Shown piece after piece: positions 1 through 64,000 of a stretch of 64,000 bases of DNA. Source of the stretch: Myxococcota bacterium. Its GTDB lineage: Bacteria > Myxococcota_A > UBA9160 > UBA6930. Positions within the stretch are counted from its first letter, which is position 1. Each line of letters starts with the position of its first letter. The stretch lies in NCBI GenBank assembly GCA_965223415.1, contig OZ245002.1, positions 2,496,001 to 2,560,000 of the forward strand. The letters are read 5' to 3'. Position numbers and translations under genes: made by a program. Below the pieces are notes generated by a model. That model was not told where the DNA came from. It ran no database searches and worked only from the letters and a program-made list of their open reading frames with translations.

Positions 1-89
1 TCGCAGCCTCGAACCGGGGCGTGCGGTACGCCACGGGGGGGAACACGGCCGAGCGATCTGTCGTCCTCGGCACTGGGAGGTTCAGTCAG

Positions 90-293
90 ATGGCAGCACG
101 AAGGAAGAAGGCGGCGCGCAAGCCGGCCGAGCTCATCATTTCCAAGGCCCGCACCAAGGCCGCCACGAAGAAGTGCAACGTCGGTGGCGAGTTCTACGAG
201 GCCCTCGACAAGCAGGTGCGCGAGCTGATCAAGGACGCGGAAGCCCGCGCGATCGGCAACAAGCGCAAGACGCTGAAGGCCGTCGACCTCTAG
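90..293 (+). CDS. Bacterial histone-fold protein (67 aa) with basic N-terminal tail
   Basis: GGGAGG RBS before ATG 90. The sequence ELIISKARTKAATKKCNVGGEFYEALDKQVRELIKDAEARAIGNKRKTLKAVDL has the size and C-terminal RKTxxxxD motif of archaeal/bacterial (Bd0055-like) histones. Confidence 0.8.
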   Translation: MAARRKKAARKPAELIISKARTKAATKKCNVGGEFYEALDKQVRELIKDAEARAIGNKRKTLKAVDL

Positions 294-305
294 GGTCGCG
301 CCGGA

Positions 306-351
306 AGAACGAGAGCCCGCGGGGCCTTGGCCCCGCGGGCTCTTTCGTTCT
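306..351. terminator. Bidirectional intrinsic terminator
   Basis: GAGCCCGCGGGGC/GCCCCGCGGGCTC stem with A-rich and T-rich flanks between convergent genes. Confidence 0.85.
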
Positions 352-1547
352 CAGTCCTCCTCTCCGCCCTCGTCCTCGCCGGTTTCCTCTTCGATGTGGA
401 CGGGGGGCGCGGCGCGCCCCGCCGCGCGCTCCCGGTTGAAGCCGACCCGGAACAGCCGCTCCAGGGAGACGCGGCGCACCACCTCCGCGCCCGGCCGGTC
501 GTGCTCGGCACACAGGTGGTCGAGGCCCAGGCTGGCGAAGCGCGCGGCCTTGGCGAGCGAGGCGGGGAGCGTCTCCGCGTCTCCCAGGTCGAGGTCGTCG
601 GCCACGGCCACCCGGTTGGCCAGGGTGAGGAACTCGAGCAGTCGCGGCCGCCGCTCCTCCTCCGAGAGCGCGGCGAAGGCGCGGAACAGGCTGTAGTCCC
701 GCTCGGCGACGGCCGGGAAGCTCGGCATCCAGACCGGGAGGGGCCAGTCCTCCAGGTCGAGGGCGCGCTCCTCCTCGGGCAGGTGGCCGACCTGGCCCTC
801 GTCCAGGAAGGCGTAGACCGCCTTCGCCTCGTCCAGGGGCGGGAAGCCCAGATCCTGCAGGCGCCCGCCGCGCCAACGCCGCGCCCACTCCTCGGTCTCG
901 GTCGGCAGCTCCCAGATCACCGCCTGCAGCAGGCGGAAGTAGAGCCAGTAGCTCTTCTGGAAGAGCACGCGCAAGAAGCCCAGCACCTCGTCCAGGTCGT
1001 CGTCGCTGTGCCGTGCCACCAGGTAGAACTGTCCGTCGATGGTCTGGCCGCCGGCGGGCGGGGTCCAGTCGTCGTCGCCGGAGGGCTTGAGGGTCACCTC
1101 CACCCGCTCCATCAGGAGCAGCGTCCAGGCCTCTGGATCGACGGCCTCCGAGGCGCGCAGCAGCGTCTCGTCGCCGGCGTCGGCGAAGGCCTCGAGCCAG
1201 CCCGCCAGGCGACCGCGATCCGGCAGGCCCGCGCGCCATCCGTCGAGGTCGATGCAGGCGGTGATCTGCTCCGGCGTGGCGTGCTCGAGGATCCACCCGG
1301 CGTCGGCCAGCCCGACCGCCTTGGCCGTGAAGCACAGCTCCGCCGGGGGCAGGCGCGGGATCAATCGCGCCGGCTCCGCCGCCAACCCGAGGAGCTCGCC
1401 GCGGCGGCCGACCGGGGTCTCGCAGACGAGGGCCACCTGGGCGTCGAGGGGGTGCTCGGCCAGGACCTCTCGGGCGGCGGTGCGGTCGGTGCGGGCCAGC
1501 TCCAGGATGCGGCGCGCCTGGGGCGGGGGAAGCAAGGGGGTTCCCAT
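351..1547 (-). CDS. DUF6178-like protein
   Basis: Helical protein with 'ATPEQITACIDLDGW' and 'RWRGGRLQDLGFP' motifs and an acidic tail. Start taken at ATG 1547. Confidence 0.7.
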   Translation of the reverse strand: MGTPLLPPPQARRILELARTDRTAAREVLAEHPLDAQVALVCETPVGRRGELLGLAAEPARLIPRLPPAELCFTAKAVGLADAGWILEHATPEQITACIDLDGWRAGLPDRGRLAGWLEAFADAGDETLLRASEAVDPEAWTLLLMERVEVTLKPSGDDDWTPPAGGQTIDGQFYLVARHSDDDLDEVLGFLRVLFQKSYWLYFRLLQAVIWELPTETEEWARRWRGGRLQDLGFPPLDEAKAVYAFLDEGQVGHLPEEERALDLEDWPLPVWMPSFPAVAERDYSLFRAFAALSEEERRPRLLEFLTLANRVAVADDLDLGDAETLPASLAKAARFASLGLDHLCAEHDRPGAEVVRRVSLERLFRVGFNRERAAGRAAPPVHIEEETGEDEGGEED

Positions 1548-1626
1548 CGCCGCGGATCGTAGCCCGCGAGGGCAGCGGGGGGAGTCCTTGGCCTTCAGGC
1601 GCAGTGCTATCGTCCGCCCGTTCGCC

Positions 1627-2943
1627 GTGGCAGCCGCGTCGCCCCAACCCTCGTCTCGCTCCGCGCTGCGTGCCGCCAGCGGCGCCGCTGCGCTGCCCGC
1701 GCTGCTCGCTGCGAGCGCGACGGGTCTGGGCGCCGGCGGCGCCTTCTGGTGGACGATCGGCGCCGGGTGGATCGCTGTGTCCGCACTCCTGGGCGGATTC
1801 GTCCTCCGCCGCGGGCCGCTCAGGCTGTGGTGGCTCGGGCAGGCGGCGGCCGGCGTCGTGTTGGCCCTGGCCGTCGGGGCGTTCCATGCCGCGGCCGCGG
1901 GCTCCGGGCCGAGCGTTCCCGACGTCCATCGCACGCTCGCCCTCGACGTCGATGCGGGTGTGGCCCTCGACCCGGAGCTGAGCTGCGAGCCCGGCGTGCG
2001 CGCGGGCGCGGCGCTCGCGAGCCCCGGTGCCCATCCCCGGCTCGGCTCGAAGGGGGAGCGGCTCTGGTTCGACGCGCCGGGCCCGGAAGGCCGGCGCCAG
2101 ATCCACCTGCTGGAGGGGCCGGACCGTGACGCGCCGCGTGCGCGTTGCTGGACCTGCGGCGAGCCGGGCGAGAACCGTCGCCCGGCGCCGAACCCCTACG
2201 GCGAAGGCGTGCTGTTCGAATCCGACCGAAACGGGAGCGTCGATGTCTTCGTCGCGGAGACGCGCGAGCGCAGGCGGGGGCGCCTCCCTTCTCGCCGCGT
2301 CACGCAGCTCGCGTCCGCGGACCGCTTTCCGATCTTCGAGGCGGGAGGTCGGGGGCTCGTGTGGTCCACCGGCGATGCGGGGCGCTTCGCCGTGGAGGCT
2401 GCGGGCATGGCCACAGGGCACGGCGGCCTCGTCCTCGGAGCCCGGCGCCGGCTGATCGCCGGTGGCCGCGCCTGGGTGGCGCCGCTCGCCTGGTCGCCGG
2501 ACGCGCGCTCCCTGGTCTACGCCCGCGGCGCCGGGCCCGGCGCCTTCGAGGGGCGACTCCTCGATCCGGCGACCGGCGACGAGCGCTCCCTCGGTCCCCT
2601 CGTGGCGGCCTCGTTCTCGCGGGACGGACGGCTCCTCGCCGTCGCCAGCGAGGAAGGACGGGGAACGGGCCCCGCCGGCCTCGGATTCCTGCTGGCGCGG
2701 CTCCCCGGCGAAGGCGGGGTGGGCGAAGGGCAGCCCGGGCGCAGCGTCCTCCTCATCGGCTCGCCCGACGCAGCGCTCGCCGCGGTCGACCTCGGCCCGG
2801 TCGCCGACTGGGGTGCGCCGACCGGCGTCGCCCTCGCACCCGACGGCCGATCACTCGTGCTGGGCCAGTGGCGCCGGAGCGCGAACGGCGGCCGGGAGGA
2901 GCGGCTCATCCGGCTGCTGCGGAGCTGCTCCGTCCGGCCGTAG
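1627..2943 (+). CDS. Membrane-anchored TolB/PD40-like beta-propeller protein
   Basis: N-terminal hydrophobic helices followed by 'FESDRNGSVDVF', 'AWSPDARSL' and 'FSRDGRLL' repeats. Start uncertain. Confidence 0.6.
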   Translation: MAAASPQPSSRSALRAASGAAALPALLAASATGLGAGGAFWWTIGAGWIAVSALLGGFVLRRGPLRLWWLGQAAAGVVLALAVGAFHAAAAGSGPSVPDVHRTLALDVDAGVALDPELSCEPGVRAGAALASPGAHPRLGSKGERLWFDAPGPEGRRQIHLLEGPDRDAPRARCWTCGEPGENRRPAPNPYGEGVLFESDRNGSVDVFVAETRERRRGRLPSRRVTQLASADRFPIFEAGGRGLVWSTGDAGRFAVEAAGMATGHGGLVLGARRRLIAGGRAWVAPLAWSPDARSLVYARGAGPGAFEGRLLDPATGDERSLGPLVAASFSRDGRLLAVASEEGRGTGPAGLGFLLARLPGEGGVGEGQPGRSVLLIGSPDAALAAVDLGPVADWGAPTGVALAPDGRSLVLGQWRRSANGGREERLIRLLRSCSVRP

Positions 2944-2952
2944 CTCTCACGC

Positions 2953-4188
2953 CTACCACGCGTGGAGGCGAACGGGCAGGTACGAGTAGCCCTTCACGAA
3001 GTTCGAGCGCACCCGACGCGGCGCTCCCACGACCTCGATCTCCCGGAACCGCGCCAGCGCTTCCTCCCAGAGGACGCGCAGCTGCATCTCGGCCAGGCGA
3101 CTGCCCATGCAGAAGTGGACGCCGAGCCCGAAGGCGAGGTGCTGCTTCGCGTTCGGGCGATCGATCCGAAGGGCATCGGGCTCGTCGAAGACCGATTCGT
3201 CGCGGTTCGCCGAGACGTACCACATGACGACCTTGTCGCCTTTGGCGATCGGCTTGCCGCCGAGCTCCGTGTCCCGGGTGGCTGTTCGGCGCATGTGCGC
3301 GAGGGGCGTCTGCCAGCGGATGATCTCGCTCACCATGTTCGGGATGAGGCCCGGATCGTCGCGCAGCTTCTGGTACTCCTCCGGGTACTCGTTCAGGGCG
3401 AGGACACCGCCGGAGATCGAGTTCCGCGTCGTGTCGTTACCGCCCACGATGAGCAGCATCAGGGTCCCGAGGTACTCCATGGGGTCCATGGCACGGGTCG
3501 CCTCGGCATTGGCGAGCGCCGTGATGAAGTCGAGCCGCTCGGAGGGCGGCCGATCCTGGCGCTGCTCCCAGAGAGCCGTGAACTCCCGGAGGCACTCCAT
3601 GAGCGCCGTCCGGCGCTCCTCCTCGGTGGCGTCGCCGGAGCCGACCTGCAGGGGGCTCGCCGTCGCCATGTCCGACCAGTGGGTCAGTTTGCGGCGCTCC
3701 TCGTACGGGAAGTCGAAGAGCGTGGCGAGCATCCCGGTGGTGAGCTCGATCGAGACGCGATCGACCCAGTCGAAGGTCTCACCGACGGGGAGGGCGTCGA
3801 GGATCTCCCGCGCGCGCTCCCGGATCACGGGCTCGAGGACGGTCAGGTTTCGGGGGGAGGCGACCGGCTGCACGACCTTGCGATGGGCGGTGTGCTTCGG
3901 TCCGTCCATCGTGATGAAGCCCGATTCCAGGGGGAAGGCCGGGTCCGGATCGCCGACGACGATGCTGCGCGCGGAGGAGTAGGTCTCCGGGTCCTTCTCC
4001 ACGCTCACGACGTCGTCGTAGCGAGTCACCGACCAGTAGGGACCGAAGGCACTCTCGGGGCAACGGTGAACCGGGTCCTCTTCGCGCAGGCGTGCGAAGT
4101 AGCCCCAATGGGTGTCCGTCTCGAAGAGCTCGGAATCCGAGACGTCGATCTTCTCGAGAGGAATGGAACGAGGATCGGGTTGGCTCAT
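2953..4188 (-). CDS. Cytochrome P450 (CYP153-like)
   Basis: I-helix GGNDTT, ExxR (EIIR) and heme motif FGLGVHFCMG. Confidence 0.95.
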   Translation of the reverse strand: MSQPDPRSIPLEKIDVSDSELFETDTHWGYFARLREEDPVHRCPESAFGPYWSVTRYDDVVSVEKDPETYSSARSIVVGDPDPAFPLESGFITMDGPKHTAHRKVVQPVASPRNLTVLEPVIRERAREILDALPVGETFDWVDRVSIELTTGMLATLFDFPYEERRKLTHWSDMATASPLQVGSGDATEEERRTALMECLREFTALWEQRQDRPPSERLDFITALANAEATRAMDPMEYLGTLMLLIVGGNDTTRNSISGGVLALNEYPEEYQKLRDDPGLIPNMVSEIIRWQTPLAHMRRTATRDTELGGKPIAKGDKVVMWYVSANRDESVFDEPDALRIDRPNAKQHLAFGLGVHFCMGSRLAEMQLRVLWEEALARFREIEVVGAPRRVRSNFVKGYSYLPVRLHAW

Positions 4189-4231
4189 GGTGCTGTCTCC
4201 TACACCCTGGGAGAGTAGCTATCGTGTCGCA

Positions 4232-4828
4232 ATGCCCGGCCTGGAGGATATTCGCAGAGCCTTCGAGCGCCACGAGCCCGAGCTGATCGAGAGGCCCGAT
4301 GCGCGGCGGGCGGCGGTGGCGATGGTGCTGCGCGAGAGCGGCGACCGCCCCGAGGTGCTCTTCATCGAGCGCGCCCGGCACGAGGGCGATCCCTGGTCCG
4401 GCCACATGGCTTTTCCCGGCGGGCGGGTCGATCCCGAGGACGTGACCGTGCGCCACGCCGCCGAGCGCGAGACCGAGGAGGAGGTCGGCGTCTCGCTCCG
4501 CGACGCCGAGCTGATCGGGCGTCTCGACGATCTCCAGGGCCGCCACGCCGGCCGCTCGAATTCGATGGTGATCTCCGGCTTCGTCTTCCACCATCCCGCG
4601 CCCGAGGAGCTCGTGCCGAACTACGAGGTGCAGGAGACCTTCTGGTTCCCGGTGGGCGAGCTGCGCGAGCCCGAGCGCCACATCGAGAAGAGCTTCCGCG
4701 AGACCGGCAGCATGCGCTTCCCCGGCATCGTCGTCGGCCACCCGGAGCGCCACGTCGTCTGGGGCCTGACCTACCGCTTCCTCGAAGTCTTCTTCGAGGT
4801 GGTCGGCCACCCGCTCAGAGACGATTAG
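4232..4828 (+). CDS. Nudix hydrolase, CoA pyrophosphatase family
   Basis: 'WSGHMAFPGG' plus Nudix box 'AERETEEEVG' and 'VWGLTYRFL'. Confidence 0.9.
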   Translation: MPGLEDIRRAFERHEPELIERPDARRAAVAMVLRESGDRPEVLFIERARHEGDPWSGHMAFPGGRVDPEDVTVRHAAERETEEEVGVSLRDAELIGRLDDLQGRHAGRSNSMVISGFVFHHPAPEELVPNYEVQETFWFPVGELREPERHIEKSFRETGSMRFPGIVVGHPERHVVWGLTYRFLEVFFEVVGHPLRDD

Positions 4829-4854
4829 GAGACGGGCCGGAGGCCCCGTTTCTC
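4828..4854. repeat. Short hairpin at a convergent junction, loosely related to the AAACGG..GGCCC repeat
   Basis: GGAGACGGGCCGGAGGCCCCGTTTCTC, an imperfect inverted repeat. Confidence 0.45.
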
Positions 4855-5389
4855 AACTCTGCTCGAGGTCGACGTCGATGATGAGGCGGTCGGCTTCGGC
4901 TTCGAGGGCGCTGCGGAGGTGGCTCTCGTCCGTGGTGCCGGGGACCTCGGCGAGGAGGTTCATCTCGTAGTGGGGGGAGCCGCCGGGTCCGGGCTGGCTC
5001 CGGGTCGAGAGCTCGACGATGTTGACGGAGTGCTCGGCGAGCACGCCGCAGATGGCAGCGACGATCCCGGCCTTGTCCTCGCCGGCTGCGCGCACCCGGT
5101 AGAGATGGGCGCCCGCCGCGGGAACGGCTGGACGCGGTCCGCCCTCGAGATGGCGCAGCAGGATCGTGAGCCCGTGGTCGCGCTCCAGCTGCTTGGCGCC
5201 CACCGCCAGCCGATCGCCGGCTCCCTCGCTGGACGACGAGCACAGCAGGATGACCGCGAAGTCGGTCCCGAGGATCGTCATGCGCGAGTCCTCGAGGTTG
5301 GCGTCGCTGTCGAGCACGAGCCGGGCCAGCTCGGCCACCAGGCCCGGCCGGTCTCGACCGATCGCGGAGAGGATGAACCAGCGCTGCAT
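4853..5389 (-). CDS. GcvR-like double-ACT-domain regulator
   Basis: Two ACT repeats: 'GRDRPGLV' and 'GEDKAGIV'. Confidence 0.88.
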   Translation of the reverse strand: MQRWFILSAIGRDRPGLVAELARLVLDSDANLEDSRMTILGTDFAVILLCSSSSEGAGDRLAVGAKQLERDHGLTILLRHLEGGPRPAVPAAGAHLYRVRAAGEDKAGIVAAICGVLAEHSVNIVELSTRSQPGPGGSPHYEMNLLAEVPGTTDESHLRSALEAEADRLIIDVDLEQS

Positions 5390-5398
5390 GGCAGGAGC

Positions 5399-5695
5399 CT
5401 AGCTCTCCGCCGGGGCCTCCTCGAACCCGTCGCAAGAGCGCACCGGGAGCTGCGGATAGCGAGGCCAGGCCGGGTCGGCCTCGGCGCGGCCGCAGCGCCA
5501 GAACGTGCTGCCTCGGGCGCTTCGCGTCGCCCGGACGTGGCGGCAGCGCCCGCACAGGCCCGGGCTCGGAGCGGGCGGCTCCGGGCTCACGGGCGGCGCC
5601 TCGGCGTCGGCATCGCGGAAGTCTACACTTCGCACCCGTGAGCCCCGGAAGCCCCGACCCCCGTTCGGCCCGACGCCCCGGCGGCCTGCGCGCAC
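5399..5695 (-). CDS. Small Cys-rich hypothetical protein (start probably further downstream)
   Basis: GLCGRCRH...FWRC...YPQLPVRSCDGFE; sits just upstream of, and co-directional with, the GcvR-like gene. Confidence 0.55.
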   Translation of the reverse strand: MRAGRRGVGPNGGRGFRGSRVRSVDFRDADAEAPPVSPEPPAPSPGLCGRCRHVRATRSARGSTFWRCGRAEADPAWPRYPQLPVRSCDGFEEAPAES

Positions 5696-6570
5696 GTCTG
5701 GAACGGGTGCTCGACCTCGCGGAGAGCTGGCTCCGGAGCGAGCTCGGCGTCCTCGCGGATCCCGGTGCCGTAGCCCGCGGCCGGGCCTTCCGCTTCGAGC
5801 GGGTGCGCGGACGCGGCCAGCTCGTGCCCATCCCCGATCCGGAGCCCTTCGCCCTGGACGACCTGCTGGGCGTCGAGCGCGCCAAGCAGCGCCTGGTCCG
5901 CAACACCGAGCAGTTCCTGGCCGGCCATCCCTTCAACCACGTACTCCTCTACGGCGAGCGCGGCACCGGCAAGTCCTCGGCGGTGCGCGGCCTCCTCACC
6001 CGCTACGGCGAGCGGGGCCTCCGGGTCGTGGAGGTTCGCAAGGCCGACCTGGCCCACCTGCCTGACGTGCTGACGCTCCTCCGCCCGCACGCCGAGTGCT
6101 TCCTGGTCTTCTGCGACGATCTCTCCTTCTCCGACGGCGATGCGGGCTACCGCGAGCTGAAGGCCGCTCTCGAGGGCAGCCTCGACGCGCCGCCCCGCAA
6201 CGTCTGCTTGGTCGCGACCAGCAACCGCCGCCACCTGCTCCCGGAGCGCCGTTCCGAGAACCAGGAGGTCCGCCTCGACGAGGACGGCGAGCTGCACCTG
6301 GGCGAGACCATCGATGAGAAGCTCGCCCTCTCCGACCGCTTCGGACTGATGCTCGGCTTCTTCGGCTTCGACCAGAAGACCTATCTCCGGATCGTCGCCC
6401 ACCACGCCTCGGCGGCCGGCATCGACGTGGACCCGGAGCAGCTGCGAAGCGACGCGCTGCGCTGGGCCCTGGACCGCTCGTCGCGGTCCGGTCGCACGGC
6501 CCGCCAGTTCGTGAACGACCTGGCAGGACGCCTCGCTCTCCAGGCCTCCGGCGACCGGGGCGACGCGTGA
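5638..6570 (+). CDS. AAA+ ATPase, DUF815 family
   Basis: Walker A GERGTGKS, 'FCDDLSF', 'ATSNRRHL' and 'SLSDRFG'-like motif. Confidence 0.92.
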   Translation: MSPGSPDPRSARRPGGLRARLERVLDLAESWLRSELGVLADPGAVARGRAFRFERVRGRGQLVPIPDPEPFALDDLLGVERAKQRLVRNTEQFLAGHPFNHVLLYGERGTGKSSAVRGLLTRYGERGLRVVEVRKADLAHLPDVLTLLRPHAECFLVFCDDLSFSDGDAGYRELKAALEGSLDAPPRNVCLVATSNRRHLLPERRSENQEVRLDEDGELHLGETIDEKLALSDRFGLMLGFFGFDQKTYLRIVAHHASAAGIDVDPEQLRSDALRWALDRSSRSGRTARQFVNDLAGRLALQASGDRGDA

Positions 6571-7409
6571 TGCGGCAACTCGCCCTGATGCTGCTCCTCC
6601 TGTCGTCCGGCCCCCTGCAGGCGGTCGCGGTCGCGGCCGCGGCCGAGGAGCCCGCCGCCGCCTCCGAGGAGCCCACCCCTGCGGAGGACTGGGCCGAGAT
6701 CGACGACATCCTCGAGGAGGACTGGCTCCAGCCGGACCCGGCCGAACGGGATCCCCTGGAGCCGATGAACCGGAGCGTCCATGGACTGAACGAGGGTTTC
6801 CTGAGCTGGGTCGTCCAGCCGGTCCACCGCGCCTACCGCTTCGTGGTTCCCGCCGCGGCACGGCGAGGCCTGGCGCGCTTCTTCTCCAACCTCCATGCGC
6901 CGGTGATCCTCGTGAACGACGTGCTCCAGCTCGCCCCCGTCCAGGCGGGGGAGACCAGTGCGCGTTTCGTCGTCAACTCGACCCTCGGCATCGGCGGCCT
7001 CTTCGATCCGGCCACGCCCCTGGGCCTCCCCGGTCACGAGACCGACTTCGGCGAGACGCTGGCCGCCTACTGGACTCCGAGCGGCCCGTACCTGGTCGTC
7101 CCGATCCTCGGCCCCTCGACGGTCCGGGATGCCGTGGGTGAGGCGGTGGACGGCCTGCTCCGCCCGGACGTCTGGTTCCTAGGCATGGGCCCGGGCGTCC
7201 TCCTCAGCACCGGCAGCGGCATGGCGACCTACGACATCCAGAAGGAGAGGCTCGAGGCGCTGCGCGAGACCTCCGTGGACTACTACGCAGCGTTGCGGGG
7301 CGCCTACCTCCTCGATCGGGATGCCCAGGTGGATGCGCGGGTGTGCGGGCTCTCCTGGCGGGCCTGCGTCACGGAGGAAGCTGCCGCGGCGACCTCCGGT
7401 GGTCGTTAG
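6570..7409 (+). CDS. mlaA: VacJ/MlaA family lipid-asymmetry protein
   Basis: 'DPLEPMNR', 'NSTLGIGGLFD', 'DFGETL' and 'GPYLVVPILGPSTVRD'. Confidence 0.9.
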   Translation: MRQLALMLLLLSSGPLQAVAVAAAAEEPAAASEEPTPAEDWAEIDDILEEDWLQPDPAERDPLEPMNRSVHGLNEGFLSWVVQPVHRAYRFVVPAAARRGLARFFSNLHAPVILVNDVLQLAPVQAGETSARFVVNSTLGIGGLFDPATPLGLPGHETDFGETLAAYWTPSGPYLVVPILGPSTVRDAVGEAVDGLLRPDVWFLGMGPGVLLSTGSGMATYDIQKERLEALRETSVDYYAALRGAYLLDRDAQVDARVCGLSWRACVTEEAAAATSGGR

Positions 7410-7418
7410 GCGAGCATC

Positions 7419-8048
7419 CTAGGGCTCGGCCGCCACGTCGGCGCTGGCCTCGCCCGCGGCGATCTTCCCCTCGAGCTGCTCGATCAGCAGGTCCAGCCCG
7501 TCCTTCTCGATGACGCTGCCGTACTCAGAGCGGCGTAGGGCGAGCTCGCTGACGGTGCCGTTCAGGAAGACGTCCATGACCCGCCAACGGCCTTCGCGAT
7601 GGCCCAGCCGGTAGTGGATCTGCACCGGCTCACCGTCGGGGCGGGTGATGTGGGTGTGTACGACGATGGTCCCGCGGGCGCCGCTCTCCGCTTCCTCCAC
7701 CACGAGCTCCTCGCCGCTCCAGCCGTCGAAGCGCTCGGCGTAGGTGGCCACGGTGAGGCGGCGGAAGGTCTCGACCCAGCGGCTCCGCTCGTCGTCGGCG
7801 AGGCTCCGCCAGTGCCGGCCGAGCACCTTGGCCGCCATCAGCGGTACGTCGTAGGCCTGCTCGACGGCGGGGCCGAGCTTCTCGCGCCGCCCCTCGAGCC
7901 CGAGGCTCTCGGCGTTCCGCATGCAATCCGACAGCGCCGCGTAGAAGGCCTCGATCGGAGCCCGCGCGGCCGAGAGAGCGGCCGTTTCCTCGGCCACCGC
8001 CGCGAGGGGCAGGAGCCAGACGACGGCTAGAGCGAGGAGGCGCCACAT
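7419..8048 (-). CDS. hpnM: MlaC/HpnM family periplasmic lipid-binding protein
   Basis: Signal peptide and 'WRVMDVFLNGTVSELALRRSEY'; divergent from hpnN. Confidence 0.82.
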   Translation of the reverse strand: MWRLLALAVVWLLPLAAVAEETAALSAARAPIEAFYAALSDCMRNAESLGLEGRREKLGPAVEQAYDVPLMAAKVLGRHWRSLADDERSRWVETFRRLTVATYAERFDGWSGEELVVEEAESGARGTIVVHTHITRPDGEPVQIHYRLGHREGRWRVMDVFLNGTVSELALRRSEYGSVIEKDGLDLLIEQLEGKIAAGEASADVAAEP

Positions 8049-8154
8049 GGGTCGGGAGAGTAGCGGTCCGGCCCCGTTCGGCCCCGTGGCGCCGGTCACC
8101 CTCGCCGCCGGTGGCCGTTCGCACGGGGGCTCCGGAGTCTGCTAGGGCTTCCTC

Positions 8155-10791
8155 GTGGCGACCGAGCTCGAGAAGGCGCTGGGCCGCGGCCTGGCTCGTT
8201 GGGTGGCGTGGATCGGCGGGAGCGCCGGCGCGGCGCTCGCGTCGGCCGTGCTGCTGGCCGTGCTGGCCGGCGGATACGCGGCCGCGAACCTCGGCGTGAA
8301 CTCGGAGACAGACGACGTCTTCGACGCGGAGCTCCCTTTCCGGCGCGACCGCGCGCGCCTCGACGCGGCGCTCCCCACCCGCAATGACAACCTGCTCGTG
8401 GTGATCGACGGGCCGACCGCGCTGGCGGCCGGGGACGCCGCCGCCGCTCTCGCCGCCGAGCTCGAAGCGCAGCCCGAACGCTTCGCGTCGGCCTTCGCGC
8501 CGGGCGCCGGGCCTTTCTTCGAGCGCCACGGGCTCCTCTTCCTCGAGCTGGACGAGCTCGACCGCCTCGCAGATGATCTCGCCTCCGCCCAGCCCTTCCT
8601 GGCGGAGCTCTCGCGGGATCCGAGCCTGCGCGGCCTCTTCGGTCAGCTCACCCGCGCCATCGAGGAGGGGGCCCTCGATCGCGGAGGCTTCGACTTCGAC
8701 CGGGTGCTCGAAGGCGTCACCCACGCCATCGCCGATGCGGAGCGCCGACGCTCGCGGCCGCGGGCCTTCGGCGAGCTCGTGCTCGGGGGCGAAGACGAGG
8801 GCCCGGTTCGGCGCTACGTGATCGTCCAGCCGAAGCCAGACTACAGCGACTTCGTTCCTGCGCGCGCCAGCGTCGGCCGACTGGACGAGATCCTGGCGGA
8901 GAAGGGCTGGGCCTCGGGCGAAGGCGGCATCCGCGCGCGGGTCACCGGCGACCTCGCGCTCAAGACCGAGGAGCTCGCCCTGGTGAAGGCCCAGGCGGCC
9001 GGAGCCGGTGTCGCCTCCTTCGTCCTGGTGGGCCTGATCCTGTGGCGCGCCCAACGCTCGCGCCGCCTGATCGGCGCCACGCTTCTCACCCTGCTGGTCG
9101 GCCTGCTGTGGACCGCCGGGTTCGCGGCGCTCTCGATCGGCCACCTGAACATCATCTCGGTGGCCTTCGCTGTCCTGTTCATCGGCCTGGGCGTCGACTT
9201 CGGCATCCACCTGACCCTTCGCTACCGGGAGCTCCGCGCCGGTGAAACGGCGCACGCGCCGGCCCTTGCCGAGGCGGCCAGGGGAGTCGGCAGCTCGATC
9301 GTGCTGTGCGCGATCACCACCGCGGTCGGCTTCTACGCCTTCGTGCCGACGGACTTCCTGGGCGTTGCCGAGCTCGGCGTCATCTCCGGAACGGGCATGT
9401 TGTTGAGCCTGGTCGGCACGCTGGTCGTGCTGCCGGCGGGTCTCTCCCTGGGCCGGGGGCCGCGGCTCCCGCGCGCGGACCTCGCGACGCTGCGCCTGCC
9501 GACCTGGCCAACGCGGCATCCACGGCTGGTGTGCGGCACCGCCGCCGGTCTCGCCCTCGTCTCTCTCGCGCTCGTGCCGCGTCTCCACTTCGACGCGAAC
9601 CCGCTGCGCGTGCGCGACCCCGCGGCGGCCTCGGTGCAGACCTTCTTCGAGCTGCTGGACGGCGGTGACATCAACCCCTGGAGCATCGAAGTGCTGGCGC
9701 CGGACCTGGCCGCCGCCGACGCGTTGGCCGAGCGCCTGGACGCGCTGCCGAGCGTGGATCGCACGAGCACGCTCTCCACCTACGTGCCCGAGGGCCAGGA
9801 CGAGAAGCTGCTCGTGTTCGAGGACGTGGCCCTCTTCCTCGGCACTGCCGATCTCGAGCCGCTGCCGGCGCCCGGGCTCGCGGAGAACGAGGCGGCCCTG
9901 CGGGAGCTGCGCGTCGCCCTCGCCAGTCTCGAGACCGGGCCCGGCGAGACGCGCCGACGGGTGGCCGGCGAGCTCGGCGCGGCCATCGACCGCTTCGTCG
10001 CCGACCTGAATGGCGATGCGGTGGGCACCCTGCGCGTGAGCCTCGTGGAATCGGTGCTCGACCGGCTGAAGCGGCTCGAGATGGCGCTCTCGAGCGAGGG
10101 CGTGACCCTGGCCGATCTCCCGGCCGTTCTCCACCGCCGCATGGTCGCCGCGGACGGCCGCGCGCTCGTCGAGGTGTATCCGGCGAAGAGCCTCCGCGAC
10201 GATGCGGCGGTGGCGGAGTTCGTCGGCGAGGTTCGCGAGCTGACCGAAGGGGCGACCGGCACGTCGATCTACATGGTGGAGGCGGGGGCCGCCATCATGG
10301 ACGCTCTGCGCCAGGCCCTCGTGACCGCATCCATCGCGGTGGCGCTGCTCCTGCTGGTGCTGTGGCGGAGTCCCCGGGACACCCTGATCGCACTGGCTCC
10401 CCTCGCCCTGGCGGCGCTCCTCACCAGCGCGGTGTGCGTGCTGATCGACATGCCCATCAATTTCGCCAACGTGATCGTGGTGCCGCTCCTGCTCGGGATC
10501 GGCGTGGACAGCGGCATCCACCTCGTCCATCGCTTCCGGGCCGGAGCGCCTCCGGACGGCATCCTCGACACGAGCACCTCGAGGGCCGTGTTCTGGAGCG
10601 CCCTCACGACCATCGCGAGCTTCGGCTCGCTCGGCCTGGCGAGTCACCGCGGCCTTGCGACCCTCGGCCAGCTGCTGACCCTGGGCGTGGCCATCACGCT
10701 CGCGTGCAACCTCGTGTTCCTGCCGGCGCTGCTGACCCTGACGTCCGGCGCTGCTAGTCGCCCAGGGCGAACGCCGCCAACGCCTCGTTGA
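8155..10791 (+). CDS. hpnN: Hopanoid transporter HpnN (MMPL/RND)
   Basis: 'FFERHGLLFL', 'GLGVDFGIH' and 'GIGVDSGIH'; two TM bundles. Confidence 0.9.
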   Translation: MATELEKALGRGLARWVAWIGGSAGAALASAVLLAVLAGGYAAANLGVNSETDDVFDAELPFRRDRARLDAALPTRNDNLLVVIDGPTALAAGDAAAALAAELEAQPERFASAFAPGAGPFFERHGLLFLELDELDRLADDLASAQPFLAELSRDPSLRGLFGQLTRAIEEGALDRGGFDFDRVLEGVTHAIADAERRRSRPRAFGELVLGGEDEGPVRRYVIVQPKPDYSDFVPARASVGRLDEILAEKGWASGEGGIRARVTGDLALKTEELALVKAQAAGAGVASFVLVGLILWRAQRSRRLIGATLLTLLVGLLWTAGFAALSIGHLNIISVAFAVLFIGLGVDFGIHLTLRYRELRAGETAHAPALAEAARGVGSSIVLCAITTAVGFYAFVPTDFLGVAELGVISGTGMLLSLVGTLVVLPAGLSLGRGPRLPRADLATLRLPTWPTRHPRLVCGTAAGLALVSLALVPRLHFDANPLRVRDPAAASVQTFFELLDGGDINPWSIEVLAPDLAAADALAERLDALPSVDRTSTLSTYVPEGQDEKLLVFEDVALFLGTADLEPLPAPGLAENEAALRELRVALASLETGPGETRRRVAGELGAAIDRFVADLNGDAVGTLRVSLVESVLDRLKRLEMALSSEGVTLADLPAVLHRRMVAADGRALVEVYPAKSLRDDAAVAEFVGEVRELTEGATGTSIYMVEAGAAIMDALRQALVTASIAVALLLLVLWRSPRDTLIALAPLALAALLTSAVCVLIDMPINFANVIVVPLLLGIGVDSGIHLVHRFRAGAPPDGILDTSTSRAVFWSALTTIASFGSLGLASHRGLATLGQLLTLGVAITLACNLVFLPALLTLTSGAASRPGRTPPTPR

Positions 10792-11617
10792 AGCCCTCGG
10801 GGTTGTCCGTCATCACCGAGTGGCTGGATTGGGGCACCACCGCGAGCCGCCCGTTCGGTAGCGCGTCGTCCACCATGCGGTCGGCGATCTCCGGCCCGAG
10901 GATGTCCGAAGCGGCGCCTCGCACGACGAGGGTGGGGCAGGGGATCTTCGGGAGGGCGGCCCACAGCCGTGCGGACATCTCCTTCTCGTGGGCCTCCATG
11001 GCGGCCTCGTCCATGTCGCCCCGGGCGGGGAAGAAGGAAGGGTCGAGCTTGCGCTCCCAGCGCCCGTCGTCGCGCTGGCGCAGCTCGGCGGCAGCCATGC
11101 GGCGGATCATCTCCGGGGAGGAGACCGGAAAGTTGTGGGCGAGCACGCGTTCGTACTCCTTCGGCTCAGCGAAGGCGCCGTCGCCCCGGGCCTCTACCTC
11201 GCCGCGGATGCGCGAGGTGCCGCGGGGGTCGTGCTCGGGGCCCGTGTCGACGATCACGAGACCGGCGAGCTTCTCCGGATTGCGCTCGGCGAAGACCATC
11301 GCCGTGCGTCCGCCGAGGGAGTGGCCGACCAGCACGAAGCGCTCGATGCCGAGGGAAAGGGCGATCGCTTCCAGGTCCCGGGCCAGGTCCTCGTAGGCGT
11401 AGCGATGCTCCGGGTCGTGGCCGGAGTCGCCGTGCCCCCGCTGGTCGATGGCCAGGGTGCGGTAGTAGGGCGAGACCACGGGGACCGCCTGGTCCCAGAT
11501 GTGGGCCGTGTTGCCGAAGCCGTGGACGAAGACGAGCGGGACGCCTTCGGTGCTCCACTCGAGTACGTGGATCGGGTGGCCGTCGGCGCCGGTGACGAAG
11601 AGCGAGCGGGGCTCCAT
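10754..11617 (-). CDS. Alpha/beta hydrolase
   Basis: HGF oxyanion motif, GHSLGG nucleophile elbow and C-terminal His. Confidence 0.9.
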   Translation of the reverse strand: MEPRSLFVTGADGHPIHVLEWSTEGVPLVFVHGFGNTAHIWDQAVPVVSPYYRTLAIDQRGHGDSGHDPEHRYAYEDLARDLEAIALSLGIERFVLVGHSLGGRTAMVFAERNPEKLAGLVIVDTGPEHDPRGTSRIRGEVEARGDGAFAEPKEYERVLAHNFPVSSPEMIRRMAAAELRQRDDGRWERKLDPSFFPARGDMDEAAMEAHEKEMSARLWAALPKIPCPTLVVRGAASDILGPEIADRMVDDALPNGRLAVVPQSSHSVMTDNPEGFNEALAAFALGD

Positions 11618-11814
11618 GAGTGCGCATGCTATCGCAGCCCGCGGGTTCCGAACTGCTAACGTTGCGCCCCCGCGCCGCCGACGATTCCCGGCGGACGCGC
11701 CGGCCGCGCACCCGCCGCGCCCGCACACCCGCGGGAAAGCGTCGCGGGCCGCCCCGAAGGGACGGCCCGGCGCGGGAAGCCCGGCGAGAGAAGCCAGAGA
11801 AGGGAGGAGACCGG

Positions 11815-14082
11815 ATGCCGACGATCGAGACCACGCCCGACCTCGTGCGGAGCACCTACGAGAAGGTCCGCCAGAACCTGGAGATCGTGCGACGTCGGCT
11901 CGGGCGACCGCTCACCTACGCCGAGAAGATCCTGCTCGGCCACCTGAACGACCCGCAAGGGCAGGAGCTCGACCCGGGCGAGAGCTACCTCGAGCTGCGG
12001 CCCGACCGGGTGGCCATGCAGGACGCCACCGCCCAGATGGCGCTCCTCCAGTTCGTCTCCTCCGGACGCGAGGAGACCGCGGTGCCCAGCACGGTGCACT
12101 GCGACCATTTGATCCAGGCCTACCAGGGTGCCAGCCAGGACATGGAGACCGCCGAGGTGACGAACCGCGAGGTCTACGACTTCCTGCGCTCGGCCTCGGC
12201 ACGCTACGGCATCGGCTTCTGGGGCCCGGGGGCCGGCATCATCCACCAGGTGGTGCTCGAGAAGTACGCCTTCCCGGGCGGCATGATGATCGGCACCGAT
12301 TCCCACACGCCGAACGCCGGCGGCCTCGGCATGTTCGCCTGCGGCGTGGGTGGCGCCGACGCGGTGGACGTGATGGCCGGCTTCCCCTGGGAGGTGCTGT
12401 ACCCGAAGCTGGTCGGCGTTCGCTTGACCGGAGAGCTCAGCGGATGGTCGGCGCCGAAGGACGTGATCCTGAAGGTGTGCGAGCTGCTCACGGTGAAGGG
12501 CGGCACGAACCGGGTGGTCGAGTACTTCGGTGCCGGCACGCGCTCGCTCTCCTGCACCGGCAAGGGAACGATCACGAACATGGGCGCCGAGCTCGGCGCG
12601 ACGACCTCGATCTTCCCCTACGACGAGCGCATGGAGCTCTATCTCAAGAGCACCGAGCGCGAGGCCCTGGCGGACCTGGCCAACGAGTACGCGGACCTGC
12701 TCGGTCCCGACCCGGAGGTGGCGAACGAGCCCGACGGTTTCTTCGACGAGATCGTCGAGATCGATCTTTCCACCCTCGAGCCCCACATCGTCGGCCCCCA
12801 CACGCCGGACCTCGCGCGGCCGGTCTCGCGGATGGCGGCGGACGTGGAGGAGAAGGGTTACCCCGCCAGCCTCACCTCGTGCCTGATCGGAAGCTGCACG
12901 AACTCGTCCTACGAGGACCTGTCGCGAGCGGCGGACGTGGCGCGGCAGGCCAGCGCCCGCGGCGCCGGGGCGAAGACGAAGCTGTGGTGCACCCCCGGCT
13001 CCGAGCAGATCCACCGGACGATCCGCCGCGACGGCCAGCTCGAGGCGCTGGAAGGGATCGGAGCGGTGGTGCTGGCGAACGCCTGCGGGCCCTGCATCGG
13101 CCAGTGGCGGCGCGACGACATCGAGAAGGGCGTCCCGAACTCGATCCTCACCTCGTTCAACCGGAACTTCCCGAAGCGAAACGACGGGAACCCGGAGACC
13201 CTGGCGTTCATCGGCAGCCCCGAGATCTGCGTGGCCTACGCCCTGGCGGGGACCCTGGCCTTCGATCCCCTGACCGACGAGATCGAGGCCGCCGACGGAA
13301 CGCGCTTCAAGCTCTCCCCGCCCGCACCGGCGCCGGACGTGCCGGAGAACGGGTTCGTGGCGAGCAGCGAGGGCTACCAGGCGCCGCCGGCGGATCGCGC
13401 GGGCCTGGAGGTCGAGATCAGCCCCGAGTCCGAGCGCCTGGCGTTCCTGGAGCCCTTCGCGCCCTGGAGTGGCCAGGATTTCGCCGAGCTGCCGCTCCTC
13501 CTGAAGGCCAAGGGCAAGTGCACCACCGACCACATCTCGATGGCCGGCCCGTGGCTGCGCTTCCGGGGCCACCTGGATCGCATCAGCGACAACATGTACA
13601 TCGGCGCGATCAACGCCTACACCGGCAAGGCGGGCGAAGGCCTCGACCAGCTCTCCGGCGAGGCGGGCGTCTCCTTCCCGAAGATCGCCCGCCACTACAA
13701 GGCCGAGGGCCTGCGCTGGGTCGTCGTCGGCGACGAGAACTACGGCGAGGGCTCGAGCCGCGAACATGCGGCCATGGAGCCGCGGCACCTGGGCTGCGCC
13801 GCCGTGATCGTCCGCAGCTTCGCCCGCATCGCCGAGACGAACCTGAAGAAGCAGGGCGTGCTCCCTCTCACCTTCACGGACCCGGCCGACTACGACAAGG
13901 TGCAGGAGCACGACCGCATCAGCATCACCGGCCTCACTGCCCTCGCCGAAGACCAGCCCGTGACCGCTACCCTCCACCACAAGGACGGCAGCACCGACCA
14001 GTTCCCCGTCATCCACTCCCTCAACGACGACCAGATCGCCTGGTTCCAGGCCGGCTCCGCCCTCAACATCCTCCGCCGTTAA
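11815..14082 (+). CDS. Aconitate hydratase (mitochondrial-like clade)
   Basis: [38 protein letters not shown] and [20 protein letters not shown]. Confidence 0.96.
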
Positions 14083-14156
14083 GTTAGGGGCCGGTTCCGT
14101 TTGTTAAGTTGTCGCTTGTTGTGTTGGGGGCCGGGTCCGCTTGTTGCGTTGTCGGG
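14078..14156 (-). repeat. Dispersed repeat, two tandem units (reverse orientation)
   Basis: GGGGCCGGTTCCGTTTGTTAAGTTG and GGGGGCCGGGTCCGCTTGTTGCGTTGTC; same family as the copies at 19133, 21740 and 51714. Confidence 0.85.
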
Positions 14157-14845
14157 AGGGCGGGGGCGAACTGGTAGCGGAGCCAGGCGCGAGCGCCGGG
14201 GTGGAGCAGGGCCGCGAGCGGGAGCAGGATGAGGGCGGCGAGCCAGGCGGCGTTGCCGTAGTCGCCTTCGAGCAGCTTGCTCCCGAAGGCCGCGTAGACG
14301 AGGCAGCGGGGCACGAGGCCGACGGCGAGGGCCAGGGCGAAGATCGCGGGACCCATCTGCGTCACGCCCGCGGCCGCGTGGTAGAGCGTCGTCGGGCCGA
14401 AGGGCAAGGCTGTGCCGACGGCCATCAGCGCCGCCGCACCGCGGGTGCCGGCCACGTCGAGGGTGCGCCGCAGGTTCGGCGGCACGCGCCGCGAGACCTG
14501 CTCGGCGCCGAGCCAGCGCACCGCCGCGAACACCCCGAAGCCCGAGAGGAAGCTCCCGAGGTGGCCGTAGAGGGCCCCCTCGAGGACCCCGAAGCACACG
14601 CCCGACACGGTCAGGACGATCTGGGAGGTGAGCAGCAGCAGCGTACGGAAGGCGACGATCAGCACCATCGCCACCGGGCCCCACATCCCGAGGCTCCGGA
14701 CGAAATCGCGCACCGAGTCGACGTTCAGGTCGACGTCCAGGGCCGAGCGCACAGCGAAGGCAATCCCCACCACCGCCAGGACGGCAACGAGGACGAGGAG
14801 GCGGCGCGCCGGCACGCCTCGGCTGGGGGAGGGGGATTCGCTCAT
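14084..14845 (-). CDS. TVP38/TMEM64 (VTT/DedA) membrane protein
   Basis: Hydrophobic helices and 'GVCFGVLEGALY'. The C-terminus reads through the dispersed repeat. Confidence 0.82.
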   Translation of the reverse strand: MSESPSPSRGVPARRLLVLVAVLAVVGIAFAVRSALDVDLNVDSVRDFVRSLGMWGPVAMVLIVAFRTLLLLTSQIVLTVSGVCFGVLEGALYGHLGSFLSGFGVFAAVRWLGAEQVSRRVPPNLRRTLDVAGTRGAAALMAVGTALPFGPTTLYHAAAGVTQMGPAIFALALAVGLVPRCLVYAAFGSKLLEGDYGNAAWLAALILLPLAALLHPGARAWLRYQFAPALPTTQQADPAPNTTSDNLTNGTGP

Positions 14846-14891
14846 GGGATGGAGGGCGGGGCGCTCGGCCTCCGGTAGCATCCCCGATGCC

Positions 14892-15830
14892 ATGCCGCCG
14901 CGCACGCTCGTGATCGTGAACCCGGCCAGCCGCAGCGGGCGCACGCGAAAGGCCTTCCAGGCGCTGGAGCCCAGGCTCCGCGACCTGCTCGGGCCGCTGG
15001 AGATCGACTGGACCAAGGCGCCCCGGGACGCCGAGCGCCTGGCGCGCGAGGGCGCCCGGGCCGGCGTGGAGCGCATCCTGGTCGCCGGCGGCGACGGCAC
15101 CGCTGGCGAGGTGGTCACCGGCGTGCTGGCCGCCGACCTGGTCGACGAGGTCCAGATCGGCTTCCTCCCCCTCGGCACCGGTGCCGACCTGGTGCGCGGG
15201 CTCGGCCTCGCCACCGATCTCGAGCAGGCGGTCGCCGACATCGCCGCTGGCCGCACCCGACAGGTCGACGCCGGCCGCGTCCACTACGTCACCCGCGAGG
15301 GCGAGCCGCGCAGCACCGGCTACATCAACTCCGCCACCCTCGGCATCTCCGGCACGATTTGTCGCATGGTCAACCAGACGGGAAAGTGGATGGGTGGCAC
15401 CCTCTCGTTCCTGATCGGAACCCTGCGCGGGCTGGCCCGCTTCCGCCCCGCCGCCGTCGATCTCGTCCTCGACGGCGAGAAGATCTACAGCGGCGACGTC
15501 GTCCTGGCCACGGCCACCAATGGTCCCTTCTTCGGGGGCGGGATGCGCGCCGCGCCGAAGGCCCGCTTCGACGACGGACTGCTCGACGTCATGGTCATCC
15601 CCGGCCTGTCGAAGCGGACGCTGTTCACGAAGCTTCCGCGCCTCTACACCGGAACGCACGTCGACGTGGCCGACGTGCTCTACTTCCAGGGTCGCGAGCT
15701 GGTCGCGGAAGCGGCTCCCGGTGCCCAGGGTCTCGAGGTGGACGGCGAGCCGCTCGGCTTCGCGCCGGCGCGCTTCGAGGTGCTCCCGGAGGCGATCACG
15801 ATCGTGGGCGTCCGGGAAACCGGTCGGTGA
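14892..15830 (+). CDS. Diacylglycerol/lipid kinase family protein
   Basis: IVNPAS, AGGDGT, PLGTG, FGGGM and DGE motifs. Confidence 0.92.
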   Translation: MPPRTLVIVNPASRSGRTRKAFQALEPRLRDLLGPLEIDWTKAPRDAERLAREGARAGVERILVAGGDGTAGEVVTGVLAADLVDEVQIGFLPLGTGADLVRGLGLATDLEQAVADIAAGRTRQVDAGRVHYVTREGEPRSTGYINSATLGISGTICRMVNQTGKWMGGTLSFLIGTLRGLARFRPAAVDLVLDGEKIYSGDVVLATATNGPFFGGGMRAAPKARFDDGLLDVMVIPGLSKRTLFTKLPRLYTGTHVDVADVLYFQGRELVAEAAPGAQGLEVDGEPLGFAPARFEVLPEAITIVGVRETGR

Positions 15831-16792
15831 GCGAGGAGCCGCTCTTCGATCGCATCCGGGAGGCCTGTGCCGAGGTCGCGCGCCGTGCCCGCCGCGTGCG
15901 AATCGACGACGCGGCCCTGGAGCAGCTCGCGGCCATCCTCGCCCGCGAGCGCCCGCCGGTCCCCGAGCTCGATCCGGGCCACCGGGAGCTCGGCGAAGCC
16001 GATGCCACTGTCGCCTACGTGGTCACCCTGAATGCGATCAACTTCGGCTCCGGCTGGTTCCCGCACCTGCAGAAGCGCCGGGGCCAGTCCGGCTACCTGA
16101 CCATCGCCCACGGCCTGCGGGAGCGGTTCGAGAAGGAGGGCCCATGGAGCGCCGGCCAGCTCGTCCGCCTCACCGCCGGCGACTGTGCCCGCACCTTCGG
16201 CCAGAGCACCGAGGGCCCGGCCGGCGAGCTCATGGAGCTCTTCGCCCAGGCCCTGAACGAGCTCGGCCACTTCCTCCACCGCGAACACCGCGCGCGCTTC
16301 GCGGGGCCGGTGGAAGCGGCGCGTGGCTCCGCGGCTTCCCTCGTCCGCATCCTCGCCGCCATGCCCTTCTACCAGGACGTCTCCCGCTACCAGGGCTTCG
16401 AGGTTCCCTTCTACAAGCGCGCGCAGATCACCTGCGCCGACCTGCACGCGGCCTTCCGGGGACGTGGCCTGGGCGCCTTCCGGGACCTGGACGAGCTCAC
16501 GATCTTCGCCGACAACCTCGTGCCTCACACCCTGCGCATGCTGAAGGTGCTGGCCTTCGACGCCAACCTGGAGGCCGACGTCGAGCGCGAGAGGCTCGTC
16601 CCCCACGGCAGCGAGGAGGAGGTGGAGATCCGCGCCGTGGCCCTCCACGCGGTCGAGCAGATCGTGGCGAGCTGCCGGCGTCGGGGCTGGCAGGTGAACG
16701 CGCAGCGCATCGACAACCTGCTCTGGTCCCGCGGGCAGAGCCCCGAGATCAAGGCCCGCCCACGTCATCGCACGCGCTGCACCTTCTACTGA
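15827..16792 (+). CDS. Queuosine salvage nucleotide N-glycosylase (DUF2419/QNG1 family)
   Basis: 'AINFGSGW', 'FYKRAQI', 'LTIFADNLVP', 'EEVEIRA' and 'HRTRCTFY'; GTGA coupling to the upstream gene. Confidence 0.85.
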   Translation: MSEEPLFDRIREACAEVARRARRVRIDDAALEQLAAILARERPPVPELDPGHRELGEADATVAYVVTLNAINFGSGWFPHLQKRRGQSGYLTIAHGLRERFEKEGPWSAGQLVRLTAGDCARTFGQSTEGPAGELMELFAQALNELGHFLHREHRARFAGPVEAARGSAASLVRILAAMPFYQDVSRYQGFEVPFYKRAQITCADLHAAFRGRGLGAFRDLDELTIFADNLVPHTLRMLKVLAFDANLEADVERERLVPHGSEEEVEIRAVALHAVEQIVASCRRRGWQVNAQRIDNLLWSRGQSPEIKARPRHRTRCTFY

Positions 16793-16827
16793 TCGTGGCC
16801 GCGCGAGGATCCGAACGGAGGAGCCCG

Positions 16828-17328
16828 TTGCTCGATCCCCAGCTCGCGTTCATGGCGGCGCTGCTCGCGGCTCTGGCCGGCCTGGCCTGGTGGCGCGGTG
16901 GCGAATCGCTCGTTCGCCAGGGCCTCGGCGACGGTCTCGATCTGTTGCTGCGCTTCGGCCTGCTGATCGCCGTCTCCTTCCTCGCGGCGGGGCTCGCCCA
17001 GGCGCTGGTCCCCCGCGGCTGGATCGAGGGCGCCCTCGGCCACGACGCCGGTCTGCGCGGCATCCTGATCGCCACCGCCGCCGGGGCGATCACGCCGGCG
17101 GGGCCCTTCGTCTCGATGCCGATCGCCGCGGTGATGCTGCGCGCCGGCGCTTCACCGGCGGCCGTGGTGGCGTTCCTGACGGCGTGGTCCCTGCTGGCGC
17201 TTCATCGCCTGGTGGCCTGGGAGGTGCCGATCCTCGGCGCGCGCTTCGCCCTGCTGCGCTACGGGGTCTCGTTGGGGCTGCCGGTGCTTGCCGGGCTCGT
17301 CACCCGCGCCCTCGCGCGTGGGGGCTGA
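16828..17328 (+). CDS. Putative permease (DUF318/ArsP-like)
   Basis: GGAGGAG RBS, TM helices and 'TPAGPFVSMPIA'. Confidence 0.72.
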   Translation: MLDPQLAFMAALLAALAGLAWWRGGESLVRQGLGDGLDLLLRFGLLIAVSFLAAGLAQALVPRGWIEGALGHDAGLRGILIATAAGAITPAGPFVSMPIAAVMLRAGASPAAVVAFLTAWSLLALHRLVAWEVPILGARFALLRYGVSLGLPVLAGLVTRALARGG

Positions 17329-18459
17329 GTGCTGGGGCGCGCCCGGGGGCTCCGGGATGCCGACGCGGACGAGCAGCCAGGCGATCTTCTCGCCGATCCG
17401 GAGAAGCGCGGGGCGTAGCTCCGTGGCCAGGTCTGGCGCCTCGCCGGGGCGGGTCGGCCCCGCCAGCACCTCTCGCTGGCGCGCCTTCGAGGCTTCGATC
17501 TGCTCCCGATAGAAGGCGGCGACGGCAGCCGGGGCCGGCGGGGCCGCGCCCGCCTCCTCCGCCGCGCGGGCGACGGCCCGCTGCCCCGCTCGGATCACCA
17601 CCGCCTCGCGCTCGGGCACCTCCACCGGCGCGCCGCTTCTGCGCTTGGCCTCGGCGACGAAGGGAATCAGCGAGAGGCGCTCTTCCAGCGCCGCTTCGAG
17701 AGCCGCCCGGGGCTCCGCGCTGGCCCACGCCTCTGCGATTCCCGCCTCCTCGCGGAATCGGGCGAGAGAGCCGTCGGCCTCGCGGGCGACGAGCCAGGCG
17801 TCGAGGTTCCGGGCCAGCTCCGGGCGGTCGGCACGGATCCAGACCGCCTTGCGATCCCGGGTGAGGGGCCCGATCGCGCGCAGGCGCACCGGGCTTGCGG
17901 TCATCCATCCCGGCGCCTCCAGGGTGTCGGTCAGCACCGCGTCGGCGCGGCCCTCCAGCAGCTCGCCCAGGACCCGTTCGTTGGCCGGGAGGGTGATCAG
18001 CTCGGCATCGGGAAAGCTCGCCCGCGCCACCCGCTCCAAGTGGCCGCCCCGGTTCACCGCGATGCGGCGTCCGGGCTCGGCCGGAGCGCGGTCGTCCTCC
18101 TCGCGCACCAGCAGCACCGCTCCGCTCTCCAGATAGGGCACGCTGAAGCGGCCGATCACCGAGCGTTCCGGTCGCACGGTGACTCCGCTCCAGACCAGGT
18201 CGAAGCGACCCGCGGCAAGATCGGCGTGGAGCTCCGGCCAGCGGAAGCGCACGAACTCCACGACCCGGCCCCGGTCGGCGGCGAAGGCGCGGGCCAGGGA
18301 CACGTCGAGGCCGGTCAGCACGCCTTCGCGGGTCGTGGTGCTGAAAGGGAGGTAGTCCCCGCTCGTGCCGACCCGGAGCACCTCGCGCTCCGGCGGCGAG
18401 GTGCAGGCGAGCGCCAGCAGCAGGGTCGCGACGATGGGGAGCGGGGCGGGGCGGCTCAC
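17152..18459 (-). CDS. Exported lipoprotein: cyclohexadienyl dehydratase (SBP fold) fused to chorismate mutase
   Basis: Lipobox LALAC; 'GTSGDYLPFS' and 'TDTLEA' (PheC-like); 'ERLSLIPFVAEAK..PVEVPERE..QIEASKARQ..LRPAL' (AroQ-gamma-like). Confidence 0.78.
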   Translation of the reverse strand: MSRPAPLPIVATLLLALACTSPPEREVLRVGTSGDYLPFSTTTREGVLTGLDVSLARAFAADRGRVVEFVRFRWPELHADLAAGRFDLVWSGVTVRPERSVIGRFSVPYLESGAVLLVREEDDRAPAEPGRRIAVNRGGHLERVARASFPDAELITLPANERVLGELLEGRADAVLTDTLEAPGWMTASPVRLRAIGPLTRDRKAVWIRADRPELARNLDAWLVAREADGSLARFREEAGIAEAWASAEPRAALEAALEERLSLIPFVAEAKRRSGAPVEVPEREAVVIRAGQRAVARAAEEAGAAPPAPAAVAAFYREQIEASKARQREVLAGPTRPGEAPDLATELRPALLRIGEKIAWLLVRVGIPEPPGAPQHSAPTREGAGDEPGKHRQPQRDPVAQQGEARAEDRHLPGHQAMKRQQGPRRQERHHGRR

Positions 18460-18648
18460 GGCCGGCGTTCTCCTCGGGCCGCCGATGATCCCAGGCCGCC
18501 GGGGAATTGACCACCCGGGGGGAATCTCCTAACGTCCCGGGCTCCCGGCGTCCCGGTCTCCGCCCCGGCGATCGCCCCGGCGCCGGGTGGGCGAGGCGTG
18601 GCGGCCGCGAGCCTCCCCTGCCCTTCCTTCCACCCGGAGGTTCCCGCC

Positions 18649-19128
18649 ATGTTGTCGCTGGACGAGATCGAGGCGGGTGCCCTGTGCACCCACAAGAACA
18701 CGGGCCTCCGCTACGTGGTGGTGGCGGTGGAGGACGCCGAGGTGCTGCTCGAGGCCCAGACCGAGGGCCACGAGCCGTTGACCGTTCCCGACGACCTGTT
18801 CGTGCGGGAGTTCCACGTCGGCGAGGCGTACCGCACGCCCCGGCGCGGCCGCAGCCGTGGCCGTGGGCGGCGCAGCGGGCCGGCGACGCCGGCGGCGCCC
18901 ACCGGGCCGAAGTCCAAGGGCAAGATCAAGAAGATGGTGCGCGACCGGGGCTTCGGCTTCATCCGCGGCGACGACGGCAAGGAAGTCTTCTTCCACCGCT
19001 CCGGCATGAACGGCACGGACTACGACAACATCTCCGAAGGCGACACCGTCGAGTACGTCATCCAGGAAGGCCCCCGCGGCGCCCGCGCCGAGCACGTCCG
19101 CGCCGTCCCCCAGGACTCCGCCGCCTAG
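18649..19128 (+). CDS. Cold-shock-domain protein with N-terminal extra domain
   Basis: C-terminal RNP motifs 'RGFGFI' and 'VFFHRS'; GGAGG RBS. Confidence 0.85.
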   Translation: MLSLDEIEAGALCTHKNTGLRYVVVAVEDAEVLLEAQTEGHEPLTVPDDLFVREFHVGEAYRTPRRGRSRGRGRRSGPATPAAPTGPKSKGKIKKMVRDRGFGFIRGDDGKEVFFHRSGMNGTDYDNISEGDTVEYVIQEGPRGARAEHVRAVPQDSAA

Positions 19129-19132
19129 CCCC

Positions 19133-19176
19133 GACAACGCAACAACTTAACAAACGGAACTGGCCCCCAACTTAAC
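19133..19176 (+). repeat. Dispersed repeat copy
   Basis: GACAACGCAACAACTTAACAAACGGAACTGGCCCCCAACTTAAC. Confidence 0.88.
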
Positions 19177-20800
19177 TCGGGTAGCGGTGGACGATGGGGA
19201 GGCGGCGGCCGCTGCCGAAGGCCTTGGGGCTGACGCGAAGGACGAGCGGGGACTGGCGGCGCTTGTACTCGTTGCGGTCGAGGCGGCGGACGATGCCGGC
19301 GGCGTCTTCGCGGGTGGCGCCCGGCGGCGGGGTGATGGCGGCGGCGCCCAGGCCCCCTTCGATGGCCTGCTCGAGGACGGCGTCGAGGACGTCGTAGGGC
19401 GGCAGGTCGTCGCTGTCGAGCTGGTCCGGCGCCAGCTCGGCCGAGGGCGGCTTGTCGATCGTGTTCTGCGGGATCCGCTCGCCGTTCTTGTTGGCGTGGC
19501 GGGCGATGGCGTAGACGTCGCGCTTGTAGACGTCGCCCAGCACGGCGAGGCCACCGACCGTGTCGCCGTAGAGCGTGCAGTAGCCGACCGAGAGCTCGCT
19601 CTTGTTGCCGGTGGCGAGGACGAGCCGGTTCTCGGCGTTGGAGACCGCCATCAGGATCGCGCCGCGGATGCGCGACTGGATGTTCTGCTGGGCGAGTCCG
19701 TAATCGTCCTTCGCGCCGAACAGCTCGGCGAAGATCGCGCGGTAGGCCTCGTAGACCCGGCCGATCTCCACCTCGCGCACCTCGATGCCCAGGTGCCCGC
19801 CCAGCCCGAGGGCGTCGTCGACGCTGTGCTCCGAGGAGAAGGGGCCGGGCATGGCGACGCCCAGCACCTGATCCGCGCCCAGCGCCTCCACGGCCAGGTG
19901 CGCCGTCACCGCCGAGTCGATACCGCCGGACAGCCCGATCACGGCCGCGTGGGGCAGGCCCTGTTTGCGGAAGTAGTCGTGGATGCCCAGCACCAGGCCG
20001 CGCTCGAGCTGGCTCACCCGGTCGAGGTCCGGAACGTCGTCCGGGAGGCGCCCGGGCTCGCTGCCAGGCAGCTCGACCACCTCGAAGGCCTCCTCGAAGA
20101 GAGGGAGCTGAGCGAGGACGCGGCCCTCCTCGTCCACCACGAAGGAGCCGCCGTCGAAGATCAGCTCGTCGTTGCCGCCGACCTGGTTGGCAAAGACGAT
20201 CGGCACGCGGTGGCGGGCCGCGAGCTCGCCGAACATCCGGCGGCGCTCGGCCGGCTTGCCCGCGTGCCACGGGGAGGCCGAGAGGTTCAGCACCACCTCC
20301 GCGCCGGCGGCCGCCAGCTCGCCGACCGGGTCGCGGCCGTAGCCGATCTCGAAGGACCAGGCGTCTTCGCAGACCGTGAGGCCCAGGGTGCCGATGGGAG
20401 TGCGCTCGGTGGCGTCGACGAAGTAGCGGTTCTCGTCGAAGACGTCGTAGGTTGGGAGCAGGGTCTTGGCCTGGACGGCGACGCGCTCGCCGTCGCGGAG
20501 CAGCACCGCGGCGTTGACCAGGCGCTTGGCGCGCTGGGGCTCGGCCCGGAGCACGGCGCCGACGGCGAGCTCGATCCCCTTCGAGCAGGGCGCGAGTGCT
20601 TCGAGCTCCCGGAGCTGGTCGCTCACGAAGCCCTCGCGCTCGAGCAGGTCCATCGGCGGGTAGCCGGTGAGGCAGAGCTCCGGCAGGACGCACAGGTCGG
20701 CGCCCGCTCGCTTCGCACGCTCGGCCGCCTCTTCCACGCGGCGGCGGTTGCCGGGGAGATCGCCCACGGTGGGGTTGATCTGCGCGATCGCGATCTTCAC
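19172..20800 (-). CDS. nadE: Glutamine-dependent NAD+ synthetase
   Basis: Nitrilase-fold domain (PEL, K, VCED) plus SGGIDS, NIQSRIRG, TGNKSE and PPSAEL. Confidence 0.96.
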   Translation of the reverse strand: MKIAIAQINPTVGDLPGNRRRVEEAAERAKRAGADLCVLPELCLTGYPPMDLLEREGFVSDQLRELEALAPCSKGIELAVGAVLRAEPQRAKRLVNAAVLLRDGERVAVQAKTLLPTYDVFDENRYFVDATERTPIGTLGLTVCEDAWSFEIGYGRDPVGELAAAGAEVVLNLSASPWHAGKPAERRRMFGELAARHRVPIVFANQVGGNDELIFDGGSFVVDEEGRVLAQLPLFEEAFEVVELPGSEPGRLPDDVPDLDRVSQLERGLVLGIHDYFRKQGLPHAAVIGLSGGIDSAVTAHLAVEALGADQVLGVAMPGPFSSEHSVDDALGLGGHLGIEVREVEIGRVYEAYRAIFAELFGAKDDYGLAQQNIQSRIRGAILMAVSNAENRLVLATGNKSELSVGYCTLYGDTVGGLAVLGDVYKRDVYAIARHANKNGERIPQNTIDKPPSAELAPDQLDSDDLPPYDVLDAVLEQAIEGGLGAAAITPPPGATREDAAGIVRRLDRNEYKRRQSPLVLRVSPKAFGSGRRLPIVHRYPS

Positions 20801-20869
20801 GCTCGGTTGCCCACGGCCGGAGGATCGGCGCCGGCCGGAAGGGCGTCAAGCTCGCGCTAGGCTCGCGTG

Positions 20870-21781
20870 ATGCCCGAGATCGTCGGACCGAGCTCCCACT
20901 TCTACGTCTCCCAGCGTCTGCGGCTCCACTACGTGGATTGGGGCAACGAGAGCGCGCCGCCGCTCCTGCTGATCCACGGAGGCAAGGACCACGCGCGCAG
21001 CTGGGACCCGATCGCCCGGGAGCTGCGGCGGGACTGGCACGTGATCGCCCCGGACCTCCGCGGCCACGGCGACAGTGCCTGGGCCATCGGGGGCAGCTAC
21101 GGCCTGCCGGACTTCGTGCTCGATATCGCCCAGTTGGTGGAGGCTCTCGAGCTCGCGCCACTCACGATCGTCGCGCACTCGCTGGGCGGCGCGGTGGCGC
21201 TCCACTACGCCGGCATCTACCCCGAGAAGGTGGCGCGGCTCGTCGCGATCGAAGGTCTCGGGCCGGCGCCGGAGCTCGCGAAGCGCATGGCCGAGACGCC
21301 GGTGCACGAGCGCTTCCGCAGCTGGATCGGCTCGATGCAGGAGCTCGCCGCCCGGCATCCGCGCCGCTACCCGTCGATTGACGACGCCGCGAAGCGCATG
21401 CAGGAGGTGAACTCCTTCCTACCGCCGGACCTCGCGCGCCACCTCACCCTGCACGGCGTGGCTCGCAACGAGGACCACTCCTTCAGCTGGAAGTTCGACA
21501 ACTACGTCCGGGCGTTCTCGCCGGTACGCCTGCGGGGCGACGACGTGCGAGCCCTCTGGGCCCGCATCACCTGCCCCGTCCTCCTCGTCCGCGGCAGCGA
21601 GAGCTGGGCCAGCGATCCCGAGCGCGATGGCCGCATCGCCCACTTCCAGAACGCCCGCCTCGAGAACGTCGAGCGGGCCGGCCACTGGGTCCACCACGAC
21701 CAGCCCGAAGCCTTCCTCGCCGCCCTCCGCCCCTTCCTCACAACGCAACAACTTAACAAACGGAACCGGTCCCTATCTTAA
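20870..21781 (+). CDS. Alpha/beta hydrolase
   Basis: HGG, AHSLGG and AGHWVHHD. The last codons are repeat-derived. Confidence 0.9.
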   Translation: MPEIVGPSSHFYVSQRLRLHYVDWGNESAPPLLLIHGGKDHARSWDPIARELRRDWHVIAPDLRGHGDSAWAIGGSYGLPDFVLDIAQLVEALELAPLTIVAHSLGGAVALHYAGIYPEKVARLVAIEGLGPAPELAKRMAETPVHERFRSWIGSMQELAARHPRRYPSIDDAAKRMQEVNSFLPPDLARHLTLHGVARNEDHSFSWKFDNYVRAFSPVRLRGDDVRALWARITCPVLLVRGSESWASDPERDGRIAHFQNARLENVERAGHWVHHDQPEAFLAALRPFLTTQQLNKRNRSLS

Positions 21782-21785
21782 CAAC
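21740..21785 (+). repeat. Dispersed repeat copy
   Basis: ACAACGCAACAACTTAACAAACGGAACCGGTCCCTATCTTAACAAC. Confidence 0.88.
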
Positions 21786-21803
21786 TCGCCAGAGTCACCG
21801 AAC

Positions 21804-22265
21804 TCAGGGGTAGTACACCAGGAGGGCGTCGCCGAAGGCGGCGGGGCGGGATTCGCCTTCGATCTCGAAGCGCATGGTGAGGGTGGCGCGGAGGGCGCCG
21901 CGGGGGAGGTCGCGGAGGGCCTTCAGGGTGGCGCGCATGCGGAGGCGCGCGCCGGAGGGGACGGGAGTGCGGAAGCGCATCTTCTCGATACCCGGGTTGA
22001 CGAGCATGCGCGCACCCTTCACCTCGATGATCTGGCCGAGAAGGAACGGCGCGAGAGAGGCGGTCAGGTGGCCGTGCGCGATGGTCGTGCCGAAGGGCCC
22101 TTCCTTGGCGCGCTCGGGATCGGTGTGGATCCACTGCTTGTCGCCGGTCGCTTCGGCGAACAGGTCGATCCGCTCCTGGCTGATCGTGAGCCAATCGGAG
22201 ACGCCCAGCTCCGTTCCCACGAGGGCCTTGAGGGACGGGATGTCGGGGACGACGCGCTTTGCCAT
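21804..22265 (-). CDS. MaoC-like dehydratase
   Basis: 'FAEATGDKQWIHTD' and 'TIAHGHLT'. Confidence 0.92.
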   Translation of the reverse strand: MAKRVVPDIPSLKALVGTELGVSDWLTISQERIDLFAEATGDKQWIHTDPERAKEGPFGTTIAHGHLTASLAPFLLGQIIEVKGARMLVNPGIEKMRFRTPVPSGARLRMRATLKALRDLPRGALRATLTMRFEIEGESRPAAFGDALLVYYP

Positions 22266-22332
22266 GGGGGACGGCGCAGGATAGCAGGCACCCGGCAGGG
22301 GACGGCTATGCTCCGGCGCCGTGGAAACGCGA

Positions 22333-23133
22333 ATGCGAGTGGGGCTGCGATTCGATCCCCGCCTCACCGACGGCGCCGGCGAACGCCTGTCCGCCCTGGT
22401 CGACGCCGCGCCGCTGGCGGAGGCCCATGGCTTCGACGTGCTGTGGATCGCCGAGCGGCCCACCTCCGAGGCGTCCCTCGTGCCCTCGGCTCTCGTGCTG
22501 TGCGCCGCCGTTGCCGTCCGCACCCGGCGTCTGCGCATCTCGAGCGGCCTGCTCCCCCTGCCCTTCTATCACCCGCTGCGCGTGGCGGAGGACGCCGCCT
22601 CCCTCGACGGGCTTTCGCAGGGACGGTTCGAGCTGGGCGTGGGTCTGGGAAGCGATCCCGCGGCCCTGGCGCACTTCGGCGTCGAGGCCGACGAGCGCAT
22701 CGCGCGCTTCGAGGAAGCCCTGGACCTGATCGAGAGCGCCTGGGTGCGCGAAGCCCTCGACTTCGAAGGGCGCTACTTCCCCACCGAGAACGTCGCGCTG
22801 CACCCCCGTCCCGTGCAGCCGGGCGGGCCTCCCCTCTGGATCGGCGTGGAGGCGCCCGCCGCCCAGCGGCGCGCCGCCGAGCGGGGGCGCGGCCTCCTGG
22901 TCCGGGCCGGCGTGTCGGTGGAGCCGTACCTGGAGGCGTTCGCCGGCGCCGGTTCGCCCCGGGTGGCCTTCCTGCTGGCCGAAGGCGCCGCCGAGGCCGA
23001 GCTGCCCTCGGAAGGAGTGGCCTCCGACTGGGTGCTTCCCCTCCCTTCCGATCTCGCCCCCGACGCGATCGGCCCCGAGATCCGACGTCTCGCCGACCGC
23101 GCCAAGTCGCTCCGGGACGGAACTCGGGGCTGA
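22333..23133 (+). CDS. LLM-class flavin-dependent oxidoreductase (divergent)
   Basis: 'AEAHGFDVLWIAE', 'HPLRVAEDAASLDGLSQGRFELGVG' and 'PRPVQ'. Confidence 0.82.
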   Translation: MRVGLRFDPRLTDGAGERLSALVDAAPLAEAHGFDVLWIAERPTSEASLVPSALVLCAAVAVRTRRLRISSGLLPLPFYHPLRVAEDAASLDGLSQGRFELGVGLGSDPAALAHFGVEADERIARFEEALDLIESAWVREALDFEGRYFPTENVALHPRPVQPGGPPLWIGVEAPAAQRRAAERGRGLLVRAGVSVEPYLEAFAGAGSPRVAFLLAEGAAEAELPSEGVASDWVLPLPSDLAPDAIGPEIRRLADRAKSLRDGTRG

Positions 23134-23169
23134 CCCTTCCCGTATACTCGCCGGACGAAGGGGAGGACC

Positions 23170-24729
23170 ATGCGGCCGCGCACCGCGCTTCTCGCATCGC
23201 TCGGGATCGCCGTCGTCGTCGGGTTCGGCTGGTCCGGCGCGGCGCTCTACAAGACCGTCATCGATCTGGTCTCCGCAGCCTTCCCCGCAGGCAGCGTCAT
23301 CCAGGCCGCCGCCGACGCCCTGGGCATCCCCTACCCCCGACCGATCGCCGGCCCGTTCTGGACCTTCTCGGGGCTGATCGTGGTGGCGCTGGCGAGCTTC
23401 TGGCTGATGCGCCGCGCCGTCCGCCGGCAGCAGGCCGAGACGGATCCCCATCGCCGCGGCTTCCTCACCGGGACGCTCGCCGGTGGCGCGACCGCCCTGG
23501 CGGCCACCGGCGTGGCGGGAGGCCTCGCCGTCGCCCGGGCCCTCGGCGGCCTCGGCAACGGGGGACGCGGCTGGGCCCCGACCTTCACCCAGGTGTGGGG
23601 CGGCGACGTGGAGAAGACCCACGAGCGCTGGGCCGAGGAGTGGAAGGGGAGCCGCGTTCGCGAGTACCGGCGGCTCGGCCGCACCGGCTTCCAGATCTCG
23701 GACATCGTCGTGGGCGGCGGCCGCGTGAAGGGCGAGAAGGGCAGCGAGATCGTGCGCATGGCCCTGGACCGCGGGGTGAACTACGTCGACACCTCGCCGG
23801 ACTACTCCGCCACCGGGAGCGAGAACGCGATCGCCGCGGCGCTGAAGGGCCGCCGCGACAAGGTGTTCGTCGCCACCAAGTTCTGCACCGCCCGCGGTCA
23901 CCTCGGTCCGAAGGCCGGCGTCGCCGAGCACAAGCAGGTGGTGGAGGACAGCCTGCGCCGCCTCCAGACCGACTACGTCGACCTCGTCCACCAGCACAGC
24001 TGCGACGAGGTCGCTCGGATCGAGTCCGAGACCATGCACGAGGCCTTCGACCGTCTGAAGCAGGAAGGGAAGGTCCGCTTCCTGGGCTTCTCCTCCCACA
24101 CGCCGAACCTGGTGCAGGTGGCCGACGCAGCCATCGCGAACGGCCGCTACGACGTGATGATGCTCGCCTATCATCACGGCATCTGGCCCGAGATGGCCGA
24201 CGTGGTGCGCCGCGCCCGCGAGGCCGACGTCGGCGTGGTCGCCATGAAGACGCTGAAGGGCGCGAAGCACGACGGCCTTGCCGGCTTCCAGGAGCGCTCG
24301 GGCGCCTACAGCCAGGCGGCGCTCCGCTGGGTGCTCTCGAACACGGACGTGTCCGCCGCGATCATCTCCTTCTTCGAGTTCCAGCACGTCGACGAGTACC
24401 TTTTCGCCTCGGGGGGGCGCGCCGACGCGCGGGATCTCACGCTGCTGCGGGAGTACGACCGCCAGGTCGCCGGCCGCTACTGCGCCCCCCACTGCGGCGC
24501 CTGCCTCTCGAACTGCCCCGAAGGTGTTCCGATCCACGACGTGCTCCGGCACCGCATGTACTTCGAGGACTACGGCAACGAGAAGGAGGCCCTGCGCCTC
24601 TACGCGGGCCTCGGAACGAATGCCGAGGCCTGCGCATCGTGCAGCGGCCCCTGTGTTGGCTCGTGCCCGCTGGGCATCGACATCCCCGAGCGCATGCGTG
24701 GGAGCCACGAGCTCCTCACCCTGACCTGA
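23170..24729 (+). CDS. Aldo/keto reductase with N-terminal TM segments and C-terminal Fe-S dicluster
   Basis: YRRLGRTG, DTSPDY and SLRRLQTDYVDL; C-terminal CxxxCxxCxxxCP and CxxCxxxCxxxCP. Confidence 0.88.
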   Translation: MRPRTALLASLGIAVVVGFGWSGAALYKTVIDLVSAAFPAGSVIQAAADALGIPYPRPIAGPFWTFSGLIVVALASFWLMRRAVRRQQAETDPHRRGFLTGTLAGGATALAATGVAGGLAVARALGGLGNGGRGWAPTFTQVWGGDVEKTHERWAEEWKGSRVREYRRLGRTGFQISDIVVGGGRVKGEKGSEIVRMALDRGVNYVDTSPDYSATGSENAIAAALKGRRDKVFVATKFCTARGHLGPKAGVAEHKQVVEDSLRRLQTDYVDLVHQHSCDEVARIESETMHEAFDRLKQEGKVRFLGFSSHTPNLVQVADAAIANGRYDVMMLAYHHGIWPEMADVVRRAREADVGVVAMKTLKGAKHDGLAGFQERSGAYSQAALRWVLSNTDVSAAIISFFEFQHVDEYLFASGGRADARDLTLLREYDRQVAGRYCAPHCGACLSNCPEGVPIHDVLRHRMYFEDYGNEKEALRLYAGLGTNAEACASCSGPCVGSCPLGIDIPERMRGSHELLTLT

Positions 24730-24746
24730 TCCCGCGGAGGTCCCCG

Positions 24747-26267
24747 ATGCGACGACCGATCGTCTTCTGTCTCCTGCTGGCCGCGAGCTTCGCCGTGGCC
24801 GCCCTCGCCGACGAGGCCGGGGAGCCCGCCGAGCCCGCAGCGAGCGCCGAGGCGCCCGCGGAGGCCTGGCCGTTGCCGGAGCCCGGCGCCTGCCAGCCCA
24901 AGGGCGGGCTGCTCGCCGGACCGCGCGCCACTCCGGAGGACGCGCCCCCGGCGCTGCCTTTCGAGCCCGGCGACGTCTTCGAGCTCGAGCGCCTGGACAC
25001 GTTGAAGAACTTCCTTCCGGAGTTCGTGTGGCCCCACCGCGAGCGCTTCTTCTTCGACGGCATGCGGCTCGAGATCGGTCCCTGCTTCCGGGACTACGGC
25101 CCGCCCGCCTTCTACGACGAGGCCACCGAGAAGTTCCGCGGCCAGGCGAAGCTCACCGCCAACGGCGGGCTCGAGGGCTACACCGCCGGCCAGCCCTTCG
25201 CGCCCGTGGACATCGCCGAAGGCGACGCCCGAGCCGGCGACAAATGGCTCTGGAACACCGAGTTCCGCTACCAGGCGGCGGGCTTCCGGGGGAAGTTCCG
25301 GATGACCGACCTGGTGGGCCGCATCGGACGCGCCGAGCCCTTCGAGGGGGAGATGTTCAAGCTGCAGATGGCGCACCGGGCGGATCGACCGGGTGACGAC
25401 TACACCGCGCCGGGTGCCCGCTCGAAGCACTTCGTGGCCGGCGGGATCTTCTTCAAGCCCTTCGACGCACGCGAGCACTCCTGGCGGCAGTTCCGGGACC
25501 TCGAGCACCAGGTCGTGGTCGAGCGCTCCGACGACCTGCACGCCTACCTGCCGCAGTGGCGGCGGGTGCGGCGCCTGAACGCCAGCCAGGTCGAGGGGCT
25601 CTACATGCCTTCCTTCTCGGTCGGCGTCGTGCAGAACCAGCAGCTGGCGGTCGGCACGGGCACCGGTGGCGGCGGAGGAGTGGGCGCGGCCGGCGGAGTG
25701 ACCGGCGTGGGCGGCACGATCCAGAACAAGCGCAGCGGCTACGAGGGGCTGGTGTTCCGCCCGCTCCTCTACACGACCCGCGTGATCGGCCTGCACGACG
25801 TGCTCGCGCCGATCAACAGCGTCTCGCCCGGCTACCCGGAGAACGAGGATCGGGACTACGGTCCTTGGGGCCTCTCCTTCGCCAGCGATCGCTGGGACCT
25901 GCGTCGCGCCCTGGTCCTCGAGATGAAGGCCAAGGACCCCGGCGGCGACCTCAACGCGCGGCAGGTGGTGTACGTGGATCTCGAGACCCTGCAGCCCCTC
26001 TACATGGCGACCTTCGACGGGAAGGACGAGATGACCAACGTCGGTCTCTACGTCGGGCGCTGGAGCGAGGACCGGGAGGGCTACCCGCGCTGGCCCGACG
26101 ACGAGAGCCGCCCGGTGCGGGTGATCGACTCGGTGGGCGCTGCCTTCGCGAACCTCTCGGAGTCCGGGAGCTGGCGGCGGGAATCCTGGGAGAACGTGGC
26201 GACGCCGCCGGACGACCGGACCGTGAAGCGCATGGCCTCGGTGAGCCAGCTGACCAAGCGCCGCTGA
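24747..26267 (+). CDS. DUF1329-like exported protein
   Basis: Signal peptide, 'GYTAGQPF', 'GDKWLWN' and 'DDLHAYLPQWRRVRRL'. Confidence 0.75.
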   Translation: MRRPIVFCLLLAASFAVAALADEAGEPAEPAASAEAPAEAWPLPEPGACQPKGGLLAGPRATPEDAPPALPFEPGDVFELERLDTLKNFLPEFVWPHRERFFFDGMRLEIGPCFRDYGPPAFYDEATEKFRGQAKLTANGGLEGYTAGQPFAPVDIAEGDARAGDKWLWNTEFRYQAAGFRGKFRMTDLVGRIGRAEPFEGEMFKLQMAHRADRPGDDYTAPGARSKHFVAGGIFFKPFDAREHSWRQFRDLEHQVVVERSDDLHAYLPQWRRVRRLNASQVEGLYMPSFSVGVVQNQQLAVGTGTGGGGGVGAAGGVTGVGGTIQNKRSGYEGLVFRPLLYTTRVIGLHDVLAPINSVSPGYPENEDRDYGPWGLSFASDRWDLRRALVLEMKAKDPGGDLNARQVVYVDLETLQPLYMATFDGKDEMTNVGLYVGRWSEDREGYPRWPDDESRPVRVIDSVGAAFANLSESGSWRRESWENVATPPDDRTVKRMASVSQLTKRR

Positions 26268-26362
26268 GCACCGATCGATCGATTCCCCTGGGGGAATGAT
26301 CCCTCGAGCAGGTGGGGGGAAACTACTTCAGTGATCCGCGCCACAGGGCGATACGTCCAGGC

Positions 26363-26881
26363 ATGACCCTCCGATTGTCCACTCTCGCCAGCCCCCGCTC
26401 GCTCCTGCTGCTGGCGATAGCGGCGCTGATGGGTGCGCCGATCATCGTTGCGGAGCCGGCTTTCTCCGACCAGCCCCGGAAGATGTCCGTCACCCGCCGG
26501 CGGGACTACAGCTACGAGCGCGAGAAGCGCGAGCGCGAGCGCGCGGACGAGCGCGAGAAGTGGCGGGCGCACCGCGAGAAGCAGACCGACAAGTTCCTCG
26601 ACTACCTCGAAGAGGAGGAGTTCGAGGAGGTGAAGGCGCGGCGCGTCGGCACCAACGGCAAGGCTTGCATGTACGGCGTGAACGGCGAGGTGATCCACCG
26701 CCCGGCCGGCGCCATCTGCGACCGCGCACCCGGCCCTCGCCCGGAGGGCGCCGCCGCCGCCCCGGCCGCACCCGCCGCCCAGCCCACCACCTCCGCCCCG
26801 GCCAAGGAGCAGACCAAGGGCCGCTGCATCTACGGCAAGAGCGGCAAGCTCCTCTACGCCGCCCCCGACGCCGAGTGCTAG
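26363..26881 (+). CDS. Hypothetical exported protein with two CxYGxxG repeats
   Basis: Signal peptide, charged helix, and 'CMYGVNGEVI' / 'CIYGKSGKLL' repeats. Confidence 0.65.
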   Translation: MTLRLSTLASPRSLLLLAIAALMGAPIIVAEPAFSDQPRKMSVTRRRDYSYEREKRERERADEREKWRAHREKQTDKFLDYLEEEEFEEVKARRVGTNGKACMYGVNGEVIHRPAGAICDRAPGPRPEGAAAAPAAPAAQPTTSAPAKEQTKGRCIYGKSGKLLYAAPDAEC

Positions 26882-26882
26882 C

Positions 26883-26950
26883 GAGACAAGGGGACGTTCC
26901 TTTCTGTCTCACGGCGAGCCGTGAGACAGAAAGGAACGTCCCTATGTCTC
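26883..26950. repeat. Long palindromic REP-like element at a convergent junction
   Basis: Perfect 25-nt arms GGGACGTTCCTTTCTGTCTCACGGC / GCCGTGAGACAGAAAGGAACGTCCC, plus outer GAGACA/TGTCTC. Confidence 0.85.
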
Positions 26951-27232
26951 ACTCAGCTCGTTCATCGCGGCGGCGAGCTCGACGTCGCTGCGGGTGATGC
27001 CGCCGGAGTCGTGGGTCGTGAGATCGACGACGACGCGGTTCCAGACGTTGGACCACTCGGGGTGGTGGTCGCGCTTCTCGGCGACGAGCGCCACGCGGGC
27101 CATGAAGCCGAAGGCCTGGTTGAAGTCGGCGAAGCGGAACTCCCGGTGGAGCTTGCCCGCCAGGACGCTCCAGCCCTCGAGCTCCGCCAGCGCCGCAGCG
27201 AGCTCGGCCTCGCCGAGGACCGGCCGCGCCAT
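26942..27232 (-). CDS. 4a-hydroxytetrahydrobiopterin dehydratase
   Basis: '[26 protein letters not shown]'. Confidence 0.93.
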
Positions 27233-27243
27233 CCCCCGTCCCC

Positions 27244-28635
27244 TCAGTCGTCCTGGTGGATGGCCTTGGTGAAGGCCTTCAGCAGCGCCTGCCGGATCGT
27301 CGCCCGGTCGGCCCGCTTGTAGACCTTGCGGAAGGCCTTGAGCGGGATGATGCCCTTGGCCATCGAGCGGTGGCCGCCGCCGACGCCCAGGCCCTCGACC
27401 ACCGCGCGCACGACCTCGCCGGCCGCCCGCACGTAGCCCACGTTCCGCACCGAGAACACCAGGTCGCCGCCTACGATGCCCGCGGCGATCGCCCACTCGG
27501 CGCCCTCGGCCTGGAGGCCCAGGTCGGCCACCTGCGGGATCACGTCCTCGCGCACCCGGCCCAGCACGAGCAGGTGGATGCCCTCCTCGACGCTCGTCGA
27601 CGAGAGCGCCCGCCCGAGGGCCCGCAGCCCGTCGGCGGGCAGGGCCGGCCGCTCGATCCGCCGCAGGAGAGCGGGGCTGTGGCAAGCGTGCAGGGTCGCG
27701 AAGGCCTGCATGTCCGCGGAGCTGGTATCCCGCCCGAGCAGCTGGGTATCGCTCTTGATCCCGTACAGGAGCGCGGTGCCGAGCTTCCCGCGGATCTCGG
27801 TGCCGGCGGCCTGCAGGTATTCGGTCATGATCGTTGCCGTGGCGCCGTAGGCGGTGCGAATATCCTTCACCACCGCGTCGTAGCCGGTGCGCTCCGGGTG
27901 GTGATCGATCACCACGTCCACCGAGAGCACCCGAGCGGGGGGATGCTCACCGAACACCGTCGGCTGCACGTCCACCAGCGCGAGCCCGTCGAACTCGTCC
28001 AGCTCCTCCGGCGCGATGGTGCGCACCTCGATGCCGAGGGCCTGCACCATCGCCAGGTTCTCCGGCCGCTTCACCTCGCCGAAGGAGACCAGCGGCGCGG
28101 TCGGGGACTTGCGGCCGAGCAGGATGCGCAGGGCGTAGCCGGCGGCGATGCCGTCCGGGTCCGGATCCGGCTGGAGCAGGATGCCGATCTTCTCGCGGCT
28201 GCCGAGCAGCTCGCGCAGGCGGACGACCCGGCGCAGGTTGCCCAGGTGGGCGAAGTCGAGGTCGACGTCGTCCCGGATCTGGGTCCGCAGGCCGGTACGT
28301 CGCAGACAGGTGTGGTCCGGGATGTCGTCGGCGTCGAGCCGGTCGGACATCACCAGGATGGGGGCGCCGGGCGCGGCCTCGCTCACCGCGGCGACCGCCG
28401 ATCGCACGAAGGGCCCGTCCTCGGTGACCAGCGCGAACTCGTCCCCTTCCTTGGGCTCGAGCTTGGCGATCGAATCCGCGGCGAGTCCGCCGGCCAGGGA
28501 GCGGAAGCCCGGCGGCCTGGCGCGGGACTCCTCCTCGCGAGGCACCCAGAAGAGCTCCTCGGCCTCGCTGGCACCGATCCGGGCCCAGAGACGGGCCAGC
28601 TCGGCGCCATCACAGATGATGAATCGGCTCGCCAA
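27244..28635 (-). CDS. DHH/DHHA1 family phosphoesterase
   Basis: PDPDG, VIDHH, GIKSDT and GGGH motifs. Confidence 0.9.
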
Positions 28636-28759
28636 TCCGATCCTGCTCCCACCCCGTCAGGTCGACGTCCGGGCCGCGTCCGCGGGGCCCGGCGCGCGAA
28701 AGTCTAGCCCTGCCCCCACCGCCGCACCCCCGGCCTGATCCCCGGGGGGATGCGCTCTC

Positions 28760-29968
28760 TCAGGTCGGTGGCCGGGCTCGGGCGAGGGCCAGGCAGCCGC
28801 CCCCCGCGAGCAGGACCGCCAGGAACAACGCGAACGCGGCCGCGTATCCCCCGGTCCGGTCCACGAGCAGCCCGGCGACCGGTGCCGCGGCGAGGAGCGA
28901 GGGCAGCCCGATCGGGCCCTGGAGCCCGAGGACCCGGGCAATCGAGCCGGCGCCGAAGCGCCCACCGACCAGCAGCGGATGGAGCGGCGCAACCCCGCCG
29001 GTCGCGAGGCCGATCCCGCCGGAAGCTGCGAGCGTCACCTCGTAGGACGGCGCGACGAGGATCAGTCCGAAGGCAGTGGCGCCCGCGGCGAGGAAGCCCA
29101 GGAGGATCACCTTTACGCCGAAGCGATCCGCCAGCGCCCCGGCCGAGAGGCTGCCAGCGAAGGCGAAGAATGCCATCACCGAGACCGACAGGGCGGCCGC
29201 ATCCAGGCTGGCACCCCCCTCGATCAGGAACTTCGGGAGGAATGGCCCGACACCCACCGGCAGGCAGAACACGAAGCCGAAGCCCAGGCCGATGAGCCAG
29301 AAGTCCCGGCTCCCGGCGAAGCCCGCGGCCGCGTCCTCCTCACCCGCCGGCACCGGGCTCGCCTCTGCGCGGCCGTCCGGGTGCTGCCCCGCGTCGCTGG
29401 GACTCACCACCACGCCGAAGGCCACCAGCGCGAGTGCCAGCGCGCCGCCGCCCAGCATCAGGGCCAGGATGGCGCTCCGGTAGTCGCCCCAGCCGAGTAG
29501 CCGCGCGGCCAGGAGCGGCACCACGAAGCCCGCCGCCGCCGGGCCGGCCGCCGCGACGGCCAGGGCCGTCCCGCGCCGGGCCTGGAACCAGCGCACGAGG
29601 ATGGCGTTCACCGGCAACGGCCCGAAGCCGGCGATGCCCACCGCGGCGAGCAGCAGCCCCGCCGCGAACATCCCGGCGGAATCCGCCATGCCCATGCCGA
29701 TCGCGCCGGCGCCCATCACCGCGATGCCCGCGAACATCACCTTGCGGATGGGTCCGCGGTCGACCACCGGGCCCAGCAGCGCGCCCGCGATGGCCAGGCC
29801 CGCGATGAAGGCTGTCATCCCGAGGCCCACCTGGGTGTCGCTCAGGGCGAACGCCTCGCCCACCGCGGGCACCAGCACCCCGAACGCCTGCAGGAGCCCG
29901 ATGCCGCACCCCTGGGCCAGCGCCAGACAGCCCGCTACGCGCCATCCGAGGAAGCGGGGCCCGGCCAT
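28760..29968 (-). CDS. MFS transporter
   Basis: About 12 TM segments; motif A 'GPVVDRGPIRK' / 'GALADRFG'. Confidence 0.9.
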   Translation of the reverse strand: MAGPRFLGWRVAGCLALAQGCGIGLLQAFGVLVPAVGEAFALSDTQVGLGMTAFIAGLAIAGALLGPVVDRGPIRKVMFAGIAVMGAGAIGMGMADSAGMFAAGLLLAAVGIAGFGPLPVNAILVRWFQARRGTALAVAAAGPAAAGFVVPLLAARLLGWGDYRSAILALMLGGGALALALVAFGVVVSPSDAGQHPDGRAEASPVPAGEEDAAAGFAGSRDFWLIGLGFGFVFCLPVGVGPFLPKFLIEGGASLDAAALSVSVMAFFAFAGSLSAGALADRFGVKVILLGFLAAGATAFGLILVAPSYEVTLAASGGIGLATGGVAPLHPLLVGGRFGAGSIARVLGLQGPIGLPSLLAAAPVAGLLVDRTGGYAAAFALFLAVLLAGGGCLALARARPPT

Positions 29969-30021
29969 CGCCGCACGATAGCCCGCTTGCCCAGCGCCGC
30001 GTGGTTGCGGATCCTCGCTCC

Positions 30022-30861
30022 ATGAAGCGGGCGTTCATCGGCGACGTGCAGGGCTGCGCCAACGAGCTCGATCTGCTCCTCGCGCGCATCGACGACGAGC
30101 TCGGCCGGAGCGCCGAGGTGTGGCTCGTCGGCGATCTGGTGAACCGCGGCCCCCACGACCTGCGCGTGCTCGAGACCGTTCGGGCGCGTGTGGAGGCCGG
30201 CCGCGCCCGCGTCGTCCTCGGCAACCACGAGCTGCACCTGCTGCGCATCGCCTGGGGCCTGCGGGAGCCCGGCCCGCTCGACACGGTGCAGAAGCTCCTG
30301 GCTCGCCCCGACGCCCGGGAGTGGGTCGATTGGATCCGCCACCTCCCCCTCGCCCTCACCGGCAAGCTGGGCCAGCGCCGCTTCGCCATGGTCCACGCCG
30401 CCAGCAAGCCCGGCTGGTCCCGCTCGCGGCTGGCCGAACGGGCCGCGGCGGCCGCCGAGCCCCTCGCGGCCCCGGGCGAGAAGACGGCCCGCCGCTACCT
30501 GGCCGGCGACGGCAGCCGCGAGCACGACGACCTGATGCGCCTCGTCTCCTGCCGCAGCGTCACCCCGGAAGGCTGGTCGTCCAAGACGCCCGAGGAGCTG
30601 CCCGGCGACGCCGTCCCCTGGCACGAAGCCTGGCGCGAGCGCCAGCACGGCCACGGCCTCGTCTACGGCCACTGGTCCCTGCAGCGCCTCCACGTGGCAA
30701 GGGGACTGCGCGGCCTCGACACCGGCTGCGTCCACCACGGCCGCGGGGTGAACGGCTACTTGACCGCCTGGGTGCCGGACACGAAGAAGGACGATCCCTT
30801 CGACGTGCCGGACGATCGGTTCTGGCGGGTGAAGGCGCGGAGGGCGTACTACCGGGATTGA
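30022..30861 (+). CDS. ApaH-like metallophosphoesterase
   Basis: IGDVQG, GDLVNRG, LGNHE, VYGHW and LDTGCV. Confidence 0.88.
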   Translation: MKRAFIGDVQGCANELDLLLARIDDELGRSAEVWLVGDLVNRGPHDLRVLETVRARVEAGRARVVLGNHELHLLRIAWGLREPGPLDTVQKLLARPDAREWVDWIRHLPLALTGKLGQRRFAMVHAASKPGWSRSRLAERAAAAAEPLAAPGEKTARRYLAGDGSREHDDLMRLVSCRSVTPEGWSSKTPEELPGDAVPWHEAWRERQHGHGLVYGHWSLQRLHVARGLRGLDTGCVHHGRGVNGYLTAWVPDTKKDDPFDVPDDRFWRVKARRAYYRD

Positions 30862-31007
30862 TGCGGCATGCGGACCGGTTCAAGGGGCGGGTGGCGTCTC
30901 ACCCTGGAGCGTCCGCAGGACGACCGCCGCACTGGAAGCGGTTCCATCTGCGCACAAGTCGTCGATGAAGTGTCTCCGAGTGCCTCGAGCACGCTAGCCC
31001 CCGTTGC

Positions 31008-31120
31008 CTAGCGGGCCTGCGGCCGAGCCCCCTGGAGCGCACCGAGGCCGGCCGTGGCGCTCAACGCCAGGAATAGTGAGGTGCACGCTCAGTGCCGAGG
31101 TCTCGGGTCACCTGCAGCGT
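31008..31120 (-). other. Highly degenerate attC-like remnant
   Basis: Minus strand carries GCTGCAGGTGACCC (L''-like) and GCTAGGC (R'-like). Confidence 0.3.
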
Positions 31121-31231
31121 CCCCCGCCCAGGGGCTTACATTCGTCGGTGAGCCGTTGCGCCTCCCCGGCCCATGCCTGTTTCGCGCTGCGCGCCGCACC
31201 CGCTCGCGCCCATGCCGGCCAGCTACCACCT

Positions 31232-31316
31232 TCGCGAGCCACCTGAGGTGGACCCAGGCAACCGCGCGTCGCAGCGACCTGCGGCGCCCGGCAAGCTGCA
31301 GCCGCTGATTGCGCGG
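31232..31316 (-). other. Degenerate attC site
   Basis: Minus strand GCGCAATCAGCGGCTGCAGC; shares the body GAGCCACCTGAG(G/T)TGGACCCAG with the attC at 32249. Confidence 0.5.
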
Positions 31317-31392
31317 CGCCGCCATGAGCCGCAGCAGAACGAGCGCGGTTCCCTGTCCTGCGGCCTCTCGCTGTGTGCGCGATCCTTGCGAG

Positions 31393-32235
31393 ATGGCGAG
31401 GACTTCGCGTTCCAGGACAGCGCAGGGCGTCGCGGCCGAACGTGCTGTGCTGGCGGGGATGGGTGTGATTGCCGACCCGTTCGCCCAGGACATGATCGGA
31501 CCGGCGATGGGAGGGATCGTCTGGCTCGTCCGCCAACTCCCAAACCGTGTGCGCGCGCGGTCCGCAACCCTGGCAGGGCTGGCCGCCCGTGTCCTGTGGT
31601 TCGACGCCCAGGTGGTTGGAGCCATTGAAGCCGGGCTTGGCCAGATCGCGGTGATTGGAGCCGGCTACGACAGTCGGGCGTGGCGATTCCGTCGGGACGA
31701 CGTGCGCTTCTTCGAGCTGGACCTGGGTGCAACGCAGCGAGACAAGATGAGCCGAGCTCCAGGGCCCGGGCCCACCTATGTTGAGGCCGACCTGGGGACC
31801 GATTGTGCCGCAGAGGCTCTTCAGCGGCATGGCCTCGACTCGAGCCGCCCGGCGCTCTTTCTCGTCGAAGGCGTGACGATGTACCTCGTTGAAGCCAGCG
31901 CCCTGCGTCAGCTTCGTGAGCTGGCGGCATCGAGCGCCGTCGGCAGCAGGCTGGCTGTGGACTTCTACCCGCCCCACGACGCTGGGACCTCGCGAAACAA
32001 CCGGCAGCGGCTTCTCCAACGCCTATCCCGGATCGGGAGCGGTGAGGGGTTCAGGCTTCTTGTGGATCGCCGGGCGGCGGTCGGACTGGTCGAGTCATCC
32101 GGGTGGAAAGTCGAGCAAGCGACGAGCATCAGAGAAGCGGCTCGGGTCCTCGTAGGACGCGACGCTGGCCTACCAATCGAATCTGTGAACGAACACAAGA
32201 CCCTGGTTGCCGCCATTCGAGCCGGAGAGGCTTGA
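31393..32235 (+). CDS. Class I SAM-dependent methyltransferase (LCM-like), cassette gene in inverted orientation
   Basis: 'SRTAQGVAAERA', 'IGAGYDSRAWR', 'FFELD' and 'VEGVTMYL'; atypical codon use. Confidence 0.88.
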   Translation: MARTSRSRTAQGVAAERAVLAGMGVIADPFAQDMIGPAMGGIVWLVRQLPNRVRARSATLAGLAARVLWFDAQVVGAIEAGLGQIAVIGAGYDSRAWRFRRDDVRFFELDLGATQRDKMSRAPGPGPTYVEADLGTDCAAEALQRHGLDSSRPALFLVEGVTMYLVEASALRQLRELAASSAVGSRLAVDFYPPHDAGTSRNNRQRLLQRLSRIGSGEGFRLLVDRRAAVGLVESSGWKVEQATSIREAARVLVGRDAGLPIESVNEHKTLVAAIRAGEA

Positions 32236-32248
32236 TCGCCGAGGCCCT

Positions 32249-32359
32249 GCCCAACGGGTAGGCGGCCCGAAGCTCGCTGAGCCACCTGAGTTGGACCCAG
32301 TGTACCACGCCAAGAGCGGAAGCAGCGGTTCCCCGGTCAGGTCCAACCCCTTGTTAGGC
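32249..32359 (-). other. attC site (L' box deleted)
   Basis: R'' GCCTAAC just after the cassette stop and R' GTTGGGC. Aligns with the attC body at 38544-38620 but lacks ~17 nt containing CTCAGCTG. Confidence 0.75.
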
Positions 32360-32365
32360 AGCTGC

Positions 32366-32860
32366 TCACTCGACTCGATAGATCAGCCAAGCCGAAAAGA
32401 CGATGAAGCCGACGCCGAGGCATGTAAGGAGGCCCAGTTGGAAGATGCCTGGGTTGAGCGAGATCACGCTGAGCCCGGTGACCAAGAGAGCACCGATCTC
32501 GACGAAGACTGCGAGTGGCACAACCGCATAGAGGTAGGGGTAGGGACCGCGGTCGCCGGTGCGCTCGACGCTTCGATTGCGTTTCAGTACGAAGACGGAG
32601 AAGAGAAGCATCGCGAGGCCGAGCGCCCCGCTGCAGGCCACCAAGGTTGTTTCAACGGCGACGCCAGTCTCGACTAACGCCGAGGGAACGAGAGAGAACA
32701 CCAACGCCATGCCACTCCAGCCGAGCATCTGGCGGAGAGCTAGACGGTCTCGTTCGCTGAATCCGTCTTGGGCACGGCGCTGAAGGGCTGCCGCAACTCC
32801 GGAGAACCCAGCTAGGGCTACTGCAATCTCGGCTATGACCTCGTAGGACTGTAGTTCCAT
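32366..32860 (-). CDS. Cassette-borne membrane protein
   Basis: 'IAEIAVALAGFSGV', about 5 TM segments, lower GC, stop adjacent to the attC. Confidence 0.8.
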   Translation of the reverse strand: MELQSYEVIAEIAVALAGFSGVAAALQRRAQDGFSERDRLALRQMLGWSGMALVFSLVPSALVETGVAVETTLVACSGALGLAMLLFSVFVLKRNRSVERTGDRGPYPYLYAVVPLAVFVEIGALLVTGLSVISLNPGIFQLGLLTCLGVGFIVFSAWLIYRVE

Positions 32861-32876
32861 CGGCTCGCGCAGCCGC

Positions 32877-33268
32877 CTTGTGTGTTCCGCCTAGCGCCAG
32901 ATTCGGGATAGGGTAGGTGTTTCGATCGGGGAGACCGTAGCTGCCTGAAGCCAGGTGAGCCTGAGAGTTGGATGAATCCCCCGTCCTTCTCGCCATGCCT
33001 TGAAGTATGCGAGGCCCGAGAGCCCGGATCTACAAAGTCGGTAGACGAGGATTCAGGGTCGGGCGACCGAGCGAGATTCTACACCGAGGAGGGAAACGAG
33101 CGGGCCGGGAATGGGGGGCTGGCCCAGGCCTTGGTTCGTCGGCGCAGCGCCGCGCGTGTGCGTCGAGGTGAAGGGCATCTACCACCTCGAGCCGTGTCTG
33201 TGGCCGGACGACGCAGCTCGGATCGAGGTGATGGTGGCGAACCCGCGAGCCACGAAGGATCTTGGCTC
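32877..33268 (+). pseudogene. IS110 remnant (left end, bridge-RNA region and transposase fragment)
   Basis: The non-coding part aligns with 37360-37500. The fragment 'ARVCVEVKGIY..EVMVANPRA' matches the transposase at 37531. Confidence 0.8.
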
Positions 33269-33291
33269 GGGTCAGCTGCAGCCGGTTAGGC
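33269..33291 (-). other. attC left half (R''-L'')
   Basis: GCCTAACCGGCTGCAGCTGACCC, overlapping the TAA stop of the DUF2442 gene. Confidence 0.75.
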
Positions 33292-33558
33292 GGCGCCCCT
33301 CTGCTTGGGCGGCGCGGGTGCGCCGCGGAGGAGGCCTTCCGCACTGAGGTCTTCATCCACATCCGGCCAGTGAATTCCGTGGCCACCACCACAGAGCTCC
33401 CACTTCTCGCGTTGCTCACGGGTGGCGTGCAGGAGCCGAGGGAACCAAGCGAGCGGAACAGAAATGGTGCGACCATCAGCAAGCGTCGCGTGAAGCGAGT
33501 CGTCATCGATTTCGACATCGATGATTCGCTCGCCCGCTCTAGGTTCCGAAGTAACCAT
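33286..33558 (-). CDS. DUF2442 family protein (putative TA component)
   Basis: 'LADGRTISVPLAWFPRLLHAT..GIHWPDVDEDLS'. Confidence 0.9.
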   Translation of the reverse strand: MVTSEPRAGERIIDVEIDDDSLHATLADGRTISVPLAWFPRLLHATREQREKWELCGGGHGIHWPDVDEDLSAEGLLRGAPAPPKQRGAA

Positions 33559-33775
33559 TCCAGGCCTCGAAGAGAGATCGTTCGTTGGATCGAATCAGCG
33601 CTTCGATCTGTCGCAGTTCCCGCGGGCCGAACCCGAGGTTTCGCGCCAACCCAACCGGAGCGAGCCAGAACTTCGCGGTTCGATCGTCGCGATCAACGTG
33701 AACGTGCGGAGGTTCGTTCGGCTCATGGCTGTAGAAGTATATCCGGTAGGGTCCGGACCGAAGAACCGTCGGCAT
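33539..33775 (-). CDS. DUF4160 family protein (putative TA component)
   Basis: 'MPTVLRSGPYRIYFYS.E..EPPHVHV..AKFWL'. Confidence 0.9.
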   Translation of the reverse strand: MPTVLRSGPYRIYFYSHEPNEPPHVHVDRDDRTAKFWLAPVGLARNLGFGPRELRQIEALIRSNERSLFEAWNGYFGT

Positions 33776-33855
33776 GGCTCACCGCAAGGTATCGGATTCC
33801 CAAGCGAAATCGCCTTGCGGCACCACCTCGCAGTAGGAGGGGGCCGAGGCACTAG

Positions 33856-35146
33856 CAGGCTGCGGAAAAACCCCGTGCGACGGGTCGAATCGGTTGGTAC
33901 AGGCATACCGGGGGGATGGAGATGCGCGGAACCGATCGAACGCAGTCCACGATGTTCAGCTACGTGTCGCCGGAGGCGCGTGTCCCCGCCGATCATCCAC
34001 TGCGCGTGACGCGGGAGATGACGAATCGCGCCCTGGTCCGGCTGGACGGGAGGTTGCGGAAGCTGTACTCGCGGACGGGTCGGCCGTCGATTCCGCCCGA
34101 GCACCTGTTGCGGGCCCTGCTGCTGCAGGTGCTCTACTCGGTGCGAAGCGAGCGGATGCTGATGGAGCAGCTCGAGTACAACCTGCTGTTCCGCTGGTTC
34201 GTGGGGCTCGAGATGGACGACCGGGTCTGGGACGTGACGGTGTTCACGAAGAATCGGGATCGGTTGCTTCGGGGAGAGATCGCGGAGGGGTTCTTTCAGG
34301 CCGTGTTGGCGGAGGCCCGCGAGGAGGGGCTTCTGTCGGACGAGCACTTCACGGTGGACGGCACGCTGATCGAGGCATGGGCGGGGCAGAAGAGCTTTCG
34401 GCCGAAGGACGAGGACCGGGGCGGCCGCGGGGGTGGACGGAAGGCGACGGAGCGGGACTTCCACGGTGAGCGTAGGAAGAACGACACGCACGCCTCGACG
34501 ACGGACCCGGAGTCCCGGCTCTACCGCAAGGGGAAGGGGAAGGAAGCGAAGCTGTGCTTCATGGGCCACGTGGTGACGGAGAACCGGCATGGCCTGGTGG
34601 TGGCGGCCAAGACGACGCTGGCCACGGGCACGGCGGAGCGCGAGGCCTCGGTGGCGATGGTGAAGCGGGTGCCACGCGGACGGCGATCGACGTTGGGCGG
34701 AGACAAGGGCTACGACACGGTGTCGCATGTCGAAGAGCTTCGAGAGCTGGGCGTGACCCCGCACGTCGCGCAGAACGACAAGGGCCGCCGCAGCGCGATC
34801 GATGATCGAACGACGACGCACGTGGGCTACGAGATCAGCCAGCGCAAACGCAAGGCGATCGAGCAGGTCTTCGGCTGGGGGAAGACGGTAGGCCCGATTC
34901 GCAAGGTGAAGCATCGCGGCAAGGAGCGGGTGGGCTGGATGTTCACGTTCACCCAGGCGGCCTACAACCTTGTGAGGATGAGGAACCTGCTATGCCCCAC
35001 GTAGCTTGTCGGGTCGAGTGGAGGGCCCCGTTGGCAGCGAGCCGGGCGTCAACCGGCGGCAAGGCCTCGATTCCGCGCTCCTTTCCTAGCCAAAGCGCCT
35101 CCAAGGCACCGTTCTCTGCGTACCATCGGCGTTCTTCCGCAGCCTG
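33856..35146 (+). mobile_element. IS5-family element
   Basis: Terminal IR CAGGCTGCGGAA / TTCCGCAGCCTG, with CTAG duplicated at 33852-33855 and 35147-35150. Confidence 0.92.
33922..35004 (+). CDS. IS5-family transposase
   Basis: 'GRPSIPPEHLLRA', 'VDGTLIEA', 'GDKGYD' and 'IEQVFGW'. Confidence 0.95.
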   Translation: MRGTDRTQSTMFSYVSPEARVPADHPLRVTREMTNRALVRLDGRLRKLYSRTGRPSIPPEHLLRALLLQVLYSVRSERMLMEQLEYNLLFRWFVGLEMDDRVWDVTVFTKNRDRLLRGEIAEGFFQAVLAEAREEGLLSDEHFTVDGTLIEAWAGQKSFRPKDEDRGGRGGGRKATERDFHGERRKNDTHASTTDPESRLYRKGKGKEAKLCFMGHVVTENRHGLVVAAKTTLATGTAEREASVAMVKRVPRGRRSTLGGDKGYDTVSHVEELRELGVTPHVAQNDKGRRSAIDDRTTTHVGYEISQRKRKAIEQVFGWGKTVGPIRKVKHRGKERVGWMFTFTQAAYNLVRMRNLLCPT

Positions 35147-35350
35147 CTAGGACCCGGGGCCAAAGACGGAGAGATACGAGTCTAGGGCTGCGCTGAGCCA
35201 GCTGTCGTCGAGCCGCCGCAACTCGTCGATTCGCTCCTCGGGTTGGAGAATGTCGAGAAGGAGCTTCCCGAAGGGCAATTCGGGCTTGGCATCCCAGGCA
35301 CTGCCCAGCGCCTCGAGGATCTCCGCTCGCTCCTCTTCGCGGTTGGACAC
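35147..35350 (-). CDS. Small cassette hypothetical protein (67 aa)
   Basis: 'ILEALGSAWDAKPELPFGKLL'; the stop codon lies in the IS5 CTAG target. Confidence 0.6.
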   Translation of the reverse strand: MSNREEERAEILEALGSAWDAKPELPFGKLLLDILQPEERIDELRRLDDSWLSAALDSYLSVFGPGS

Positions 35351-35420
35351 CCCGCCAGCCTACCCCTAGAAGGTTCGCTCGCTGGCGCCCGATCGCGTCC
35401 AACCTGTCCGCGTTCGCCAA

Positions 35421-35521
35421 GCCGCCTTGTACCTCTGATCCAGCCGGCCAAGGAACAACCCCAGGCTACCATGGCCGTTTGAAGGGTGCTTGGAGCCGTC
35501 AGCTGCAGCCGCTTGTTAGGC
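35421..35521 (-). other. attC site whose R' end is replaced by an IS110 left-end stub
   Basis: R''/L'' GCCTAACAAGCGGCTGCAGCTGAC. The other end reads GCCGCCTTGTACCTCTGA, identical to 37297-37314. Confidence 0.75.
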
Positions 35522-35528
35522 GCCGCGC

Positions 35529-36786
35529 GGTACGGTCCGGCCACATCCTTTACAGGAGTCCAGGGACATCGTTTACACCCGGGGGATGCCCTGGATGGAA
35601 ACGGATGCAAGGAAGCAGCGGCAGGCGTTCGTTCGCGACTACGAGAGCGGTCAGTGGTCGATGAGCGAGCTGTGTCGGCGGTATCGTGTCTCCCGGCCCA
35701 CAGGCTACAAGTGGCTCGGGCGCTTCGAGTCGGAGGGGGAGGCCGGCCTGGAGGAGAGGTCCCGTGCGCCGGCTCGCTGCCCGCACAGGACGCCAGCGAG
35801 CGTGGAGCGCAAGATCCTGGCCCTTCGCGCCGAGTACGGCTGGGGTGCGAAGAAGATCTTGCAGGTGCTCGAGCGCCGGTACCCGAAGATGCAGAGGCCC
35901 GCGCGAAGCACGGTGAACGCGATCCTCGATCGCCACGGCAAGCTGCGCAAGAACCGACGTCGGAAGAAGTGGTCGCATCCCGGCGCTGCGTCGCTGTCGA
36001 CCGACCACCCGAACCAGGTGTGGCCCGCGGACTTCAAGGGCCAATTCAAGATGCGCAACGGTCGCTACTGCTACCCGCTGACCGTGACCGACCACTGCAG
36101 CCGCAAGCTCCTGATGTGCCGCGGGCTGCACTCGATTCGCACCGAGGGCGTGAAGCCGCTGTTTCGGGAGCTCTTTCGCGAGGTCGGACTTCCCGAGGCG
36201 ATTCGCACCGACAACGGTGCCCCCTTCGCATCGACCGGGATCCACGGCCTGTGCGAACTCAACGTGTGGTGGATGAAGCTCGGCATCGTGCACCAGCGCA
36301 TCCGTCCTTCGAGCCCCCAACAGAACGGGCAGCACGAGAGGATGCACAAGGACCTCAAACGCGAGGCGACCCGCCCGCCTGGCGCGAACCTCAACGTCCA
36401 GCAGCGGATGCTCGAGGCCTTTCGTCGACGCTACAACGAGGAGCGGCCGCACGAAGCACTCGGTGGAGCGTTTCCCGAGGAGCGCTACGAGCCCTCGCCG
36501 CGGCCGTACCCCAGTCGCCTCTCGCCGCCGGAGTACCCTGCGCAGATGGAAGTGCGCCGCGTGAGCCGGGCCGGGACGTTTCGGCTGAAGGCGAAGCAGC
36601 CCTTCCTGAGCAACGCACTGGCCGATGAGTACATCGGACTTGAAGAGATCGGCGACGGCATCTGGAGCATCGTCTACTACGAGACGATCCTGGGCCGCAT
36701 CGACGAGCGCAGCAGGAAGATCACCGGAGTCTGAGAGGTGTAAACGATCTACCTGGACTTGTGTAAAGGATCAGCCGGACCGGTCA
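35529..36786 (+). mobile_element. IS481-family element
   Basis: Long imperfect IRs (CGGTCCGGC..ATCCTTTACA..GTTTACACC and its reverse complement); inserted between a cassette stop codon and its attC. Confidence 0.85.
35586..36734 (+). CDS. IS481-family transposase (HTH + rve)
   Basis: MPWME start, 'WPADFKG', 'RTDNGAPF' and 'QQNGQHERMH'. Confidence 0.93.
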   Translation: MPWMETDARKQRQAFVRDYESGQWSMSELCRRYRVSRPTGYKWLGRFESEGEAGLEERSRAPARCPHRTPASVERKILALRAEYGWGAKKILQVLERRYPKMQRPARSTVNAILDRHGKLRKNRRRKKWSHPGAASLSTDHPNQVWPADFKGQFKMRNGRYCYPLTVTDHCSRKLLMCRGLHSIRTEGVKPLFRELFREVGLPEAIRTDNGAPFASTGIHGLCELNVWWMKLGIVHQRIRPSSPQQNGQHERMHKDLKREATRPPGANLNVQQRMLEAFRRRYNEERPHEALGGAFPEERYEPSPRPYPSRLSPPEYPAQMEVRRVSRAGTFRLKAKQPFLSNALADEYIGLEEIGDGIWSIVYYETILGRIDERSRKITGV

Positions 36787-36790
36787 GGCC

Positions 36791-37249
36791 CTAGAACCTG
36801 GAGCTGAGCCAGGTCGCATTCCTGGCCAACAGAAAACCCACGAGAACCCTTGCGAGAGGAGACACCAGGTACCCGATGAACGTCGTCGAACTCATCCTCT
36901 CAGGAGCTGACATGGCCATTGAAAATAGAACTACGAACGCAGAGAGAAGCGAAGCAGAGCCTGCAGCCATGAAGAAGATCCCGAGCAGAACGACGCCGAG
37001 GGAGAGCCACTGCGCCCCCGGGGCAACGCTCGGCGGGTTGTGCTCTGGCATGCTGAATGCGACGTAACGCGAGAGCACCAGGAGGACGACTCCTGGAATC
37101 CAGTTGCCAGCTAGCGTGGGCCAGGAGTCCAACAGCATCGACGAGAGGGGCCTCACAAGATCCTCGGACTGGCCCATGACCAAGTAGTAACTGGAAGCCT
37201 CGTGGGCCCATTCGGCGACACCGGACGCAAGAAAGAACAGGCCGAGCAA
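36791..37249 (-). CDS. Cassette-borne membrane protein (start uncertain)
   Basis: Four hydrophobic helices with an internal repeat 'LLG(L/I)FF(L/M)A.G'; lower GC. Confidence 0.65.
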   Translation of the reverse strand: MLGLFFLASGVAEWAHEASSYYLVMGQSEDLVRPLSSMLLDSWPTLAGNWIPGVVLLVLSRYVAFSMPEHNPPSVAPGAQWLSLGVVLLGIFFMAAGSASLLSAFVVLFSMAMSAPERMSSTTFIGYLVSPLARVLVGFLLARNATWLSSRF

Positions 37250-37309
37250 CGCCGTCCCAGTCCGCGCAACTTCGGTCAGCTTGAACCCCCCTTCGCGCCG
37301 CCTTGTACC

Positions 37310-37515
37310 TCTGAGCAGGCTCTTCGGGCCTGAGTGAGACTCCGAGATGGGTTCCCGGGAAAGGCCGTCGCTGCCTGAAGCCAGAGAGCTTGTCCGTTAG
37401 ATGGGCCTCCCGCCCTCGTCACCCATGCCGTGGAGTATCCGAGGCCCGAGAGCCTGCGTCTACAAGGTCCGTAGGTGAATGTGCAGGGTCGGGAGACCCG
37501 GGTCCCAGCTTATCA
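37310..37515 (+). ncRNA. Putative bridge RNA
   Basis: Guides CGCTGCCT (37369), TGTCCGTTAG (37391), GGAGTATC (37432) and TACAAG (37461) match the target and donor ends. RNA boundaries are approximate. Confidence 0.8.
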
Positions 37516-37530
37516 CGGGGAGGAGAGACC

Positions 37531-38526
37531 TTGAAGAAGTGTCATTACGTGGGCGTGGACGTCGGGGCGAAGGAGCTCGTCGTCGCCATCGACCGGAACG
37601 GAACTCGCGAGGGCGGGCTGGTCTTTGCGAACGATCCCAAGGGCCACCAGAGGCTGATTCGGTGGGCCACGAAGGGGAATGCGACGGCGCGCGTCGTCCT
37701 GGAATCGACCGGGGTGTACGGCCTCGACCTCGCGTTCGCGCTTCACCGTGCGAAGGCGTCCCAGGTGATGGTGGCGAACCCGCGGGCCATTGCCGCGTTC
37801 GCCAAGGCATCGCTTCAACGCTCCAAGACGGATGCGCTCGATGCGGAAACGATTCTCGAGTTCGGAATGCGCATGGAGTTTTCCGCCTGGACTCCGCCGG
37901 ACCCCCGAATTCTGGAGGTACGGGCCCTCTCCCGCCGCGTGGAGGCTCTGAGCAAGACCGTGACGCAGGAGAAGAACCGGCTCCATGCCAACGACCAGAG
38001 CGAGGAGCTCAGTGAGTTCGTGAAGCAAGACATCCGCGAACTGATCGAGCTCCTGGAGGGGCGAATCGATCGGCTGCGCAAGCAAGCGTTGAAGGTGATC
38101 GAGCAGAGCCCCGAGCTCGCCAGAGACTTCGGCCACATCACATCGATCAAGGGTATCGCCGACGCAGCCGGCATCCAGTTGCTCGCCGAGCTAGGCACCT
38201 TGCCCAAGGACATGACGACCCGGCAATGGGTCGCGCATGCGGGCCTCGACCCCCGACAGTTTCAATCGGGCACCTCTGTGCACAAGCCAGCTCGCATCAG
38301 CAAGACCGGCAACGCCCACCTTCGCCGCGCACTCTTTCTTCCTGCGATGGTCGCTGCACGCTGGGAACCGAACGTGAAGGCCTTCTACGAGAAGCTGCTC
38401 TCCAAGGGCAAAACCAAGATGCAAGCACTCGTCGCCGTCATGCGGAAGCTGCTCCACGCCATCTACGGCATGCTCCGCCACGACCAGGACTTCCTTGGCG
38501 AGAAATTCTTCGCCACGAAGGGTTGA
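37531..38526 (+). CDS. IS110 recombinase
   Basis: DEDD residues (GVDVG, LEST, KTDALDA) and catalytic QSG; TTG start after GAGGAG. Confidence 0.95.
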   Translation: MKKCHYVGVDVGAKELVVAIDRNGTREGGLVFANDPKGHQRLIRWATKGNATARVVLESTGVYGLDLAFALHRAKASQVMVANPRAIAAFAKASLQRSKTDALDAETILEFGMRMEFSAWTPPDPRILEVRALSRRVEALSKTVTQEKNRLHANDQSEELSEFVKQDIRELIELLEGRIDRLRKQALKVIEQSPELARDFGHITSIKGIADAAGIQLLAELGTLPKDMTTRQWVAHAGLDPRQFQSGTSVHKPARISKTGNAHLRRALFLPAMVAARWEPNVKAFYEKLLSKGKTKMQALVAVMRKLLHAIYGMLRHDQDFLGEKFFATKG

Positions 38527-38543
38527 CGACGAAGGGAGTATCT

Positions 38544-38646
38544 AACGGACAGGCGGCTCAGCTGCTGGGCAGGCCCCGAAGCTCACTGAGGCGCCTGGGT
38601 GGAACCCAAGAGTACCACGCCCCAGTTGGAACGCGCGGTTGCCCGG
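38544..38646 (-). other. attC central and right part (split by three IS)
   Basis: AACGGACAGGCGGCTCAGCTGCTGGGCA...TTGCCCGG continues at 40022 as GTCAGCTGCAGCCGCT. Confidence 0.82.
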
Positions 38647-38724
38647 AGGGTATAGGGAGGTCAGCTCCTTGGAGAACAGCCACCTTGGCTGTGTTCCAAC
38701 AAACACTCCCCAAGGAGACTGACC

Positions 38725-39774
38725 ATGACGACAGAGTACTTCGCTGGGATCGACTTGCATCGCACCGTGATCCAGATCTGCGTGCTGGATGCGCGGGGTG
38801 AGAAGATCGCCGAGGAGAGGATCCGCTCCGAGAGCCTTGAACAGGGCCTCGGGGTCGTGGAGCGGCTGAAGTTCTTCGGACCCCATTGCCGCGTAGCCGT
38901 CGAGGCGTTGGGCCTCAACCGGTGGTTCGTCAACGCCTGCCGAGAGGCGCAGCTCGACGTTCTGGTCTGTGATCCGCGCAAGCTCGACCTGAAGAAGCTC
39001 GGCAAGAAGACGGACCGGCGAGATGCAGCCGAGATTGCACGCCGGCTCTGGCTCGGTGATCTGGATCGGGTGGCAACGACCTACTACCCGAGCGACGAGG
39101 AGTACGGGAGGAGGAAGCTCCTTCGGGTCCGCCACCGCCTCGTCCAGATGCGCCAACAGGCCGTGAACCAGCTCCGGGGCTTCCTGAACGCCTACCGGAT
39201 TCCCGCTCCCACGAGCGCGCTCTATACCAAGCCGAGCCGGGAGAAGCTCCGCACCGTCACCCTGCCGACCCTGGAGATGCAGACCGCCTTCAAGGCCCTG
39301 CTCCAGGTGCTCGATAGCCTGCAGGGCCAGGTGCTGGCTCTCGATCGGGAGATCCGACGGATCGGGCGAGAGGATCCCGACGTCCAGGCCCTCGAGCAGG
39401 AGCTCCCGAGCATCGGGACGCAATCGGCTGCCACGCTGCTCGCCGAGATCGGCGACCCGCACCGATTCCGAGGCCCCCGTGCGGTCTCGGCCTTCGCCGG
39501 CTTCACCCCCAAGGTGAACCAGTCAGCCGACCACGCCCACCACGGCCGCATGACCCGCCAAGGCCAGGCCGAGCTCCGCTGGATCGTCAGCCAATGGGCG
39601 GTTCGCCTGATGAAGGACGACCCGTTGGTTCGTGCCTGGGCGAAGACGATGCGGACCCGCGTCCACAAGAACAAGGTCCGCATGGCCTTGGCTCGCAGAC
39701 TCCTCGTCAGCGTCTGGGTCACGCTCACCCGCGGCGAGGCCTTCGATCTCCGGAGGTGCCTTGGCATGGCGTAG
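38725..39774 (+). CDS. IS110/IS1111 recombinase
   Basis: GIDLH, VEA, KTDRRDA and NQSA; AAGGAG RBS. Confidence 0.94.
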   Translation: MTTEYFAGIDLHRTVIQICVLDARGEKIAEERIRSESLEQGLGVVERLKFFGPHCRVAVEALGLNRWFVNACREAQLDVLVCDPRKLDLKKLGKKTDRRDAAEIARRLWLGDLDRVATTYYPSDEEYGRRKLLRVRHRLVQMRQQAVNQLRGFLNAYRIPAPTSALYTKPSREKLRTVTLPTLEMQTAFKALLQVLDSLQGQVLALDREIRRIGREDPDVQALEQELPSIGTQSAATLLAEIGDPHRFRGPRAVSAFAGFTPKVNQSADHAHHGRMTRQGQAELRWIVSQWAVRLMKDDPLVRAWAKTMRTRVHKNKVRMALARRLLVSVWVTLTRGEAFDLRRCLGMA

Positions 39775-39779
39775 CCCCG

Positions 39780-39995
39780 CTCCCCCAGGACCCCTTCTCG
39801 CTTGTGTTCCAACGAAGACGGTAGGCGGGCAGCTGACTGCGGCCCATGAGCCCTTGGCCCCGATTCACCACCGTCGCCCCGAACCCCTCATTGAGCCCAC
39901 GAGGCCGACAACGCGTTTGGACTGAACCCGAACCCGCAGGGACGCAAGCCGATTCCGTTGGAGGACACCACCAAGACCCACACGTGCTTCGCGAT
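39780..39995 (+). ncRNA. Putative seekRNA/bridge RNA
   Basis: GCAGCTGAC (39829-39837) is the reverse complement of the right flank GTCAGCTGC. CGTTT and CCCTC segments are complementary to the element ends. Confidence 0.65.
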
Positions 39996-40035
39996 CATTG
40001 GAGTTGACACTCCCTAAACGGGTCAGCTGCAGCCG

Positions 40036-40805
40036 CTCCTATGATGCTAGGCATGGTTAGATGAAGCGGCCGGTGAGCAGAGGCACTGCCCACCGGCCTT
40101 TCTCAACCGGAGCGGAAGACCGGTAGCCGTCGGGTCCCTCGTGAGACCGTTAACCAGCTTGGGTCTCCGCTCCACAGCCGCAGCGAAGCTCGAACGATCG
40201 CCTGGGCCTCTTGCGAGAGCCCGTAACCAGGAGCCCGAGTTCGTTGCACCTTGGAGTCTACCATGGGGATGAACGTCGGGATCGACGTCTCGAAACACTC
40301 GCTTGATTGGACCTCAGGAAGCAAGGGGAAGCTTCAGCACACCCGCAACGAGCCGCGGGCCATCGCCCACCTCCTGCGTCGGATGGCCGAGCTCGACCCC
40401 GAGCGCATCGTCGTCGAGTCGACCGGGGGCTACGAGCGCCCGGTGGTCCAGAAGCTCGCCGAGGCGGGACTCCCGGTCGTCGTCGTGAACCCGGTTCGCG
40501 TTCGGCGCTTCGCCGAAGGCCTGGGGCTGCTGGCGAAGACGGACGCGGCAGATGCGCAGGTGCTCGCACTCTACGGCGAGAAGGCCGGGCCGCCGATCCG
40601 GCCGATTCCGATGGGGAGAAGCCGTCTGCTGGCCGATCTCATCGCACGGCGCCGCCAGCTCGTCTCGATCCTGGTGGCCGAGAAGGGTCGGCGGGAAGCG
40701 GCGCCTCGAGCTGCGCAGGCCTCGATCACGAGGATTCTCCGTGCTCTCGAGCGCGAGGTCGACGGCATCGACCAGCGCATCCAGAAGGCGATCGAAGACG
40801 ACCTC
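40036..40805 (+). mobile_element. IS110 element, 3'-truncated by IS21, with 5' bridge-RNA region
   Basis: Starts at the CT after GCAGCCG. Guides GTAGCCG (40123), TAACCAG (40151) and AGGAG (40229). Confidence 0.8.
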
Positions 40806-40835
40806 TGTCGAGGGACGTCATCTCTTGCGCGCTAA
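40263..40835 (+). pseudogene. IS110 recombinase, N-terminal half only
   Basis: GIDVSK, VESTGGYE and KTDAADA; the frame is broken at the IS21 end (40806). Confidence 0.9.
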
Positions 40836-40940
40836 GAGGACGGCTAGTTTTGCGCACCCCCCTGGGTTGATGTTCGGTTCTTCCTTCTTCTCTTCCGCTC
40901 TCCGAAGGAGAGCACGGCCGTCAGGCCGCCCTCTGGGGCC

Positions 40941-41741
40941 TCAACGCTGGGCGCTTTGCCCCGCGGCCTGCTCGAGCTCGCGGAGCCGGTAGCTCCGCCC
41001 CGAGATGTTGAGCACCTGGCTGTGGTGGAGGAGGCGATCGAGGATGGCGGTGGCCAGCACCTCGTCGCCCGCCAGCACCTCGGGCCAGTCGGCGATGCCC
41101 TTGTTCGTGGTGATCAGGATCGAGCCCCTCCCATAGCGGTAGGAGACGAGCCGGAAGAAGAGGCTCGCCTCCTGGCGCGTCATGGGCTCGAAGCCGACCT
41201 CGTCGATGACGAGGAGCGCCACGTTCATGTGCTTGCGCCGCCGCAGCCGTTGCGGGCTGATCTCGGCGTCGCGCTTGAGGGCCGCCAGCAGGTCCTCGAG
41301 GCGATGGAAGGCCACGGAGAAGCCGTTCTCCACGGCCCGCACCCCCAGGGCCACCGCCAGGTGGGTCTTGCCCACTCCCGGCGGACCCTGGATCAGCAGA
41401 CTCTCCTTGGCCCGGATCCACGCGCAGGTGCCCAGCGTCTCGATCCGGCTCCGCTCCACACTCGGCTGGAAGGCGAAGTCGAAGTTGCCGAGGGTCTGCC
41501 CCGTGGGAAGGCCCGAGAGACGGAGCGAGGTCTTCATCCTCCGCTCCTCGCGGTGCTGCAGCTCGGCCTCGAGCAGCAGGTCGAGGAAGCGGTGGGGCAC
41601 GAGGTCGTCCTTGGTCGCTCGGGCCAGCTCCTCGCCGATGTGCTCGGCCGCGTGATGGAGGCCGAGGCGCACGAGCCGCTCGCGGGTCGGGTCGAGATCC
41701 ACCTTGCCGCCCTTCTTGGGCACCGGGTTTCCCGCCGTCAT
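40941..41741 (-). CDS. istB: IS21 helper ATPase
   Basis: GPPGVGKT, LLVIDEVG, ITTNK and ILDRLLH. Confidence 0.95.
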   Translation of the reverse strand: MTAGNPVPKKGGKVDLDPTRERLVRLGLHHAAEHIGEELARATKDDLVPHRFLDLLLEAELQHREERRMKTSLRLSGLPTGQTLGNFDFAFQPSVERSRIETLGTCAWIRAKESLLIQGPPGVGKTHLAVALGVRAVENGFSVAFHRLEDLLAALKRDAEISPQRLRRRKHMNVALLVIDEVGFEPMTRQEASLFFRLVSYRYGRGSILITTNKGIADWPEVLAGDEVLATAILDRLLHHSQVLNISGRSYRLRELEQAAGQSAQR

Positions 41742-43024
41742 CGCGCCACCTCCGCCAGATCGGCATAGAGGTCGATCGGCCGCTGCTCCGGCTCCATCGC
41801 CCACAGCTCCTGGAGGCGTCGACCCATGCGCCCGAGCGGTACGGGCGCCTCCACCCCCTCCGTGCTCGGCCCCTCGTAGTGGCTCGGGTCCAGCAGCAGG
41901 CGGCTTCGCGTGTGGCGCGGGTGCGCGGCCACCACCGAGCCCTCGGCCCAGACCTGCACCTGCCGGGCGCAGCCGCGCACCTCGACGCTCTGCTCGACGA
42001 AGCGGAAGGGGACGCTGTAGGTACGCCCCTCGAAGCGCACCGTGGCGTCGCGCCCGACACGTCGCATCACGGCCAGGTCGAAGGGCTCGGGAAGCCGCTC
42101 GGGCAGGGCCCCGAGATGGGGCTTCTCCGCCTCCCACGCCTGGAAGACCGTCGTGCCCGTCGCCGGGCACTGCCGCCGGTGGCTCGAGCGCGCCACCTGG
42201 CCGTCCGTCCACGCTTGCAGCGACTCCAGGCTCTCGTGCTCCCGCCGACGCGGATCGAAGCCCCGCCGGTGCCCCAGGATCCGACGCTCCACCTTCCCCT
42301 TCTCCTGCGGCTGGCGGGGACGGGTGGCGTCCACGTGGAAGCGAAGGGCCCCGGCATAGCTCGCGTAAGCCGGGTTCACCGTCCCCCATGGCCCCGCCCC
42401 CTTCGCCACCGCTGTCTTCACGTTGTCGACCCGCAGCACCGCCGGCACCCCGCCCAGCCGCTCGAAGGCCCGGTTGTGCACGTCCAGCCACGCCAGCGTG
42501 TCCGCCCGCTCCGACCACACCACCGCTTCTCGCCGCGAGTGCGAGAGCACCAGGTGGAAGGCATGCAGGTCCACCTCCTGGCCCCCGATCCGCACGCCCG
42601 GAAACTCGCCCCAGTCCACCTGACCCTGCGCCCCGGGCGGTGTCTCCACCCGACGCCGGCTCCGCACCTTCGGTCTCGGGAACCGGGCCCGCACGTACCG
42701 CTGCACGCTCTTGGAGCTCCCCGTGTACCCGTGCTCCTCCACCAGGAACTCGTGAAGCTCCTGCAGGTTCACGCCACGGCCTCCCGAGCTCGCCTCCAGC
42801 CACTCCGCGATCACCTCGTGGACCGCCTCGGCCAGGAAGGGCTTCCCGCTCCGGCCGTCTCGCGCCCCCTCCGCCAGCCGCTTCAGCCGGTAGCGCACCG
42901 CGCTCTCCCGGATCCCCAGCTGGCGGGCGATCTCCCGGTTCGAGCACCCCCGCTCGTGCAGCACTTCGATCGTCATCACTTCCTCCTGCCTCAGTCGCCG
43001 CTGCCCCACGCCCCCCTCCCTCAC
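41738..43024 (-). CDS. istA: IS21 transposase
   Basis: HTH, 'ETPPGAQGQVDWG', 'DNVKTAV' and 'KGKVER'. Confidence 0.95.
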   Translation of the reverse strand: MREGGVGQRRLRQEEVMTIEVLHERGCSNREIARQLGIRESAVRYRLKRLAEGARDGRSGKPFLAEAVHEVIAEWLEASSGGRGVNLQELHEFLVEEHGYTGSSKSVQRYVRARFPRPKVRSRRRVETPPGAQGQVDWGEFPGVRIGGQEVDLHAFHLVLSHSRREAVVWSERADTLAWLDVHNRAFERLGGVPAVLRVDNVKTAVAKGAGPWGTVNPAYASYAGALRFHVDATRPRQPQEKGKVERRILGHRRGFDPRRREHESLESLQAWTDGQVARSSHRRQCPATGTTVFQAWEAEKPHLGALPERLPEPFDLAVMRRVGRDATVRFEGRTYSVPFRFVEQSVEVRGCARQVQVWAEGSVVAAHPRHTRSRLLLDPSHYEGPSTEGVEAPVPLGRMGRRLQELWAMEPEQRPIDLYADLAEVAR

Positions 43025-43274
43025 GGGGAACGTGCCGCGCAGCGGCTCAACAGGAGGTGCGCAAATCTACGTGTCCTCTTAGCCCTCGAATATCACGTCC
43101 TGCGACAGTGCCGTCTGGTGCCGCCGCAGTTGTGCGTTCGAGTCCCCACCGCGTTTGCGAAATTGAGAACTGACCCTCAGGCTCGCGGAAGGAGGGTCAC
43201 TCGTAGCTTCCCGCCTAACCGCGAATGCCTGATCCAATAGGCTGAAAGGAATTCGAACCCCCGACCCTTGTATC

Positions 43275-43495
43275 TACTCCACTCACCCGGATCTGGTTCA
43301 ATAGGGTCAGAACGGGTTTCGGGGGAGGGTCGCCGTCCCGACCCAGAGGCATGGTCCTCGTACCTGAGAGAGGCGCCCTCGCCCGATCTCGCAAGCTCGA
43401 ACGGTATCCCGAGGCAGCGGTCTGCCGCTCGTCCTCGCATGCACAAGGAAGAGCACCGAGGTCGGCACCGAGGCTCCCGACGCTCCCGTTCGAGG
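43275..43495 (+). ncRNA. Putative bridge RNA
   Basis: Guides CCCGACCC (43337), ACCTGAG (43362), ACGGTATC (43401) and CACAAG (43442). Confidence 0.78.
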
Positions 43496-43507
43496 AGGAA
43501 GAAGGGG

Positions 43508-44683
43508 ATGCGCTTCGTTGGGATCGACATCGCCTCGGAAACGCACGTCGTCGCGATGGTGGGAGAAGACGGGGGCGTGCTGCTGAAGCCGGTCTCGTTC
43601 CGGGAGGAGGCGGCTGGCTACGCACTGCTGTGGGAGAAGCTGGGAGGCCCCGAGGACACGCTCGTAACGCTCGAGGCAACGGGGCACTACTGGAAGAACC
43701 TGTTCGCGGCGCTTGCGGCGAGGGGTTTTGCCGTGGCGTTGATCAACCCGCTGCGCAGTCGCCGGTTCGCACAAGAAGACTTGGAGCGGACGAAGACCGA
43801 CGCAATCGATGCGCTCGGCCTGGCTCGCTTCGGAGCACAGAAGCGTCCGAGGGTGACTCGCCTTCCGGACGCGGCGACAGAAGAGCTTCGTGAGCTCGTC
43901 CGGCTCCGCGATCGTCTGGTTCAGGACTTCGGGGACTGCACCCGGCGGCTCCACCGCATGGTCGATCTGGGCTTCCCAGAGCTCAAACGGTACGTGAAGC
44001 ACCTCGATAGCCAGCTGTCGACGGGGCTGCTGCGGGAGTACCCCACGGCAAGAGCCTTCCAGGAAGCCTCTGTGGGGCGCGTGGCAAAGCTTCGCTACGA
44101 CGGTCGTCATCGTGTAGGCGATGCGCTCGCGAAGCAGCTCGTCGAGGCTGCGCAGAACTCGGTGGGCGCCCATCATGGCCCGGCCTACCAGGTGCAGGTG
44201 CGTTACCTGTGCGAAGACATGGACGTCTTGCGCAAGAGACTCGGCGACATCGACCGCGACATCGCGGATCAGCTATCCGCGCACGAGGTCGGAAGCTTGC
44301 TGACGACGATCGATGGGATCGGGCCGACGACGGCAGCACGGCTCATCGCGGAGCTCGGTGACCCGGCCGACTTCGCCACGGCCGCAGCCCTCGCCGCCTA
44401 CGTGGGCGTCGTTCCAGGCCTAAAGCAGTCGGGCAAGCGCCAAGGCAAACGCGGGAACCTCTCGCCAATCGGTCACGCGCGGCTACGTCGCGCACTGTGG
44501 ATGCCGACGTTGGTCGCCGTTCGGAAGAACCCCTGGGTGCGGGCCCACTACGAGCGGCTGCGCGACAACGGCAAGCCCGCAAAGGTCGCGCTGATCGCCT
44601 CGACGAGGAAGCTGCTCATCGCGGTTCACGTCGTGGCGAGGACCCGCAAGCCCTTCGTTCCACAGCTAGAGACCAACCCATGA
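43508..44683 (+). CDS. IS110 recombinase
   Basis: GIDIA, LEATGHY, KTDAIDA and KQSG. Confidence 0.95.
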   Translation: MRFVGIDIASETHVVAMVGEDGGVLLKPVSFREEAAGYALLWEKLGGPEDTLVTLEATGHYWKNLFAALAARGFAVALINPLRSRRFAQEDLERTKTDAIDALGLARFGAQKRPRVTRLPDAATEELRELVRLRDRLVQDFGDCTRRLHRMVDLGFPELKRYVKHLDSQLSTGLLREYPTARAFQEASVGRVAKLRYDGRHRVGDALAKQLVEAAQNSVGAHHGPAYQVQVRYLCEDMDVLRKRLGDIDRDIADQLSAHEVGSLLTTIDGIGPTTAARLIAELGDPADFATAAALAAYVGVVPGLKQSGKRQGKRGNLSPIGHARLRRALWMPTLVAVRKNPWVRAHYERLRDNGKPAKVALIASTRKLLIAVHVVARTRKPFVPQLETNP

Positions 44684-44773
44684 ACCGAGAAAACCGGGCC
44701 CAGCCCCTTGCTGAAGATCACGGTATCTCAGGTTCGAAGCCTGGGGGTCGGGGGCTCTCCCACCCCACGCGTC

Positions 44774-45322
44774 CTAGTCGAGGAATGCCCACAAGAGCCG
44801 TCGGCTCCTCGCGTCCAGGCTCCCCGGGCTCGACACCAGGTAGAGATCCCCGGCCACGTCCTTGATCAGGAGGCCGCCGCCGGGCATCTCGCGGGGCCAC
44901 TCGTCCCGGAGGGTCTGGAAGCTGCGCTCGCCCTGGGCCGTGCGCACGCGGAAGGTGCGGATCTCGATCTCCTCGTCCACGTCGAGCACCGCCTGGATCT
45001 CGAGCACGAAGCCCGCCTCGAGCAAGGCCGTGCCCAGCGCCCGCTGGGCCGTGTAGGGGAGGTCGGTGAGGTCGCGCACGAGCGCCACCTCCTCCTCGTC
45101 CCGGTCACGGAGCGAGACGTAGCGCGACGGCTTCGACCAGGGGAAGCAGCGCACGGGCCGCACCGAGCAGGTGCGGTCGGCAGTGCGCGCCCAGAGCTGG
45201 CCGTCGGAGCCACGCCACAGCTCGAGGCCCGCCATCGGGCGCCGCGGAGCCTGGTGCGCCACGGCGCGTCCGCGCCGGCTGGGTGCGAGGGTCTTCGGCT
45301 CTCGTCTCTGCGGGTCGTTCAT
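44774..45322 (-). CDS. DUF1854 domain protein
   Basis: 'VRPVRCFPWSKPSRYVSL' and 'LIKDVAGDLY'; downstream of the ABC transporter. Confidence 0.82.
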   Translation of the reverse strand: MNDPQRREPKTLAPSRRGRAVAHQAPRRPMAGLELWRGSDGQLWARTADRTCSVRPVRCFPWSKPSRYVSLRDRDEEEVALVRDLTDLPYTAQRALGTALLEAGFVLEIQAVLDVDEEIEIRTFRVRTAQGERSFQTLRDEWPREMPGGGLLIKDVAGDLYLVSSPGSLDARSRRLLWAFLD

Positions 45323-45353
45323 GGTTGTCCCTCGTTTCTTTCGTTCGTCTCGT

Positions 45354-47639
45354 TCATGCCTGGAGCTGCTGCTGGAGCTGCCACAGGTGTTGGAAGGTCC
45401 CCTCCGGCTTCGCCATCAGCTCGCCGGGCGTTCCACTCTCGGTGAGCCGGCCGTCCTCGATCACGAAGATGCGGTCGGCCCGCCGCAGGGTGGAGAGCCG
45501 GTGGGCGATGGCGAACACGGTGCGGCCCTCGGTGAGCCGCTCGAGCGCCTCCTGGATCTTGTACTCCGTCTCGGTATCGACGGCGCTGGTGGCCTCGTCG
45601 AGCACCAGGATGCGCGGATCGTGCAGGATGGCCCGCGCGATCGAGATCCTCTGGCGCTCGCCGCCGGAGAGCGTCTGCCCCCGCTCGCCCACCATCGTCT
45701 CGTAGCCGTTCGCGAGCTTGCAAAGGAAATCGTGGGCGTTGGCGGTGATCGCCGCCTCCACCACGTCGTCCTCGGTCGCGCCTGGCAGCCCGTAGCGGAT
45801 GTTCTCCATCACCGTGCCGTGGAAGAGGTACGGATCCTGGAGGACCATCCCGAGCTGACGCCGGAAGCTCCCGGTGTCGAGCCGGCGCACGTCGATGCCG
45901 TCGATGCGCACCTGCCCGCCCGTCACGTCGTAGAAGCGGGCCAGCAGGTTCGTCACCGTCGTCTTCCCGCCGCCGGAAGGCCCGACGAGACCGATCATCT
46001 CGCCCGGCTCCACCGCGAAAGAGACGCCCTGGATCACCTGGCGCACCCCGTCGTAGCCGAAGGTCACGTTCTCGAACTCGACCCTGCCCTCGACGGGCTC
46101 GAGGCGCACCGGGCAGCCGACGTCGACCACCTGGGGCTCGGTGTCGAGCACCTCGAAGATGCGGTGGGCGGAGCTGGTGGCGCGGTTCATGATGCGCGCC
46201 ATCTGCCCGATGATCTCGATCGGCTGCACGAACATGGTCATGTAGAGCAGGAACGCGACGAAGGTCCCGGACGTGAGCGTCGCGCCCATCTCCGAATCGC
46301 CGGGGATGACCCGCGGCAGCGCGAACACCCACACCAGCACCACCATCCCGCGCACGGCCAGCATCAGCGTCGGCCAGAACGAGGTCCACACCTCGTGGAT
46401 GCGGTTGAACTCGTCGGTCACGTTGTGGTTGCGCGCGCCGAAGCGCTCTTTCTCCCTCTCCTCCTGATGGAAAGCTTTCACGACCTTCATGCCGGGGATC
46501 GTGTCCGACACCACGTCGGTCACCGAGCTCCACTTGCGCCAGGCGCGCAGGAAGAGCTTGTTCATGCGCCGGCCGTGCCAGTAGACCCAGAGGCACAGGA
46601 AGGGCACCGGCAGGGTCATGATCAGCCCGAGCTTCCAGTCCAGGTGGATCAGCACCGCCGAGAGGCCGAGCAGCATCACGATGGAGAGCGACACGTCCAC
46701 GATGCCGAGCGCCAGGAACTCCCAGAGCCGGTCCGTATCCGCGGTGACCCGCGTGATGAGGCTTCCGGTCTTCTTCCTCGAGTAGAAGGAGAGCGAGAGC
46801 TTCTGCAGGTGCTCGTAGAGCTCGGTGCGCAGGTCTCGCGCCACGTGCTCGCCGAGCACGGCCATCCAGCGAAGCCGCGCCCAGGCGGCGAGCTGCCGCA
46901 GCAGGTAGCTCGCGGCGATCGCCACCACGGCGTACCAGGCGATCTGCTGCACGTCCGCCAGGGTCTTCGCCCCGTCCTGCACGGGCCGGATCACCTCGTC
47001 GACCAGGTAGCCGGTGAGGTAGGGCGGCACGAGCGAGAGCGCCGTCAGGACCGCCGCCGACGCCAGGCCGAAGATCACCTGCCCGCGGTAGGGCCGCAGG
47101 TAGCCGAGCAGCCGCCACACGACCGCCAGGTCGTTGCCGGCGACCAGCGCCTGGGCCTCCCGGATCGGGCCGGCCACGCTGTCCGCGTACTCCTCGTCCG
47201 GATCCGCCGGTGCGGGCACGGGCGAGCCGTCGAGGTCCCGCTCGATCAGGAACTGCAGGTTCTCCATCGCGCGACGCTGGCGGTGGGTGAAGCGGACGCG
47301 GGCGAGCGCCGGCTCCCCGGGCTCCCGCAGGAAGCGCAGGGTGTTGCAGGTGAGGCCCGGATCGAGCCGCACGGCCTGGATCGCCTCGCGGGCGAAGGTC
47401 TGCACGTCGAGCCGCCCGCCGAGGGCGCGGGCCACGGCCACGTGGCGCGGCCCGAGGGCGACCCACGACTCGGTGAGCTGGAGGCTGCCGTCGAGGTCCG
47501 CCAGCGCGTAGAGCTGGACGGGATCGCCGCCCCAGCCGTCCTCGATGGCCTCGCGCACGGCGCGCGGCATCGAGACGGGCTGGTCGGTGTATCGCTCGAG
47601 GATCTTGCGGTCAGTCGAGTCGGTCGGGTGCGCGAGCAT
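45354..47639 (-). CDS. ABC exporter (TMD + NBD) with N-terminal extension
   Basis: GPSGGGKT, LSGGERQR, LDEATS and AHRLST. Confidence 0.93.
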   Translation of the reverse strand: MLAHPTDSTDRKILERYTDQPVSMPRAVREAIEDGWGGDPVQLYALADLDGSLQLTESWVALGPRHVAVARALGGRLDVQTFAREAIQAVRLDPGLTCNTLRFLREPGEPALARVRFTHRQRRAMENLQFLIERDLDGSPVPAPADPDEEYADSVAGPIREAQALVAGNDLAVVWRLLGYLRPYRGQVIFGLASAAVLTALSLVPPYLTGYLVDEVIRPVQDGAKTLADVQQIAWYAVVAIAASYLLRQLAAWARLRWMAVLGEHVARDLRTELYEHLQKLSLSFYSRKKTGSLITRVTADTDRLWEFLALGIVDVSLSIVMLLGLSAVLIHLDWKLGLIMTLPVPFLCLWVYWHGRRMNKLFLRAWRKWSSVTDVVSDTIPGMKVVKAFHQEEREKERFGARNHNVTDEFNRIHEVWTSFWPTLMLAVRGMVVLVWVFALPRVIPGDSEMGATLTSGTFVAFLLYMTMFVQPIEIIGQMARIMNRATSSAHRIFEVLDTEPQVVDVGCPVRLEPVEGRVEFENVTFGYDGVRQVIQGVSFAVEPGEMIGLVGPSGGGKTTVTNLLARFYDVTGGQVRIDGIDVRRLDTGSFRRQLGMVLQDPYLFHGTVMENIRYGLPGATEDDVVEAAITANAHDFLCKLANGYETMVGERGQTLSGGERQRISIARAILHDPRILVLDEATSAVDTETEYKIQEALERLTEGRTVFAIAHRLSTLRRADRIFVIEDGRLTESGTPGELMAKPEGTFQHLWQLQQQLQA

Positions 47640-47684
47640 CGGTGGGCTTCCTTGCCCCGGGTCCGAACCTTGGAGTGCCGACCT

Positions 47685-47725
47685 AACGAAAACGGCCTTC
47701 CAGGCTCGCACCCGGAAGGCCGTTT
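47685..47725 (-). terminator. Leader-region intrinsic terminator (possible attenuator)
   Basis: Minus strand AAACGGCCTTCC-loop-GGAAGGCCGTTTTCGTT, ~45 nt upstream of the ABC start. Confidence 0.65.
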
Positions 47726-47740
47726 GAAACGACGCGATTC

Positions 47741-47902
47741 CTAGGGTGCTGGGATTCTCTGAACGCCCTGGCTCTTGACCCGGCCATGGGGAATCCCGAA
47801 GAGGGACGGGCAGGCGTCACCGGTGAAGGCAGCGGCGGGCGCGCGGCGTACGCACACGGCCACGAAGACCGCGTCCCGGTTCTGATTCCCGATGGAGCTC
47901 AT
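47741..47902 (-). CDS. Putative leader peptide (53 aa)
   Basis: GAGGTG upstream of ATG; the stop lies ~15 nt before the hairpin. Confidence 0.35.
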   Translation of the reverse strand: MSSIGNQNRDAVFVAVCVRRAPAAAFTGDACPSLFGIPHGRVKSQGVQRIPAP

Positions 47903-47995
47903 GATCTCTGGATACACCTCTGCCAGTTGGGCGAGCACGATACCCGGACGTCAAGGCGAAGGCAACCCCCTTTTCGACCTCGCTACCCTGGAATC

Positions 47996-48406
47996 ATGCC
48001 CGGCTCCAAGCCCCCCGGCGTTTCGCGGCAGAGCTGGCTCGAGGGCCAGATCGAGGAGGCCCGCGGGCGCGGCCTGTTCGACCACCTGCCCGGGGCCGGC
48101 CGCCCGCAGGAGGACCTGGGCGAGGCCGACGACCCGCTCTGGTGGGCCAAGGCCCTCCTGCGGCGGGAGCAGCTCTCGGTGCTTCCCCCGGCCCTCGAGC
48201 TCCGCAAGAAGGTGGAGGCGACCCTCGCCCGATTGCCGGAGCTGCGCCGGGAGGCGGACGCTCGCGAGGCCCTGGAGACCCTGAACGCGGTGATCCGCGA
48301 CACGAACGCCAAGGCCCACCGCGGCCCGCCCAGCACCCAGGCTCCCCTCGACGTGGAGGCGGAGCTTCTCCGCTGGCGGACGGCCCGGGAAGGAACGGAG
48401 CGATGA
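47996..48406 (+). CDS. DUF1992 domain protein
   Basis: 'QIEEARGRGLFDHLPGAGRP' and 'VLPPALELRK'. Confidence 0.87.
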   Translation: MPGSKPPGVSRQSWLEGQIEEARGRGLFDHLPGAGRPQEDLGEADDPLWWAKALLRREQLSVLPPALELRKKVEATLARLPELRREADAREALETLNAVIRDTNAKAHRGPPSTQAPLDVEAELLRWRTAREGTER

Positions 48407-49008
48407 CCACCCTCGAGTTCTTCTTCGACTGCGGCAGCCCCTGGACCTACCTGGCCTTCCACAAGATCGAGGAGCTGGCCCGCGACACCGGGGCCGAGCT
48501 CCGCTGGCGACCGATCCTGGTGGGCGGCGTCTTCAACCAGGTGAACCGCGAGGTCTACGAGGCCCGGGCGAACCCGAACCCGCTGCGCGGCCGCTACCAC
48601 GCCAAGGACCTGCAGGACTGGGCGCGGCTCTACGGCCTGCGCATCGGGTGGCCGACGGTCTTCCCCGTGAACAGCGTGAAGGCCATGCGCGGCGCCCTCG
48701 TGGCCCAGGACGCCGGCTGCCTGCCCGCCTACGCCCGGGCCGTCTTCGAGCGCTACTGGGGAGAGGACGGGGACATCTCGCGGGACGAGGTGATCTCCGC
48801 CGTCGCTGCTGGGATCGGCCTCGATCCGACGGACTTCCTGGAGGCGATCGCGAAGCCGGCGATCAAGGAGCGCCTGCGCACCAACACCCAGGAGCTCGTG
48901 GACCGGGGCGGCTTCGGCTCCCCGACGATGTTCGTCGCGGGCGACGACATGTTCTTCGGCAACGACCGGCTGCCTCTCGTCCGCGCCGCCCTGGAACGCC
49001 ATGTGTGA
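48403..49008 (+). CDS. 2-hydroxychromene-2-carboxylate isomerase / DsbA family
   Basis: 'FFFDCGSPWTYL', 'FGSPTM' and 'FFGNDRL'. Confidence 0.92.
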   Translation: MTTLEFFFDCGSPWTYLAFHKIEELARDTGAELRWRPILVGGVFNQVNREVYEARANPNPLRGRYHAKDLQDWARLYGLRIGWPTVFPVNSVKAMRGALVAQDAGCLPAYARAVFERYWGEDGDISRDEVISAVAAGIGLDPTDFLEAIAKPAIKERLRTNTQELVDRGGFGSPTMFVAGDDMFFGNDRLPLVRAALERHV

Positions 49009-50194
49009 CACCGCGGTGCGGGTGCTGCCCGGCCGCGTGCTGTTCGCCAAGAACTCCGACCGGGACCCGAACGAGGCGCAGCTCTTGGAGTGGCAGCCCG
49101 CCCGTGAGCACCGGCCCGGCGCTCCCCTGCGCTGCACCTGGATCCGCATTCCCCAGGTCGCGCGCACCCACGCGGTACTGCTCTCGCGGCCCTTCTGGAT
49201 GTGGGGCGCGGAGATGGGGGCGAACGAGCACGGGGTCGTGATCGGGAACGAGGCGGTCTTCACCAGGCAGCCCCTGGCGGAGACCGGGCTCACGGGGATG
49301 GACCTGCTGCGCCTCGCCCTGGAGCGGGCGGCCAGCGCCGAGGAAGCCCTCGGCGTGATCACGGAGCTGCTCGGCGAGCACGGCCAGGGCGGGGGCTGCG
49401 GGCACGAGGACCGCTCCTTCTCCTATCACAACAGCTTCCTGCTCGCGGATCCGGAGGGCGCCTTGGTGCTCGAGACGGCGGACCGGGAGTGGACGAGCGA
49501 GCGGGTGGAGGGCGCCCGCAGCATCTCGAACGGGCTCACCATCCAGCCGTTCGCGCGGCAGCACCGGGACGCACTGCGCACGAAGGCCGCGGCCGCCGGC
49601 CTGCGGCGCGCCTGCACCGAGGCCCGGGCCCAGCGAGCGGAGAGCGTGCTCGACATGATGGCGCTGCTGCGGGACCACGGGCGCCACCGGTCCGCCCCCC
49701 ACTACGCGCGCTTGAACGGCGGGATCGGAGCGCCCTGCGTCCACGCCGGCGGGATGGTGGTGAACTCGCAGACCACGGCGTCGTGGGTGGCGGAGCTCGC
49801 GCCCGGTGGGGCCACCCACTGGGTCACGGGCACGGCCGCCCCTTGCACCTCGCTCTTCAAGCCGGTGCGCCTCGACGAGCCCCTCGACCTCGGCCCCGAG
49901 CCCACGGACCGCTACGACCCGGCCAGCCTGTGGTGGCGCCACGAACGCTTCCACCGCCGTGCGATGTGGGATCCGGAGGCGCTGATGAGCGCGATCGCCA
50001 GGGAGCGGGATCACGTAGAGGCGGGCTGGGTCGCGGAGCCACCGGAGCCGGAGAAGGCCTTCGCCGAGGGCGACCGGCTGCTCGAGGGATGGACCGAGCG
50101 GGCCCTGGCGGCGAGCCTTGCCGACCGGCGGCCGGCGTGGACACGGCGCTACTGGGCGAAGCGGGACCGGCGGGCGGGCCTCGCGCCGGAGTGA
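49001..50194 (+). CDS. Secernin / peptidase C69-like Ntn hydrolase
   Basis: N-terminal MCDT, 'AKNSDR' and 'WGAEMGANEHGV'. Confidence 0.9.
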   Translation: MCDTAVRVLPGRVLFAKNSDRDPNEAQLLEWQPAREHRPGAPLRCTWIRIPQVARTHAVLLSRPFWMWGAEMGANEHGVVIGNEAVFTRQPLAETGLTGMDLLRLALERAASAEEALGVITELLGEHGQGGGCGHEDRSFSYHNSFLLADPEGALVLETADREWTSERVEGARSISNGLTIQPFARQHRDALRTKAAAAGLRRACTEARAQRAESVLDMMALLRDHGRHRSAPHYARLNGGIGAPCVHAGGMVVNSQTTASWVAELAPGGATHWVTGTAAPCTSLFKPVRLDEPLDLGPEPTDRYDPASLWWRHERFHRRAMWDPEALMSAIARERDHVEAGWVAEPPEPEKAFAEGDRLLEGWTERALAASLADRRPAWTRRYWAKRDRRAGLAPE

Positions 50195-50272
50195 ACGCTC
50201 TCGGTTGACAGCCGTGCAACCGATGGGAATCCTTCACGTTTCCCCTTCACCCAGGACCCCAGGAGGAACCCC

Positions 50273-51301
50273 ATGGCAGACCGCCATGCGAACGATCCGC
50301 GCTGTGTCGCGGTCGTCGGGGCCACCGGGGCCGTCGGGGAGGTGGTGCTTCGGCTGCTGGCCGAGCGCGGCTTCCCGGTGGGCGAGCTCCGGGCCCTGGC
50401 GAGCGAACGCTCCGCCGGCACGACGGTGCGCTTCGCCGACCGGGACGTCGAGGTTCAGGAGGCCGTGCCCTCCGCCTTCGACGGCGTCGACTTCGCCTTC
50501 TTCGCCGCCACCGGCGGGCTCTCGAAGACGCTCGCGCCGGAGGTGGCGAAGCGCGGAGGCGTGGCCATCGACAAGTCGAGCACCTGGCGCCTCGACGAGC
50601 AGGTGCCGCTCGTGGTGCCGGAGATCAATCCGGACGCGCTCGAGAAGCACAAGGGCATCGTCTCGTGTCCGAACTGCACGACCATCGGCTTCGTCATGGC
50701 CCTCGAGCCGATCCGGCGCGAGGCGGGCGTGAAGTCGGTCGTCGTGACGACGCTGCAGGCGGTGAGCGGCTCGGGCAAGCCGGGCATCGACGAGCTGGCG
50801 AGGCAGAAGGCGGAGCTCGAGCGCGGCGACGCGCCGACGACCGGCTTCTACCCGAAGCCGATCGTCGAGAACGCCCTGCCCCTCTGCGAGAGCTTCCGCG
50901 ACGACGGCTACTCGACCGAAGAGGTCAAGCTGCTCCACGAGACTCGCAAGATCACCGGCCAGCAGGACGTGGACGTGACCATGACCTGCGTGCGCATCCC
51001 GGTTCCGGTGGGCCACTCGGCGACCATGCTGGTCGAGACCGAACGGCCGATCACGCCGGAGCGGGCGCGCGAGATGCTGGCAGCGTTCCCCGGCGTACGG
51101 GTCGTCGACGACCCGGCGGAGAACGTGTTCCCCACGGCCCGCGACGTGCACGGGAGCGACGAGGTGCTCGTGGGGCGCGTGCGCAAGGACCTGGTCAGCG
51201 ATCGGCTGTGGATGTGGCAGGTCTCGGACAACCTTCGCAAGGGCGCCGCGACCAACGCCATCCAGATCGCCGAGGAGATGGTTCGCCGCGGCCTCCAGTA
51301 G
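50273..51301 (+). CDS. asd: Aspartate-semialdehyde dehydrogenase
   Basis: GATGAVG, PNCTT, CVRIPVPVGHS and DNLRKGAA. Confidence 0.96.
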   Translation: MADRHANDPRCVAVVGATGAVGEVVLRLLAERGFPVGELRALASERSAGTTVRFADRDVEVQEAVPSAFDGVDFAFFAATGGLSKTLAPEVAKRGGVAIDKSSTWRLDEQVPLVVPEINPDALEKHKGIVSCPNCTTIGFVMALEPIRREAGVKSVVVTTLQAVSGSGKPGIDELARQKAELERGDAPTTGFYPKPIVENALPLCESFRDDGYSTEEVKLLHETRKITGQQDVDVTMTCVRIPVPVGHSATMLVETERPITPERAREMLAAFPGVRVVDDPAENVFPTARDVHGSDEVLVGRVRKDLVSDRLWMWQVSDNLRKGAATNAIQIAEEMVRRGLQ

Positions 51302-51347
51302 CCGACCGAGCTCTGCCGAGGGAGCGCCCGGGGCGGGAACGTCCCGG

Positions 51348-51743
51348 GTGCTCCTTCGCTACGCCGCGTTCCAGCTACCGGGGCTGGCCGTGTTCTCCCT
51401 CGGCGTCGCTGCGGCCCACGAGTGGCTCGAGCTGCCGGCGGACGTCGCCCTGGTGGCGGTCGCCTTGTGGATGGCGAAGGATGCGCTGATGTTCCGCTTC
51501 GTGCGCAAGGCCTACGAGCCCGGCGACGGGCGCACGCCCCGGGACGTGCGGGACGCCCTGGCGGTCGCCACCGACGGCCTCGACAGCGAGGGCTACGTGC
51601 GCATCGGCTCCGAGCTCTGGCGCGCCCGCCGGGCCGAGGGCTGCCCGCCCATCGCCGCCGGCGAAACCGTCCGCGTCGTCGACGTCCGCGGCCTCACCGT
51701 CCTCGTCGACCGGGACAACGCAACAAACGGAACCGGCCCCTAG
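51348..51743 (+). CDS. NfeD family protein
   Basis: TM segments then 'GYVRIGSELWRAR..GETVRVV..GLTVLV'. The C-terminus NATNGTGP is repeat-derived. Confidence 0.8.
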   Translation: MLLRYAAFQLPGLAVFSLGVAAAHEWLELPADVALVAVALWMAKDALMFRFVRKAYEPGDGRTPRDVRDALAVATDGLDSEGYVRIGSELWRARRAEGCPPIAAGETVRVVDVRGLTVLVDRDNATNGTGP

Positions 51744-51750
51744 CGCAACA
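51714..51750 (+). repeat. Dispersed repeat copy between co-directional genes
   Basis: GACAACGCAACAAACGGAACCGGCCCCTAGCGCAACA. Confidence 0.85.
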
Positions 51751-52601
51751 TGGGTGGTTCCGGCGTGACGGCTCTCGGGAGGCTTCTGGGGCTGCTTCGG
51801 CTCGAGGGGTTGGACCGGGACCTGTTCGTCGGGGATACGCCGCGGGGGGAGGGGCGGCTGTTCGGGGGGCTGGTGGCGGCGCAGGCGGCGGTCGCGGCGA
51901 TGGAGACGGTGGAGGACCGGGCGCTGCACTCGCTGCACGCCTACTTCCTCCGCCCGGGGCTGCACGAGACGCCGATCCGCTTCGTGGTGCATCGCATCCG
52001 GGACGGGCGCTCGTTCGCGACGCGGCGGGTGGTCGCCTATCAGGCCGGCGAGGCGATCTTCAATCTCTCGGCGAGCTTCGTGCAGCCCGAGGAGGGCATC
52101 TCCCACCAGGCGCCGGCGCCGGAGGCACCGGGGCCCGAAGGGCTCCCGGACTGGGAGGAGCTGCGCTCCCAGATGCTCGGCCGACCGGACGCCGTGCGGC
52201 ACCAGCCGATCGAGGTGCGCGTCTGCGACCCGGACGATCCCGACGGCCATCCCCAGGAGCCGCGCAAGCGGGTCTGGTTCCGGGCCGCGGGCAGTGTCCC
52301 CGACGACCCGCGCATCCACACGGCGCTGCTCGTCTACGCCAGCGACCGCACCCTCCTCTCCACGGCCTCGCGGCCCCACGGCCTGCCCTGGGGCAGACGG
52401 ATGGTCGCGAGCCTCGACCACGCGGTGTGGGTCCACCGCGAGCCCCGCTTCGACGATTGGGTGCTCTACGCCTCCGAGAGCCCGGTCGCCCACGCCGCCC
52501 GCGGGCTGGTGCTGGGCGCCCTGTACGACCGGGCCGGACACCGGATGGCCTCGGTCGCCCAGGAGGGCCTCATCCGGATCCCCCGGAACGATGTCGGATA
52601 G
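51750..52601 (+). CDS. tesB: Acyl-CoA thioesterase II
   Basis: 'LFGGLVAAQA', 'SLHAYFLRPG', 'ASLDHAVW' and 'QEGLIR'. Confidence 0.92.
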   Translation: MGGSGVTALGRLLGLLRLEGLDRDLFVGDTPRGEGRLFGGLVAAQAAVAAMETVEDRALHSLHAYFLRPGLHETPIRFVVHRIRDGRSFATRRVVAYQAGEAIFNLSASFVQPEEGISHQAPAPEAPGPEGLPDWEELRSQMLGRPDAVRHQPIEVRVCDPDDPDGHPQEPRKRVWFRAAGSVPDDPRIHTALLVYASDRTLLSTASRPHGLPWGRRMVASLDHAVWVHREPRFDDWVLYASESPVAHAARGLVLGALYDRAGHRMASVAQEGLIRIPRNDVG

Positions 52602-53871
52602 CTGGGAGAGCCGACGCCTCGGCCTGGCCGGCGCCTCGGCGCTGGTCGTGGCGAACATGGTCGGCGCCGGCGTCTTCACCACCTCCGGCTTCGCCCTCGC
52701 CGACCTCGGCGACGCGGCCTGGGTGCTGCTGGCCTGGCTCGTCGGGGGAGGGGTCGCGCTGTGCGGCGCCCTCGCCTACGGCGGCATCGCCCAGCGCATC
52801 CCGCGCTCGGGGGGCGAGTACACCTTCCTGACGCGCCTCCACCCGGGCCTGGGCTTCGCAGCGGGATGGGTCTCGCTCTGGGCGGGCTTCACGGGACCGA
52901 TCGCGGTCTCGGCGCTGGCCCTGGAGGTCTACCTCGGTGCGGCGCTGGGCGTCGCGGCACCGCCGGGCTGGACGGCCACCGCGGCCATCGCCGTGGCGCT
53001 GGTGCTCCATACGGTGCGCACGGAGACCGGGACGACGAGTCTCGGCGCCGTCGTCCTGCTGAAGCTCGTGGCCCTGGCGGCGTTCCTCTTCTGGGCCAGC
53101 GGAGCCCTCGACGCCTCCCGCGTCGAGGTTCTTCCCGCCCGGGCCTTCGACTTGGGCGCCTTCGCCGTGACCCTGGTATGGATCTCGTTCTCGTACTCGG
53201 GCTGGAACGGCGCCGTCTACCTGGCAGGCGAGATCCGTGCGCCGGAGCGGACCCTCCGCCCGGCCCTCTGGATTCCGACCCTGGGCGTGGCGCTCCTCTA
53301 TGTGGCGCTCAACGCCGTCATGCTCTGGGCGGCCCCGGCCGAGCAGCTCGCAGGCCAGGCGGAGGTGGGCGCCATCGCGGCAGGCGCTCTTGGAGGCGAG
53401 ACGGCGCGACGCTGGGTCTCCGCCGTGGTGTGCCTCGCCCTCTTCTCCTCCGTGTCGGTGATGGTGCTCTCCGGCCCGCGGGTCGTCGCCGTGATGGCGC
53501 GGGACGGCTTCCTGCCCACCGCTCTCGCCCGCGGCATGGCGTCGCCCCGCGCGGCGCTCCTGGCCCAGGCGATCGCGGCTACGGCCCTCGTCTGGATCTC
53601 CACCCTGCGCAGCCTGATCGGCAGTCTCGGCTTCATGCTAGGCATCTCCGCGGCCGCGACCGTGGCGAGCGCTGCCTACCTGCGCCACCGCGAGGGGGGG
53701 CAGAGCGTGCCGATCCCGGGCTACCCGTGGACGCCGGCCCTCTTCATCGGCTTCACCGTCGGCAGTACCGCGTTCCTCGTGGTTCGCGCGCCGGGCGACG
53801 CGGCCATCGGCCTCGTGCTGCTCGCGACGGGGCTTCCGATCTACCTGTGGCGAACCCGTCAGAGCAGCTGA
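52591..53871 (+). CDS. APC-family amino acid permease
   Basis: 'NMVGAGVF', 'PRSGGEY' and 'FSYSGWN'. Confidence 0.9.
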   Translation: MSDSWESRRLGLAGASALVVANMVGAGVFTTSGFALADLGDAAWVLLAWLVGGGVALCGALAYGGIAQRIPRSGGEYTFLTRLHPGLGFAAGWVSLWAGFTGPIAVSALALEVYLGAALGVAAPPGWTATAAIAVALVLHTVRTETGTTSLGAVVLLKLVALAAFLFWASGALDASRVEVLPARAFDLGAFAVTLVWISFSYSGWNGAVYLAGEIRAPERTLRPALWIPTLGVALLYVALNAVMLWAAPAEQLAGQAEVGAIAAGALGGETARRWVSAVVCLALFSSVSVMVLSGPRVVAVMARDGFLPTALARGMASPRAALLAQAIAATALVWISTLRSLIGSLGFMLGISAAATVASAAYLRHREGGQSVPIPGYPWTPALFIGFTVGSTAFLVVRAPGDAAIGLVLLATGLPIYLWRTRQSS

Positions 53872-54284
53872 GTCTGCTGCGCGGAGAGCGGCGACGAGCC
53901 AAAGCTGTTGTAGGTGCTCACCTTGTACCAGCCCGCCGGCGTATCGTTGGGGAAGTACAGGTGGACCTCGATGGCCTCGGGCACCAGCGGATCGCGGAAG
54001 ACCTGGGCGCTCAGGGTGAGCTGGCTTCCGTCGGCCTGGGGCACGAAGTACTCGATCACCTCGATGGATCCGCCGCCGAAGTCGTAGGTGGAAAGCGCCC
54101 CGAAGGTGATGTCGCCCAAATCGACGGGCTGCGCGACGTCGACGCGCCATACGTCGACGCCGATCACCTGGCTGGTCTCGAAGTCCGGGATGACGACGTG
54201 CAGCTTGCGCATGTTGCAGCCCATGAGCGCCAGGCAGGCCGCGACCAGCGAGACCAGGACGAAGAGGCGGAGGATGCGTGTCAT
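53859..54284 (-). CDS. Hypothetical lipoprotein
   Basis: AAGGGAGG RBS; signal peptide with LMGC lipobox; beta-rich body. Confidence 0.7.
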   Translation of the reverse strand: MTRILRLFVLVSLVAACLALMGCNMRKLHVVIPDFETSQVIGVDVWRVDVAQPVDLGDITFGALSTYDFGGGSIEVIEYFVPQADGSQLTLSAQVFRDPLVPEAIEVHLYFPNDTPAGWYKVSTYNSFGSSPLSAQQTQLL

Positions 54285-54487
54285 GAGGTTCCCTCCCTTG
54301 TGAAGTCCGGACGCATTCGCGTCTCCGGTCTCCAGGGATCGGCCGGGAAGAGCCGCAGAAACGTGATCGAGCCAACGCTCCGGGCGGGCCGGGAGAAACT
54401 GAACCCCTCGGGGAGCCCCGAGCTGTGACGAACCACACCGCGGTCTCGTGCGTATCACCCGTCGCGCGCCGAGGAGACCACCTGCCC

Positions 54488-54817
54488 ATGGAACGCTTCG
54501 AATCCGACGAGTCGCGGCCGAAAGCCTTGATGGAGTGGCACCGGGGCCACCCGGAAGGACGCGTCGCGGGCGTCTGTGCCGGCCTGGCTGCCGAGTTCGA
54601 CATCCCCCTCACGCTGGTGCGGGCCGGCTTCTTGCTGGGCGGCCTGCTCGGCCCCGGGGTGACCCTGATCGTCGGCCTCTACGGGGTGCTGTGGTTCCTG
54701 ATGCCGGCGGAGCCGGGGGGAGACTCGGGCCTCGACCGGCTGGTCGAGGGCGTCACGTCCCTGAGCGGCGAGGCCCGCGAGCGCACCCTCCGCTCGGACG
54801 TCGACTTCCGCTCGTGA
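54488..54817 (+). CDS. PspC domain protein
   Basis: 'RVAGVCAGLAAEFDIPLTLVR..YGVLWFLMP'. Confidence 0.88.
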   Translation: MERFESDESRPKALMEWHRGHPEGRVAGVCAGLAAEFDIPLTLVRAGFLLGGLLGPGVTLIVGLYGVLWFLMPAEPGGDSGLDRLVEGVTSLSGEARERTLRSDVDFRS

Positions 54818-55059
54818 GGGCAGCGCGGGACGAGCCGGCGTGGCCGCGTTGGCTGCGCCGGATCGGCCTTCCGGCCGCCGGTCTCACGCTGGTCGGCATC
54901 GGCCTGCTGCTGCTCGTGACGCCGGGCCCGGGCCTCCTCACCCTGGCCGGCGGTCTCGGCGTGCTCTCGGCGGAGTTCCCGGGGCTGGCGGGCTGGCGCG
55001 ACACATGGATGCGTCGGATCGGAGGCTGGCGTTGGGGAAGGCACCCTTCAGCGGAGTGA
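54814..55059 (+). CDS. PGPGW-like small membrane protein
   Basis: 'LLVTPGPGLLTLAGGLGVLSAEFP'; GTGA coupling. Confidence 0.75.
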   Translation: MRAARDEPAWPRWLRRIGLPAAGLTLVGIGLLLLVTPGPGLLTLAGGLGVLSAEFPGLAGWRDTWMRRIGGWRWGRHPSAE

Positions 55060-55851
55060 CGCCAGCACCTCGACCATCCGCGTGAACGCCGCGCCGTCCT
55101 CGTAGCGCCCTCCCTGGGCCAGGCGCGTGACGCCGAGCTCGGCCAGCTGGGCGAGCTGCTCGCGCGCGCGGGGCGGGTCGCCCAGCGCCACGCCGCCGAG
55201 CACGACGATCTCGAGGGGCTCCCGGTCGGCCTCCTTCTCGAGCTGGCGCAGACGCTCGATGCGCGGGCCTAGCTGGGCCGGGTCGCCGCCCATGGGCATC
55301 CAGCCGTCTCCCGCCCGCACCGCGCGGGCGAGCGCCGCGTCGCTGCCACCACCGACGAAGATGGGCGGCTTCGCCGGCCGCGGGAGGAACAGGAAGGGCT
55401 GGCCGTTCGCCTCCACGACGTCGCTCTGGAAGCAGCGCTCCAGGAAGTCGAGCATCTCGTCGGCGAGCCGCCCGCGCCGGCTGCGGTCGACGCCCAGGGC
55501 GCGAAACTCCGGCTCCATCCAGCCCACGCCGACGCCGAGCTGGAGGCGCCCTCCCGAGAGCTCCTGGAGCGTGGCGATCGCCTTCGCGGTCGGGAGCGGC
55601 GAGCGGTAGGGAAGGTTCAGGATCGCCGTGCCGATGCGCACGCGCTCCGTCGCACCCGCGATCCAGGCCAGGGTCACGAGCGGATCGAGGTAGCGACCGC
55701 CGGAGCCCTCGGCGTCGTCCGGTGGAATCGCGACGTGGTCCACCACCCAGACTTCGTCCAGGCCGGCGGCCTCGGCGGCGCGGGCGCAGGCGCGAACGGT
55801 CTCCGCGGTGGAGACGGGGCCCATGGTGCGAACGACGGCGCCGAGCTGCAC
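55048..55851 (-). CDS. LLM-class (probably F420-dependent) oxidoreductase
   Basis: 'WVVDHV', 'SGGRLQLGVGVGW..EF' and 'DGWMP'. Confidence 0.88.
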   Translation of the reverse strand: MQLGAVVRTMGPVSTAETVRACARAAEAAGLDEVWVVDHVAIPPDDAEGSGGRYLDPLVTLAWIAGATERVRIGTAILNLPYRSPLPTAKAIATLQELSGGRLQLGVGVGWMEPEFRALGVDRSRRGRLADEMLDFLERCFQSDVVEANGQPFLFLPRPAKPPIFVGGGSDAALARAVRAGDGWMPMGGDPAQLGPRIERLRQLEKEADREPLEIVVLGGVALGDPPRAREQLAQLAELGVTRLAQGGRYEDGAAFTRMVEVLASLR

Positions 55852-55866
55852 GAGGGGCTCCTCTCC

Positions 55867-56718
55867 TCAGCCGAGCTTCGTGAGCAGGCCGTTGGCGGCC
55901 TCGTCGACGAAGCGCAGCAGCTCCTCCTCACTGCGCGCGACGGGCACGAGGGTGAGCCGCTCGACGCCCAGGTCCTGGTAGCGCCGCGCGGTGTCGAGAT
56001 CGCAGCCGGGAAGCGGCGAGGCGCTGATCTCCAGGGGGCCGAGGGCACCGGGGCGGTCGATCTCGCTGCGCGCCTTCTCGATGCCGCGCAGGCAGGAGGC
56101 CAGGCCGTCCGGATCCTGGAAGTAGGCGTACCAGCCGTTGCCCCGGGCCACGGCGCGACGAAAGGCCGGCGGGCTGTGGCCTCCGATCACGAGCGGCGGG
56201 TGCGGATCTTGAACCGGGCGCGGCTGGGCGTCGATGCCGTCGAAGCGGAAGGTCGGCCCCTCGAAGCGCGGGTGCTCCTCGGTCCAGAGGGCACGCAGGA
56301 CGTCCAGGTACTCGTCCGTCCGGGCGCCCCGGTTCGTGAAGTCCGCGCCGATGGCCGCGAACTCGGGCTCGAGGTAGCCGGCGCCGATCCCCACGATCAG
56401 CCGGCCGCCGGAGACCACGTCCACGCTGGCCAGCTCCTTGGCCAGCACCACCGGATTGCGTTGGGGCAGGATGATGATGCCGGTCCCGAGACGCAGGGTG
56501 GTCGTGGCCCCAGCGAGGAAGGCCAGGCTCACCGCCGGGTCGAGCATCTTCATGTGGGGCGGCGCCGGCGACGGCGGAACCTGGGGATCCGGGAGCACGA
56601 CGTGCTCGCCGGTCCAGACGGATTCGAAGCCCGCGGCTTCGGCCGCCCGGGCCACGCGAAGGGCCGTCTCCGGCGCCGCGCAGGGCCCCGTGTTGATGCC
56701 GAAGAGCCCGAGCTTCAC
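55867..56718 (-). CDS. LLM-class (probably F420-dependent) oxidoreductase
   Basis: 'WTGEHVV', 'LAKELASVDVVSGGRL' and 'PRPVQ'; GAGGAG RBS before GTG. Confidence 0.9.
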   Translation of the reverse strand: MKLGLFGINTGPCAAPETALRVARAAEAAGFESVWTGEHVVLPDPQVPPSPAPPHMKMLDPAVSLAFLAGATTTLRLGTGIIILPQRNPVVLAKELASVDVVSGGRLIVGIGAGYLEPEFAAIGADFTNRGARTDEYLDVLRALWTEEHPRFEGPTFRFDGIDAQPRPVQDPHPPLVIGGHSPPAFRRAVARGNGWYAYFQDPDGLASCLRGIEKARSEIDRPGALGPLEISASPLPGCDLDTARRYQDLGVERLTLVPVARSEEELLRFVDEAANGLLTKLG

Positions 56719-56926
56719 GCTTCTCCTCCTCAGGGTCGGGCGGATGACGATAGCCCGGCTTCGATCGCGTCGTCGGACGCCATGGCTCGGGCCGCACCCT
56801 GGGGACGCGAGCATCGCCACTCCCAGCGGCTTGGTAGGGTCGGGGCGTCCGCATGGAAGCGACGAACCTCACGGCTCTTCCCACGCTCGCCGAAGCGGGG
56901 GGGCCGCGTTTGGAGACAACGAGACC

Positions 56927-57244
56927 GTGCTTCGGGTCCTCGGCGCCTTGCTATTCTGCGTCTTCGGCGCAGCCTGGGGGCTCTCCGTCGTGCGCATGCG
57001 GGACTTGCTGAGGCGGAGCCTGGTCGCGCCTCGAGGACTCGCCTACGTCCTCGAGCCGACCCTCGTGTACTTCAACAACGCGCTCGGCCTAGCCGCTGCC
57101 GCGACTGTCGCCCTCGCCTCGATTCCTGCGTACCTCGCGCTCTCGTACCAGATTGCGGTCGCCGCCCCTTTGATCACCTCGATGGCCATTCTCTGGGGTG
57201 CCGTGCGACGGCTCCTCATCGAAGTCGAAGGAGAAGAGCAGTGA
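56927..57244 (+). CDS. Small membrane hypothetical protein
   Basis: GGAGA RBS and three hydrophobic segments. Confidence 0.5.
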   Translation: MLRVLGALLFCVFGAAWGLSVVRMRDLLRRSLVAPRGLAYVLEPTLVYFNNALGLAAAATVALASIPAYLALSYQIAVAAPLITSMAILWGAVRRLLIEVEGEEQ

Positions 57245-57440
57245 GATCGTACTCATCGCCGTCCTGTCGGCGCGCCTCCGCCAGTACGAGAGCGCCCTCG
57301 ATGCGCTCGAGCACGCCCACCCCGCCAGAGCCCCCAGCATGGGTTTCGTGCGCGTCCATCCCGCCGTCGCCCCCCTCCGGGGATTGCCCCGGTTCGAGGC
57401 GCTCGTACGTGCGTCGGACCTTCCTGAACCCGAGCGCTGA
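57241..57440 (+). pseudogene. Orphan C-terminal fragment of a TPR signalling protein
   Basis: 'ALDALEHA..VRVHPAVAPLRGLPRFEALV' resembles the tail of 60911-62638; no convincing start. Confidence 0.5.
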
Positions 57441-57553
57441 GCAGAGCGGCACGTGGGGCGAATTCGCATCTTGCTCGCTTTTGAAGGCCGGCAACTGTTC
57501 GATTCCATCTTTTGGTGGATGTTCGTTCCGGGGGCCTCGCATAGGGTGGCCGC

Positions 57554-60500
57554 ATGGATCCCGCGATCGCGCCGACGCCTCGCTCGGAGGGTGTGGTCAC
57601 GTTCCTGCTCACGGACGTGGTGGCGTCCAGCCGGCTGTGGCGCGACTCGCCTGACGCGGCGGCTGCGATCGGCAGGCAGGCGGAGCTCATCGCAACGGCT
57701 GCGCGAGAGGCGTGCGGGGTGCGGCCCCCGGACCAGGGTGAGGGGGATTCGACGCTCTGGGTCTTCGATCGCCCGGCGCAGGCTCTCGCCGCGGCGCTCG
57801 AGGCCCAGCGATCCCTGACGGCCGAGGGCTGGCCAGAGGGCGCCGAGATCGAGGTCCGCATGGCCGTCCACAGCGGCGAGGCCGAGCGGCTCGAGGGCGG
57901 GAACTACGGAGGCCTCTCGCTGATCCGTTGCGCTCGGCTTCGCGACCTCGCCCACGGCGGCCAGGTCCTGACCACGGTCGCCACCGCCGCCCTCGCCGCC
58001 GACTCGCTGCCGGGAAGCTGCACGCTCGCCGAGCTCGGCGTCGTGTCGCTCCCGGGTCTCGAGCGGGCGGAGCGTGTCTTCGAGCTCAGGCACCCCGGTC
58101 TGGCGGGGGGCTCGTCCCGGCTGGGCTGGCTGCGTGCCTCGCCGTCGCAGGGTCCCACGCCTTGGCCGACCGACCTCGTCGGCCGCACGGTCGAGCGTGC
58201 CGAGGTCGCCCGGCTCTTGACCGAAACTCGCCTGGTGACGATCAACGGCGTGGGCGGATCGGGAAAGACGCGCCTGGCCCACGCCGTGGCGGAGGACCTG
58301 AGCGATGAGTTCCCGGACGGTGTGGTCTGGGTCGAGCTCGCTCGGCTCGCCGAAGGCGGCCAGGTCGCGGTGGCGGTCCTGGAAGCGTGCGGCGGCATCG
58401 AGTCGACGACCCTGCCGACGCTCGAGCTGCTGGGACGGCAGCTGGCGAACGCCGAGCTGCTGCTCGTCATCGACAACTGCGAACACGTGCTGGACGCGTG
58501 CGCTGAGCTTTCGGACACCGTGCTCCGGGAGGCCCCTCGCGTGCGGCTCCTCACGACCTCACGCGAGCCTCTGAGCGTTCAAGGAGAGGTGAGCTGGCGC
58601 ATCCCGTCACTCTCCCTGGCTGCCGAGGGCGAACGAGATCTGGGGAAGATCGGGGAGAGTGAGGCGGTCCGGCTGTTCGTCGAGCGGGCTCGGGCAGCGC
58701 ACCCGGAGTTCGCGCTGGTCGAGGAGGTCGCCGCCGACGTGGCTCGCCTGTGCCGTCGCCTTGACGGTATCCCGCTCGCCATCGAGCTTGCGGCCGCCCG
58801 GGTGCGGGCGCTCTCGGTCGCCCGCCTCGTCGAAGGCCTCGACGATCGCTTCCGCCTGCTGACCGGTGGCGCACGCACTGCGCTGCCACGACAGCGCACC
58901 CTGCTCGCCTCGGTGGAGTGGAGCCACGATCTCCTGGACGAGAAGGAGCGCTGCCTCTTCCGCCGGCTCGCGGTCTTCGCCGCACCCTTCACCCTGGACG
59001 CGGCCGAGGCCGTGGTCGCCGACCCGTCTCTGGACGGGTTGGGCGTCTTCGACCTGTTGGCTCGGCTCGTGGACAAGAGCCTCGTCACCCACGCGGGGGA
59101 CGACCGCTACCGCATGCTCGAAACGCTTCGCCAGTTCGCCCTCGAGCGTGCCCACGAAGCCGACGAGCTCGCCGCGAGCCGAGATCGGCACCTGGCATGG
59201 TTCCTAGGAAGGGCGCGGGAGTGGGGCTTGGACGTCCACATGGAGACGGACCCGGTGCTCGACGCCATCGACCAGGAGAAGCCGGACCTGCTCGCCGCCT
59301 TGGAGTGGTCGCAATCGGCACCCAGAGAGCTGGCGCTACCGTTGCTGACGGCGCTGGGCCGATTCTGGTTCGTCCGTTCCGGCCGAGCCGAGCTCCGGGT
59401 CGTGGCGCATCGCGTCCTGGACCGCCTCGAGGAGGGAAGCCCCGGCTGGCTCCGCGCCCTGGCACCTCTGTCGGCCGCGCTCTTCTTCGCCGGGGACCCG
59501 ACCTGGATCCCGGCGGCCGCGCGTGCACTGGCCGAGCACGAAGAAGCCCTTTCGGACGGCGAGCGTGCGCGGCTCGAAGGTGCGATCGGCACGGGGCCGG
59601 CGTCCCACGGCCGGCCCGAGGGAATCGCGCGCTGGCGAAGGAGCGTCGAGCTGAGCCGACGCTCCGGAAGTCGGGGTGTGATCGTCGACCACACGATCGG
59701 GCTCACCATCATGTTGACCCAGGTGGGCCGACTGGCCGAGGCGCGACCGCTGCTCTCGTGGGTCGAACGCAACATCCGCCCGGGAGACGCGTTGAAATGG
59801 GGGCCCAACCTCGCCAAAGCCTGGATCGCCCTGTTCTCGGCCGAGTACGAAACTGCCACGGCTCTCTTCGAGCGGGTCCAGATGCACTCCTACGATCGCG
59901 GTGCAACTTCCGGCTGGCTCGCTCTCGTCGCCCTCTGGACCCAGGACCGCGCTCTGGCCGATCGCGCCATGACTGCTCTAGCGGGCTGTCCCGACCTGGG
60001 TGTCTTCGAGCGCTTCTGCACCGTCGCGGGCGCGGTGACCGAGATCCTCTCTGATGATCTCGAGGCCGCCAAACGCGTGCTGCGGACGGAGGTGGGGTCG
60101 CCCCAGATCGGGACCACGGTCTACTGGCCCCAGCTCAGCGCTGCCGAGCTGGAGCTTGCGACCTCCGATCTGGATGCGGCCGAGAAGACCTGCGACGAGG
60201 TGGCCAGCCAGCTATCGGCCTGCGAAGTCCCGCTCTTCCAAGCGTGGCTCGGCGACGCACGCGCTCACCTCGCACGTGGGCGCGGCGCGCATGCGGAGGC
60301 CGAGACGCTGGCCCACGGTGCGCTCGCACTCACCGTCGAGAACGGCCTGCACCACCTGCAGAGCGAGATCCTCGAGACCCTCGGCGTCCTGGCCGCCGAC
60401 GCCGGACGACGGGACGAGGCGGGTCGGCTGCTCGGCGCGACCCAATCATTCCGCGACGCCCACGGCATCCGCTTCCGTTGGCCCCATCGTGCCGCCGGCG

Positions 60501-60814
60501 TCGAGGCGGCACTCACGGGGCTCGACCCCCTTTACATGACCGAGGGCACCGCCATTCCCCTCGCCGAAGCGGCCGCCTACTGTCGGCGCGGGCGGGGCGA
60601 GCGCGGACGGCCGGACACGGGTTGGGAGGCACTCACACCCACCGAGCATCGGGTGGTGGAGCTGGTCGCAGAAGGGCGATCGAACAAGGACACCGCCGCC
60701 GAGCTCTTCGTGAGCGTCGCGACCGTCAAGACGCACCTGGTCCACGTGTTCGCGAAGCTCGGTGTGAAGAGCCGGGCCCAGCTCGCGGCGATGGTGGCGC
60801 GCCGAGCGTCATGA
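57554..60814 (+). CDS. Cyclase-like / NB-ARC ATPase / TPR / LuxR regulator (Rv0386-like)
   Basis: 'FLLTDVVAS', 'GEGDS', GVGGSGKT, 'IDNCEHV', 'DGIPLAIELAAAR' and C-terminal LuxR HTH. Confidence 0.92.
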   Translation: MDPAIAPTPRSEGVVTFLLTDVVASSRLWRDSPDAAAAIGRQAELIATAAREACGVRPPDQGEGDSTLWVFDRPAQALAAALEAQRSLTAEGWPEGAEIEVRMAVHSGEAERLEGGNYGGLSLIRCARLRDLAHGGQVLTTVATAALAADSLPGSCTLAELGVVSLPGLERAERVFELRHPGLAGGSSRLGWLRASPSQGPTPWPTDLVGRTVERAEVARLLTETRLVTINGVGGSGKTRLAHAVAEDLSDEFPDGVVWVELARLAEGGQVAVAVLEACGGIESTTLPTLELLGRQLANAELLLVIDNCEHVLDACAELSDTVLREAPRVRLLTTSREPLSVQGEVSWRIPSLSLAAEGERDLGKIGESEAVRLFVERARAAHPEFALVEEVAADVARLCRRLDGIPLAIELAAARVRALSVARLVEGLDDRFRLLTGGARTALPRQRTLLASVEWSHDLLDEKERCLFRRLAVFAAPFTLDAAEAVVADPSLDGLGVFDLLARLVDKSLVTHAGDDRYRMLETLRQFALERAHEADELAASRDRHLAWFLGRAREWGLDVHMETDPVLDAIDQEKPDLLAALEWSQSAPRELALPLLTALGRFWFVRSGRAELRVVAHRVLDRLEEGSPGWLRALAPLSAALFFAGDPTWIPAAARALAEHEEALSDGERARLEGAIGTGPASHGRPEGIARWRRSVELSRRSGSRGVIVDHTIGLTIMLTQVGRLAEARPLLSWVERNIRPGDALKWGPNLAKAWIALFSAEYETATALFERVQMHSYDRGATSGWLALVALWTQDRALADRAMTALAGCPDLGVFERFCTVAGAVTEILSDDLEAAKRVLRTEVGSPQIGTTVYWPQLSAAELELATSDLDAAEKTCDEVASQLSACEVPLFQAWLGDARAHLARGRGAHAEAETLAHGALALTVENGLHHLQSEILETLGVLAADAGRRDEAGRLLGATQSFRDAHGIRFRWPHRAAGVEAALTGLDPLYMTEGTAIPLAEAAAYCRRGRGERGRPDTGWEALTPTEHRVVELVAEGRSNKDTAAELFVSVATVKTHLVHVFAKLGVKSRAQLAAMVARRAS

Positions 60815-60910
60815 CTCGATGTCAACTGATCTGCCGACCCACGTTGGAATGATCGAGGTGGCATGGCGAAGCTCGGTGCCCAATGCTGGATCGCTGGACC
60901 CCCTAGACGA

Positions 60911-62638
60911 ATGATCTTTCGAATCGGTGACCTGGAACTGGACTCGCTCCGCCGAGAGCTCACGCGGCATGGTCAGGCGATCGCCGTACAGCCGAAGGTG
61001 CTGGAGCTGCTGCTCTATCTCTTCGAGCGCCGCCACCGCGCCGCCTCCAAGGCTGAACTCCTCGAGGCCCTCTGGCCCAACACTCACGTGACGGAGAGCT
61101 CTCTCCTGCGTGTCGTGAGCATCGCGCGGAGGGTCCTCTCAAGATGCGCAGGCGCCGACTCAGCCCTGGAGACGGTTCGCGGCTACGGCTATCGGGTCTC
61201 GTCGATCGCGCCGCTCCAGGCGCTGCCGAACGACGGCCCATCAGCCGTTGCCCCCCGAAGGTCCTTGGCGGTCTTGCCTTTCGGGTTGATGGGGGAAGGC
61301 CCTCCGGCCAACGGCCTGCACTTGTCGAGCGTACTGATCTCCCGTCTCGAGAGGCATGGGGCCTTCGACATCCGATCCCTGAAGGACATCAGCGCTCCCC
61401 TCGACGGTATCGAGGATCCGATCGCAGCAGGTCGTCAGCAACAGGTCGACTTCGCCATCGACGGGAGGCTCGATTGCGGCACCATGGCGACGAAACTCCT
61501 CATCCGCATCCTGGATGTGCCTGGGGGCGTTGCACTTCGGGAAGCTCACTTCGAGACGCGGGGCGACCATGTCGACCGTCTCCTCGATCGTGCCTTCCGA
61601 GAGATCGTGCAGACGCTGGACCCGGGCGAAAAAGCGGACGGGGGTCGGGGGGACGCCGCGTTCGAGCCTGGACTGAACCTGCAAGCTCACGGACACTTCG
61701 TCCGCGGCTGGCTTGCCTTGGCGCAGATGTCACCCGACTCGAGCGCCCAGGCGATCCGGCACTTCGACCACGCGACGGTCGTCGACCCTTCGTTCGCCAG
61801 GGCGTACTCCGGGATTGCGAGCGCGCACCTGGACCTTGCAACGGCGGGAGTCCGGCCAGCCGAGTCGTTCGACGCCGCGGAGCGTGCCATCTCTCGAGCT
61901 CTCGCGATCGACCCCGACGAGGCGAGCGCGCACGCTCTTCGGGGCCGTATCTCCTGGCAATGGGACTGGGACTGGAAGGCGACGGAAGCGCATTTCGAGC
62001 AGGCGTTGGCTGCCGATTCCCGACATGCCGAGGTGTGGGCCCTCATCGCGGGCTACCAGACGTTCGTCGGGCTGGCGGAAGAGTCCATCCAGAGCTCGTC
62101 GCGTGCCTGCGACTTGAGTCCCACGTCTTCTTACACGGGAATGATGCGGCTTCAGGCGCTCTACTTCGGGGGCAGGTACAGTGAGGCGATCGACGCAGCG
62201 AAGCAGCTGCTTCAGATGATGCCTGCCTTTGGCTTCGCTCACTTCTATGTGGGCTTGGCTTCCGTGGAGCGAGGCAACCTTGTGGAAGGCATCGCGTCAC
62301 TCGAAGAGGCGTGGCGCCACTCGGGGCGGTCCGACTTTGGGGCGATGTTGGCGTACGCCTATGCGCGAGCGGGCCGACTGGACGAGGCCAAGCCCTTGTT
62401 CGACCGGCTGGTTTCGCTGGCCCAGCGCCGGGAGGCCACGGTTCTGGCACCCATCTTGTACGAGCTGGTGATGGGCACGATCGATCGCGCCTTGGACCAC
62501 TTGGAGAAAGCGATCGACCTTCACGACTGGCACGCGTTGATCTTCGCCAGCGAGCCGAGCCTGGCGCCACTCCGCGCCCACCCCCGAGGAATCAAACTCC
62601 TGGATCGCCTCGGCCTCCTCGGTCGAAGGGCGGCGTAG
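60911..62638 (+). CDS. Winged-helix (CadC/OmpR-type) / TolB-N / TPR regulator
   Basis: 'ETVRGYGYR', 'SLAVLPF', TPR repeats and 'EPSLAPLRAHPR'. Confidence 0.88.
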   Translation: MIFRIGDLELDSLRRELTRHGQAIAVQPKVLELLLYLFERRHRAASKAELLEALWPNTHVTESSLLRVVSIARRVLSRCAGADSALETVRGYGYRVSSIAPLQALPNDGPSAVAPRRSLAVLPFGLMGEGPPANGLHLSSVLISRLERHGAFDIRSLKDISAPLDGIEDPIAAGRQQQVDFAIDGRLDCGTMATKLLIRILDVPGGVALREAHFETRGDHVDRLLDRAFREIVQTLDPGEKADGGRGDAAFEPGLNLQAHGHFVRGWLALAQMSPDSSAQAIRHFDHATVVDPSFARAYSGIASAHLDLATAGVRPAESFDAAERAISRALAIDPDEASAHALRGRISWQWDWDWKATEAHFEQALAADSRHAEVWALIAGYQTFVGLAEESIQSSSRACDLSPTSSYTGMMRLQALYFGGRYSEAIDAAKQLLQMMPAFGFAHFYVGLASVERGNLVEGIASLEEAWRHSGRSDFGAMLAYAYARAGRLDEAKPLFDRLVSLAQRREATVLAPILYELVMGTIDRALDHLEKAIDLHDWHALIFASEPSLAPLRAHPRGIKLLDRLGLLGRRAA

Positions 62639-63368
62639 GCCAACCCCTCGGCACGAGCCTGCGCTGAGAAAGGATCGTTCGCGCCGCGGACACCGCGCTT
62701 GGTGCCTCACAGATCTCCGGCGTGCCGCCGTCCTGCCTCGAACGACCCAGGAAGAAGAAGAACCCGTGAGCGGAATCGAGGAGATCAGAGGCGAATCCAG
62801 GGTCTTCATCCATGTTCATGTTTACGATGACAGGGAATGAGCGCATCACTCGGCCGATCTCCTCGACGCGCAGCTGCTCCTCGTGCCTTCCCGCTTCGTT
62901 CCGAAGCCAGTCGATCGGCCACATGAGGCTCGGGAGCAGCGTCAAGATGAACCCGTGCGGGGCCCACCGTTCGGCATACCGGCGTAGGCGTTCCTCGATC
63001 CACGTGGGATCGCTGTCGTAGTCCAGGTCCATCCCAAGAAGCAGCAGGCGAGCGGGCTCGCTCGGAGCCCGCTGCAGCAGCTCCTCCGCTCCAGCCTGCC
63101 GAACATCGATCGCCACGAAGGCCGGTTCCAGTCGGCCGCACCACTCGCGCTGACGGCCCGGGTCCTCTCTTGCATCCAGAATGACACACAGATCGGACGC
63201 CCCGAGCGCGGAGTCGATCAAGAGCGCTTGGTGGAGATTGACGATCGTCCCCTCGTCGAATCTCGGCAGTGCGGCGAACTGGATCGCGATCGCGGAGAAG
63301 CCGACCCGTTCGAGGGCGGCTGCGCCCTCGGGTGTGGCCACCGGGCCTGCCATGAGCGGCTTCGCCAT
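62592..63368 (-). CDS. Hypothetical protein
   Basis: GGAGG RBS and protein-like composition; the N-terminus is loosely TIM-barrel/TrpF-like. Confidence 0.6.
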   Translation of the reverse strand: MAKPLMAGPVATPEGAAALERVGFSAIAIQFAALPRFDEGTIVNLHQALLIDSALGASDLCVILDAREDPGRQREWCGRLEPAFVAIDVRQAGAEELLQRAPSEPARLLLLGMDLDYDSDPTWIEERLRRYAERWAPHGFILTLLPSLMWPIDWLRNEAGRHEEQLRVEEIGRVMRSFPVIVNMNMDEDPGFASDLLDSAHGFFFFLGRSRQDGGTPEICEAPSAVSAARTILSQRRLVPRGWPTPPFDRGGRGDPGV

Positions 63369-63421
63369 TCGTTCCGCGCCTCCACGGAGTCTTCTCCGTC
63401 GACTGGAGCGTTTGTCGCAGA

Positions 63422-64000
63422 CTACTCGTCGATCGCCCCATCACAGTCGTTGTCGACTCCATCGGGTCGCTCGACGGCGACCGGGCTCACAGCCCGGTCT
63501 TCGTCGTTGCAGTCAGTCGAGTAGACGGACCATCCATCGACAACATGGCATTTCCTGGTGCGTTGGGTGGCTGATCCAAACGAATCACCGTCGGCGTCGC
63601 GGTAGAGGACGATGTCCACGCCCTCGTCGACCTCGCCGTCGCAATCGTTGTCAAGGCCATCGCAGACCTCCACGGACGCCGGATGGATGCCGGGCCTCGA
63701 ATCATCGCAGTCACGGCCGCGAAAAACCTCATCGTTGGAAGCGCTGTTGAGGCACTGTGCCGAGACGAACCGATCGTCGTCCGAGTCCCGATCGCCGAAT
63801 GTGGTCGGGTCGCAGTCCTCGTCGTGCCCGGTGTCATCGCACACCTCCGGATTGCCGGGGAAGCGGCGCGGGTCCAGGTCGTCGCAGTCCGCGCCGCCGC
63901 ACCGTAGCGACACCACGCCGTCTCCATCCTCGTCCTTAGGATGGTCACAATAGGCCGCCTCGCCGCCGATCTGGCCAACGATCGGCGCACGGTTGCTGAT
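63422..64000 (-). CDS. Putative metal-binding (MopE-type DCDD..EVCDGxDNDCDG) repeat protein, 5' end outside the window
   Basis: Repeated DCDD/DNDCDG motifs; the frame is open to the window edge. Confidence 0.85.
   Translation of the reverse strand: MSNRAPIVGQIGGEAAYCDHPKDEDGDGVVSLRCGGADCDDLDPRRFPGNPEVCDDTGHDEDCDPTTFGDRDSDDDRFVSAQCLNSASNDEVFRGRDCDDSRPGIHPASVEVCDGLDNDCDGEVDEGVDIVLYRDADGDSFGSATQRTRKCHVVDGWSVYSTDCNDEDRAVSPVAVERPDGVDNDCDGAIDE

Follow-up and report, generated by a model that had tools for sequence, protein, structure and literature searches.

A histone with a basic N-terminal tail, predicted to be of the face-to-face type, is a core gene in one class of uncultured Myxococcota

INTRODUCTION

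A short gene lies close to the left end of a 64,000-nt stretch of a Myxococcota genome (the window; G000:C1:2496001-2560000, in a host genome, G000, that is a single contig of 5.83 Mb with 71% G+C). It raises the question of whether these bacteria make a histone with a basic N-terminal tail, to which kind of histone it belongs, and what the tail may do. Bacterial histones have been characterised only recently. In-depth study is limited to HBb and HLp, and neither of these is basic-tailed. The α3 histones are split into face-to-face (FtF) tetramers, bacterial dimers and others in the classification of Schwab 2024, which records 'bacterial dimer' histones for Myxococcota_A and FtF histones for Myxococcota. 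There, the dimer category rests on clustering with HBb in CLANS, and a closed tetramer predicted with confidence served as the criterion for the FtF category.

RESULTS

The gene and its start codon

The gene (Table 1) encodes a protein of 67 residues, MAARRKKAARKPAELIISKARTKAATKKCNVGGEFYEALDKQVRELIKDAEARAIGNKRKTLKAVDL. The N-terminal segment and the C-terminal RKTLKAVDL given in a preliminary description of the locus are both found exactly in the translation, and the ribosome-binding site and terminator of its own that were attributed to the gene are in place as a GGGAGG box and a hairpin. Many long open reading frames overlap the gene in other frames because a composition of 71% G+C yields such frames. 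The frame at 90-293 is not a chance one; it has 1443 database matches and is found in 40 of the 41 genomes of the order.

Upstream of position 90 the frame remains open, and it contains a GTG at window position 21. Its translation on the 5' side of the Met is unrelated between loci and is conserved from the Met on (91 matches in the fetched loci). These matches collapse to 84 distinct proteins, the set used for the start and tail statistics, and in 18 of the 84 an in-frame stop lies at most 5 codons upstream of the Met. From codon 1 to V43 the codon list of the gene contains no further in-frame start (ATG, GTG or TTG), so that helix α1 cannot be made without the tail. An alternative start, whether downstream or upstream, is excluded by this lack of in-frame starts, by the unconserved upstream frame and by the upstream stops. 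The tail codons also vary synonymously among relatives, and the objection that translation begins beyond the basic segment does not hold.

The gene has a CAI of 0.74, with medians of 0.754 for the ribosomal cluster and 0.678 for the background, and it ranks at the 69th percentile of whole genes and at the 58th of length-matched 66-codon windows. This codon adaptation is unremarkable and is uninformative as a proxy for expression. Codons 2-5 (window 93-104) are GCA GCA CGA AGG, which are A-ending or otherwise rare in a gene with a GC3 of 0.91, and codon 2 is GCA in 62 of the 83 relatives' genes that have Ala there. Early codon choice of this kind suggests selection for a start of translation that is unstructured or rich in A.

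Table 1. Features of the histone locus and the HU/IHF-family genes of the host genome. Plain positions are those of the window; positions with the prefix G000:C1 are those of the contig.
Feature	Position	Strand	Basis or remarks
Sigma-70-type promoter, TTGACT-16-TACCAT	G000:C1:2495973-2496000	+	Motif scan; ends at the base before window position 1
Putative 5' untranslated leader	1..89	+	Transcription start inferred from the promoter
Shine-Dalgarno GGGAGG	75..80	+	9 nt 5' of the ATG
Histone gene	90..293	+	ATG at 90, TAG at 291-293; 67 codons plus TAG
Basic tail, residues 1-13 (MAARRKKAARKPA; 6 K/R)	90..128	+	Low pLDDT, conserved in relatives
α3-truncated histone fold, residues 14-67	129..290	+	AlphaFold model, structural alignment
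Bidirectional terminator hairpin	306..351	both	Common to the histone gene and the convergent DUF6178 gene
DUF6178 gene	351-1547	-	PF19676, 3.9e-72; convergent to the histone gene
Cytochrome P450 gene	2953-4188	-	PF00067, E 3.1e-29; 411 aa
IHF-beta gene (PF00216)	G000:C1:4735572-4735841	+	NCBIfam 128 bits (cut-off 115)
IHF-alpha gene (PF00216)	G000:C1:5002617-5002886	-	NCBIfam 134 bits (cut-off 111)

Transcription and translation signals

The promoter shows its -35 and -10 boxes and the T-tract before the -35 kept in 9 of 9 aligned loci from 3 genera, and the flanks diverge. The conserved form is TTGACT, a spacer of 16-17 nt and TAnnAT, in a lineage of 71% G+C. The leader would be roughly 80 nt long and has blocks conserved within the genus, for example AGCCTCGAACCGGGGCGTGC and a G-run. 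An Rfam scan that included the leader gave no family at gathering score, the matches being weak or hairpin-like at the terminator. All 84 relatives have a Shine-Dalgarno-like word no more than 20 nt upstream of the ATG, by a pattern that is lenient for GC-rich DNA. The hairpin sits between the stop codons of the two convergent genes (291-293 and 351-353) and runs into a U-rich stretch. Its folding energy is -42.3 kcal/mol with a z of -5.05, which none of 200 shuffled sequences equals, and the scan finds it terminator-like on both strands.

Fold and family

Scanned alone against Pfam and NCBIfam, the protein gives nothing above the cut-offs, so that the family is visible only through profile and structure searches. 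A phmmer search against the PDB returns weak matches to 9f2c (9.8e-4) and 9qt0 (0.019). Among 1448 candidates in a 90%-clustered collection, 1443 are relatives at E<=1e-3, and their labels include 'histone H3/H4' (JGI) and 'DUF1931 domain-containing protein' (NCBI). In a 50%-clustered library 128 representatives match, and 115 of these make up the alignment and profile A1. Against solved structures, A1 matches HTkC best (9f2c, 2e-15, 60 bits), then HLp (9qt0, 1e-11, 48 bits) and HBb (8cmp at 1e-9 and 8fvx at 4e-9, 42 bits), with HmvA at 1e-4 and NF-YB, HMfA and H4 weaker. Scanned singly against Pfam, 12 of the 115 members match DUF1931 (PF09123) weakly, 10 match CBFD_NFYB_HMF and one matches Histone.

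The AlphaFold model has a mean pLDDT of 84.2, with helix α1 at residues 19-25, helix α2 at 33-56, a single turn of α3 at 64-66 and the chain end at residue 67. HLp, HTkC and HBb take the top ranks in Foldseek with target-normalised TM scores of 0.74-0.85 and a probability of 1.00, HLp being first at 0.82-0.85; the E-values of 0.003-0.09 are short of the 0.001 line. In VIA-align the Z scores are 7.1-7.4 for HBb, 7.2-7.3 for HLp and 7.0 for HTkC, and about 5 for H3, HMfA/B and others. The model superimposes on HLp with an rmsd of 1.2-1.4 Å across 54-55 residues, and the rmsd is 1.2-1.6 Å to the α3 histones compared with 2.2-2.6 Å to HMfA and HMfB. HLp, HTkC and HBb can be aligned with it from one end to the other, the chain finishing right after the one-turn α3. 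Schwab 2024 gives as marks of the α3-truncated superfamily an α3 cut down to 3-4 residues and an α2 that is 4-5 residues shorter than the nucleosomal one. Residues R59, T61 and D66, which form the RxTxxxxD motif and the R59-D66 clamp, are invariant in the 115 sequences.

Profile search and predicted structure thus confirm the protein as a member of the α3-truncated histone superfamily in the classes of Schwab 2024. The doubt that the predicted structure might not be a histone fold is not borne out, since HLp, HTkC and HBb come out on top. Two other assignments were rejected. A nucleosomal, HMf-type histone has a full α3 of about 10 residues, which permits open-ended stacking and is absent here. 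A DUF1931 pseudodimeric histone, with two folds per chain and no DNA-binding signature residues, does not agree with a single fold of 67 residues that carries the RKT motif, and PF09123 does not match this protein.

Residues of the dimer-dimer interface

The tetramer interface of HLp brings R49, S52 and N53 of one dimer against F63, T61 and R55, and its RD clamp is R55-D62 (Hu et al. 2025, PMC12701072). The R45A mutant of HTkC is reported to lose the tetramer (2025 preprint), and Schwab 2024 describes the R and N of the dimer-dimer contact as missing from bacterial dimers. Alignments place R53 of the present protein at R49 of HLp and R45 of HTkC, where HBb has Ser. N57 falls at N53 of HLp, where HTkC has Glu and HBb has Asp. 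R59 and D66 correspond to R55 and D62 of HLp. R53 and N57 are each at least 90% conserved in A1. In the divergent singlets that could be parsed, the first position is R in 47 of 49 and the second is N in 49 of 49, under a parsing pattern that restricted the N57 position to N, G, D or E. These 49 are the representatives, among the 128, that were parsed as complete singlets; the other 79 are doublets, fragments, chimeras or too divergent and were excluded.

A four-copy prediction of residues 12-67 scores 0.89, versus 0.00 for the best of 3 controls. A mark of 0.89 is met by 20 of 30 proteins solved as one-chain pairs and by 1 of 23 solved as single chains, a calibration set from which this run differs by its four copies and custom alignment. 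The runs agree in at least 94% of contacts, with a partner pLDDT of at least 92. The scored copy is predicted to contact its dimer mate via α1 and α2, and the predicted contacts between dimers involve residues 52-53, 56-57, 59, 63 and 65-66, which is the HLp-type interface. The prediction may echo the tetramers already solved for HLp and HTkC. Taken by itself, the monomer fold does not tell the two types apart, as HBb, HLp and HTkC lie within 0.4 Z of each other.

On conserved residues and predicted contacts, the protein is likely to be of the FtF type, a nucleoid protein predicted to form tetramers. The FtF residues and the predicted interface put it nearer to HLp and HTkC than to Bd0055. The preliminary description had taken Bd0055 as the reference relative; by the defining residues this choice has to be revised, the nearest solved proteins being the tetrameric HLp and HTkC and not the dimeric Bd0055/HBb.

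Residues expected to contact DNA

In HLp the DNA contacts are made by A13-S14-K15, K17, K21, T27, G29 and T56-T57 (PMC12701072). The equivalents in our alignment with HLp are I17-S18-K19, R21, A25, V31, G33 and K60-T61. The protein retains the S-K pair, a basic residue at position 21, G33 and T61, and K60 is an added charge. Two contact positions differ, K21 of HLp being A25 and T27 being V31. HLp wraps about 60 bp and reorganises the Escherichia coli nucleoid (PMC12701072), and HTkC is reported to wrap and hypercompact DNA (2025 preprint). By analogy with these two proteins, the histone described here may wrap DNA as well. The preliminary description called it a nucleoid protein; profiles, AlphaFold and Foldseek bear out the histone fold, and the nucleoid role is plausible.

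The basic N-terminal tail

Residues 1-10 of the model have a mean pLDDT of 54 and no helix. Since no later start is available and relatives have stops just upstream, the earlier reading of this basic segment as translated is sound, and the segment is predicted to be disordered. The protein starts with MAAR or MAAK in 75 of the 84 relatives. Ala occupies position 2 in 82 of them and position 3 in 77, and K/R occupies positions 4, 5, 6 and 7 in 93, 95, 95 and 79%, with R and K swapping at positions 4 and 5. Conservation at positions 15-21 and 57-67 is partly by construction, the gene-finding pattern having fixed parts of both. Across 85 distinct gene sequences, the conserved positions 2-4 use all four Ala codons and six Arg codons, and this synonymous variation points to selection on the peptide. 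From the Met to the residue before LIISK the tail of the 84 proteins spans 8-20 residues (median 17), with a median net charge of +6 and 43% K/R (408 K versus 156 R).

The wider family is more variable. In the 49 parsed representatives the tail has 0-4 residues in 10, 5-20 in 21 and more than 20 in 18. Overall, tails range from 0 to about 48 residues with net charges up to +21, a few of the long ones looking like mis-called starts. P0144, P0149, P0167, P0170 and P0187 have the same core with K/A/T-rich tails of 32-48 residues and charges of +16 to +21, which presumably resemble the histone H1-like repeats of bacterial nucleoid proteins. On these sequences the tail thus appears as a freely evolving polycation on a conserved core in the wider family. 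Such free variation speaks more for a generic electrostatic role than for a sequence code. In the window's own order, however, residues 1-7 show unusual constancy.

The tail-less premise for bacterial histones was correct in part. Long tails are absent from most bacterial singlets as described in Hocher 2023, and tails are a frequent feature of bacterial FtF histones and mostly positively charged according to Schwab 2024. An FtF histone with a positive tail in Myxococcota has therefore already been published in general terms (Schwab 2024). Among the supplementary files of that work that were searched, none contains the accession or tail motifs looked for. In our literature search, no paper turned up that deals with this particular clade or with what the tail of a bacterial histone does.

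Distribution and gene neighbourhood

Of the 41 genomes of the order, 40 carry the histone gene, with G000 among them; most have it once, and it is single-copy in G000. An even sampling of the phylum gave 251 genomes with a completeness of 85% or more, and 68 of them match the histone profile at E<=1e-5. In the window's class 47 of 48 genomes match, each with an E-value below 1e-25; the other 21 matching genomes are among the 203 outside it, with weaker matches at 1e-6 to 1e-18. The tailed histone is a core gene of one class of uncultured Myxococcota. Named relatives are MAGs, mostly labelled Myxococcota or Deltaproteobacteria, with some other labels. The sole miss in the class is G033 (99% complete), which has other genes at the syntenic spot beside DUF6178; the absence is an apparent one, since the search left out 11,484 bases of this genome.

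Additional histone-fold arrangements occur as well. In G008, of the same family as G000, a single open frame of 167 aa contains two histone-fold matches separated by 16 nt (G008:C50:163422-163784, minus strand), and both span query residues 10-67. From the sequence, this frame is probably a fused doublet (pseudodimer) that replaces the tailed singlet. Distant representatives include doublets of about 120 aa as well, for example P0148, P0162 and P0166. Second or third histone-profile matches that are weaker (E 1e-9 to 1e-6) and cover core positions only occur in genomes of the order such as G091, G109, G132 and G256. They are possible tail-less paralogues beside the tailed core gene.

An α/β-hydrolase gene lies upstream of the histone gene, divergent and outside the window, and the DUF6178 gene lies downstream. 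A cytochrome P450 gene follows on the minus strand (Table 1). Of 92 loci, 75 have DUF6178 close to the histone gene and 59 have the hydrolase there, in a set with at least six duplicates of the same place and some incomplete loci. The DUF6178 protein is acidic and ends in EEETGEDEGGEED; its match in this class is confined to positions 1 to about 351 of the 561 in the model. We considered it as a histone-specific acidic partner or chaperone and rejected this. DUF6178 is present in 166 of the 251 phylum genomes, including histone-less families; in families f19, f21 and f28 it occurs in 23 of 24, 20 of 20 and 12 of 12 genomes, versus none of the 24, 20 and 12 for the histone. As DUF6178 is so common in Myxococcota that have no histone, its place beside the histone gene reflects lineage synteny rather than a functional pairing.

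HU/IHF-family genes

G000 has two PF00216 genes, one for IHF-alpha and one for IHF-beta (Table 1), and neither is near the HU cut-offs of NCBIfam. Counted as PF00216 matches, which are not equal to copy numbers and come from related genomes that are not independent, there are exactly 2 in 46 of the 48 genomes of the class, 3 in G032 and 4 in G033, and in the other phylum genomes (n=203) at least 3 in 181 and at most 2 in 22. The third match of G032 is a second IHF-alpha. The histone-less G033 has two extra divergent HU-fold genes that no NCBIfam model matched. In the three class genomes checked, the two-gene set is IHF-alpha plus IHF-beta. A third family member is present in each of two complete histone-less genomes, and its IHF and HU NCBIfam scores are about equal and all below cut-off. 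On gene content, this pattern fits a histone that stands in for the general HU-type protein in this class, and it would represent one or two evolutionary events.

DISCUSSION

Proposed mode of action

We infer the following mode of action for a presumably abundant protein. Two chains would form a handshake dimer through α1 and α2. Two dimers would then close into a ring-shaped tetramer via the end of α2, loop 2 and the one-turn α3, with R53, N57, R59 and the C-terminus at the contact. DNA would be held along the rim by S18-K19, R21, G33 and K60-T61 without sequence preference, and then wrapped as by HLp (about 60 bp) and HTkC. The disordered tail of 13 residues, with its six K/R, would project from the start of α1 on the DNA-binding rim. 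Most likely, it would supply extra contacts to phosphates and neutralise charge, which would increase affinity or assist the packing of neighbouring complexes.

Other readings of the evidence

A dimer-type histone like HBb/Bd0055 would remain a dimer and bend DNA rather than wrap it, and its tail would raise affinity. The structural score of HBb is level with those of the FtF histones (Z 7.4 versus 7.3 for HLp and 7.0 for HTkC), and the A1 profile does reach HBb at 1e-9, but its bits are higher for HTkC and HLp. The report of bacterial dimer histones in Myxococcota_A (Schwab 2024) and the presence, as S18-K19, of the S-K motif of bacterial histones (Hocher 2023) are also in keeping with a dimer. 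However, the contact residues R53 and N57 are highly conserved in the family at positions where HBb has S and D, and a confident dimer-dimer interface is predicted at exactly these residues. We consider the dimer type unlikely and favour the FtF tetramer. It is hardly credible that the protein has a histone fold but no part in organising DNA, in the manner of a DUF1931-like pseudo-histone or of an NF-Y-like partner of another protein. The NCBI label 'DUF1931 domain-containing protein' on some relatives and the weak matches of 12 of 115 members to PF09123 would speak for it, yet HLp has the same DUF1931 label in the PDB and binds DNA. The window protein itself has one 67-aa fold rather than a two-fold pseudodimer and is not matched by PF09123. 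In addition, its RxTxxxxD motif and RD clamp are invariant, and the HLp DNA-contact positions are largely kept.

The tail might instead be a regulatory platform of eukaryotic kind, in which Lys and Arg are reversibly modified to tune chromatin. The striking conservation of the first seven residues while their codons vary suggests selection on the peptide and not merely on charge. A Met-Ala start predicts removal of the initiator Met, which also counts for this reading. Nevertheless, R and K interchange at positions 4 and 5, the free variation of length and sequence in the wider family fits a generic polycation better than a code, and the adjoining genes, for the α/β hydrolase, DUF6178 and P450, include no writer, eraser or reader. 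A regulatory platform is improbable on this balance, and the post-translational modification raised in the preliminary description is purely conjectural. A bolder proposal joins the tail to the HU/IHF pattern. The tailed FtF histone would have taken over the general DNA-packing role of the third HU-family protein found in related lineages, and its near-invariant N-terminus (A-A-R/K-R/K-K-K, with the Met removed) would be an acetylated or methylated handle that tunes the packing. We regard this as a long shot. If true, control through histone tails would have a bacterial counterpart with an origin separate from that in eukaryotes. The electrostatic role set out above is the reading that we prefer for the tail.

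Significance

The near-universal presence of the histone, together with mostly two HU/IHF genes, makes this class a candidate for histone-based chromatin in free-living bacteria. The clade is also a natural series on one conserved core, from tail-less proteins through tails of 13 residues to tails of about 45, and it could serve to test the effect of a tail on a ring-shaped tetramer. The conserved tail and the two-HU/IHF-gene pattern are the points of most experimental worth.

Comparison with known histones

HLp of Leptospira perolatii (9QT0-9QT2, PMC12701072) has a single α3-truncated fold of similar length, with 29-30% identity across residues 9-66. The tetramer residues R, N and R and the RD clamp are kept, both chains end after a one-turn α3, and both N-termini are disordered. 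The short N-terminal segment of HLp, however, has a single Lys in its aligned part, with the first 6-7 residues unresolved in the structure described, whereas here there are 13 residues with six K/R. K21 and T27 of HLp are Ala and Val in the window protein. The hosts and neighbourhoods also differ. Leptospira is reported to be without HU and Dps, while G000 retains IHF-alpha and IHF-beta; the neighbours are SMC, MAP and DUF350 for HLp and the hydrolase and DUF6178 here. HTkC of Thermococcus kodakarensis (9F2C) is the best profile match (2e-15) with 32-36% identity, and its tetramer-essential R45 is R53 here. It differs in having E at the N57 position and an aligned chain without a visible basic tail. 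It is archaeal and coexists with nucleosomal histones.

HBb/Bd0055 of Bdellovibrio bacteriovorus (8CMP, 8FVX, 9EZZ) is bacterial and shares the α3-truncated fold (Z 7.1-7.4), the RKT and the S-K motif of α1. Unlike the window protein, it has S and D at the R53 and N57 positions and no basic tail, and it is a dimer that bends DNA as described in PMC12701072. The tailed histones of Asgard archaea and eukaryotes likewise have a disordered, K/R-rich N-terminal extension before the histone fold. They are nucleosomal, with a long α3 (Schwab 2024), and their tails are longer and in eukaryotes are modified. Nothing here shows a common descent of the tails, and the likeness to the window protein is one of a basic, disordered extension placed before a histone fold.

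Follow-up and report, generated by a model that had tools for sequence, protein, structure and literature searches.

Three divergent IS110-family elements probably guided to distinct sub-sites of a single integron attC

In this work, we analyzed a stretch of 64,000 nucleotides from the genome of a Myxococcota bacterium (the window, to whose numbering positions refer unless genome coordinates are stated) and found that positions 37297-40037 read as a single attC site of about 130 nt, on the minus strand, that is split by three IS110-family elements, here named A, B and C. The locus is very probably a displaced fragment of the cassette array of a chromosomal integron, whose attC was entered independently by the three elements, guided at distinct sub-sites. 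The targeting of attC sites by IS1111-group elements is already known; what is new is the stacking of elements at three positions of one site and the presence among them of a specialist of the R' box.

Results

Along the window, the site reads ...GCCGC, element A with CT at either end, AACGGACAGGCGGCTCAGCTGC...TTGCC, element B with CGG at either end, GTCAGCTGCAGCCG, and the CT that opens element C. The original prediction was that in silico removal of the elements rejoins GCCGC-CT...TTGCC-CGG..., and the sequence reads exactly thus; that the rejoined sequence is a minus-strand attC with R' GTTAGGC, L' and L'' boxes was borne out by a family alignment, by folds, and by a profile and a covariance model built from sites of the relative G051. 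The outer part of the R' core (37297..37303, minus strand) gives, with the AAC at 38544-38546, GTTAGGC on the minus strand, a motif seen uninterrupted in family members at genome positions 2773786-2773814 and 2075299-2075327. The attC body (38544..38643, minus strand) comprises this AAC, a 6-nt spacer, the L' box GCGGCTCAGCTG (38553-38564) and a central variable part, as indicated by the family alignment, nhmmer, the fold of the rejoined site and the G051 attC profile. The L'' box GTCAGCTGCAGCCG, with the CT core that it has in common with element C, lies at 40022..40037 (minus strand) and is identical in three other sites of the family, where it continues into (G/T)GTTAGGC. R', L', the central part and L'' lie inside the window and R'' outside it. 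The three positions stood as proposed, A within R', B beside L'' and C between L'' and R'', with the amendment that C proved to be broken and that R'' is 99 kb away. Relative to the cassettes, A, B and C all run antisense. The 152-aa ORF at 36791..37249 (minus strand, from the ORF list), which begins 48 nt past R' in the cassette orientation and matched no Pfam family, would by its position and strand represent the cassette that follows downstream.

The 100-nt segment that separates A from B was found again beside A and/or B at two further loci, with 91% and 81% identity, which argues that the arrangement in the window is not due to chance. Besides, short-read contigs from runs X1 and X4, which may be the genome's own source runs, span the end of A, the attC body and the start of B (38519-38669), as well as the end of B, L'' and the start of C (40008-40800), so the arrangement is not an assembly artefact. 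No contig joining across an excised element was present among the short-read contigs of the sequencing runs. The recombinases are divergent, as anticipated, with pairwise identities of 25-28% among the transposases of A, B and C. The ORFs of all three contain DEDD_Tnp_IS110, those of A and B also Transposase_20 (Pfam), and the DEDD (RuvC-like) N-terminal and Tnp C-terminal domains that define IS110 elements in the ISfinder sense were found for A, B and C.

Element A (37302..38543, plus strand) is an IS110-type element of 1242 bp with CT at both ends, a left end of 229 nt, a right end of 17 nt and a transposase of 331 aa (37531-38526; PF01548 and PF02371). Its ends were set by all six genomic copies, which are 100% identical across exactly 37302-38543. 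It is placed inside the R' core, at the 3' end of the attC, and its target GC-CT-AACGG takes in the R' core GTTAGGC with the flank on its inner side, 2-4 nt from where the integrase crosses over. The bridge RNA predicted in the left end would bear target guides at 37369-37378 and 37388-37400 and donor guides at 37432-37439 and 37461-37468, which stand in bridge-RNA order (target, then donor); with wobble pairs allowed, the observed guide match was reached by none of 500 shuffles. Of the six copies in this genome (G000), three occupy the R' core of an attC, with two types of attC represented, and the other three lie at look-alike sites of the GC-CT-AAC type without a recognizable attC. Element A is not exclusive to attC: the expectation that its other copies would repeat the insertion seen here holds for the CT junction type and fails, as regards the attC, for those three. 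Among relatives of at least 55% identity, CT-AAC was found at all eight loci; an attC was evident by fold or model at three (L015, L091 and L092), a family arm was present at L090, the site was imperfect at L016, and no attC was recognizable at loci L087 and L089.

Element C, also of the IS110 type, is present as a single copy in the genome, one base from R''. Its 5' part (40036..40805, plus strand) contains a left end of 227 nt, with a predicted bridge RNA (target loop guides 40123-40130 and 40149-40158; donor loop guides 40194-40201 and 40229-40234), and the N-terminal 181 aa of the transposase (40263-40805; PF01548). At 40805 it is truncated by an IS21-family element (40806..43107, minus strand; istA 41738-43024, istB at about 40941-41741; IstB_IS21, rve and Mu-transpos_C_2), with a 6-bp target duplication GACCTC at 40800-40805; the genome holds at least 18 full copies of this IS21 element. 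The 3' 406 bp of C (genome 2436789-2437194), with an orphan Transposase_20 (PF02371) and a right end of 25 nt, adjoins a further copy of this IS21 element, and the 3' half together with the terminal CT and R'' (GTTAGCA) occupies genome positions 2436789-2437201.

The target of C, GCAGCCG-CT-(G/T)GTTAG, is made of the end of L'' and R''. The flanks of its relatives of 50-65% identity (one in G083, three inside the array of G051 and one in G168) read ...GCAGC(C/G)(G/C)-CT...CT-TGTT(A/G)G at 5/5 loci; no GTT core adjoined the relatives L021 (56%) and L022 (44%), and a metagenome scan with the N-terminal half of C gave 40 loci, all of 46% identity or less. The left end of C folds as two stem-loop domains whose internal loops contain the guides. 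Its right target guide has a C opposite the target G in this genome and an A opposite a T in four relatives, that is, guide and target covary. The left guide of the G083 element is AGCGCC versus a target AGCGC-C, and that of the G168 relative misfits its target. The match of the guide of C itself was marginal against shuffles (0.06, with wobble allowed, and 0.09), and the fold energies of the non-coding ends of the elements were no better than those of shuffles (z -0.8, -0.4 and +0.5). A shuffle test for exact matches anywhere was weak for A, B and C, and the non-coding end of A fits the site of B equally well. The case for guides in A and C is therefore founded on layout and covariation and not on these scores. 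Each element had been proposed to carry non-coding segments matching its own sub-site: this is supported for A by the bridge-RNA order of its guides and the wobble test, and for C by the two-domain fold and the covariation; for B, the candidate match did not exceed shuffles.

Element B (38644..40021, plus strand; 1378 bp) is of the IS1111 type. It has CGG at both ends, a left end of 81 nt, a right end of 247 nt, a transposase of 349 aa (38725-39774; PF01548 and PF02371) and subterminal inverted repeats (38653-38668 and 40000-40016), TAGGGAG(T)GTCA(G/A)CTCC, whose starts lie 9 nt and 5 nt inside the ends of the element. The relevant part of PMC11208160 characterizes the IS1111 group by a long right end, a short left end and inverted repeats, 7-17 bp long, in subterminal position. 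The ends of B were set by four copies, two intact and two interrupted by other IS, and place its recombination site, CC-CGG-GTCAGCTGC, at the inner edge of L''. An IS21 element and another IS of about 2.5 kb were observed inside copies of B or C. Mapping of other copies confirmed the constancy foreseen for this element: the position in the attC is identical in all four copies of this genome, and a truncated B-like element of 73% identity in G021 has the identical left junction inside an attC. Relatives of B occur in 2 of 401 genomes of a phylum sample and in 7 of 193 genomes of the order; none in these two sets is full-length, and the only two above 70% identity are both truncated. In a tblastn search of plasmid records with B, nothing exceeded 32% identity among the 2352 matching records.

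The best guide match in B, GCAGCTGAC(T), is an antisense match of 9-10 nt to the top strand only, at 39829-39838, and was not above shuffles (0.23 and 0.15). This candidate guide leaves room for the view that B locates its site without an RNA guide, the L box being recognized through protein or DNA structure. Besides the lack of a significant guide pair in the right end, the subterminal repeats include GTCAGCT, whose letters are those of the L'' box, the left end at 38659-38666 is identical to the GGTCAGCT of the target, and the two uninterrupted family sites have no CGG at the position used by B. We nevertheless consider it unlikely, since all the IS1111-group elements whose testing is described in the part of PMC11187229 at hand employ a seekRNA from the downstream non-coding region, the architecture of B fits that of seekRNA-type elements, and a perfect 9-nt antisense match adjoins its insertion point.

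The surrounding 14 kb contain, in addition, IS5-like, IS481-family and IS21-family elements, together with a fourth IS110-family element, D (43247..44746, plus strand; Pfam), which has five copies and an uncertain left boundary (43247-43258); D lies outside the attC and, according to its flanks, has a different target. No tRNA was found in a search of 42900-45000. With so many elements nearby, and further IS inside copies of B or C, the region could be thought to act as a general sink, tolerant of insertions, in which the three elements accumulated without sub-site specificity. Such an explanation is very improbable, as the junctions of A, B and C are base-identical in other copies and conserved in other genomes, whereas the IS21 element and D use other targets.

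A and B share a second attC, where the order A, 100-nt body, B is repeated (genome 2774317-2779343). This order would also be expected if A-attC-B had been duplicated as a segmental block, co-occupation of the site having happened only once. We give this little credence: the elements are 100% identical, yet the attC bodies are just 81% identical and the outer flanks are different and unrelated, and the second locus has an IS21 inside B and no C. The divergence of body and flanks indicates that the insertions were independent, as our reading of separate entries at distinct sub-sites supposes.

As regards the nature of the repeat itself, the window cluster has no integrase of its own; an integron integrase is encoded at genome 2062393-2063328, 470 kb from the site (TIGR02249, 449.7 bits; cut-off 265). 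Sites of the same family adjoin it, with cassette ORFs pointing away from it, and the repeat is restricted to three clusters in the genome, of which this is one. A textbook array is found in G051, where an integrase (176261-177265) is accompanied by at least 15 sites of the same family, spaced 450-700 bp, with minus-strand ORFs, one per unit. The G051 sites fold with an R box, an unpaired spacer, an L box in which one base is extrahelical, and a variable end, and the consensus of ten of them has 38 pairs, 12 with compensatory changes. The covariance model derived from these sites gives 46.1 and 45.9 bits for the uninterrupted sites of our genome and only weak matches in the window as it stands (best 7.2 bits). 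Once the elements are excised in silico, the window site matches the G051 profile with an E-value of 7.4e-10, forms 20 of 26 arm pairs and folds as a long hairpin, in agreement with its proposed identity. The predicted folding fared less well energetically: against shuffles, the top strand of the rejoined and of a natural site gave a modest z of -2.0 to -2.6, and the rejoined bottom strand only -0.6. Natural and rejoined sites alike fold as an imperfect hairpin with L'' and L' boxes, a spacer that stays unpaired and, on the '' arm, one extrahelical base. Cores of the RYYYAAC (R'') and GTTRRRY (R') types stand inverted at the ends, R' being GTTAGGC across A; R'', GTTAGCA on the plus strand and TGCTAAC on the top strand, departs from RYYYAAC at position 1, and other family sites carry GCCTAAC/GTTAGGC cores. 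An Rfam scan (E-value) of positions 33000-47000 gave 0 matches, and a strict motif-plus-fold scan of the genome retrieved only nine attC candidates; interruptions or imperfect cores affect most of the real sites. That the repeat is a REP-like or MITE-like palindrome rather than an attC, as REP sequences are also IS110-family targets (in the parts of PMC11208160 and PMC11187229 that treat them), the window lacks an integrase and the fold z-scores are modest, is hardly tenable given its confinement to three clusters, one of which adjoins a bona fide integron integrase, the regular array with one ORF per unit by the integrase of G051, the RYYYAAC and GTTRRRY ends, and the extrahelical base on the expected arm.

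Discussion

Taken together, these results describe an attC occupied in a manner that both resembles and departs from known systems. The closest are the IS1111-attC elements (ISPa21, ISPst6, ISKpn4 and ISPa25), described in the pertinent section of PMC3001079 as inserting into attC in a site- and orientation-specific manner, close to its 5' end and in antisense orientation relative to the cassettes. Their guide is an RNA that derives from a non-coding end, and ISKpn4, ISPst6 and ISPa25, the members compared in the corresponding section of PMC11187229, share one insertion position. Like them, the elements described here have IS110-superfamily DEDD transposases and are all antisense, and B and C lie near the 5' end of the attC. 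In contrast, three positions are used here instead of one, A sits in R', at the 3' end, and A and C are IS110-type elements with the guide upstream, the wrong architecture for a group whose members are of the IS1111 type. Our literature search, whose scope did not extend to the original insertion-point figures for the IS1111-attC group, retrieved no paper with IS110-type elements at R' or at several positions in one attC.

A and C show instead exactly the layout of the IS621/IS110 group, with long left and short right ends and a left-end bridge RNA predicted from the sequence. In that group, as outlined in part of PMC11208160, the long left end encodes a target loop followed by a donor loop, each guide includes a CT core, and left guides have the sense of the top strand, right guides being antisense. 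Whereas IS621 targets REP elements, A and C target sub-sites of an integron attC. Group IIC-attC introns likewise home to attC near its 5' end and in antisense orientation (PMC3001079, same section), which makes attC a shared landing pad. These introns are retroelements with another mechanism, and we observed none here. A further known system is that of sedentary chromosomal integrons in which the attC repeats are homogeneous, such as the VCR arrays of Vibrio. The family described here similarly consists of species- or clade-specific attC sites of about 130 nt with conserved sequence, although, unlike the Vibrio arrays, this one is broken into three clusters and heavily eroded by IS.

From the anatomy, the flanks of the copies, the positions across genomes and the complementarity and covariation of guides and targets, we infer how RNA expression, recombination chemistry, the guide of B and the order of events may fit together. 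A and C would each encode a two-loop bridge RNA upstream of the transposase, whose target loop would pair with both strands around the CT core in the attC and whose donor loop would pair with the joined ends of the element. Recombination of B at the inner edge of L'' would presumably be directed by a seekRNA derived from the right end of this element. Since the sub-sites overlap by at most 2-3 nt, one insertion spares the targets of the others, which allows the elements to stack. An IS21-family element would later have entered C, and recombination between IS21 copies would then have carried the 3' half of C, with R'', 99 kb away.

The three lineages had been proposed to occupy separate niches, and each of them does hold its own position in other copies or genomes; a partitioning of the attC boxes among them would be the evolutionary interpretation of this pattern. 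It is tempting to go further and speculate, doubtful as we hold the idea to be, that a guild of RNA-guided IS110-family lineages has diversified over the sub-sites of one structured recombination site, and that the clade of A, at the crossover core of R', exploits the integron as a means of transport. If this were true, the right end of A would give the upstream attC a consensus R' (GTTAGAT), keeping it integrase-competent, and A would then head the next cassette, so that it could be moved whenever cassettes are excised and captured.

The attC is the working part of integrons, and IS insertion decides whether cassettes can be mobilized further. The specialization in attC known for the IS1111-attC group extends, with the elements described here, to IS110-type elements and to the R' core, which is cut by the integrase. 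They offer a natural case in which bridge RNAs would have been retuned to adjacent sub-sites of one structure of about 130 nt, with covariation between guide and target, and ready natural guide/target pairs with which the rules of bridge-RNA recognition may be tested. They are also relevant to the ways in which chromosomal integrons are eroded by IS or carry them along.

Results

On the plus strand, 37297-40037 of the window reads GCCGC, element A (37302-38543, CT at both termini), a 100-nt stretch of attC (38544-38643), element B (38644-40021, CGG at both termini), a 14-nt piece (GTCAGCTGCAGCCG) and element C, which starts with CT at 40036. The ORFs of all three, antisense to the cassettes, encode IS110-family transposases by their Pfam domains (PF01548 and PF02371 in A and B, PF01548 alone in the part of C within the window), with pairwise identities of 25-28%. 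The termini of A are set by six genomic copies, 100% identical across exactly 1242 bp, and those of B by four 1378-bp copies, two of them broken up by other IS; C has one genomic copy, incomplete within the window. The original prediction of three such elements at three positions of one attC is borne out.

The predicted layout holds, but C is truncated and R'' lies outside the window. C is cut after 40805 by an IS21-family element that spans 40806-43107 and has at least 18 full copies genome-wide. The 6-bp duplication GACCTC recurs beside another copy of this IS21 element (genome 2436783-2436788) and is followed there by the missing Transposase_20 part of C, its terminal CT and GGTTAGCAGGC, which places the R'' end of the attC 99 kb away, upstream of and outside the window. 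The two IS21 copies holding the halves of C (window 40806-43107 and genome 2434481-2436782) are about 99 kb apart in the same orientation. We infer that recombination between IS21 copies fits the order of the pieces, X-IS21-C3' ... C5'-IS21-Y. The arrangement resembles the outcome of integrating a ~100-kb circle by way of IS21 homology, or of an equivalent rearrangement mediated by IS21; comparison of the outer flanks of the two copies gave no matching duplication.

The genome encodes an integron integrase (genome 2062393-2063328, minus strand; TIGR02249, 449.7 bits, cut-off 265), and a repeat profile search found 15 pieces, representing about 11 sites, confined to three clusters: genome 2064408-2079454, adjoining the integrase, window 31236-40038 and genome 2773678-2778104. 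The sole fully uninterrupted strong copy (2773683-2773811) has the termini GCCTAAC and GTTAGGC and folds as an imperfect hairpin of 129 nt: the R box is 7 bp long, the unpaired spacer is asymmetric (2 and 6 nt), the L box contains one extrahelical base, and the end is variable. The same repeat family forms a textbook integron in G051, a genome of the same family, where 15 sites (E < 1e-4) spaced 450-700 bp apart lie to the left of a plus-strand integrase (176261-177265) with minus-strand ORFs between them. Ten uninterrupted G051 sites share a consensus fold of 38 pairs, 12 of them with compensatory changes, and a covariance model built from G051 sites scored two natural sites of the present genome at 46.1 and 45.9 bits. 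The G051 integron as a whole (L077/L078, G051:C1:160252-177265) holds at least 15 homogeneous ~130-nt attCs, three with C-like elements; a search for A-like elements in that genome gave no match.

Excision of A, B and C by script left a 131-nt rejoined site that folds into the same hairpin. A match to the G051 profile (E 7.4e-10) covers positions 10-147, and 20 of 26 arm pairs form. The bottom strand of the rejoined site, however, reaches only z -0.6 against shuffled sequences; its top strand and the natural site reach z -2.0 to -2.6, a modest gain in a genome of 71% G+C. In both integrons the integrase-facing end is the one reading GTTAGGC on the plus strand of the window, this end comes first after each cassette ORF, and the extrahelical L-box base is located on its arm. 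The attC top strand is therefore the minus strand of the window: R' is on the left, where A splits it, and R'' on the right, past C. The predicted orientation and box assignments were right. Further whole or partial attCs of this family occur at about 31236-31317, 32235-32373, 33255-33295 and 35443-35527, interleaved with IS5-like (33916-35004) and IS481-family (35586-36734) transposases; the region 31236-35527 holds no integrase and represents an eroded cassette cluster.

The prediction that each lineage occupies its own attC sub-site elsewhere held for B and for five C-like loci, but not for half of the A copies. All four B copies lie in distinct attCs at the same sub-site, ...CC^CGG...CGG^GTCAGCTGCAGCCGCT(G/T)GTTAGGC (^, junction). 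A truncated relative in G021 (73% identical) shares this left junction, ~95 nt past GCCTAACGGAC, and a rearranged remnant in G424 is also inside an attC. CGG is absent at this position from the two uninterrupted family sites, which may be why they are empty. One B copy contains an IS of ~2.5 kb (genome 2072659-2075181) whose two ORFs encode 541 and 341 aa, with an overlap of 8 bp (B positions 31-38); this IS recurs at 2438994-2441367 and 2779542-2781915, beside the other attC clusters.

Relatives of C (E <= 1e-30) were found in 10 genomes of a 401-genome phylum sample, the present one included. Five C-like loci, in G083 (64% identity), G051 (63-65%, three copies in three array attCs) and G168 (50%), are flanked by ...GCAGC(C/G)(G/C)^CT...CT^TGTT(A/G)G, one base off the R'' core. 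No GTT core adjoins the relatives in G068 (56%) and G268 (44%), eight copies in G012 (42%) have an unrelated target, and at three loci of about 46% identity no element ends could be placed.

In two of the six A copies the R' core that is split belongs to this attC family; in a third it belongs to a different attC of ~57 nt, located in the main integron behind its second cassette ORF. The remaining three occupy look-alike sites (CAC^CT^AACGG, GCT^CT^AAGGG and GCCGC^CT^AACGG) where no attC was recognisable; A is not exclusive to attC. Relatives of A (E <= 1e-50) occur in 15 of the 401 genomes, again including this one, and a species-wide scan adds three. The right junction CT^AAC is kept at 8/8 A-like loci of at least 55% identity. 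The attC is clear at L015 (by fold and 30.1 bits with the model; second site of its array, 41.3 bits), at L091 and L092 (short, ~60 nt) and at L090 (from the family arm, beyond which the contig ends), imperfect at L016, not seen at L087 and L089, and not assessable at L088. Other targets are used by relatives of at most 52% identity and at L017 (59% over a partial match). Separately, 137 nt at 32932-33068 are 76% identical to positions 61-197 of the left end of A, the bridge-RNA region, and are probably what remains of an older A-like element.

Non-coding segments matching the respective sub-site were proposed for all three elements, and this was sustained for A and C; the match of B was not significant. 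Four predicted guides lie in the left end of A: CGCTGCCTGA (37369-37378), sense of the target left side and core with two wobble positions; GCTTGTCCGTTAG (37388-37400; 13 nt, one wobble), antisense to the core and right side; GGAGTATC (37432-37439), sense of the right end of A; and TACAAGGT (37461-37468), antisense to the core and the left end of A. A 4-bp stem-loop separates the first two, the layout is that of IS621 in PMC11208160, and none of 500 shuffles reached the core-spanning match. The left end of C folds into two stem-loop domains, with GTAGCCGT and GTTAACCAGC on opposite sides of the first internal loop and ACGATCGC and AGGAGC on those of the second. Within its clade the predicted right target guide CCAGC accompanies a target G after the core in the present genome, and CAAGC a T in G083, the two G051 elements examined and G168. 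The left guide is AGCGCC against the target AGCGC^C in G083 and AGCC(G/A) against AGCCG in the others; that of G168 did not fit its target. B has IS1111 architecture (left end 81 nt, right end 247 nt; subterminal repeats at 38653-38668 and 40000-40016), and its single candidate guide, GCAGCTGAC(T) at 39829-39838, is antisense to bases on the right-hand side of the insertion point and not significant against shuffles. Both non-coding ends of B also carry the 10-mer GTGTTCCAAC (38690-38699 and 39804-39813). Folds of the non-coding ends of A, B and C were not more stable than shuffles.

A fourth IS110-family element of the window, D (43247-44746, five copies), has left flanks resembling the reverse complement of a tRNA T-arm (GGATTCGAACCC) and a constant right end that includes GGTTCGAAGCC; ARAGORN found no tRNA there.

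Discussion

The presence of three elements in one attC is confirmed, and its interpretation as separate sub-sites is supported once corrected for the truncation of C, the displaced R'', the non-exclusive targeting by A and the candidate status of the B guide. By analogy with relatives, for which circle excision and RNA-guided recombination are shown in two 2024 papers, each element would excise as a circle and recombine with its own sub-site, presumably guided by RNA from its own non-coding end; the short core used would be CT in A and C and GG or CGG in B. The sub-site of A is 100 nt from that of B, and those of B and C are 14 nt apart with at most 2-3 nt shared, so that insertions leave one another's targets undestroyed. 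A second attC is also occupied by A and B, with a body 81% identical and unrelated flanks, which implies that stacking arose at least twice. Insertion of B and C splits R'' and L'' from the remaining site and should disable the hairpin. The right end of A (...GAGTATCT) re-forms GTTAGAT beside the attC, by sequence still a GTTRRRY core, and at L015 the covariance model aligns across the right junction of the A-like element.

Targeting of attC by IS1111-group elements is established: in PMC11187229, ISKpn4, ISPst6 and ISPa25 insert at one shared position, at an end of certain attCs, with a seekRNA derived from non-coding sequence downstream. ISPa21 is described as common in class 1 arrays (PMC11616780). 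According to PMC3001079, IS1111-attC elements lie near the 5' end of attC, antisense to cassettes; B and C follow this rule, whereas A sits in R', and A and C, unlike that group, are IS110-type. Our literature search, which did not cover the primary IS1111-attC descriptions, found no IS110-type element at R' and no attC occupied at several positions. Among the natural IS110 targets in a supplement of PMC11208160 are some with the motif ...CTTGTTA(G/T)..., which might be unannotated attC cores.

Follow-up and report, generated by a model that had tools for sequence, protein, structure and literature searches.

We found that ISa, a 1238-bp insertion sequence (IS) of the IS110 family, is very probably an IS621-like element whose bridge RNA targets the R' ends of the attC sites of its host. 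The element lies within a window of 64,000 nucleotides, the whole stretch of DNA analysed here, from a Myxococcota bacterium whose genome is a single contig of 5.83 Mb with 71% G+C. The new points are the position of the target and the convergence with an IS1111-like element, ISb, in the same attC. The mechanism is that of IS621, and since it adds nothing past IS621, the advance is incremental.

ISa occupies positions 37304-38541 of the window on the plus strand. Its edges were set by the CT core, repeated at 38542-38543, and by both junctions of six copies. All six full-length copies in the genome are 100% identical and have CT on both flanks, and two further partial matches correspond to one decayed relative inside the window. 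An earlier note on this DNA had given the range 37302-38551. The element is indeed there, and the extra bases are the core and the right target half, outside the element proper. We located all the strings quoted in that note, none more than one base away from where it implied them to be.

The non-coding DNA of ISa is distributed unevenly: 227 nt (37304-37530) precede the TTG start and 15 nt (38527-38541) follow the stop. Under the criterion given in the accessible part of PMC11187229, which separates the two types by their non-coding regions, this long upstream and short downstream region makes the layout IS110-type and rules out the IS1111-type. The recombinase gene (37531-38526, plus strand, 331 aa) begins with a TTG that follows GGAGGAG and aligns with the ATG of relatives. 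Its product contains the domains DEDD_Tnp_IS110 (PF01548, 3.8e-26) and Transposase_20 (PF02371, 1.5e-20) of Pfam and reaches 218 bits against the NCBIfam model NF033542, "IS110 family RNA-guided transposase" (cut-off 140). The transposases of IS621 (8wt6, E 2e-46) and ISCro4 (9t56, E 4e-49) align with it over the full length. Judged by sequence, ISa appears to be an active IS110-type (IS621-like) insertion sequence. The domain and family matches, the alignment with 8wt6 and the loop order described below all agree with the previous description of an IS621-type element with the corresponding guide layout and a CT core.

A TTGACG at 38523-38528 on the plus strand, overlapping the stop codon of the recombinase, is a candidate -35 element. 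In circularised ISa it would be separated by 17 nt from TACCTC (37306-37311), a weak -10 candidate. CTTGAC is kept at the right ends of ISa relatives. Because the -10 is weak, we regard the circle-junction promoter as putative. Contigs of sequencing runs X1, X5, X6 and X7 contained no joints, and their loose ends repeat flanks known from the genome. A tRNA check of window positions 30000-46000 found none.

The target of ISa in the window is GCCGCCT^AACGGACA, and the recombination target can be read as GCCGCCTAACGGAC. By flank comparison, its left half, GCCGCCT, was placed at 37295-37303 on the plus strand, where 37302-37303 are the CT core. Viewed on the minus strand, this segment is the distal part of the attC R' box (AGGCGGC) together with the start of the next cassette. 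The left-flank consensus is common to four of the six copies and recurs in relatives. In the top-strand reading of the attC, the target becomes ..GGTCC GTTAG^GC GGC, and the AG of the R' box GTTAGGC corresponds to the CT core. A segment at 38542-38644, minus strand, comprises the R' core (GTTAG), the L' arm and the variable centre of the attC and includes the right target half (38542-38551); it was located by an nhmmer match (2534643-2534542) and the attC alignment. An unoccupied twin of this attC was found at L017:15227-15326.

The core sites of attC follow the consensus RYYYAAC ... GTTRRRY. The attC family of the host genome is about 140 nt long and ends GCCGCCyAAC...GTTAGGCGGC, with inverted core sites GCC[C/T]AAC ... 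GTTAGGC that fit this consensus. The same genome encodes an integron integrase at C1:2062393-2063328, which scores 449.7 bits on TIGR02249 (cut-off 265), a cut-off exceeded in none of 14 control genomes. Beside intI we found an attI-like GTTGGGC, a first cassette encoding a T5orf172/MUG113 protein and then attC#1. This recombination site after the first cassette is also about 140 nt long and ends GCCGCCCAAC ... GTCCGTTAG. A profile of two sites, searched with nhmmer, found the family in only three clusters in the genome. The first is the integron array itself, which with intI and the attI-like site spans C1:2.062-2.078 Mb. The second is in the window, on the minus strand (32266-32363, 35444-35528 and 38542-38643), and the third is at C1:2.7737-2.778 Mb. 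Both of the latter contain cassette-like ORFs, with no integrase among the 25 ORFs scanned in the window cluster or among those scanned in the 2.774-Mb cluster. An intact, empty attC free of ISb lies at C1:2773670-2773814. On the bottom strand it forms an imperfect hairpin (-36.6 kcal/mol, z -2.17) in which the R boxes pair, followed by a one-sided 4-nt spacer and an L stem with one bulged base. Based on sequence, fold and context, the identification of the ISa target with the R' end of this genome's attC sites seems to hold. The idea that the guide is aimed at the integron crossover core, put forward in the earlier note, is borne out to this extent, the core being the R' end (GTTAG^GC) of the genome's attC and recurring in relatives.

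Three of the six ISa copies are inserted in attC R' ends (GTTAG^GC), namely the copy in the window, L003 of the 2.77-Mb cluster and L005 in attC#1, 2.7 kb from intI. All three are antisense to the cassettes. The remaining copies (L001, L002 and L006) have unrelated surroundings in which 6 to 12 of the 12 target nt recur, and nhmmer found no member of the attC family near them. What the predicted guide of ISa reads is a short sequence and not the structure of an attC. Unoccupied exact GCCGCCTAACGG 12-mers occur only twice in the 5.8-Mb genome, both times at attC R' ends.

Related elements in other genomes were collected by a search of the phylum, covering 401 genomes, of which 14 (G000 included) have a recombinase relative at E up to 1e-60. 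This phylum-wide search supplied the working set, a single-protein search for related loci having returned only 3 loci. The recombinases of the relatives are 55-83% identical, and the elements are found at the same attC end in different attC sequences. An AAC right junction together with a flank of 100 nt or more was available for seven relatives (L018, L019, L022, L024, L025, L026 and L027). A complete partner attC arm ending GTT(A/G)G(A/G)C GGC is present in L018, L025, L026 and L027, and the flanks of the other three do not show one. An intI above the cut-off was detected in four of five tested genomes of relatives. In G213 it is only 1.1 kb from the IS on one contig, on the side opposite the expected attI position. 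The loop scaffold retrieved 25 metagenome contigs, with 12 loci having at least 90 nt of right flank. Three of these passed a strict test (exact GTTRRRY and an MFE pairing hairpin), and a relaxed arm alignment showed the partner arm in 6 or 7. About half of these metagenome flanks do not show the partner arm, two of them being too short. Taken together, the relatives of ISa in other genomes and in metagenomes appear to sit at the same attC position.

The attC occupied by ISa in the window also contains ISb (38645-40021, plus strand), an IS110-family element whose layout is IS1111-like, its ORF being preceded by 80 nt and followed by 247 nt. Comparison with the empty sites placed ISb directly beside the L'' arm of the attC, antisense to the cassettes. 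That arm was identified by the attC alignment at 40022-40037 on the minus strand (GTCAGCTGCAGCCGCT on the plus strand). In place of the R'' core of the attC, which it has displaced, there now stands ISc (40038-40805), the third IS110 element here and a truncated one. Four copies or part-copies of ISb exist in the genome, and its recombinase shares 26% identity with that of ISa over 155 residues.

The Discussion of a later paper (PMC3001079) reports that the IS1111-attC group (ISPa21, ISPst6, ISKpn4 and ISPa25) inserts close to the 5' end of attC, and ISb occupies this same 5' part. As far as the accessible sources describe them, these elements resemble ISa in that they belong to the IS110 superfamily, are RNA-guided and insert site-specifically in attC, antisense to the cassettes. 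They differ in that their guide (seekRNA) lies downstream of the gene, whereas the predicted guide RNA of ISa is upstream, 15 nt being all that is found past its ORF. Moreover, since ISa sits in the 3' R' core, and the group and ISb near the 5' end, the position of ISa is distinct from that of the group, as had been claimed before. The searched literature, from which the founding IS1111-attC papers fell outside the scope, contained in its accessible parts no description of an IS110-type element that has its guide on the 5' side and sits at the attC R' end.

The integron could nevertheless be incidental. ISa may be programmed for the short GC-rich GCCGCCTAACGG in a local palindromic repeat, the repeats being REP-like and not functional attC sites. 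The three copies outside the attC family and the lack of an integrase among the 25 ORFs scanned in the window cluster fit such a reading, and the accessible part of PMC11187229 indicates that IS110 elements are commonly found in repeated palindromes (ISPa11 and REP). However, the repeats begin directly after the first cassette beside an intI that scores above a curated cut-off, and they have the ends RYYYAAC...GTTRRRY. The relatives, one of them 1.1 kb from an intI, lie elsewhere at the same end of different attC sites, and the place published for the IS1111-attC group is occupied by an IS1111-like element. We therefore consider an incidental link unlikely and continue with the attC R' end as the target of ISa.

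The 227-nt left end of ISa is predicted to contain a conserved RNA with two internal loops. In its structured core (37350-37505, plus strand), an outer stem pairs 37350-37359 with 37497-37505, and there are two loops, one target-binding and one donor-binding. An alignment of 11 left ends (A1), composed of ISa, nine relatives from other genomes and the decayed copy of the window, supports the outer stem and two modules, each with a stem, an internal loop and a 4-bp stem. The model has 37 pairs, with 93.8% of the cells paired and compensatory (two-sided) changes at 16 pairs. None of 500 shuffles equalled these values, and slid controls were only 22-55% paired. Folded as a single sequence, the ISa left end was no better than shuffles (z -0.92). 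Rfam gave no family for the window at gathering scores, nor for 37250-37600 at E up to 1. We predict that the left end encodes a two-loop bridge RNA directing insertion as in IS621.

The putative guides are found on the 5' and 3' sides of both internal loops in the order left target guide (LTG), right target guide (RTG), left donor guide (LDG) and right donor guide (RDG), an order defined for IS621 in the accessible part of PMC11208160. The two target-loop guides specify the 14-nt sequence GCCGC-CT-AACGGAC. The LTG, GTCGCTGCCTG, is at 37367-37377 on the plus strand, on the target-binding loop's 5' side and in the same sense as the left flank. Within it, CGCTGCCT (37369-37376) matches the left flank CGCCGCCT (37296-37303) at 7 of 8 positions, and the sole mismatch, a guide U facing a bottom-strand G, is a wobble pair. 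On the 3' side of the same loop, the RTG (37391-37403, plus strand) consists of TGTCCGTTAG followed by ATG, and TGTCCGTTAG (37391-37400) is the exact reverse complement of CTAACGGACA (38542-38551). In the second loop, the LDG GGAGTATCC (37432-37440, plus strand) matches the right end ...GGAGTAT-CT. The RDG, (TC)TACAAG(G) at 37459-37467 on the plus strand, occupies the place equivalent to the RTG and is the reverse complement of the junction CT-TGTA. Thus, GGAGTATC (37432-37439) and TACAAG (37461-37466) both match the donor junction GGAGTAT-CT-TGTA.

We compared these matches with 20000 mononucleotide shuffles of the 227-nt left end. An exact 10-mer match of the RTG kind arose in 3 shuffles, a left-flank match of at least 7/8 in 3773, a left-donor match of at least 7/8 in 940 and a right-donor match of at least 6/8 in about 61%. 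By these counts, the RTG match alone is significant by itself, and those of the LTG, LDG and RDG each arise commonly by chance; the 7/8 match of the LTG is weak by itself and the RDG match taken singly is uninformative.

The guide layout is convincing through the order of the segments, their placement in the loops and their apparent covariation with the flanks in relatives. In L024, a left flank ..GCCGCAT is accompanied by the guide ..gccgcAt, and in L029 and L030 the left flank TAGGGGCT by the guide ttaggggct. On the right side, L028 has the flank CTCCGCT.. and the guide tgtagcggag, and the right flank CTAACAG of L055 covaries with its RTG. The donor guides behave similarly, with the right end GAGGATCT and the LDG ggaggatc in L027, and the right end GAGCATCT and the LDG gagcatc in L029/L030. 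In the metagenome loci, the RTG nucleotides before GTTAG change together with the right flank (GACC with AACGGT or AACGGA, GTCC with AACGGA, GCGC with AACGT and GACT with AACAG), in matches that are imperfect, usually 6-8 of 9. Since guide and flank shift together in several lineages, we read the guides as covarying with both target and donor. These joint changes, the compensatory changes that keep the scaffold stems and the RNA guidance of the homologous IS621 system, stated in the accessible part of PMC11208160, also make it highly improbable that the protein alone picks the target and that the guide-like matches are by-products of the history of the element. Hardly tenable is, finally, the proposal that the attC-like flanks are a composite ISa-ISb unit or the ends of ISb itself, with ISb as the target of ISa; ISa does abut ISb-containing sequence in two of its six copies (the window copy and L003), but we rejected this reading because L005 has no ISb, the two ISa-ISb pairs differ by many flank substitutions and have unrelated outer flanks, the attC at C1:2773670-2773814 is intact and free of ISb, and L018, L026 and L027 are beside complete attC sites with no second IS.

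The presumed guidance of ISa by a bridge RNA is best compared with IS621 and ISCro4. Both share with ISa full-length homology of the recombinase, the upstream non-coding region and the CT core, and, as far as the accessible sources show, two RNA loops whose guides, LTG, RTG, LDG and RDG, agree in order and in strand sense. The bridge RNA of ISa is predicted here from sequence; the accessible part of PMC11208160 describes the IS621 system as RNA-guided. ISa has a longer RTG pairing than these two, with as many as 10 nt for the copy in the window. The targets of IS621 we take to be REP-type repeats of E. coli. Its target rows in the accessible part of the Durrant supplement read ATCCGGCCTAC, whereas ISa is directed to the attC R' end. 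The donor junction of ISa, ..AGTAT-CT-TGTA.., is nearly equal to a row of the Durrant supplementary alignment, and in a single uncommented row in the part of that alignment available to us, the target GGATGCCGCCTAACGCCCGAGTTAGC and the guides that match it are similar to those of ISa. The readable part of these supplements contained no exact occurrence of GTCCGTTAG, GUCCGUUAG or CCGCCTAACGG.

Other mobile elements share parts of this lifestyle. According to the accessible part of PMC3001079, the group IIC-attC introns are likewise specialised for attC and inserted antisense, but they are retroelements that use ribozyme and reverse-transcriptase chemistry and lie near the attC 5' end. IS4321 and IS5075, as described in the parts of the sources available, are IS1111-type elements that are also aimed at a conserved end of another mobile system, the inverted repeats of the Tn21 family; they differ from ISa in target, subgroup and guide position.

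Under the mechanism that we propose, one loop of the bridge RNA would guide the circle junction of ISa itself (GGAGTAT-CT-TGTA) and the other the 14-nt attC R' sequence, in the bottom-strand reading of ...GTCC GTTAG^GC GGC. The bridge RNA would be made from the junction promoter, bind the recombinase and steer the reaction in the manner of IS621. Through recombination at the CT core, ISa would then come to lie 2 nt beyond the G/TT crossover of IntI, antisense and heading the downstream cassette.

Crossover by IntI falls between the G and TT of the core. After insertion of ISa, the attC-side junction reads GTCC GTTAG up to the boundary and ATACTCCC beyond it, the G/TT crossover point staying on the attC side, 2 nt from the ISa junction. 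Since the resulting GTTAGAT fits GTTRRRY and the crossover point is retained, the sequence does not imply a loss of function of the site. The statement in the earlier note that ISa destroys the IntI recombination site is not supported by this junction; besides, only 3/6 copies are in attC, the others being in look-alike sequences. The ISa right end GTATCT is conserved across the clade, so the GTTAGAT junction would be regenerated at every insertion. With a crossover 2 nt past G/TT and a right end that restores a consensus R' box, the attC could stay usable, and the sequence is equally compatible with ISa travelling at the front of the downstream cassette, as its first part. A broader reading, which we offer as possible if rather doubtful, is that the ISa clade is a dedicated integron hitch-hiker, with a bridge RNA fixed on those 14 nt of attC that are most conserved. 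In that case the attC could stay usable, IntI could excise and move the IS with the downstream cassette, and two RNA-guided IS lineages, the IS110-type with a 5' guide and the IS1111-type with a 3' guide, would independently have acquired guides for opposite attC ends.

Integrons are the main gene-capture system of bacteria. As for the effects of IS on cassette arrays, "limited experimental evidence exists", in the words of the accessible part of PMC11616780. In the present case, both ends of a single attC are taken: a predicted natural bridge RNA points to the crossover end, and an IS1111-like element has the other. This provides a compact natural system for asking if IntI recombination is blocked, spared or exploited by insertions of this kind. 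It also bears on the way in which guide RNAs come, in evolution, to be directed at conserved sites belonging to other mobile systems and on what a long natural RTG, of about 10 nt, does for specificity.

Two smaller observations concern the surroundings of the ISa copies. In the window, a probable cassette ORF of 152 aa with no family match (36791-37249, minus strand) starts about 50 nt past the R' site in cassette orientation. In attC#1, the ISa junction was also struck by a DDE transposon, with a probable TTAG duplication.

The chromosomal integron of this genome, in region L017 (G000:C1:2060001-2080000), has an apparently intact intI, and all three of its recognised attC sites, the recombination sites of integron cassettes, hold IS110-family elements. 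The IS621-like element ISa, with its predicted bridge RNA, occupies the first site beside intI (attC#1), and ISb is found in the next two. The first cassette of the array encodes a T5orf172/MUG113-domain protein. IS21-like, IS481-like and DDE insertions were also found in this region. The exact junction of the R' end of attC#1 with ISa is taken up by a DDE_Tnp_1_4 transposon (L017:4550-6072) whose terminal repeats are CCCTGATCCGGCATTG, and there is probably a TTAG duplication there.

In the window, about 12 kb (33000-44750) consist almost throughout of nested insertion sequences lying over an attC cluster: an IS5-like element (33916-35001), an IS481-like element (35586-36731), four IS110-family elements and one IS21. 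No integrase was found with this cluster among the 25 ORFs scanned, and the third-codon-position G+C (GC3) of its ORFs is below that of the remaining window. Beside ISa, an ORF of 152 aa on the minus strand (36791-37249) starts about 50 nt past the R' site. It has no family match in Pfam or NCBIfam, and is probably a cassette gene that ISa has cut off from the upstream cassettes.

ISb, an IS1111-like element (38645-40021), is inserted antisense to the cassettes and adjoins the L'' arm of attC sites, and its copies in L017 span positions 11283-12690 plus 15167-15226, and 15895-17273. The 3' non-coding region of ISb contains GCAGCTGAC (39829-39837), complementary to the right flank of the element, GTCAGCTGC; it may be a seekRNA guide. 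The attC that holds the window copy of ISb is also occupied by the third IS110-family element, ISc (40038-40805), which separates the L'' arm of this site from its R'' core. ISc is present as one copy in the genome. Its 5' non-coding region is long, and its ORF (40251-40832) includes only the DEDD domain. It is split and cut short by an IS21-family element (40806-43107) with minus-strand ORFs for IstA and IstB, which has about 20 copies in the genome and at other places divides copies of ISb.

A decayed relative of ISa (32872-33294), whose recombinase gene is gone, retains a left end with 76% identity to ISa over 137 nt. It begins after GCCGCCT, and the predicted right target guide in its left end reads tgagagttgg, unlike that of ISa. 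An L''-R'' arm of attC (GGTCAGCTGCAGCCGGTTAGGCGGC, at 33270) comes after this remnant.

The fourth IS110-type element, ISd (43269-44745), has five copies. Its left flank, GGAATTCGAACCCCCGACC-CT, resembles the reverse of a tRNA T-arm. ARAGORN detected no tRNA gene at this site (window 30000-46000), and a similar flank also occurs at C1:5391908.

Follow-up and report, generated by a model that had tools for sequence, protein, structure and literature searches.

IS621 of Escherichia coli targets REP elements. IS1111-attC elements insert in integron attC sites, and IS4321/IS5075 in Tn21-type terminal repeats; these elements belong to the IS1111 group, carry their guide RNA at the other end, and have targets that are not tRNA-derived. 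Genes for tRNAs reportedly serve as attachment sites of tyrosine-integrase islands, including tandem island arrays, a subject that Williams is said to have covered in 2002. Bridge-RNA recombinases are under development as genome-writing tools, and their natural targets are still mostly described as REP-type repeats. IS621 is the founding bridge-RNA IS110 element, and in the layout described for it the left guide pairs with the bottom strand and the right guide with the top strand, both including the core (PMC11208160).

We analyzed an IS110-family element in a window (the whole 64,000-nt stretch of DNA under study) that represents positions 2496001-2560000 of a single-contig genome of 5.83 Mb with 71% GC. 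It is highly probable that this is a canonical bridge-RNA insertion sequence whose natural target consists of partial copies of tRNA-Arg with a CT core, while the C27-G43 tRNA gene of the host is left untouched. The observations that carry this reading are the anatomy of the element, its guide matches, covariation among relatives, the distribution of copies and the distribution of alleles.

Insertion sequence and transposase

The insertion sequence occupies 43269..44728 on the plus strand (1460 bp). It starts with TGTATC and ends with ACGGTAT-CT, and these ends are kept in its relatives. The core dinucleotide CT is found at both junctions, at 43267-43268 and 44727-44728, and terminal inverted repeats are absent, as in the IS110 group generally. 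The right-end donor sequence (44720..44728, plus strand) consists of ACGGTAT and the core CT and is matched by the left donor guide described below. The transposase (recombinase) gene lies at 43508..44683 on the plus strand and encodes 391 aa, in which a domain search identified DEDD_Tnp_IS110 (PF01548, E 3.4e-36) and Transposase_20 (PF02371, E 3.3e-28). The nearest solved structures are ISCro4 (9t56, E 4.6e-37) and the IS621 transposase (8wt6, E 1.2e-35), and alignment to these two proteins showed that the GIDxxx, EAT, TDAxDA and SG motifs are retained. Catalytic residues were assigned following the account of IS110-type transposases given in PMC11208158. The element is a canonical IS110-group insertion sequence with a two-domain DEDD and serine recombinase.

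The genome has five copies, all in plus-strand orientation and sharing at least 99.9% identity across a minimum of 1487 nt, and from this level of identity the element must have moved recently. No joints corresponding to an empty site or a circle were found in the assembled contigs of four runs.

Predicted bridge RNA and guides

The non-coding left end of about 240 nt adopts two stem/internal-loop/stem modules in a consensus fold computed from the window and 39 relatives (40 sequences; L036, L079, L054, L059, L060 and L076 were left out of the alignment), and 18 of the 39 pairs in this fold show compensatory change. A single-sequence fold of the left end was no better than those of shuffled sequences (z -0.65), so the proposed structure rests on the alignment. 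The target-binding module (43321..43384, plus strand) comprises an outer stem and an internal loop with both target guides placed around a small hairpin. The left target guide, CCCGACCC, at 43337-43344 provides an 8-nt match to the target flank, and the right target guide, ACCTGAG, at 43362-43368 a 7-nt match with the core included, both on the plus strand. The donor-binding module (43382..43465, plus strand) has the same arrangement of outer stem, internal loop and hairpin, with the left donor guide ACGGTATC at 43401-43408 (8 nt matched to the donor) and the right donor guide CACAAG at 43442-43447 (5-6 nt), both again on the plus strand. All four guide strings are located in internal loops of the fold. 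A preliminary description of this sequence had placed the four guides where we find them; its statement that CACAAG matches the donor holds for five of the six bases. At its second core position the left target guide has an A, which pairs with neither the CT nor the CC allele of the core.

An Rfam scan of 42800-45200 with E values up to 10 returned five weak matches, which were dismissed as chance given that all fell far under the gathering scores. The best of them was sX15 on the opposite strand, with an E of 0.49 and below threshold. A search of the linear copy of the element for sigma-70-type promoters found none.

On the strength of the conserved fold and guides, the left end is predicted to produce a bridge RNA. 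The element would then move by bridge-RNA-guided recombination, with the RNA encoded in its 5' non-coding end. One loop of the RNA would pair with the joined ends of the element, ACGGTAT-CT-TGTAT, and the other loop with the 14-nt DNA target CCCGACC-CT-CAGGT.

The target matches tRNA-Arg(TCG)

The insertion splits the target into a left half, GGAATTCGAACCCCCGACC-CT, at 43248..43268, and a right half at 44729..44744, the right flank reading CAGGTTCGAAGCCTGG from 44729 onward. Read on the minus strand, the left half contains the last bases of the variable region, the 5' strand of the T-stem and the T-loop (gene positions 45-64), and the right half is the anticodon arm of tRNA-Arg(TCG) (gene positions 28-43). 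The preliminary description had read the rejoined flanks on the minus strand as an anticodon arm, variable region and T-arm with no D-arm or acceptor stem. We recovered the same string exactly and agree with this assignment, with the refinement that the T-arm is only half present, as its 5' strand and loop. The only complete tRNA-Arg(TCG) gene of the genome lies at 1217012-1217088, and the rejoined 37-nt site matches it at 35 of 37 positions from the anticodon arm to the T-loop. Identity is complete over positions 28-43 (16/16) and 45-61 (17/17), and the differences are an A for G at position 44 and TCC for CCC at positions 62-64.

Flanks resembling tRNA-Arg surround all five genomic copies, always with the tRNA-like sequence on the strand opposite to the element. 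The extent of the similarity varies by copy. At copy B it continues to the CCA end, with 100% identity over positions 45-77; the site of copy C is a pseudo-tRNA whose 5' half has been replaced, and those of copies D and E are shorter tRNA pieces. The match is more than chance, because the same flanks surround five copies and because the local score of the rejoined site against the tRNA is 66, compared with at most 28 for 45 distant relatives. The suggestion made earlier that the element is programmed against a tRNA sequence is borne out by these flanks, by those of 3/3 metagenomic relatives of about 84% identity, and by the pairing of the target loop, which is of 8 + 7 nt over a 14-nt stretch of tRNA-Arg(TCG). 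On the strand opposite to the element, the 14-nt target is the junction of anticodon stem, variable loop and T-stem in the U27-A43 allele of tRNA-Arg(UCG).

Relatives of the element and covariation of guides with flanks

We fetched 80 loci with relatives of the transposase (54-71% amino-acid identity), of which 45 were usable in that both ends could be placed and at least 25 nt of flank were available. CT on both sides together with the ends CT/TGTAT and GGTAT/CT was found in 43 of these 45 distant relatives, and 39/45 carry, at the same offset, 6 nt or more that are exactly complementary to the core and right flank of the same element. Guides and flanks were then compared by shuffling flanks among elements in 40 rows including the window, after two rows without an anchor stem had been dropped and four mis-anchored ones (L054, L059, L060 and L076) removed. 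The right guide matched 4.63 of 5 non-core bases versus 3.02 after shuffling, and the left guide 4.6 of 7 versus 3.68. The observed right- or left-guide value was reached in 0/2000 shuffles, in a test of the kind that kinship among sequences inflates; the comparison spans 22 distinct right flanks and 35 distinct left flanks. Judged from this comparison of sequences, the guides covary with the flanks across the relatives.

Flanks resembling tRNA were found in none of the 45 distant relatives (best local score 28, against 66 for the window), and ARAGORN screening of 46 rejoined sites yielded no tRNA. Targeting of tRNA is therefore a property of a sub-lineage and not of the clade as a whole. Within this sub-lineage, scanning metagenomes with a 21-mer of the target loop identified five loci, three of which are relatives of the element with about 84% nucleotide identity and the same guide. 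All three have left flanks resembling tRNA-Arg, which extend to the CCA end in two of them (L118 and L120), and the one visible right flank consists of island-end DNA followed by an anticodon arm, resembling that of copy E. The remaining two 21-mer matches (L119 and L121) lie in unrelated coding sequence and were rejected as relatives. Contigs of a sediment metagenome contain a copy 95-99% alike; its flanks agree with the window out to 43247 on the left and 44744 on the right, and beyond these points the sequences differ. The examination of homologous elements proposed in the preliminary description thus gave a divided answer, with tRNA-like flanks in the close relatives (~84% and 95-99%) but not in the 45 distant ones. 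Among the 193 genomes of the order the element is present in only one other, as a 69% relative, a count to be read with the frequent loss of repeats from draft genomes in mind.

Could the tRNA-like flanks belong to the mobile unit and move together with it? BLAST alignments between copies do extend 12-23 nt past the left end and about 16-18 nt past the right end. Against this, the tRNA similarity has a different extent at each copy and is followed by unrelated sequence, and the ends defined by the 43 of 45 distant relatives adjoin flanks that differ and covary with the guides. We regard a travelling flank as extremely unlikely and treat the tRNA-like sequence as the target.

Partial tRNA copies elsewhere in the genome

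A tyrosine integrase is encoded 116 nt downstream of the real tRNA gene, and a perfect 50-nt repeat of the 3' part of the tRNA lies 40 kb away. Together these features (1217012-1256842) form a classical integrated island. There are 11 further unoccupied fragments in the genome (E at most 0.005), which start at gene positions 23-31 (one at 60) and end at positions 47-77. Nine unoccupied fragments and four of the five occupied sites are co-oriented in two regions, 4.911-4.931 Mb and 5.38-5.45 Mb, and in the 4.911-4.931 Mb stretch the fragments separate small gene sets. Beside copy C there is an integrase arm-binding remnant that has been cut by another insertion sequence. The fragments at 1256793, 5419347 and 5449805, and that at copy B, reach tRNA position 77. 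This architecture suggests that the fragments are attachment-site-type repeats made or carried by elements integrating at tRNA-Arg, and that they probably arose by integrase action.

Two other ideas about these fragments were abandoned. Serine recombinases were considered as their makers and dropped, as no Resolvase-domain match was found in the genome. Fragments of the C27/A43 and T27/G43 types were considered as reciprocal products of att recombination; we mention this only as a remark, because an identity block starting at position 28 explains C27 equally well, as seen at the metagenomic locus L120.

The core allele separates occupied from unoccupied sites

The core read on the tRNA strand is AG at the window site versus GG in the host tRNA, and this difference, which had escaped the preliminary description, divides the sites in the genome. 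The uninterrupted 14-mer with a CT core occurs nowhere in the genome. The 14-mer with a CC core occurs six times, as the host tRNA gene and five exact partial copies, and none of these sites is occupied. All five occupied sites have CT at both junctions. Five more unoccupied sites share with the target only an 11-nt portion (7 + 2 + 2) that includes a CT core; these sites are empty despite their core, and therefore the longer right guide appears to matter.

The CT version, with A at Sprinzl position 43 paired with U27, was found by pattern search in 112 of the 193 genomes of the order. Of these loci, twelve were sampled; seven hold full-length 77-nt tRNA-Arg(tcg) genes, a 75-nt tRNA-Arg whose 5' half has been replaced was recognized by ARAGORN too, and the rest are partial, with 5' flanks that are not tRNA. 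The host version (C27-G43) is present in 54/193 genomes of the order and dominates the family of the host, where 21 of 32 genomes carry it. Within the genus, the complete tRNA-Arg genes that were checked all have G43 (3/3), and one genus member has an A43 copy, which is a fragment and unoccupied. Two predicted viral contigs also carry A43-type partial tRNA-Arg sequences with a non-tRNA 5' flank. The exact guide match is to this A43/U27 allele, common in the order, and not to the host's own G43 gene. The guide thus matches, at 14/14 positions, a tRNA allele that is real and widespread; in the present genome the matching allele exists only in partial copies, all of them occupied. An independent G-to-A mutation in each of five fragments was entertained as the origin of the CT cores, but it is not credible and was rejected once the allele was found to be widespread.

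The IS621 protein reads the T of the core, which hardly ever varies, and cleavage of the top strand takes place on the 3' side of the core (PMC11208158); a CT core is also strongly preferred (PMC11208160). With the cut at this place, the left junction keeps the core of the target (PMC11208158), and the targets of the five copies must therefore already have had the T when the element inserted. In the host tRNA gene and its exact copies, the C27-G43 pair turns the core from CT into CC. This removes the T that IS621-type enzymes read directly, and these sites are untouched. The six unoccupied sites and the biochemistry of IS621 thus lead us to propose that a CC core blocks insertion.

The occupied sites might instead have had the host-type CC core, with CT created at both junctions during or after insertion, in which case the functional tRNA would count among the potential targets. 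Sites C, D and E do have paralogous fragments that are unoccupied and carry a CC core, the guides match CC sites at 13 of 14 positions, and the IS621 structure paper allows for repair of mismatched nucleotides (PMC11208158). Inheritance of the left-junction core from the target conflicts with this account, as CT is present in 5/5 copies and any conservative exchange leaves the core of the target at one junction. The natural occurrence of the CT allele (112/193 genomes, the viral contigs and the unoccupied fragment in the same genus) means that no conversion is needed, and all six CC sites are empty. We therefore consider insertion into CC cores highly improbable and retain CT-core fragments as the target. 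Every partial copy with the CT allele in the genome carries the element, in the same orientation each time.

A bolder interpretation is that the guide of this lineage of insertion sequences fits perfectly, at 14/14 positions, the functional tRNA-Arg(UCG) gene in the majority of the order's bacteria, that the switch from U-A to C-G in the anticodon stem amounts to target-site immunity and that the element is a specialised parasite of island attachment sites. We think this unlikely. If it were true, the element would be confined to hosts with a C27-G43 gene, or strictly to att-type duplicates, and it would hitch-hike on islands and proviruses and might lock them by splitting their att sites.

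The window site lies between an insertion-sequence nest and a conserved operon

To the left of the window site is an accessory patch, a nest of multi-copy insertion sequences at 33852..43107, made up of one IS5-like element, one IS481-like element, two other IS110-family elements and a truncated third, and a 2.3-kb rve/Mu-C element (40806-43107) with at least 17 other copies. The patch encodes only transposases and consists of multi-copy insertion sequences, not island cargo, and GC falls to 63-66% between about 31 and 41 kb. To the right lie conserved genes for a DUF1854 protein (44774-45322), an ABC transporter and asd. A second, decayed tRNA-like copy was considered at 43108-43248, which contains GACCCTCAGG; its local score of 18 was equalled by 227/2000 shuffles and the candidate was rejected.

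The rejoined target and the sequence CCTGGGGGTCGGGGG at 44740..44754, located 20 nt beyond the DUF1854 stop codon, form a palindrome with a 15-bp stem and a 7-nt loop. This hairpin was likewise missed in the preliminary description. The DUF1854 operon is also present, with 81-83% identity, in four genomes of the same genus; the similarity ends at the stop codon, and the neighbors beyond it all differ. One of these genomes has a homologous hairpin at the orthologous place, beside a different gene, which aligns with the whole rejoined site including both arms and the T-loop-like tail and has diverged to a degree similar to that of the neighboring genes. Because of this diverged homologue at the orthologous place, the site probably predates the patch.

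These findings raise the alternative that the element in truth targets a palindromic terminator or REP-like hairpin native to the region downstream of the DUF1854 operon and recognizes it in the manner of REP-targeting IS110 elements, with the likeness to tRNA incidental. The 15-bp stem, the homologous hairpin in the same genus and the targeting of REP hairpins by other IS110 elements, as described in PMC12288879 and 10.64898/2026.03.19.712850, all speak for it. The extended palindrome, however, is found once in the genome, and the other four sites are not palindromic beyond the anticodon arm; the target is thus not a palindrome in many intergenic copies, as a REP-type sequence would be. The other four copies and the metagenomic relatives have tRNA-like flanks without the palindrome, reaching the CCA end in B, L118 and L120, and the match also takes in the anticodon loop and the T-loop, more than a stem by itself would account for. 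As a general account the hairpin target is largely refuted, and we judge it quite improbable that it is the true target. At the window site itself the hairpin structure could contribute to recognition alongside the tRNA-derived target, since the target there is also palindromic and is partly shared with the hairpin of the relative.

The preliminary description had further proposed that the tRNA fragment may be what is left of an old att site and may mark where the accessory region ends on the right. This is only plausible. The site lies exactly where the DUF1854 and ABC transporter genes meet the lower-GC patch rich in insertion sequences, it carries an allele seen only in fragments within the genus, and other fragments in the genome are true att-type repeats, such as the 40-kb island with its integrase and the remnant at copy C. 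On the other side, the window contains no integrase (the 10 tyrosine-recombinase matches in the genome all lie elsewhere), and no partner repeat was found, as there is no other tRNA-Arg-like match within 2496001-2560000. The similarity of the fragment to tRNA stops at gene position 61-64 of 77, so that the block to the CCA end is absent. The patch is made of multi-copy insertion sequences, and the diverged homologue of the hairpin sits at the orthologous place in the same genus. A comparison with relatives, also proposed earlier, found no tRNA within 900 nt of the DUF1854 junction in the four same-genus genomes, one of which has the diverged hairpin.

Taken together, the data suggest that the tRNA-like hairpin is older than the nest of insertion sequences and probably serves as the terminator of the operon, and it may well be a very old att relic. 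For the window fragment to be an att remnant has a chance approaching even, and for it to mark the arrival of the present patch is less probable than that. The window copy would have inserted in the tRNA-like hairpin just downstream of the DUF1854/ABC operon because the hairpin carries the CT allele, and the nest would then have grown beside it.

Comparison with known systems

The machinery of this element is wholly canonical for IS110 and IS621, and the unusual part is its natural target. In the literature covered by our search we found no description of an IS110 element aimed at tRNA-derived sites. The element offers a clear natural case of a guide aimed at a tRNA-gene segment that has been multiplied by integrative elements, in which occupied copies and the untouched functional gene are set apart by a one-base difference in the core allele. 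The case also provides a natural test of core stringency, CT versus CC, with the 13 other bases matched, and it suggests that a mobile element can become specialised on the sites where others attach.

Like IS621, the element has a DEDD and serine recombinase, an RNA predicted from the left end, ahead of the gene, with left and right target and donor guides in its two internal loops, a CT core at both ends, and guides that covary with flanks. It differs in its right target guide, which is 7 nt including the core compared with the 4 nt given for IS621 in PMC11208160, in the unpaired second core base of its left target guide, and in a natural target derived from tRNA. ISPpu9 and ISPpu10 of Pseudomonas putida are similar in that several identical IS110-family copies all reside in one short repeated intergenic sequence. 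In the accounts of those elements (PMC12288879, 10.64898/2026.03.19.712850), the repeats are host-native REP-type palindromes, whereas here integrative elements have multiplied part of a tRNA gene, in an allele that differs from that of the host's functional gene.

With the IS1111-attC elements and IS4321/IS5075 the element shares a fixed target at which mobile elements of another class recombine. The target sites also resemble tRNA-gene attachment sites of islands, as partial copies that begin near the anticodon arm, are co-oriented, and are accompanied by integrase genes or their remnants and by variable cargo. The window fragment departs from that pattern in having no tRNA 3' end, integrase or partner repeat, and such repeats form the habitat of the element studied here, not the element itself.

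Insertion sequences around the bridge-RNA element

The IS-rich patch to the left of the main IS110 element (window 43269-44728) holds three further members of the IS110 family: one at 37296-38548 that differs from the main element, a second, again different, at 38601-40037, and a third, truncated, at 40251-40832. Also in the window is a 2.3-kb element encoding an rve / Mu-transposase-C protein (40806-43107), which has at least 17 other copies and is the commonest IS in this genome. Several of these copies lie ~0.1-1 kb from tRNA genes or tRNA-Arg-like fragments, with one located 940 nt from the complete tRNA-Arg(TCG) gene and another 374 nt from a tRNA-Met. Yet another of them interrupts an integrase arm-binding gene beside copy C, the genomic copy of the main IS110 element seated in a pseudo-tRNA.

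The palindrome split by the main element, which comprises the rejoined insertion site and 44740-44754, has a homologue in a same-genus locus (L083, genome G002), where the hairpin CCCCGACCCCAG / CTGGGGTCGGGG lies ~60-100 nt downstream of the DUF1854 stop codon and directly follows that of an enoyl-CoA-hydratase-like gene.

Partial and complete copies of tRNA-Arg

Co-oriented partial tRNA-Arg copies, spaced 1-22 kb apart, were found at G000:C1:4911000-4931000 and 5380000-5450000 of the host genome, both distant from the complete gene. Between them lie small gene sets, including a RimK-like ATP-grasp pair, an XRE regulator and a fatty-acid hydroxylase. Comparable clusters occur in relatives, such as six copies within 13 kb in G143:C14, and the arrangement suggests that small integrative modules have accreted in tandem. 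A 70-nt pseudo-tRNA-Arg, whose 3' two-thirds is genuine and whose 5' part is replaced by TGTCCGGTGGTTCGACATCGAGCA, is repeated in the host (G000:C1:5419351-5419420 and 5449809-5449878) and is also present in a genome of another family (G029, locus L096); a widespread element probably carries it as its attP-side module.

In the ARAGORN tRNA list for the host, the anticodon of one tRNA-Arg is called as GCG, not ACG. Should this call be correct, CGA codons in this host would be read by tRNA-Arg(UCG) alone, which would make that tRNA essential. At the complete tRNA-Arg(TCG) gene itself lies a 40-kb island of the classical type (G000:C1:1217012-1256842); its integrase maps to 1217204-1217749, and the 50-nt repeat, a perfect one, is found at 1256793.
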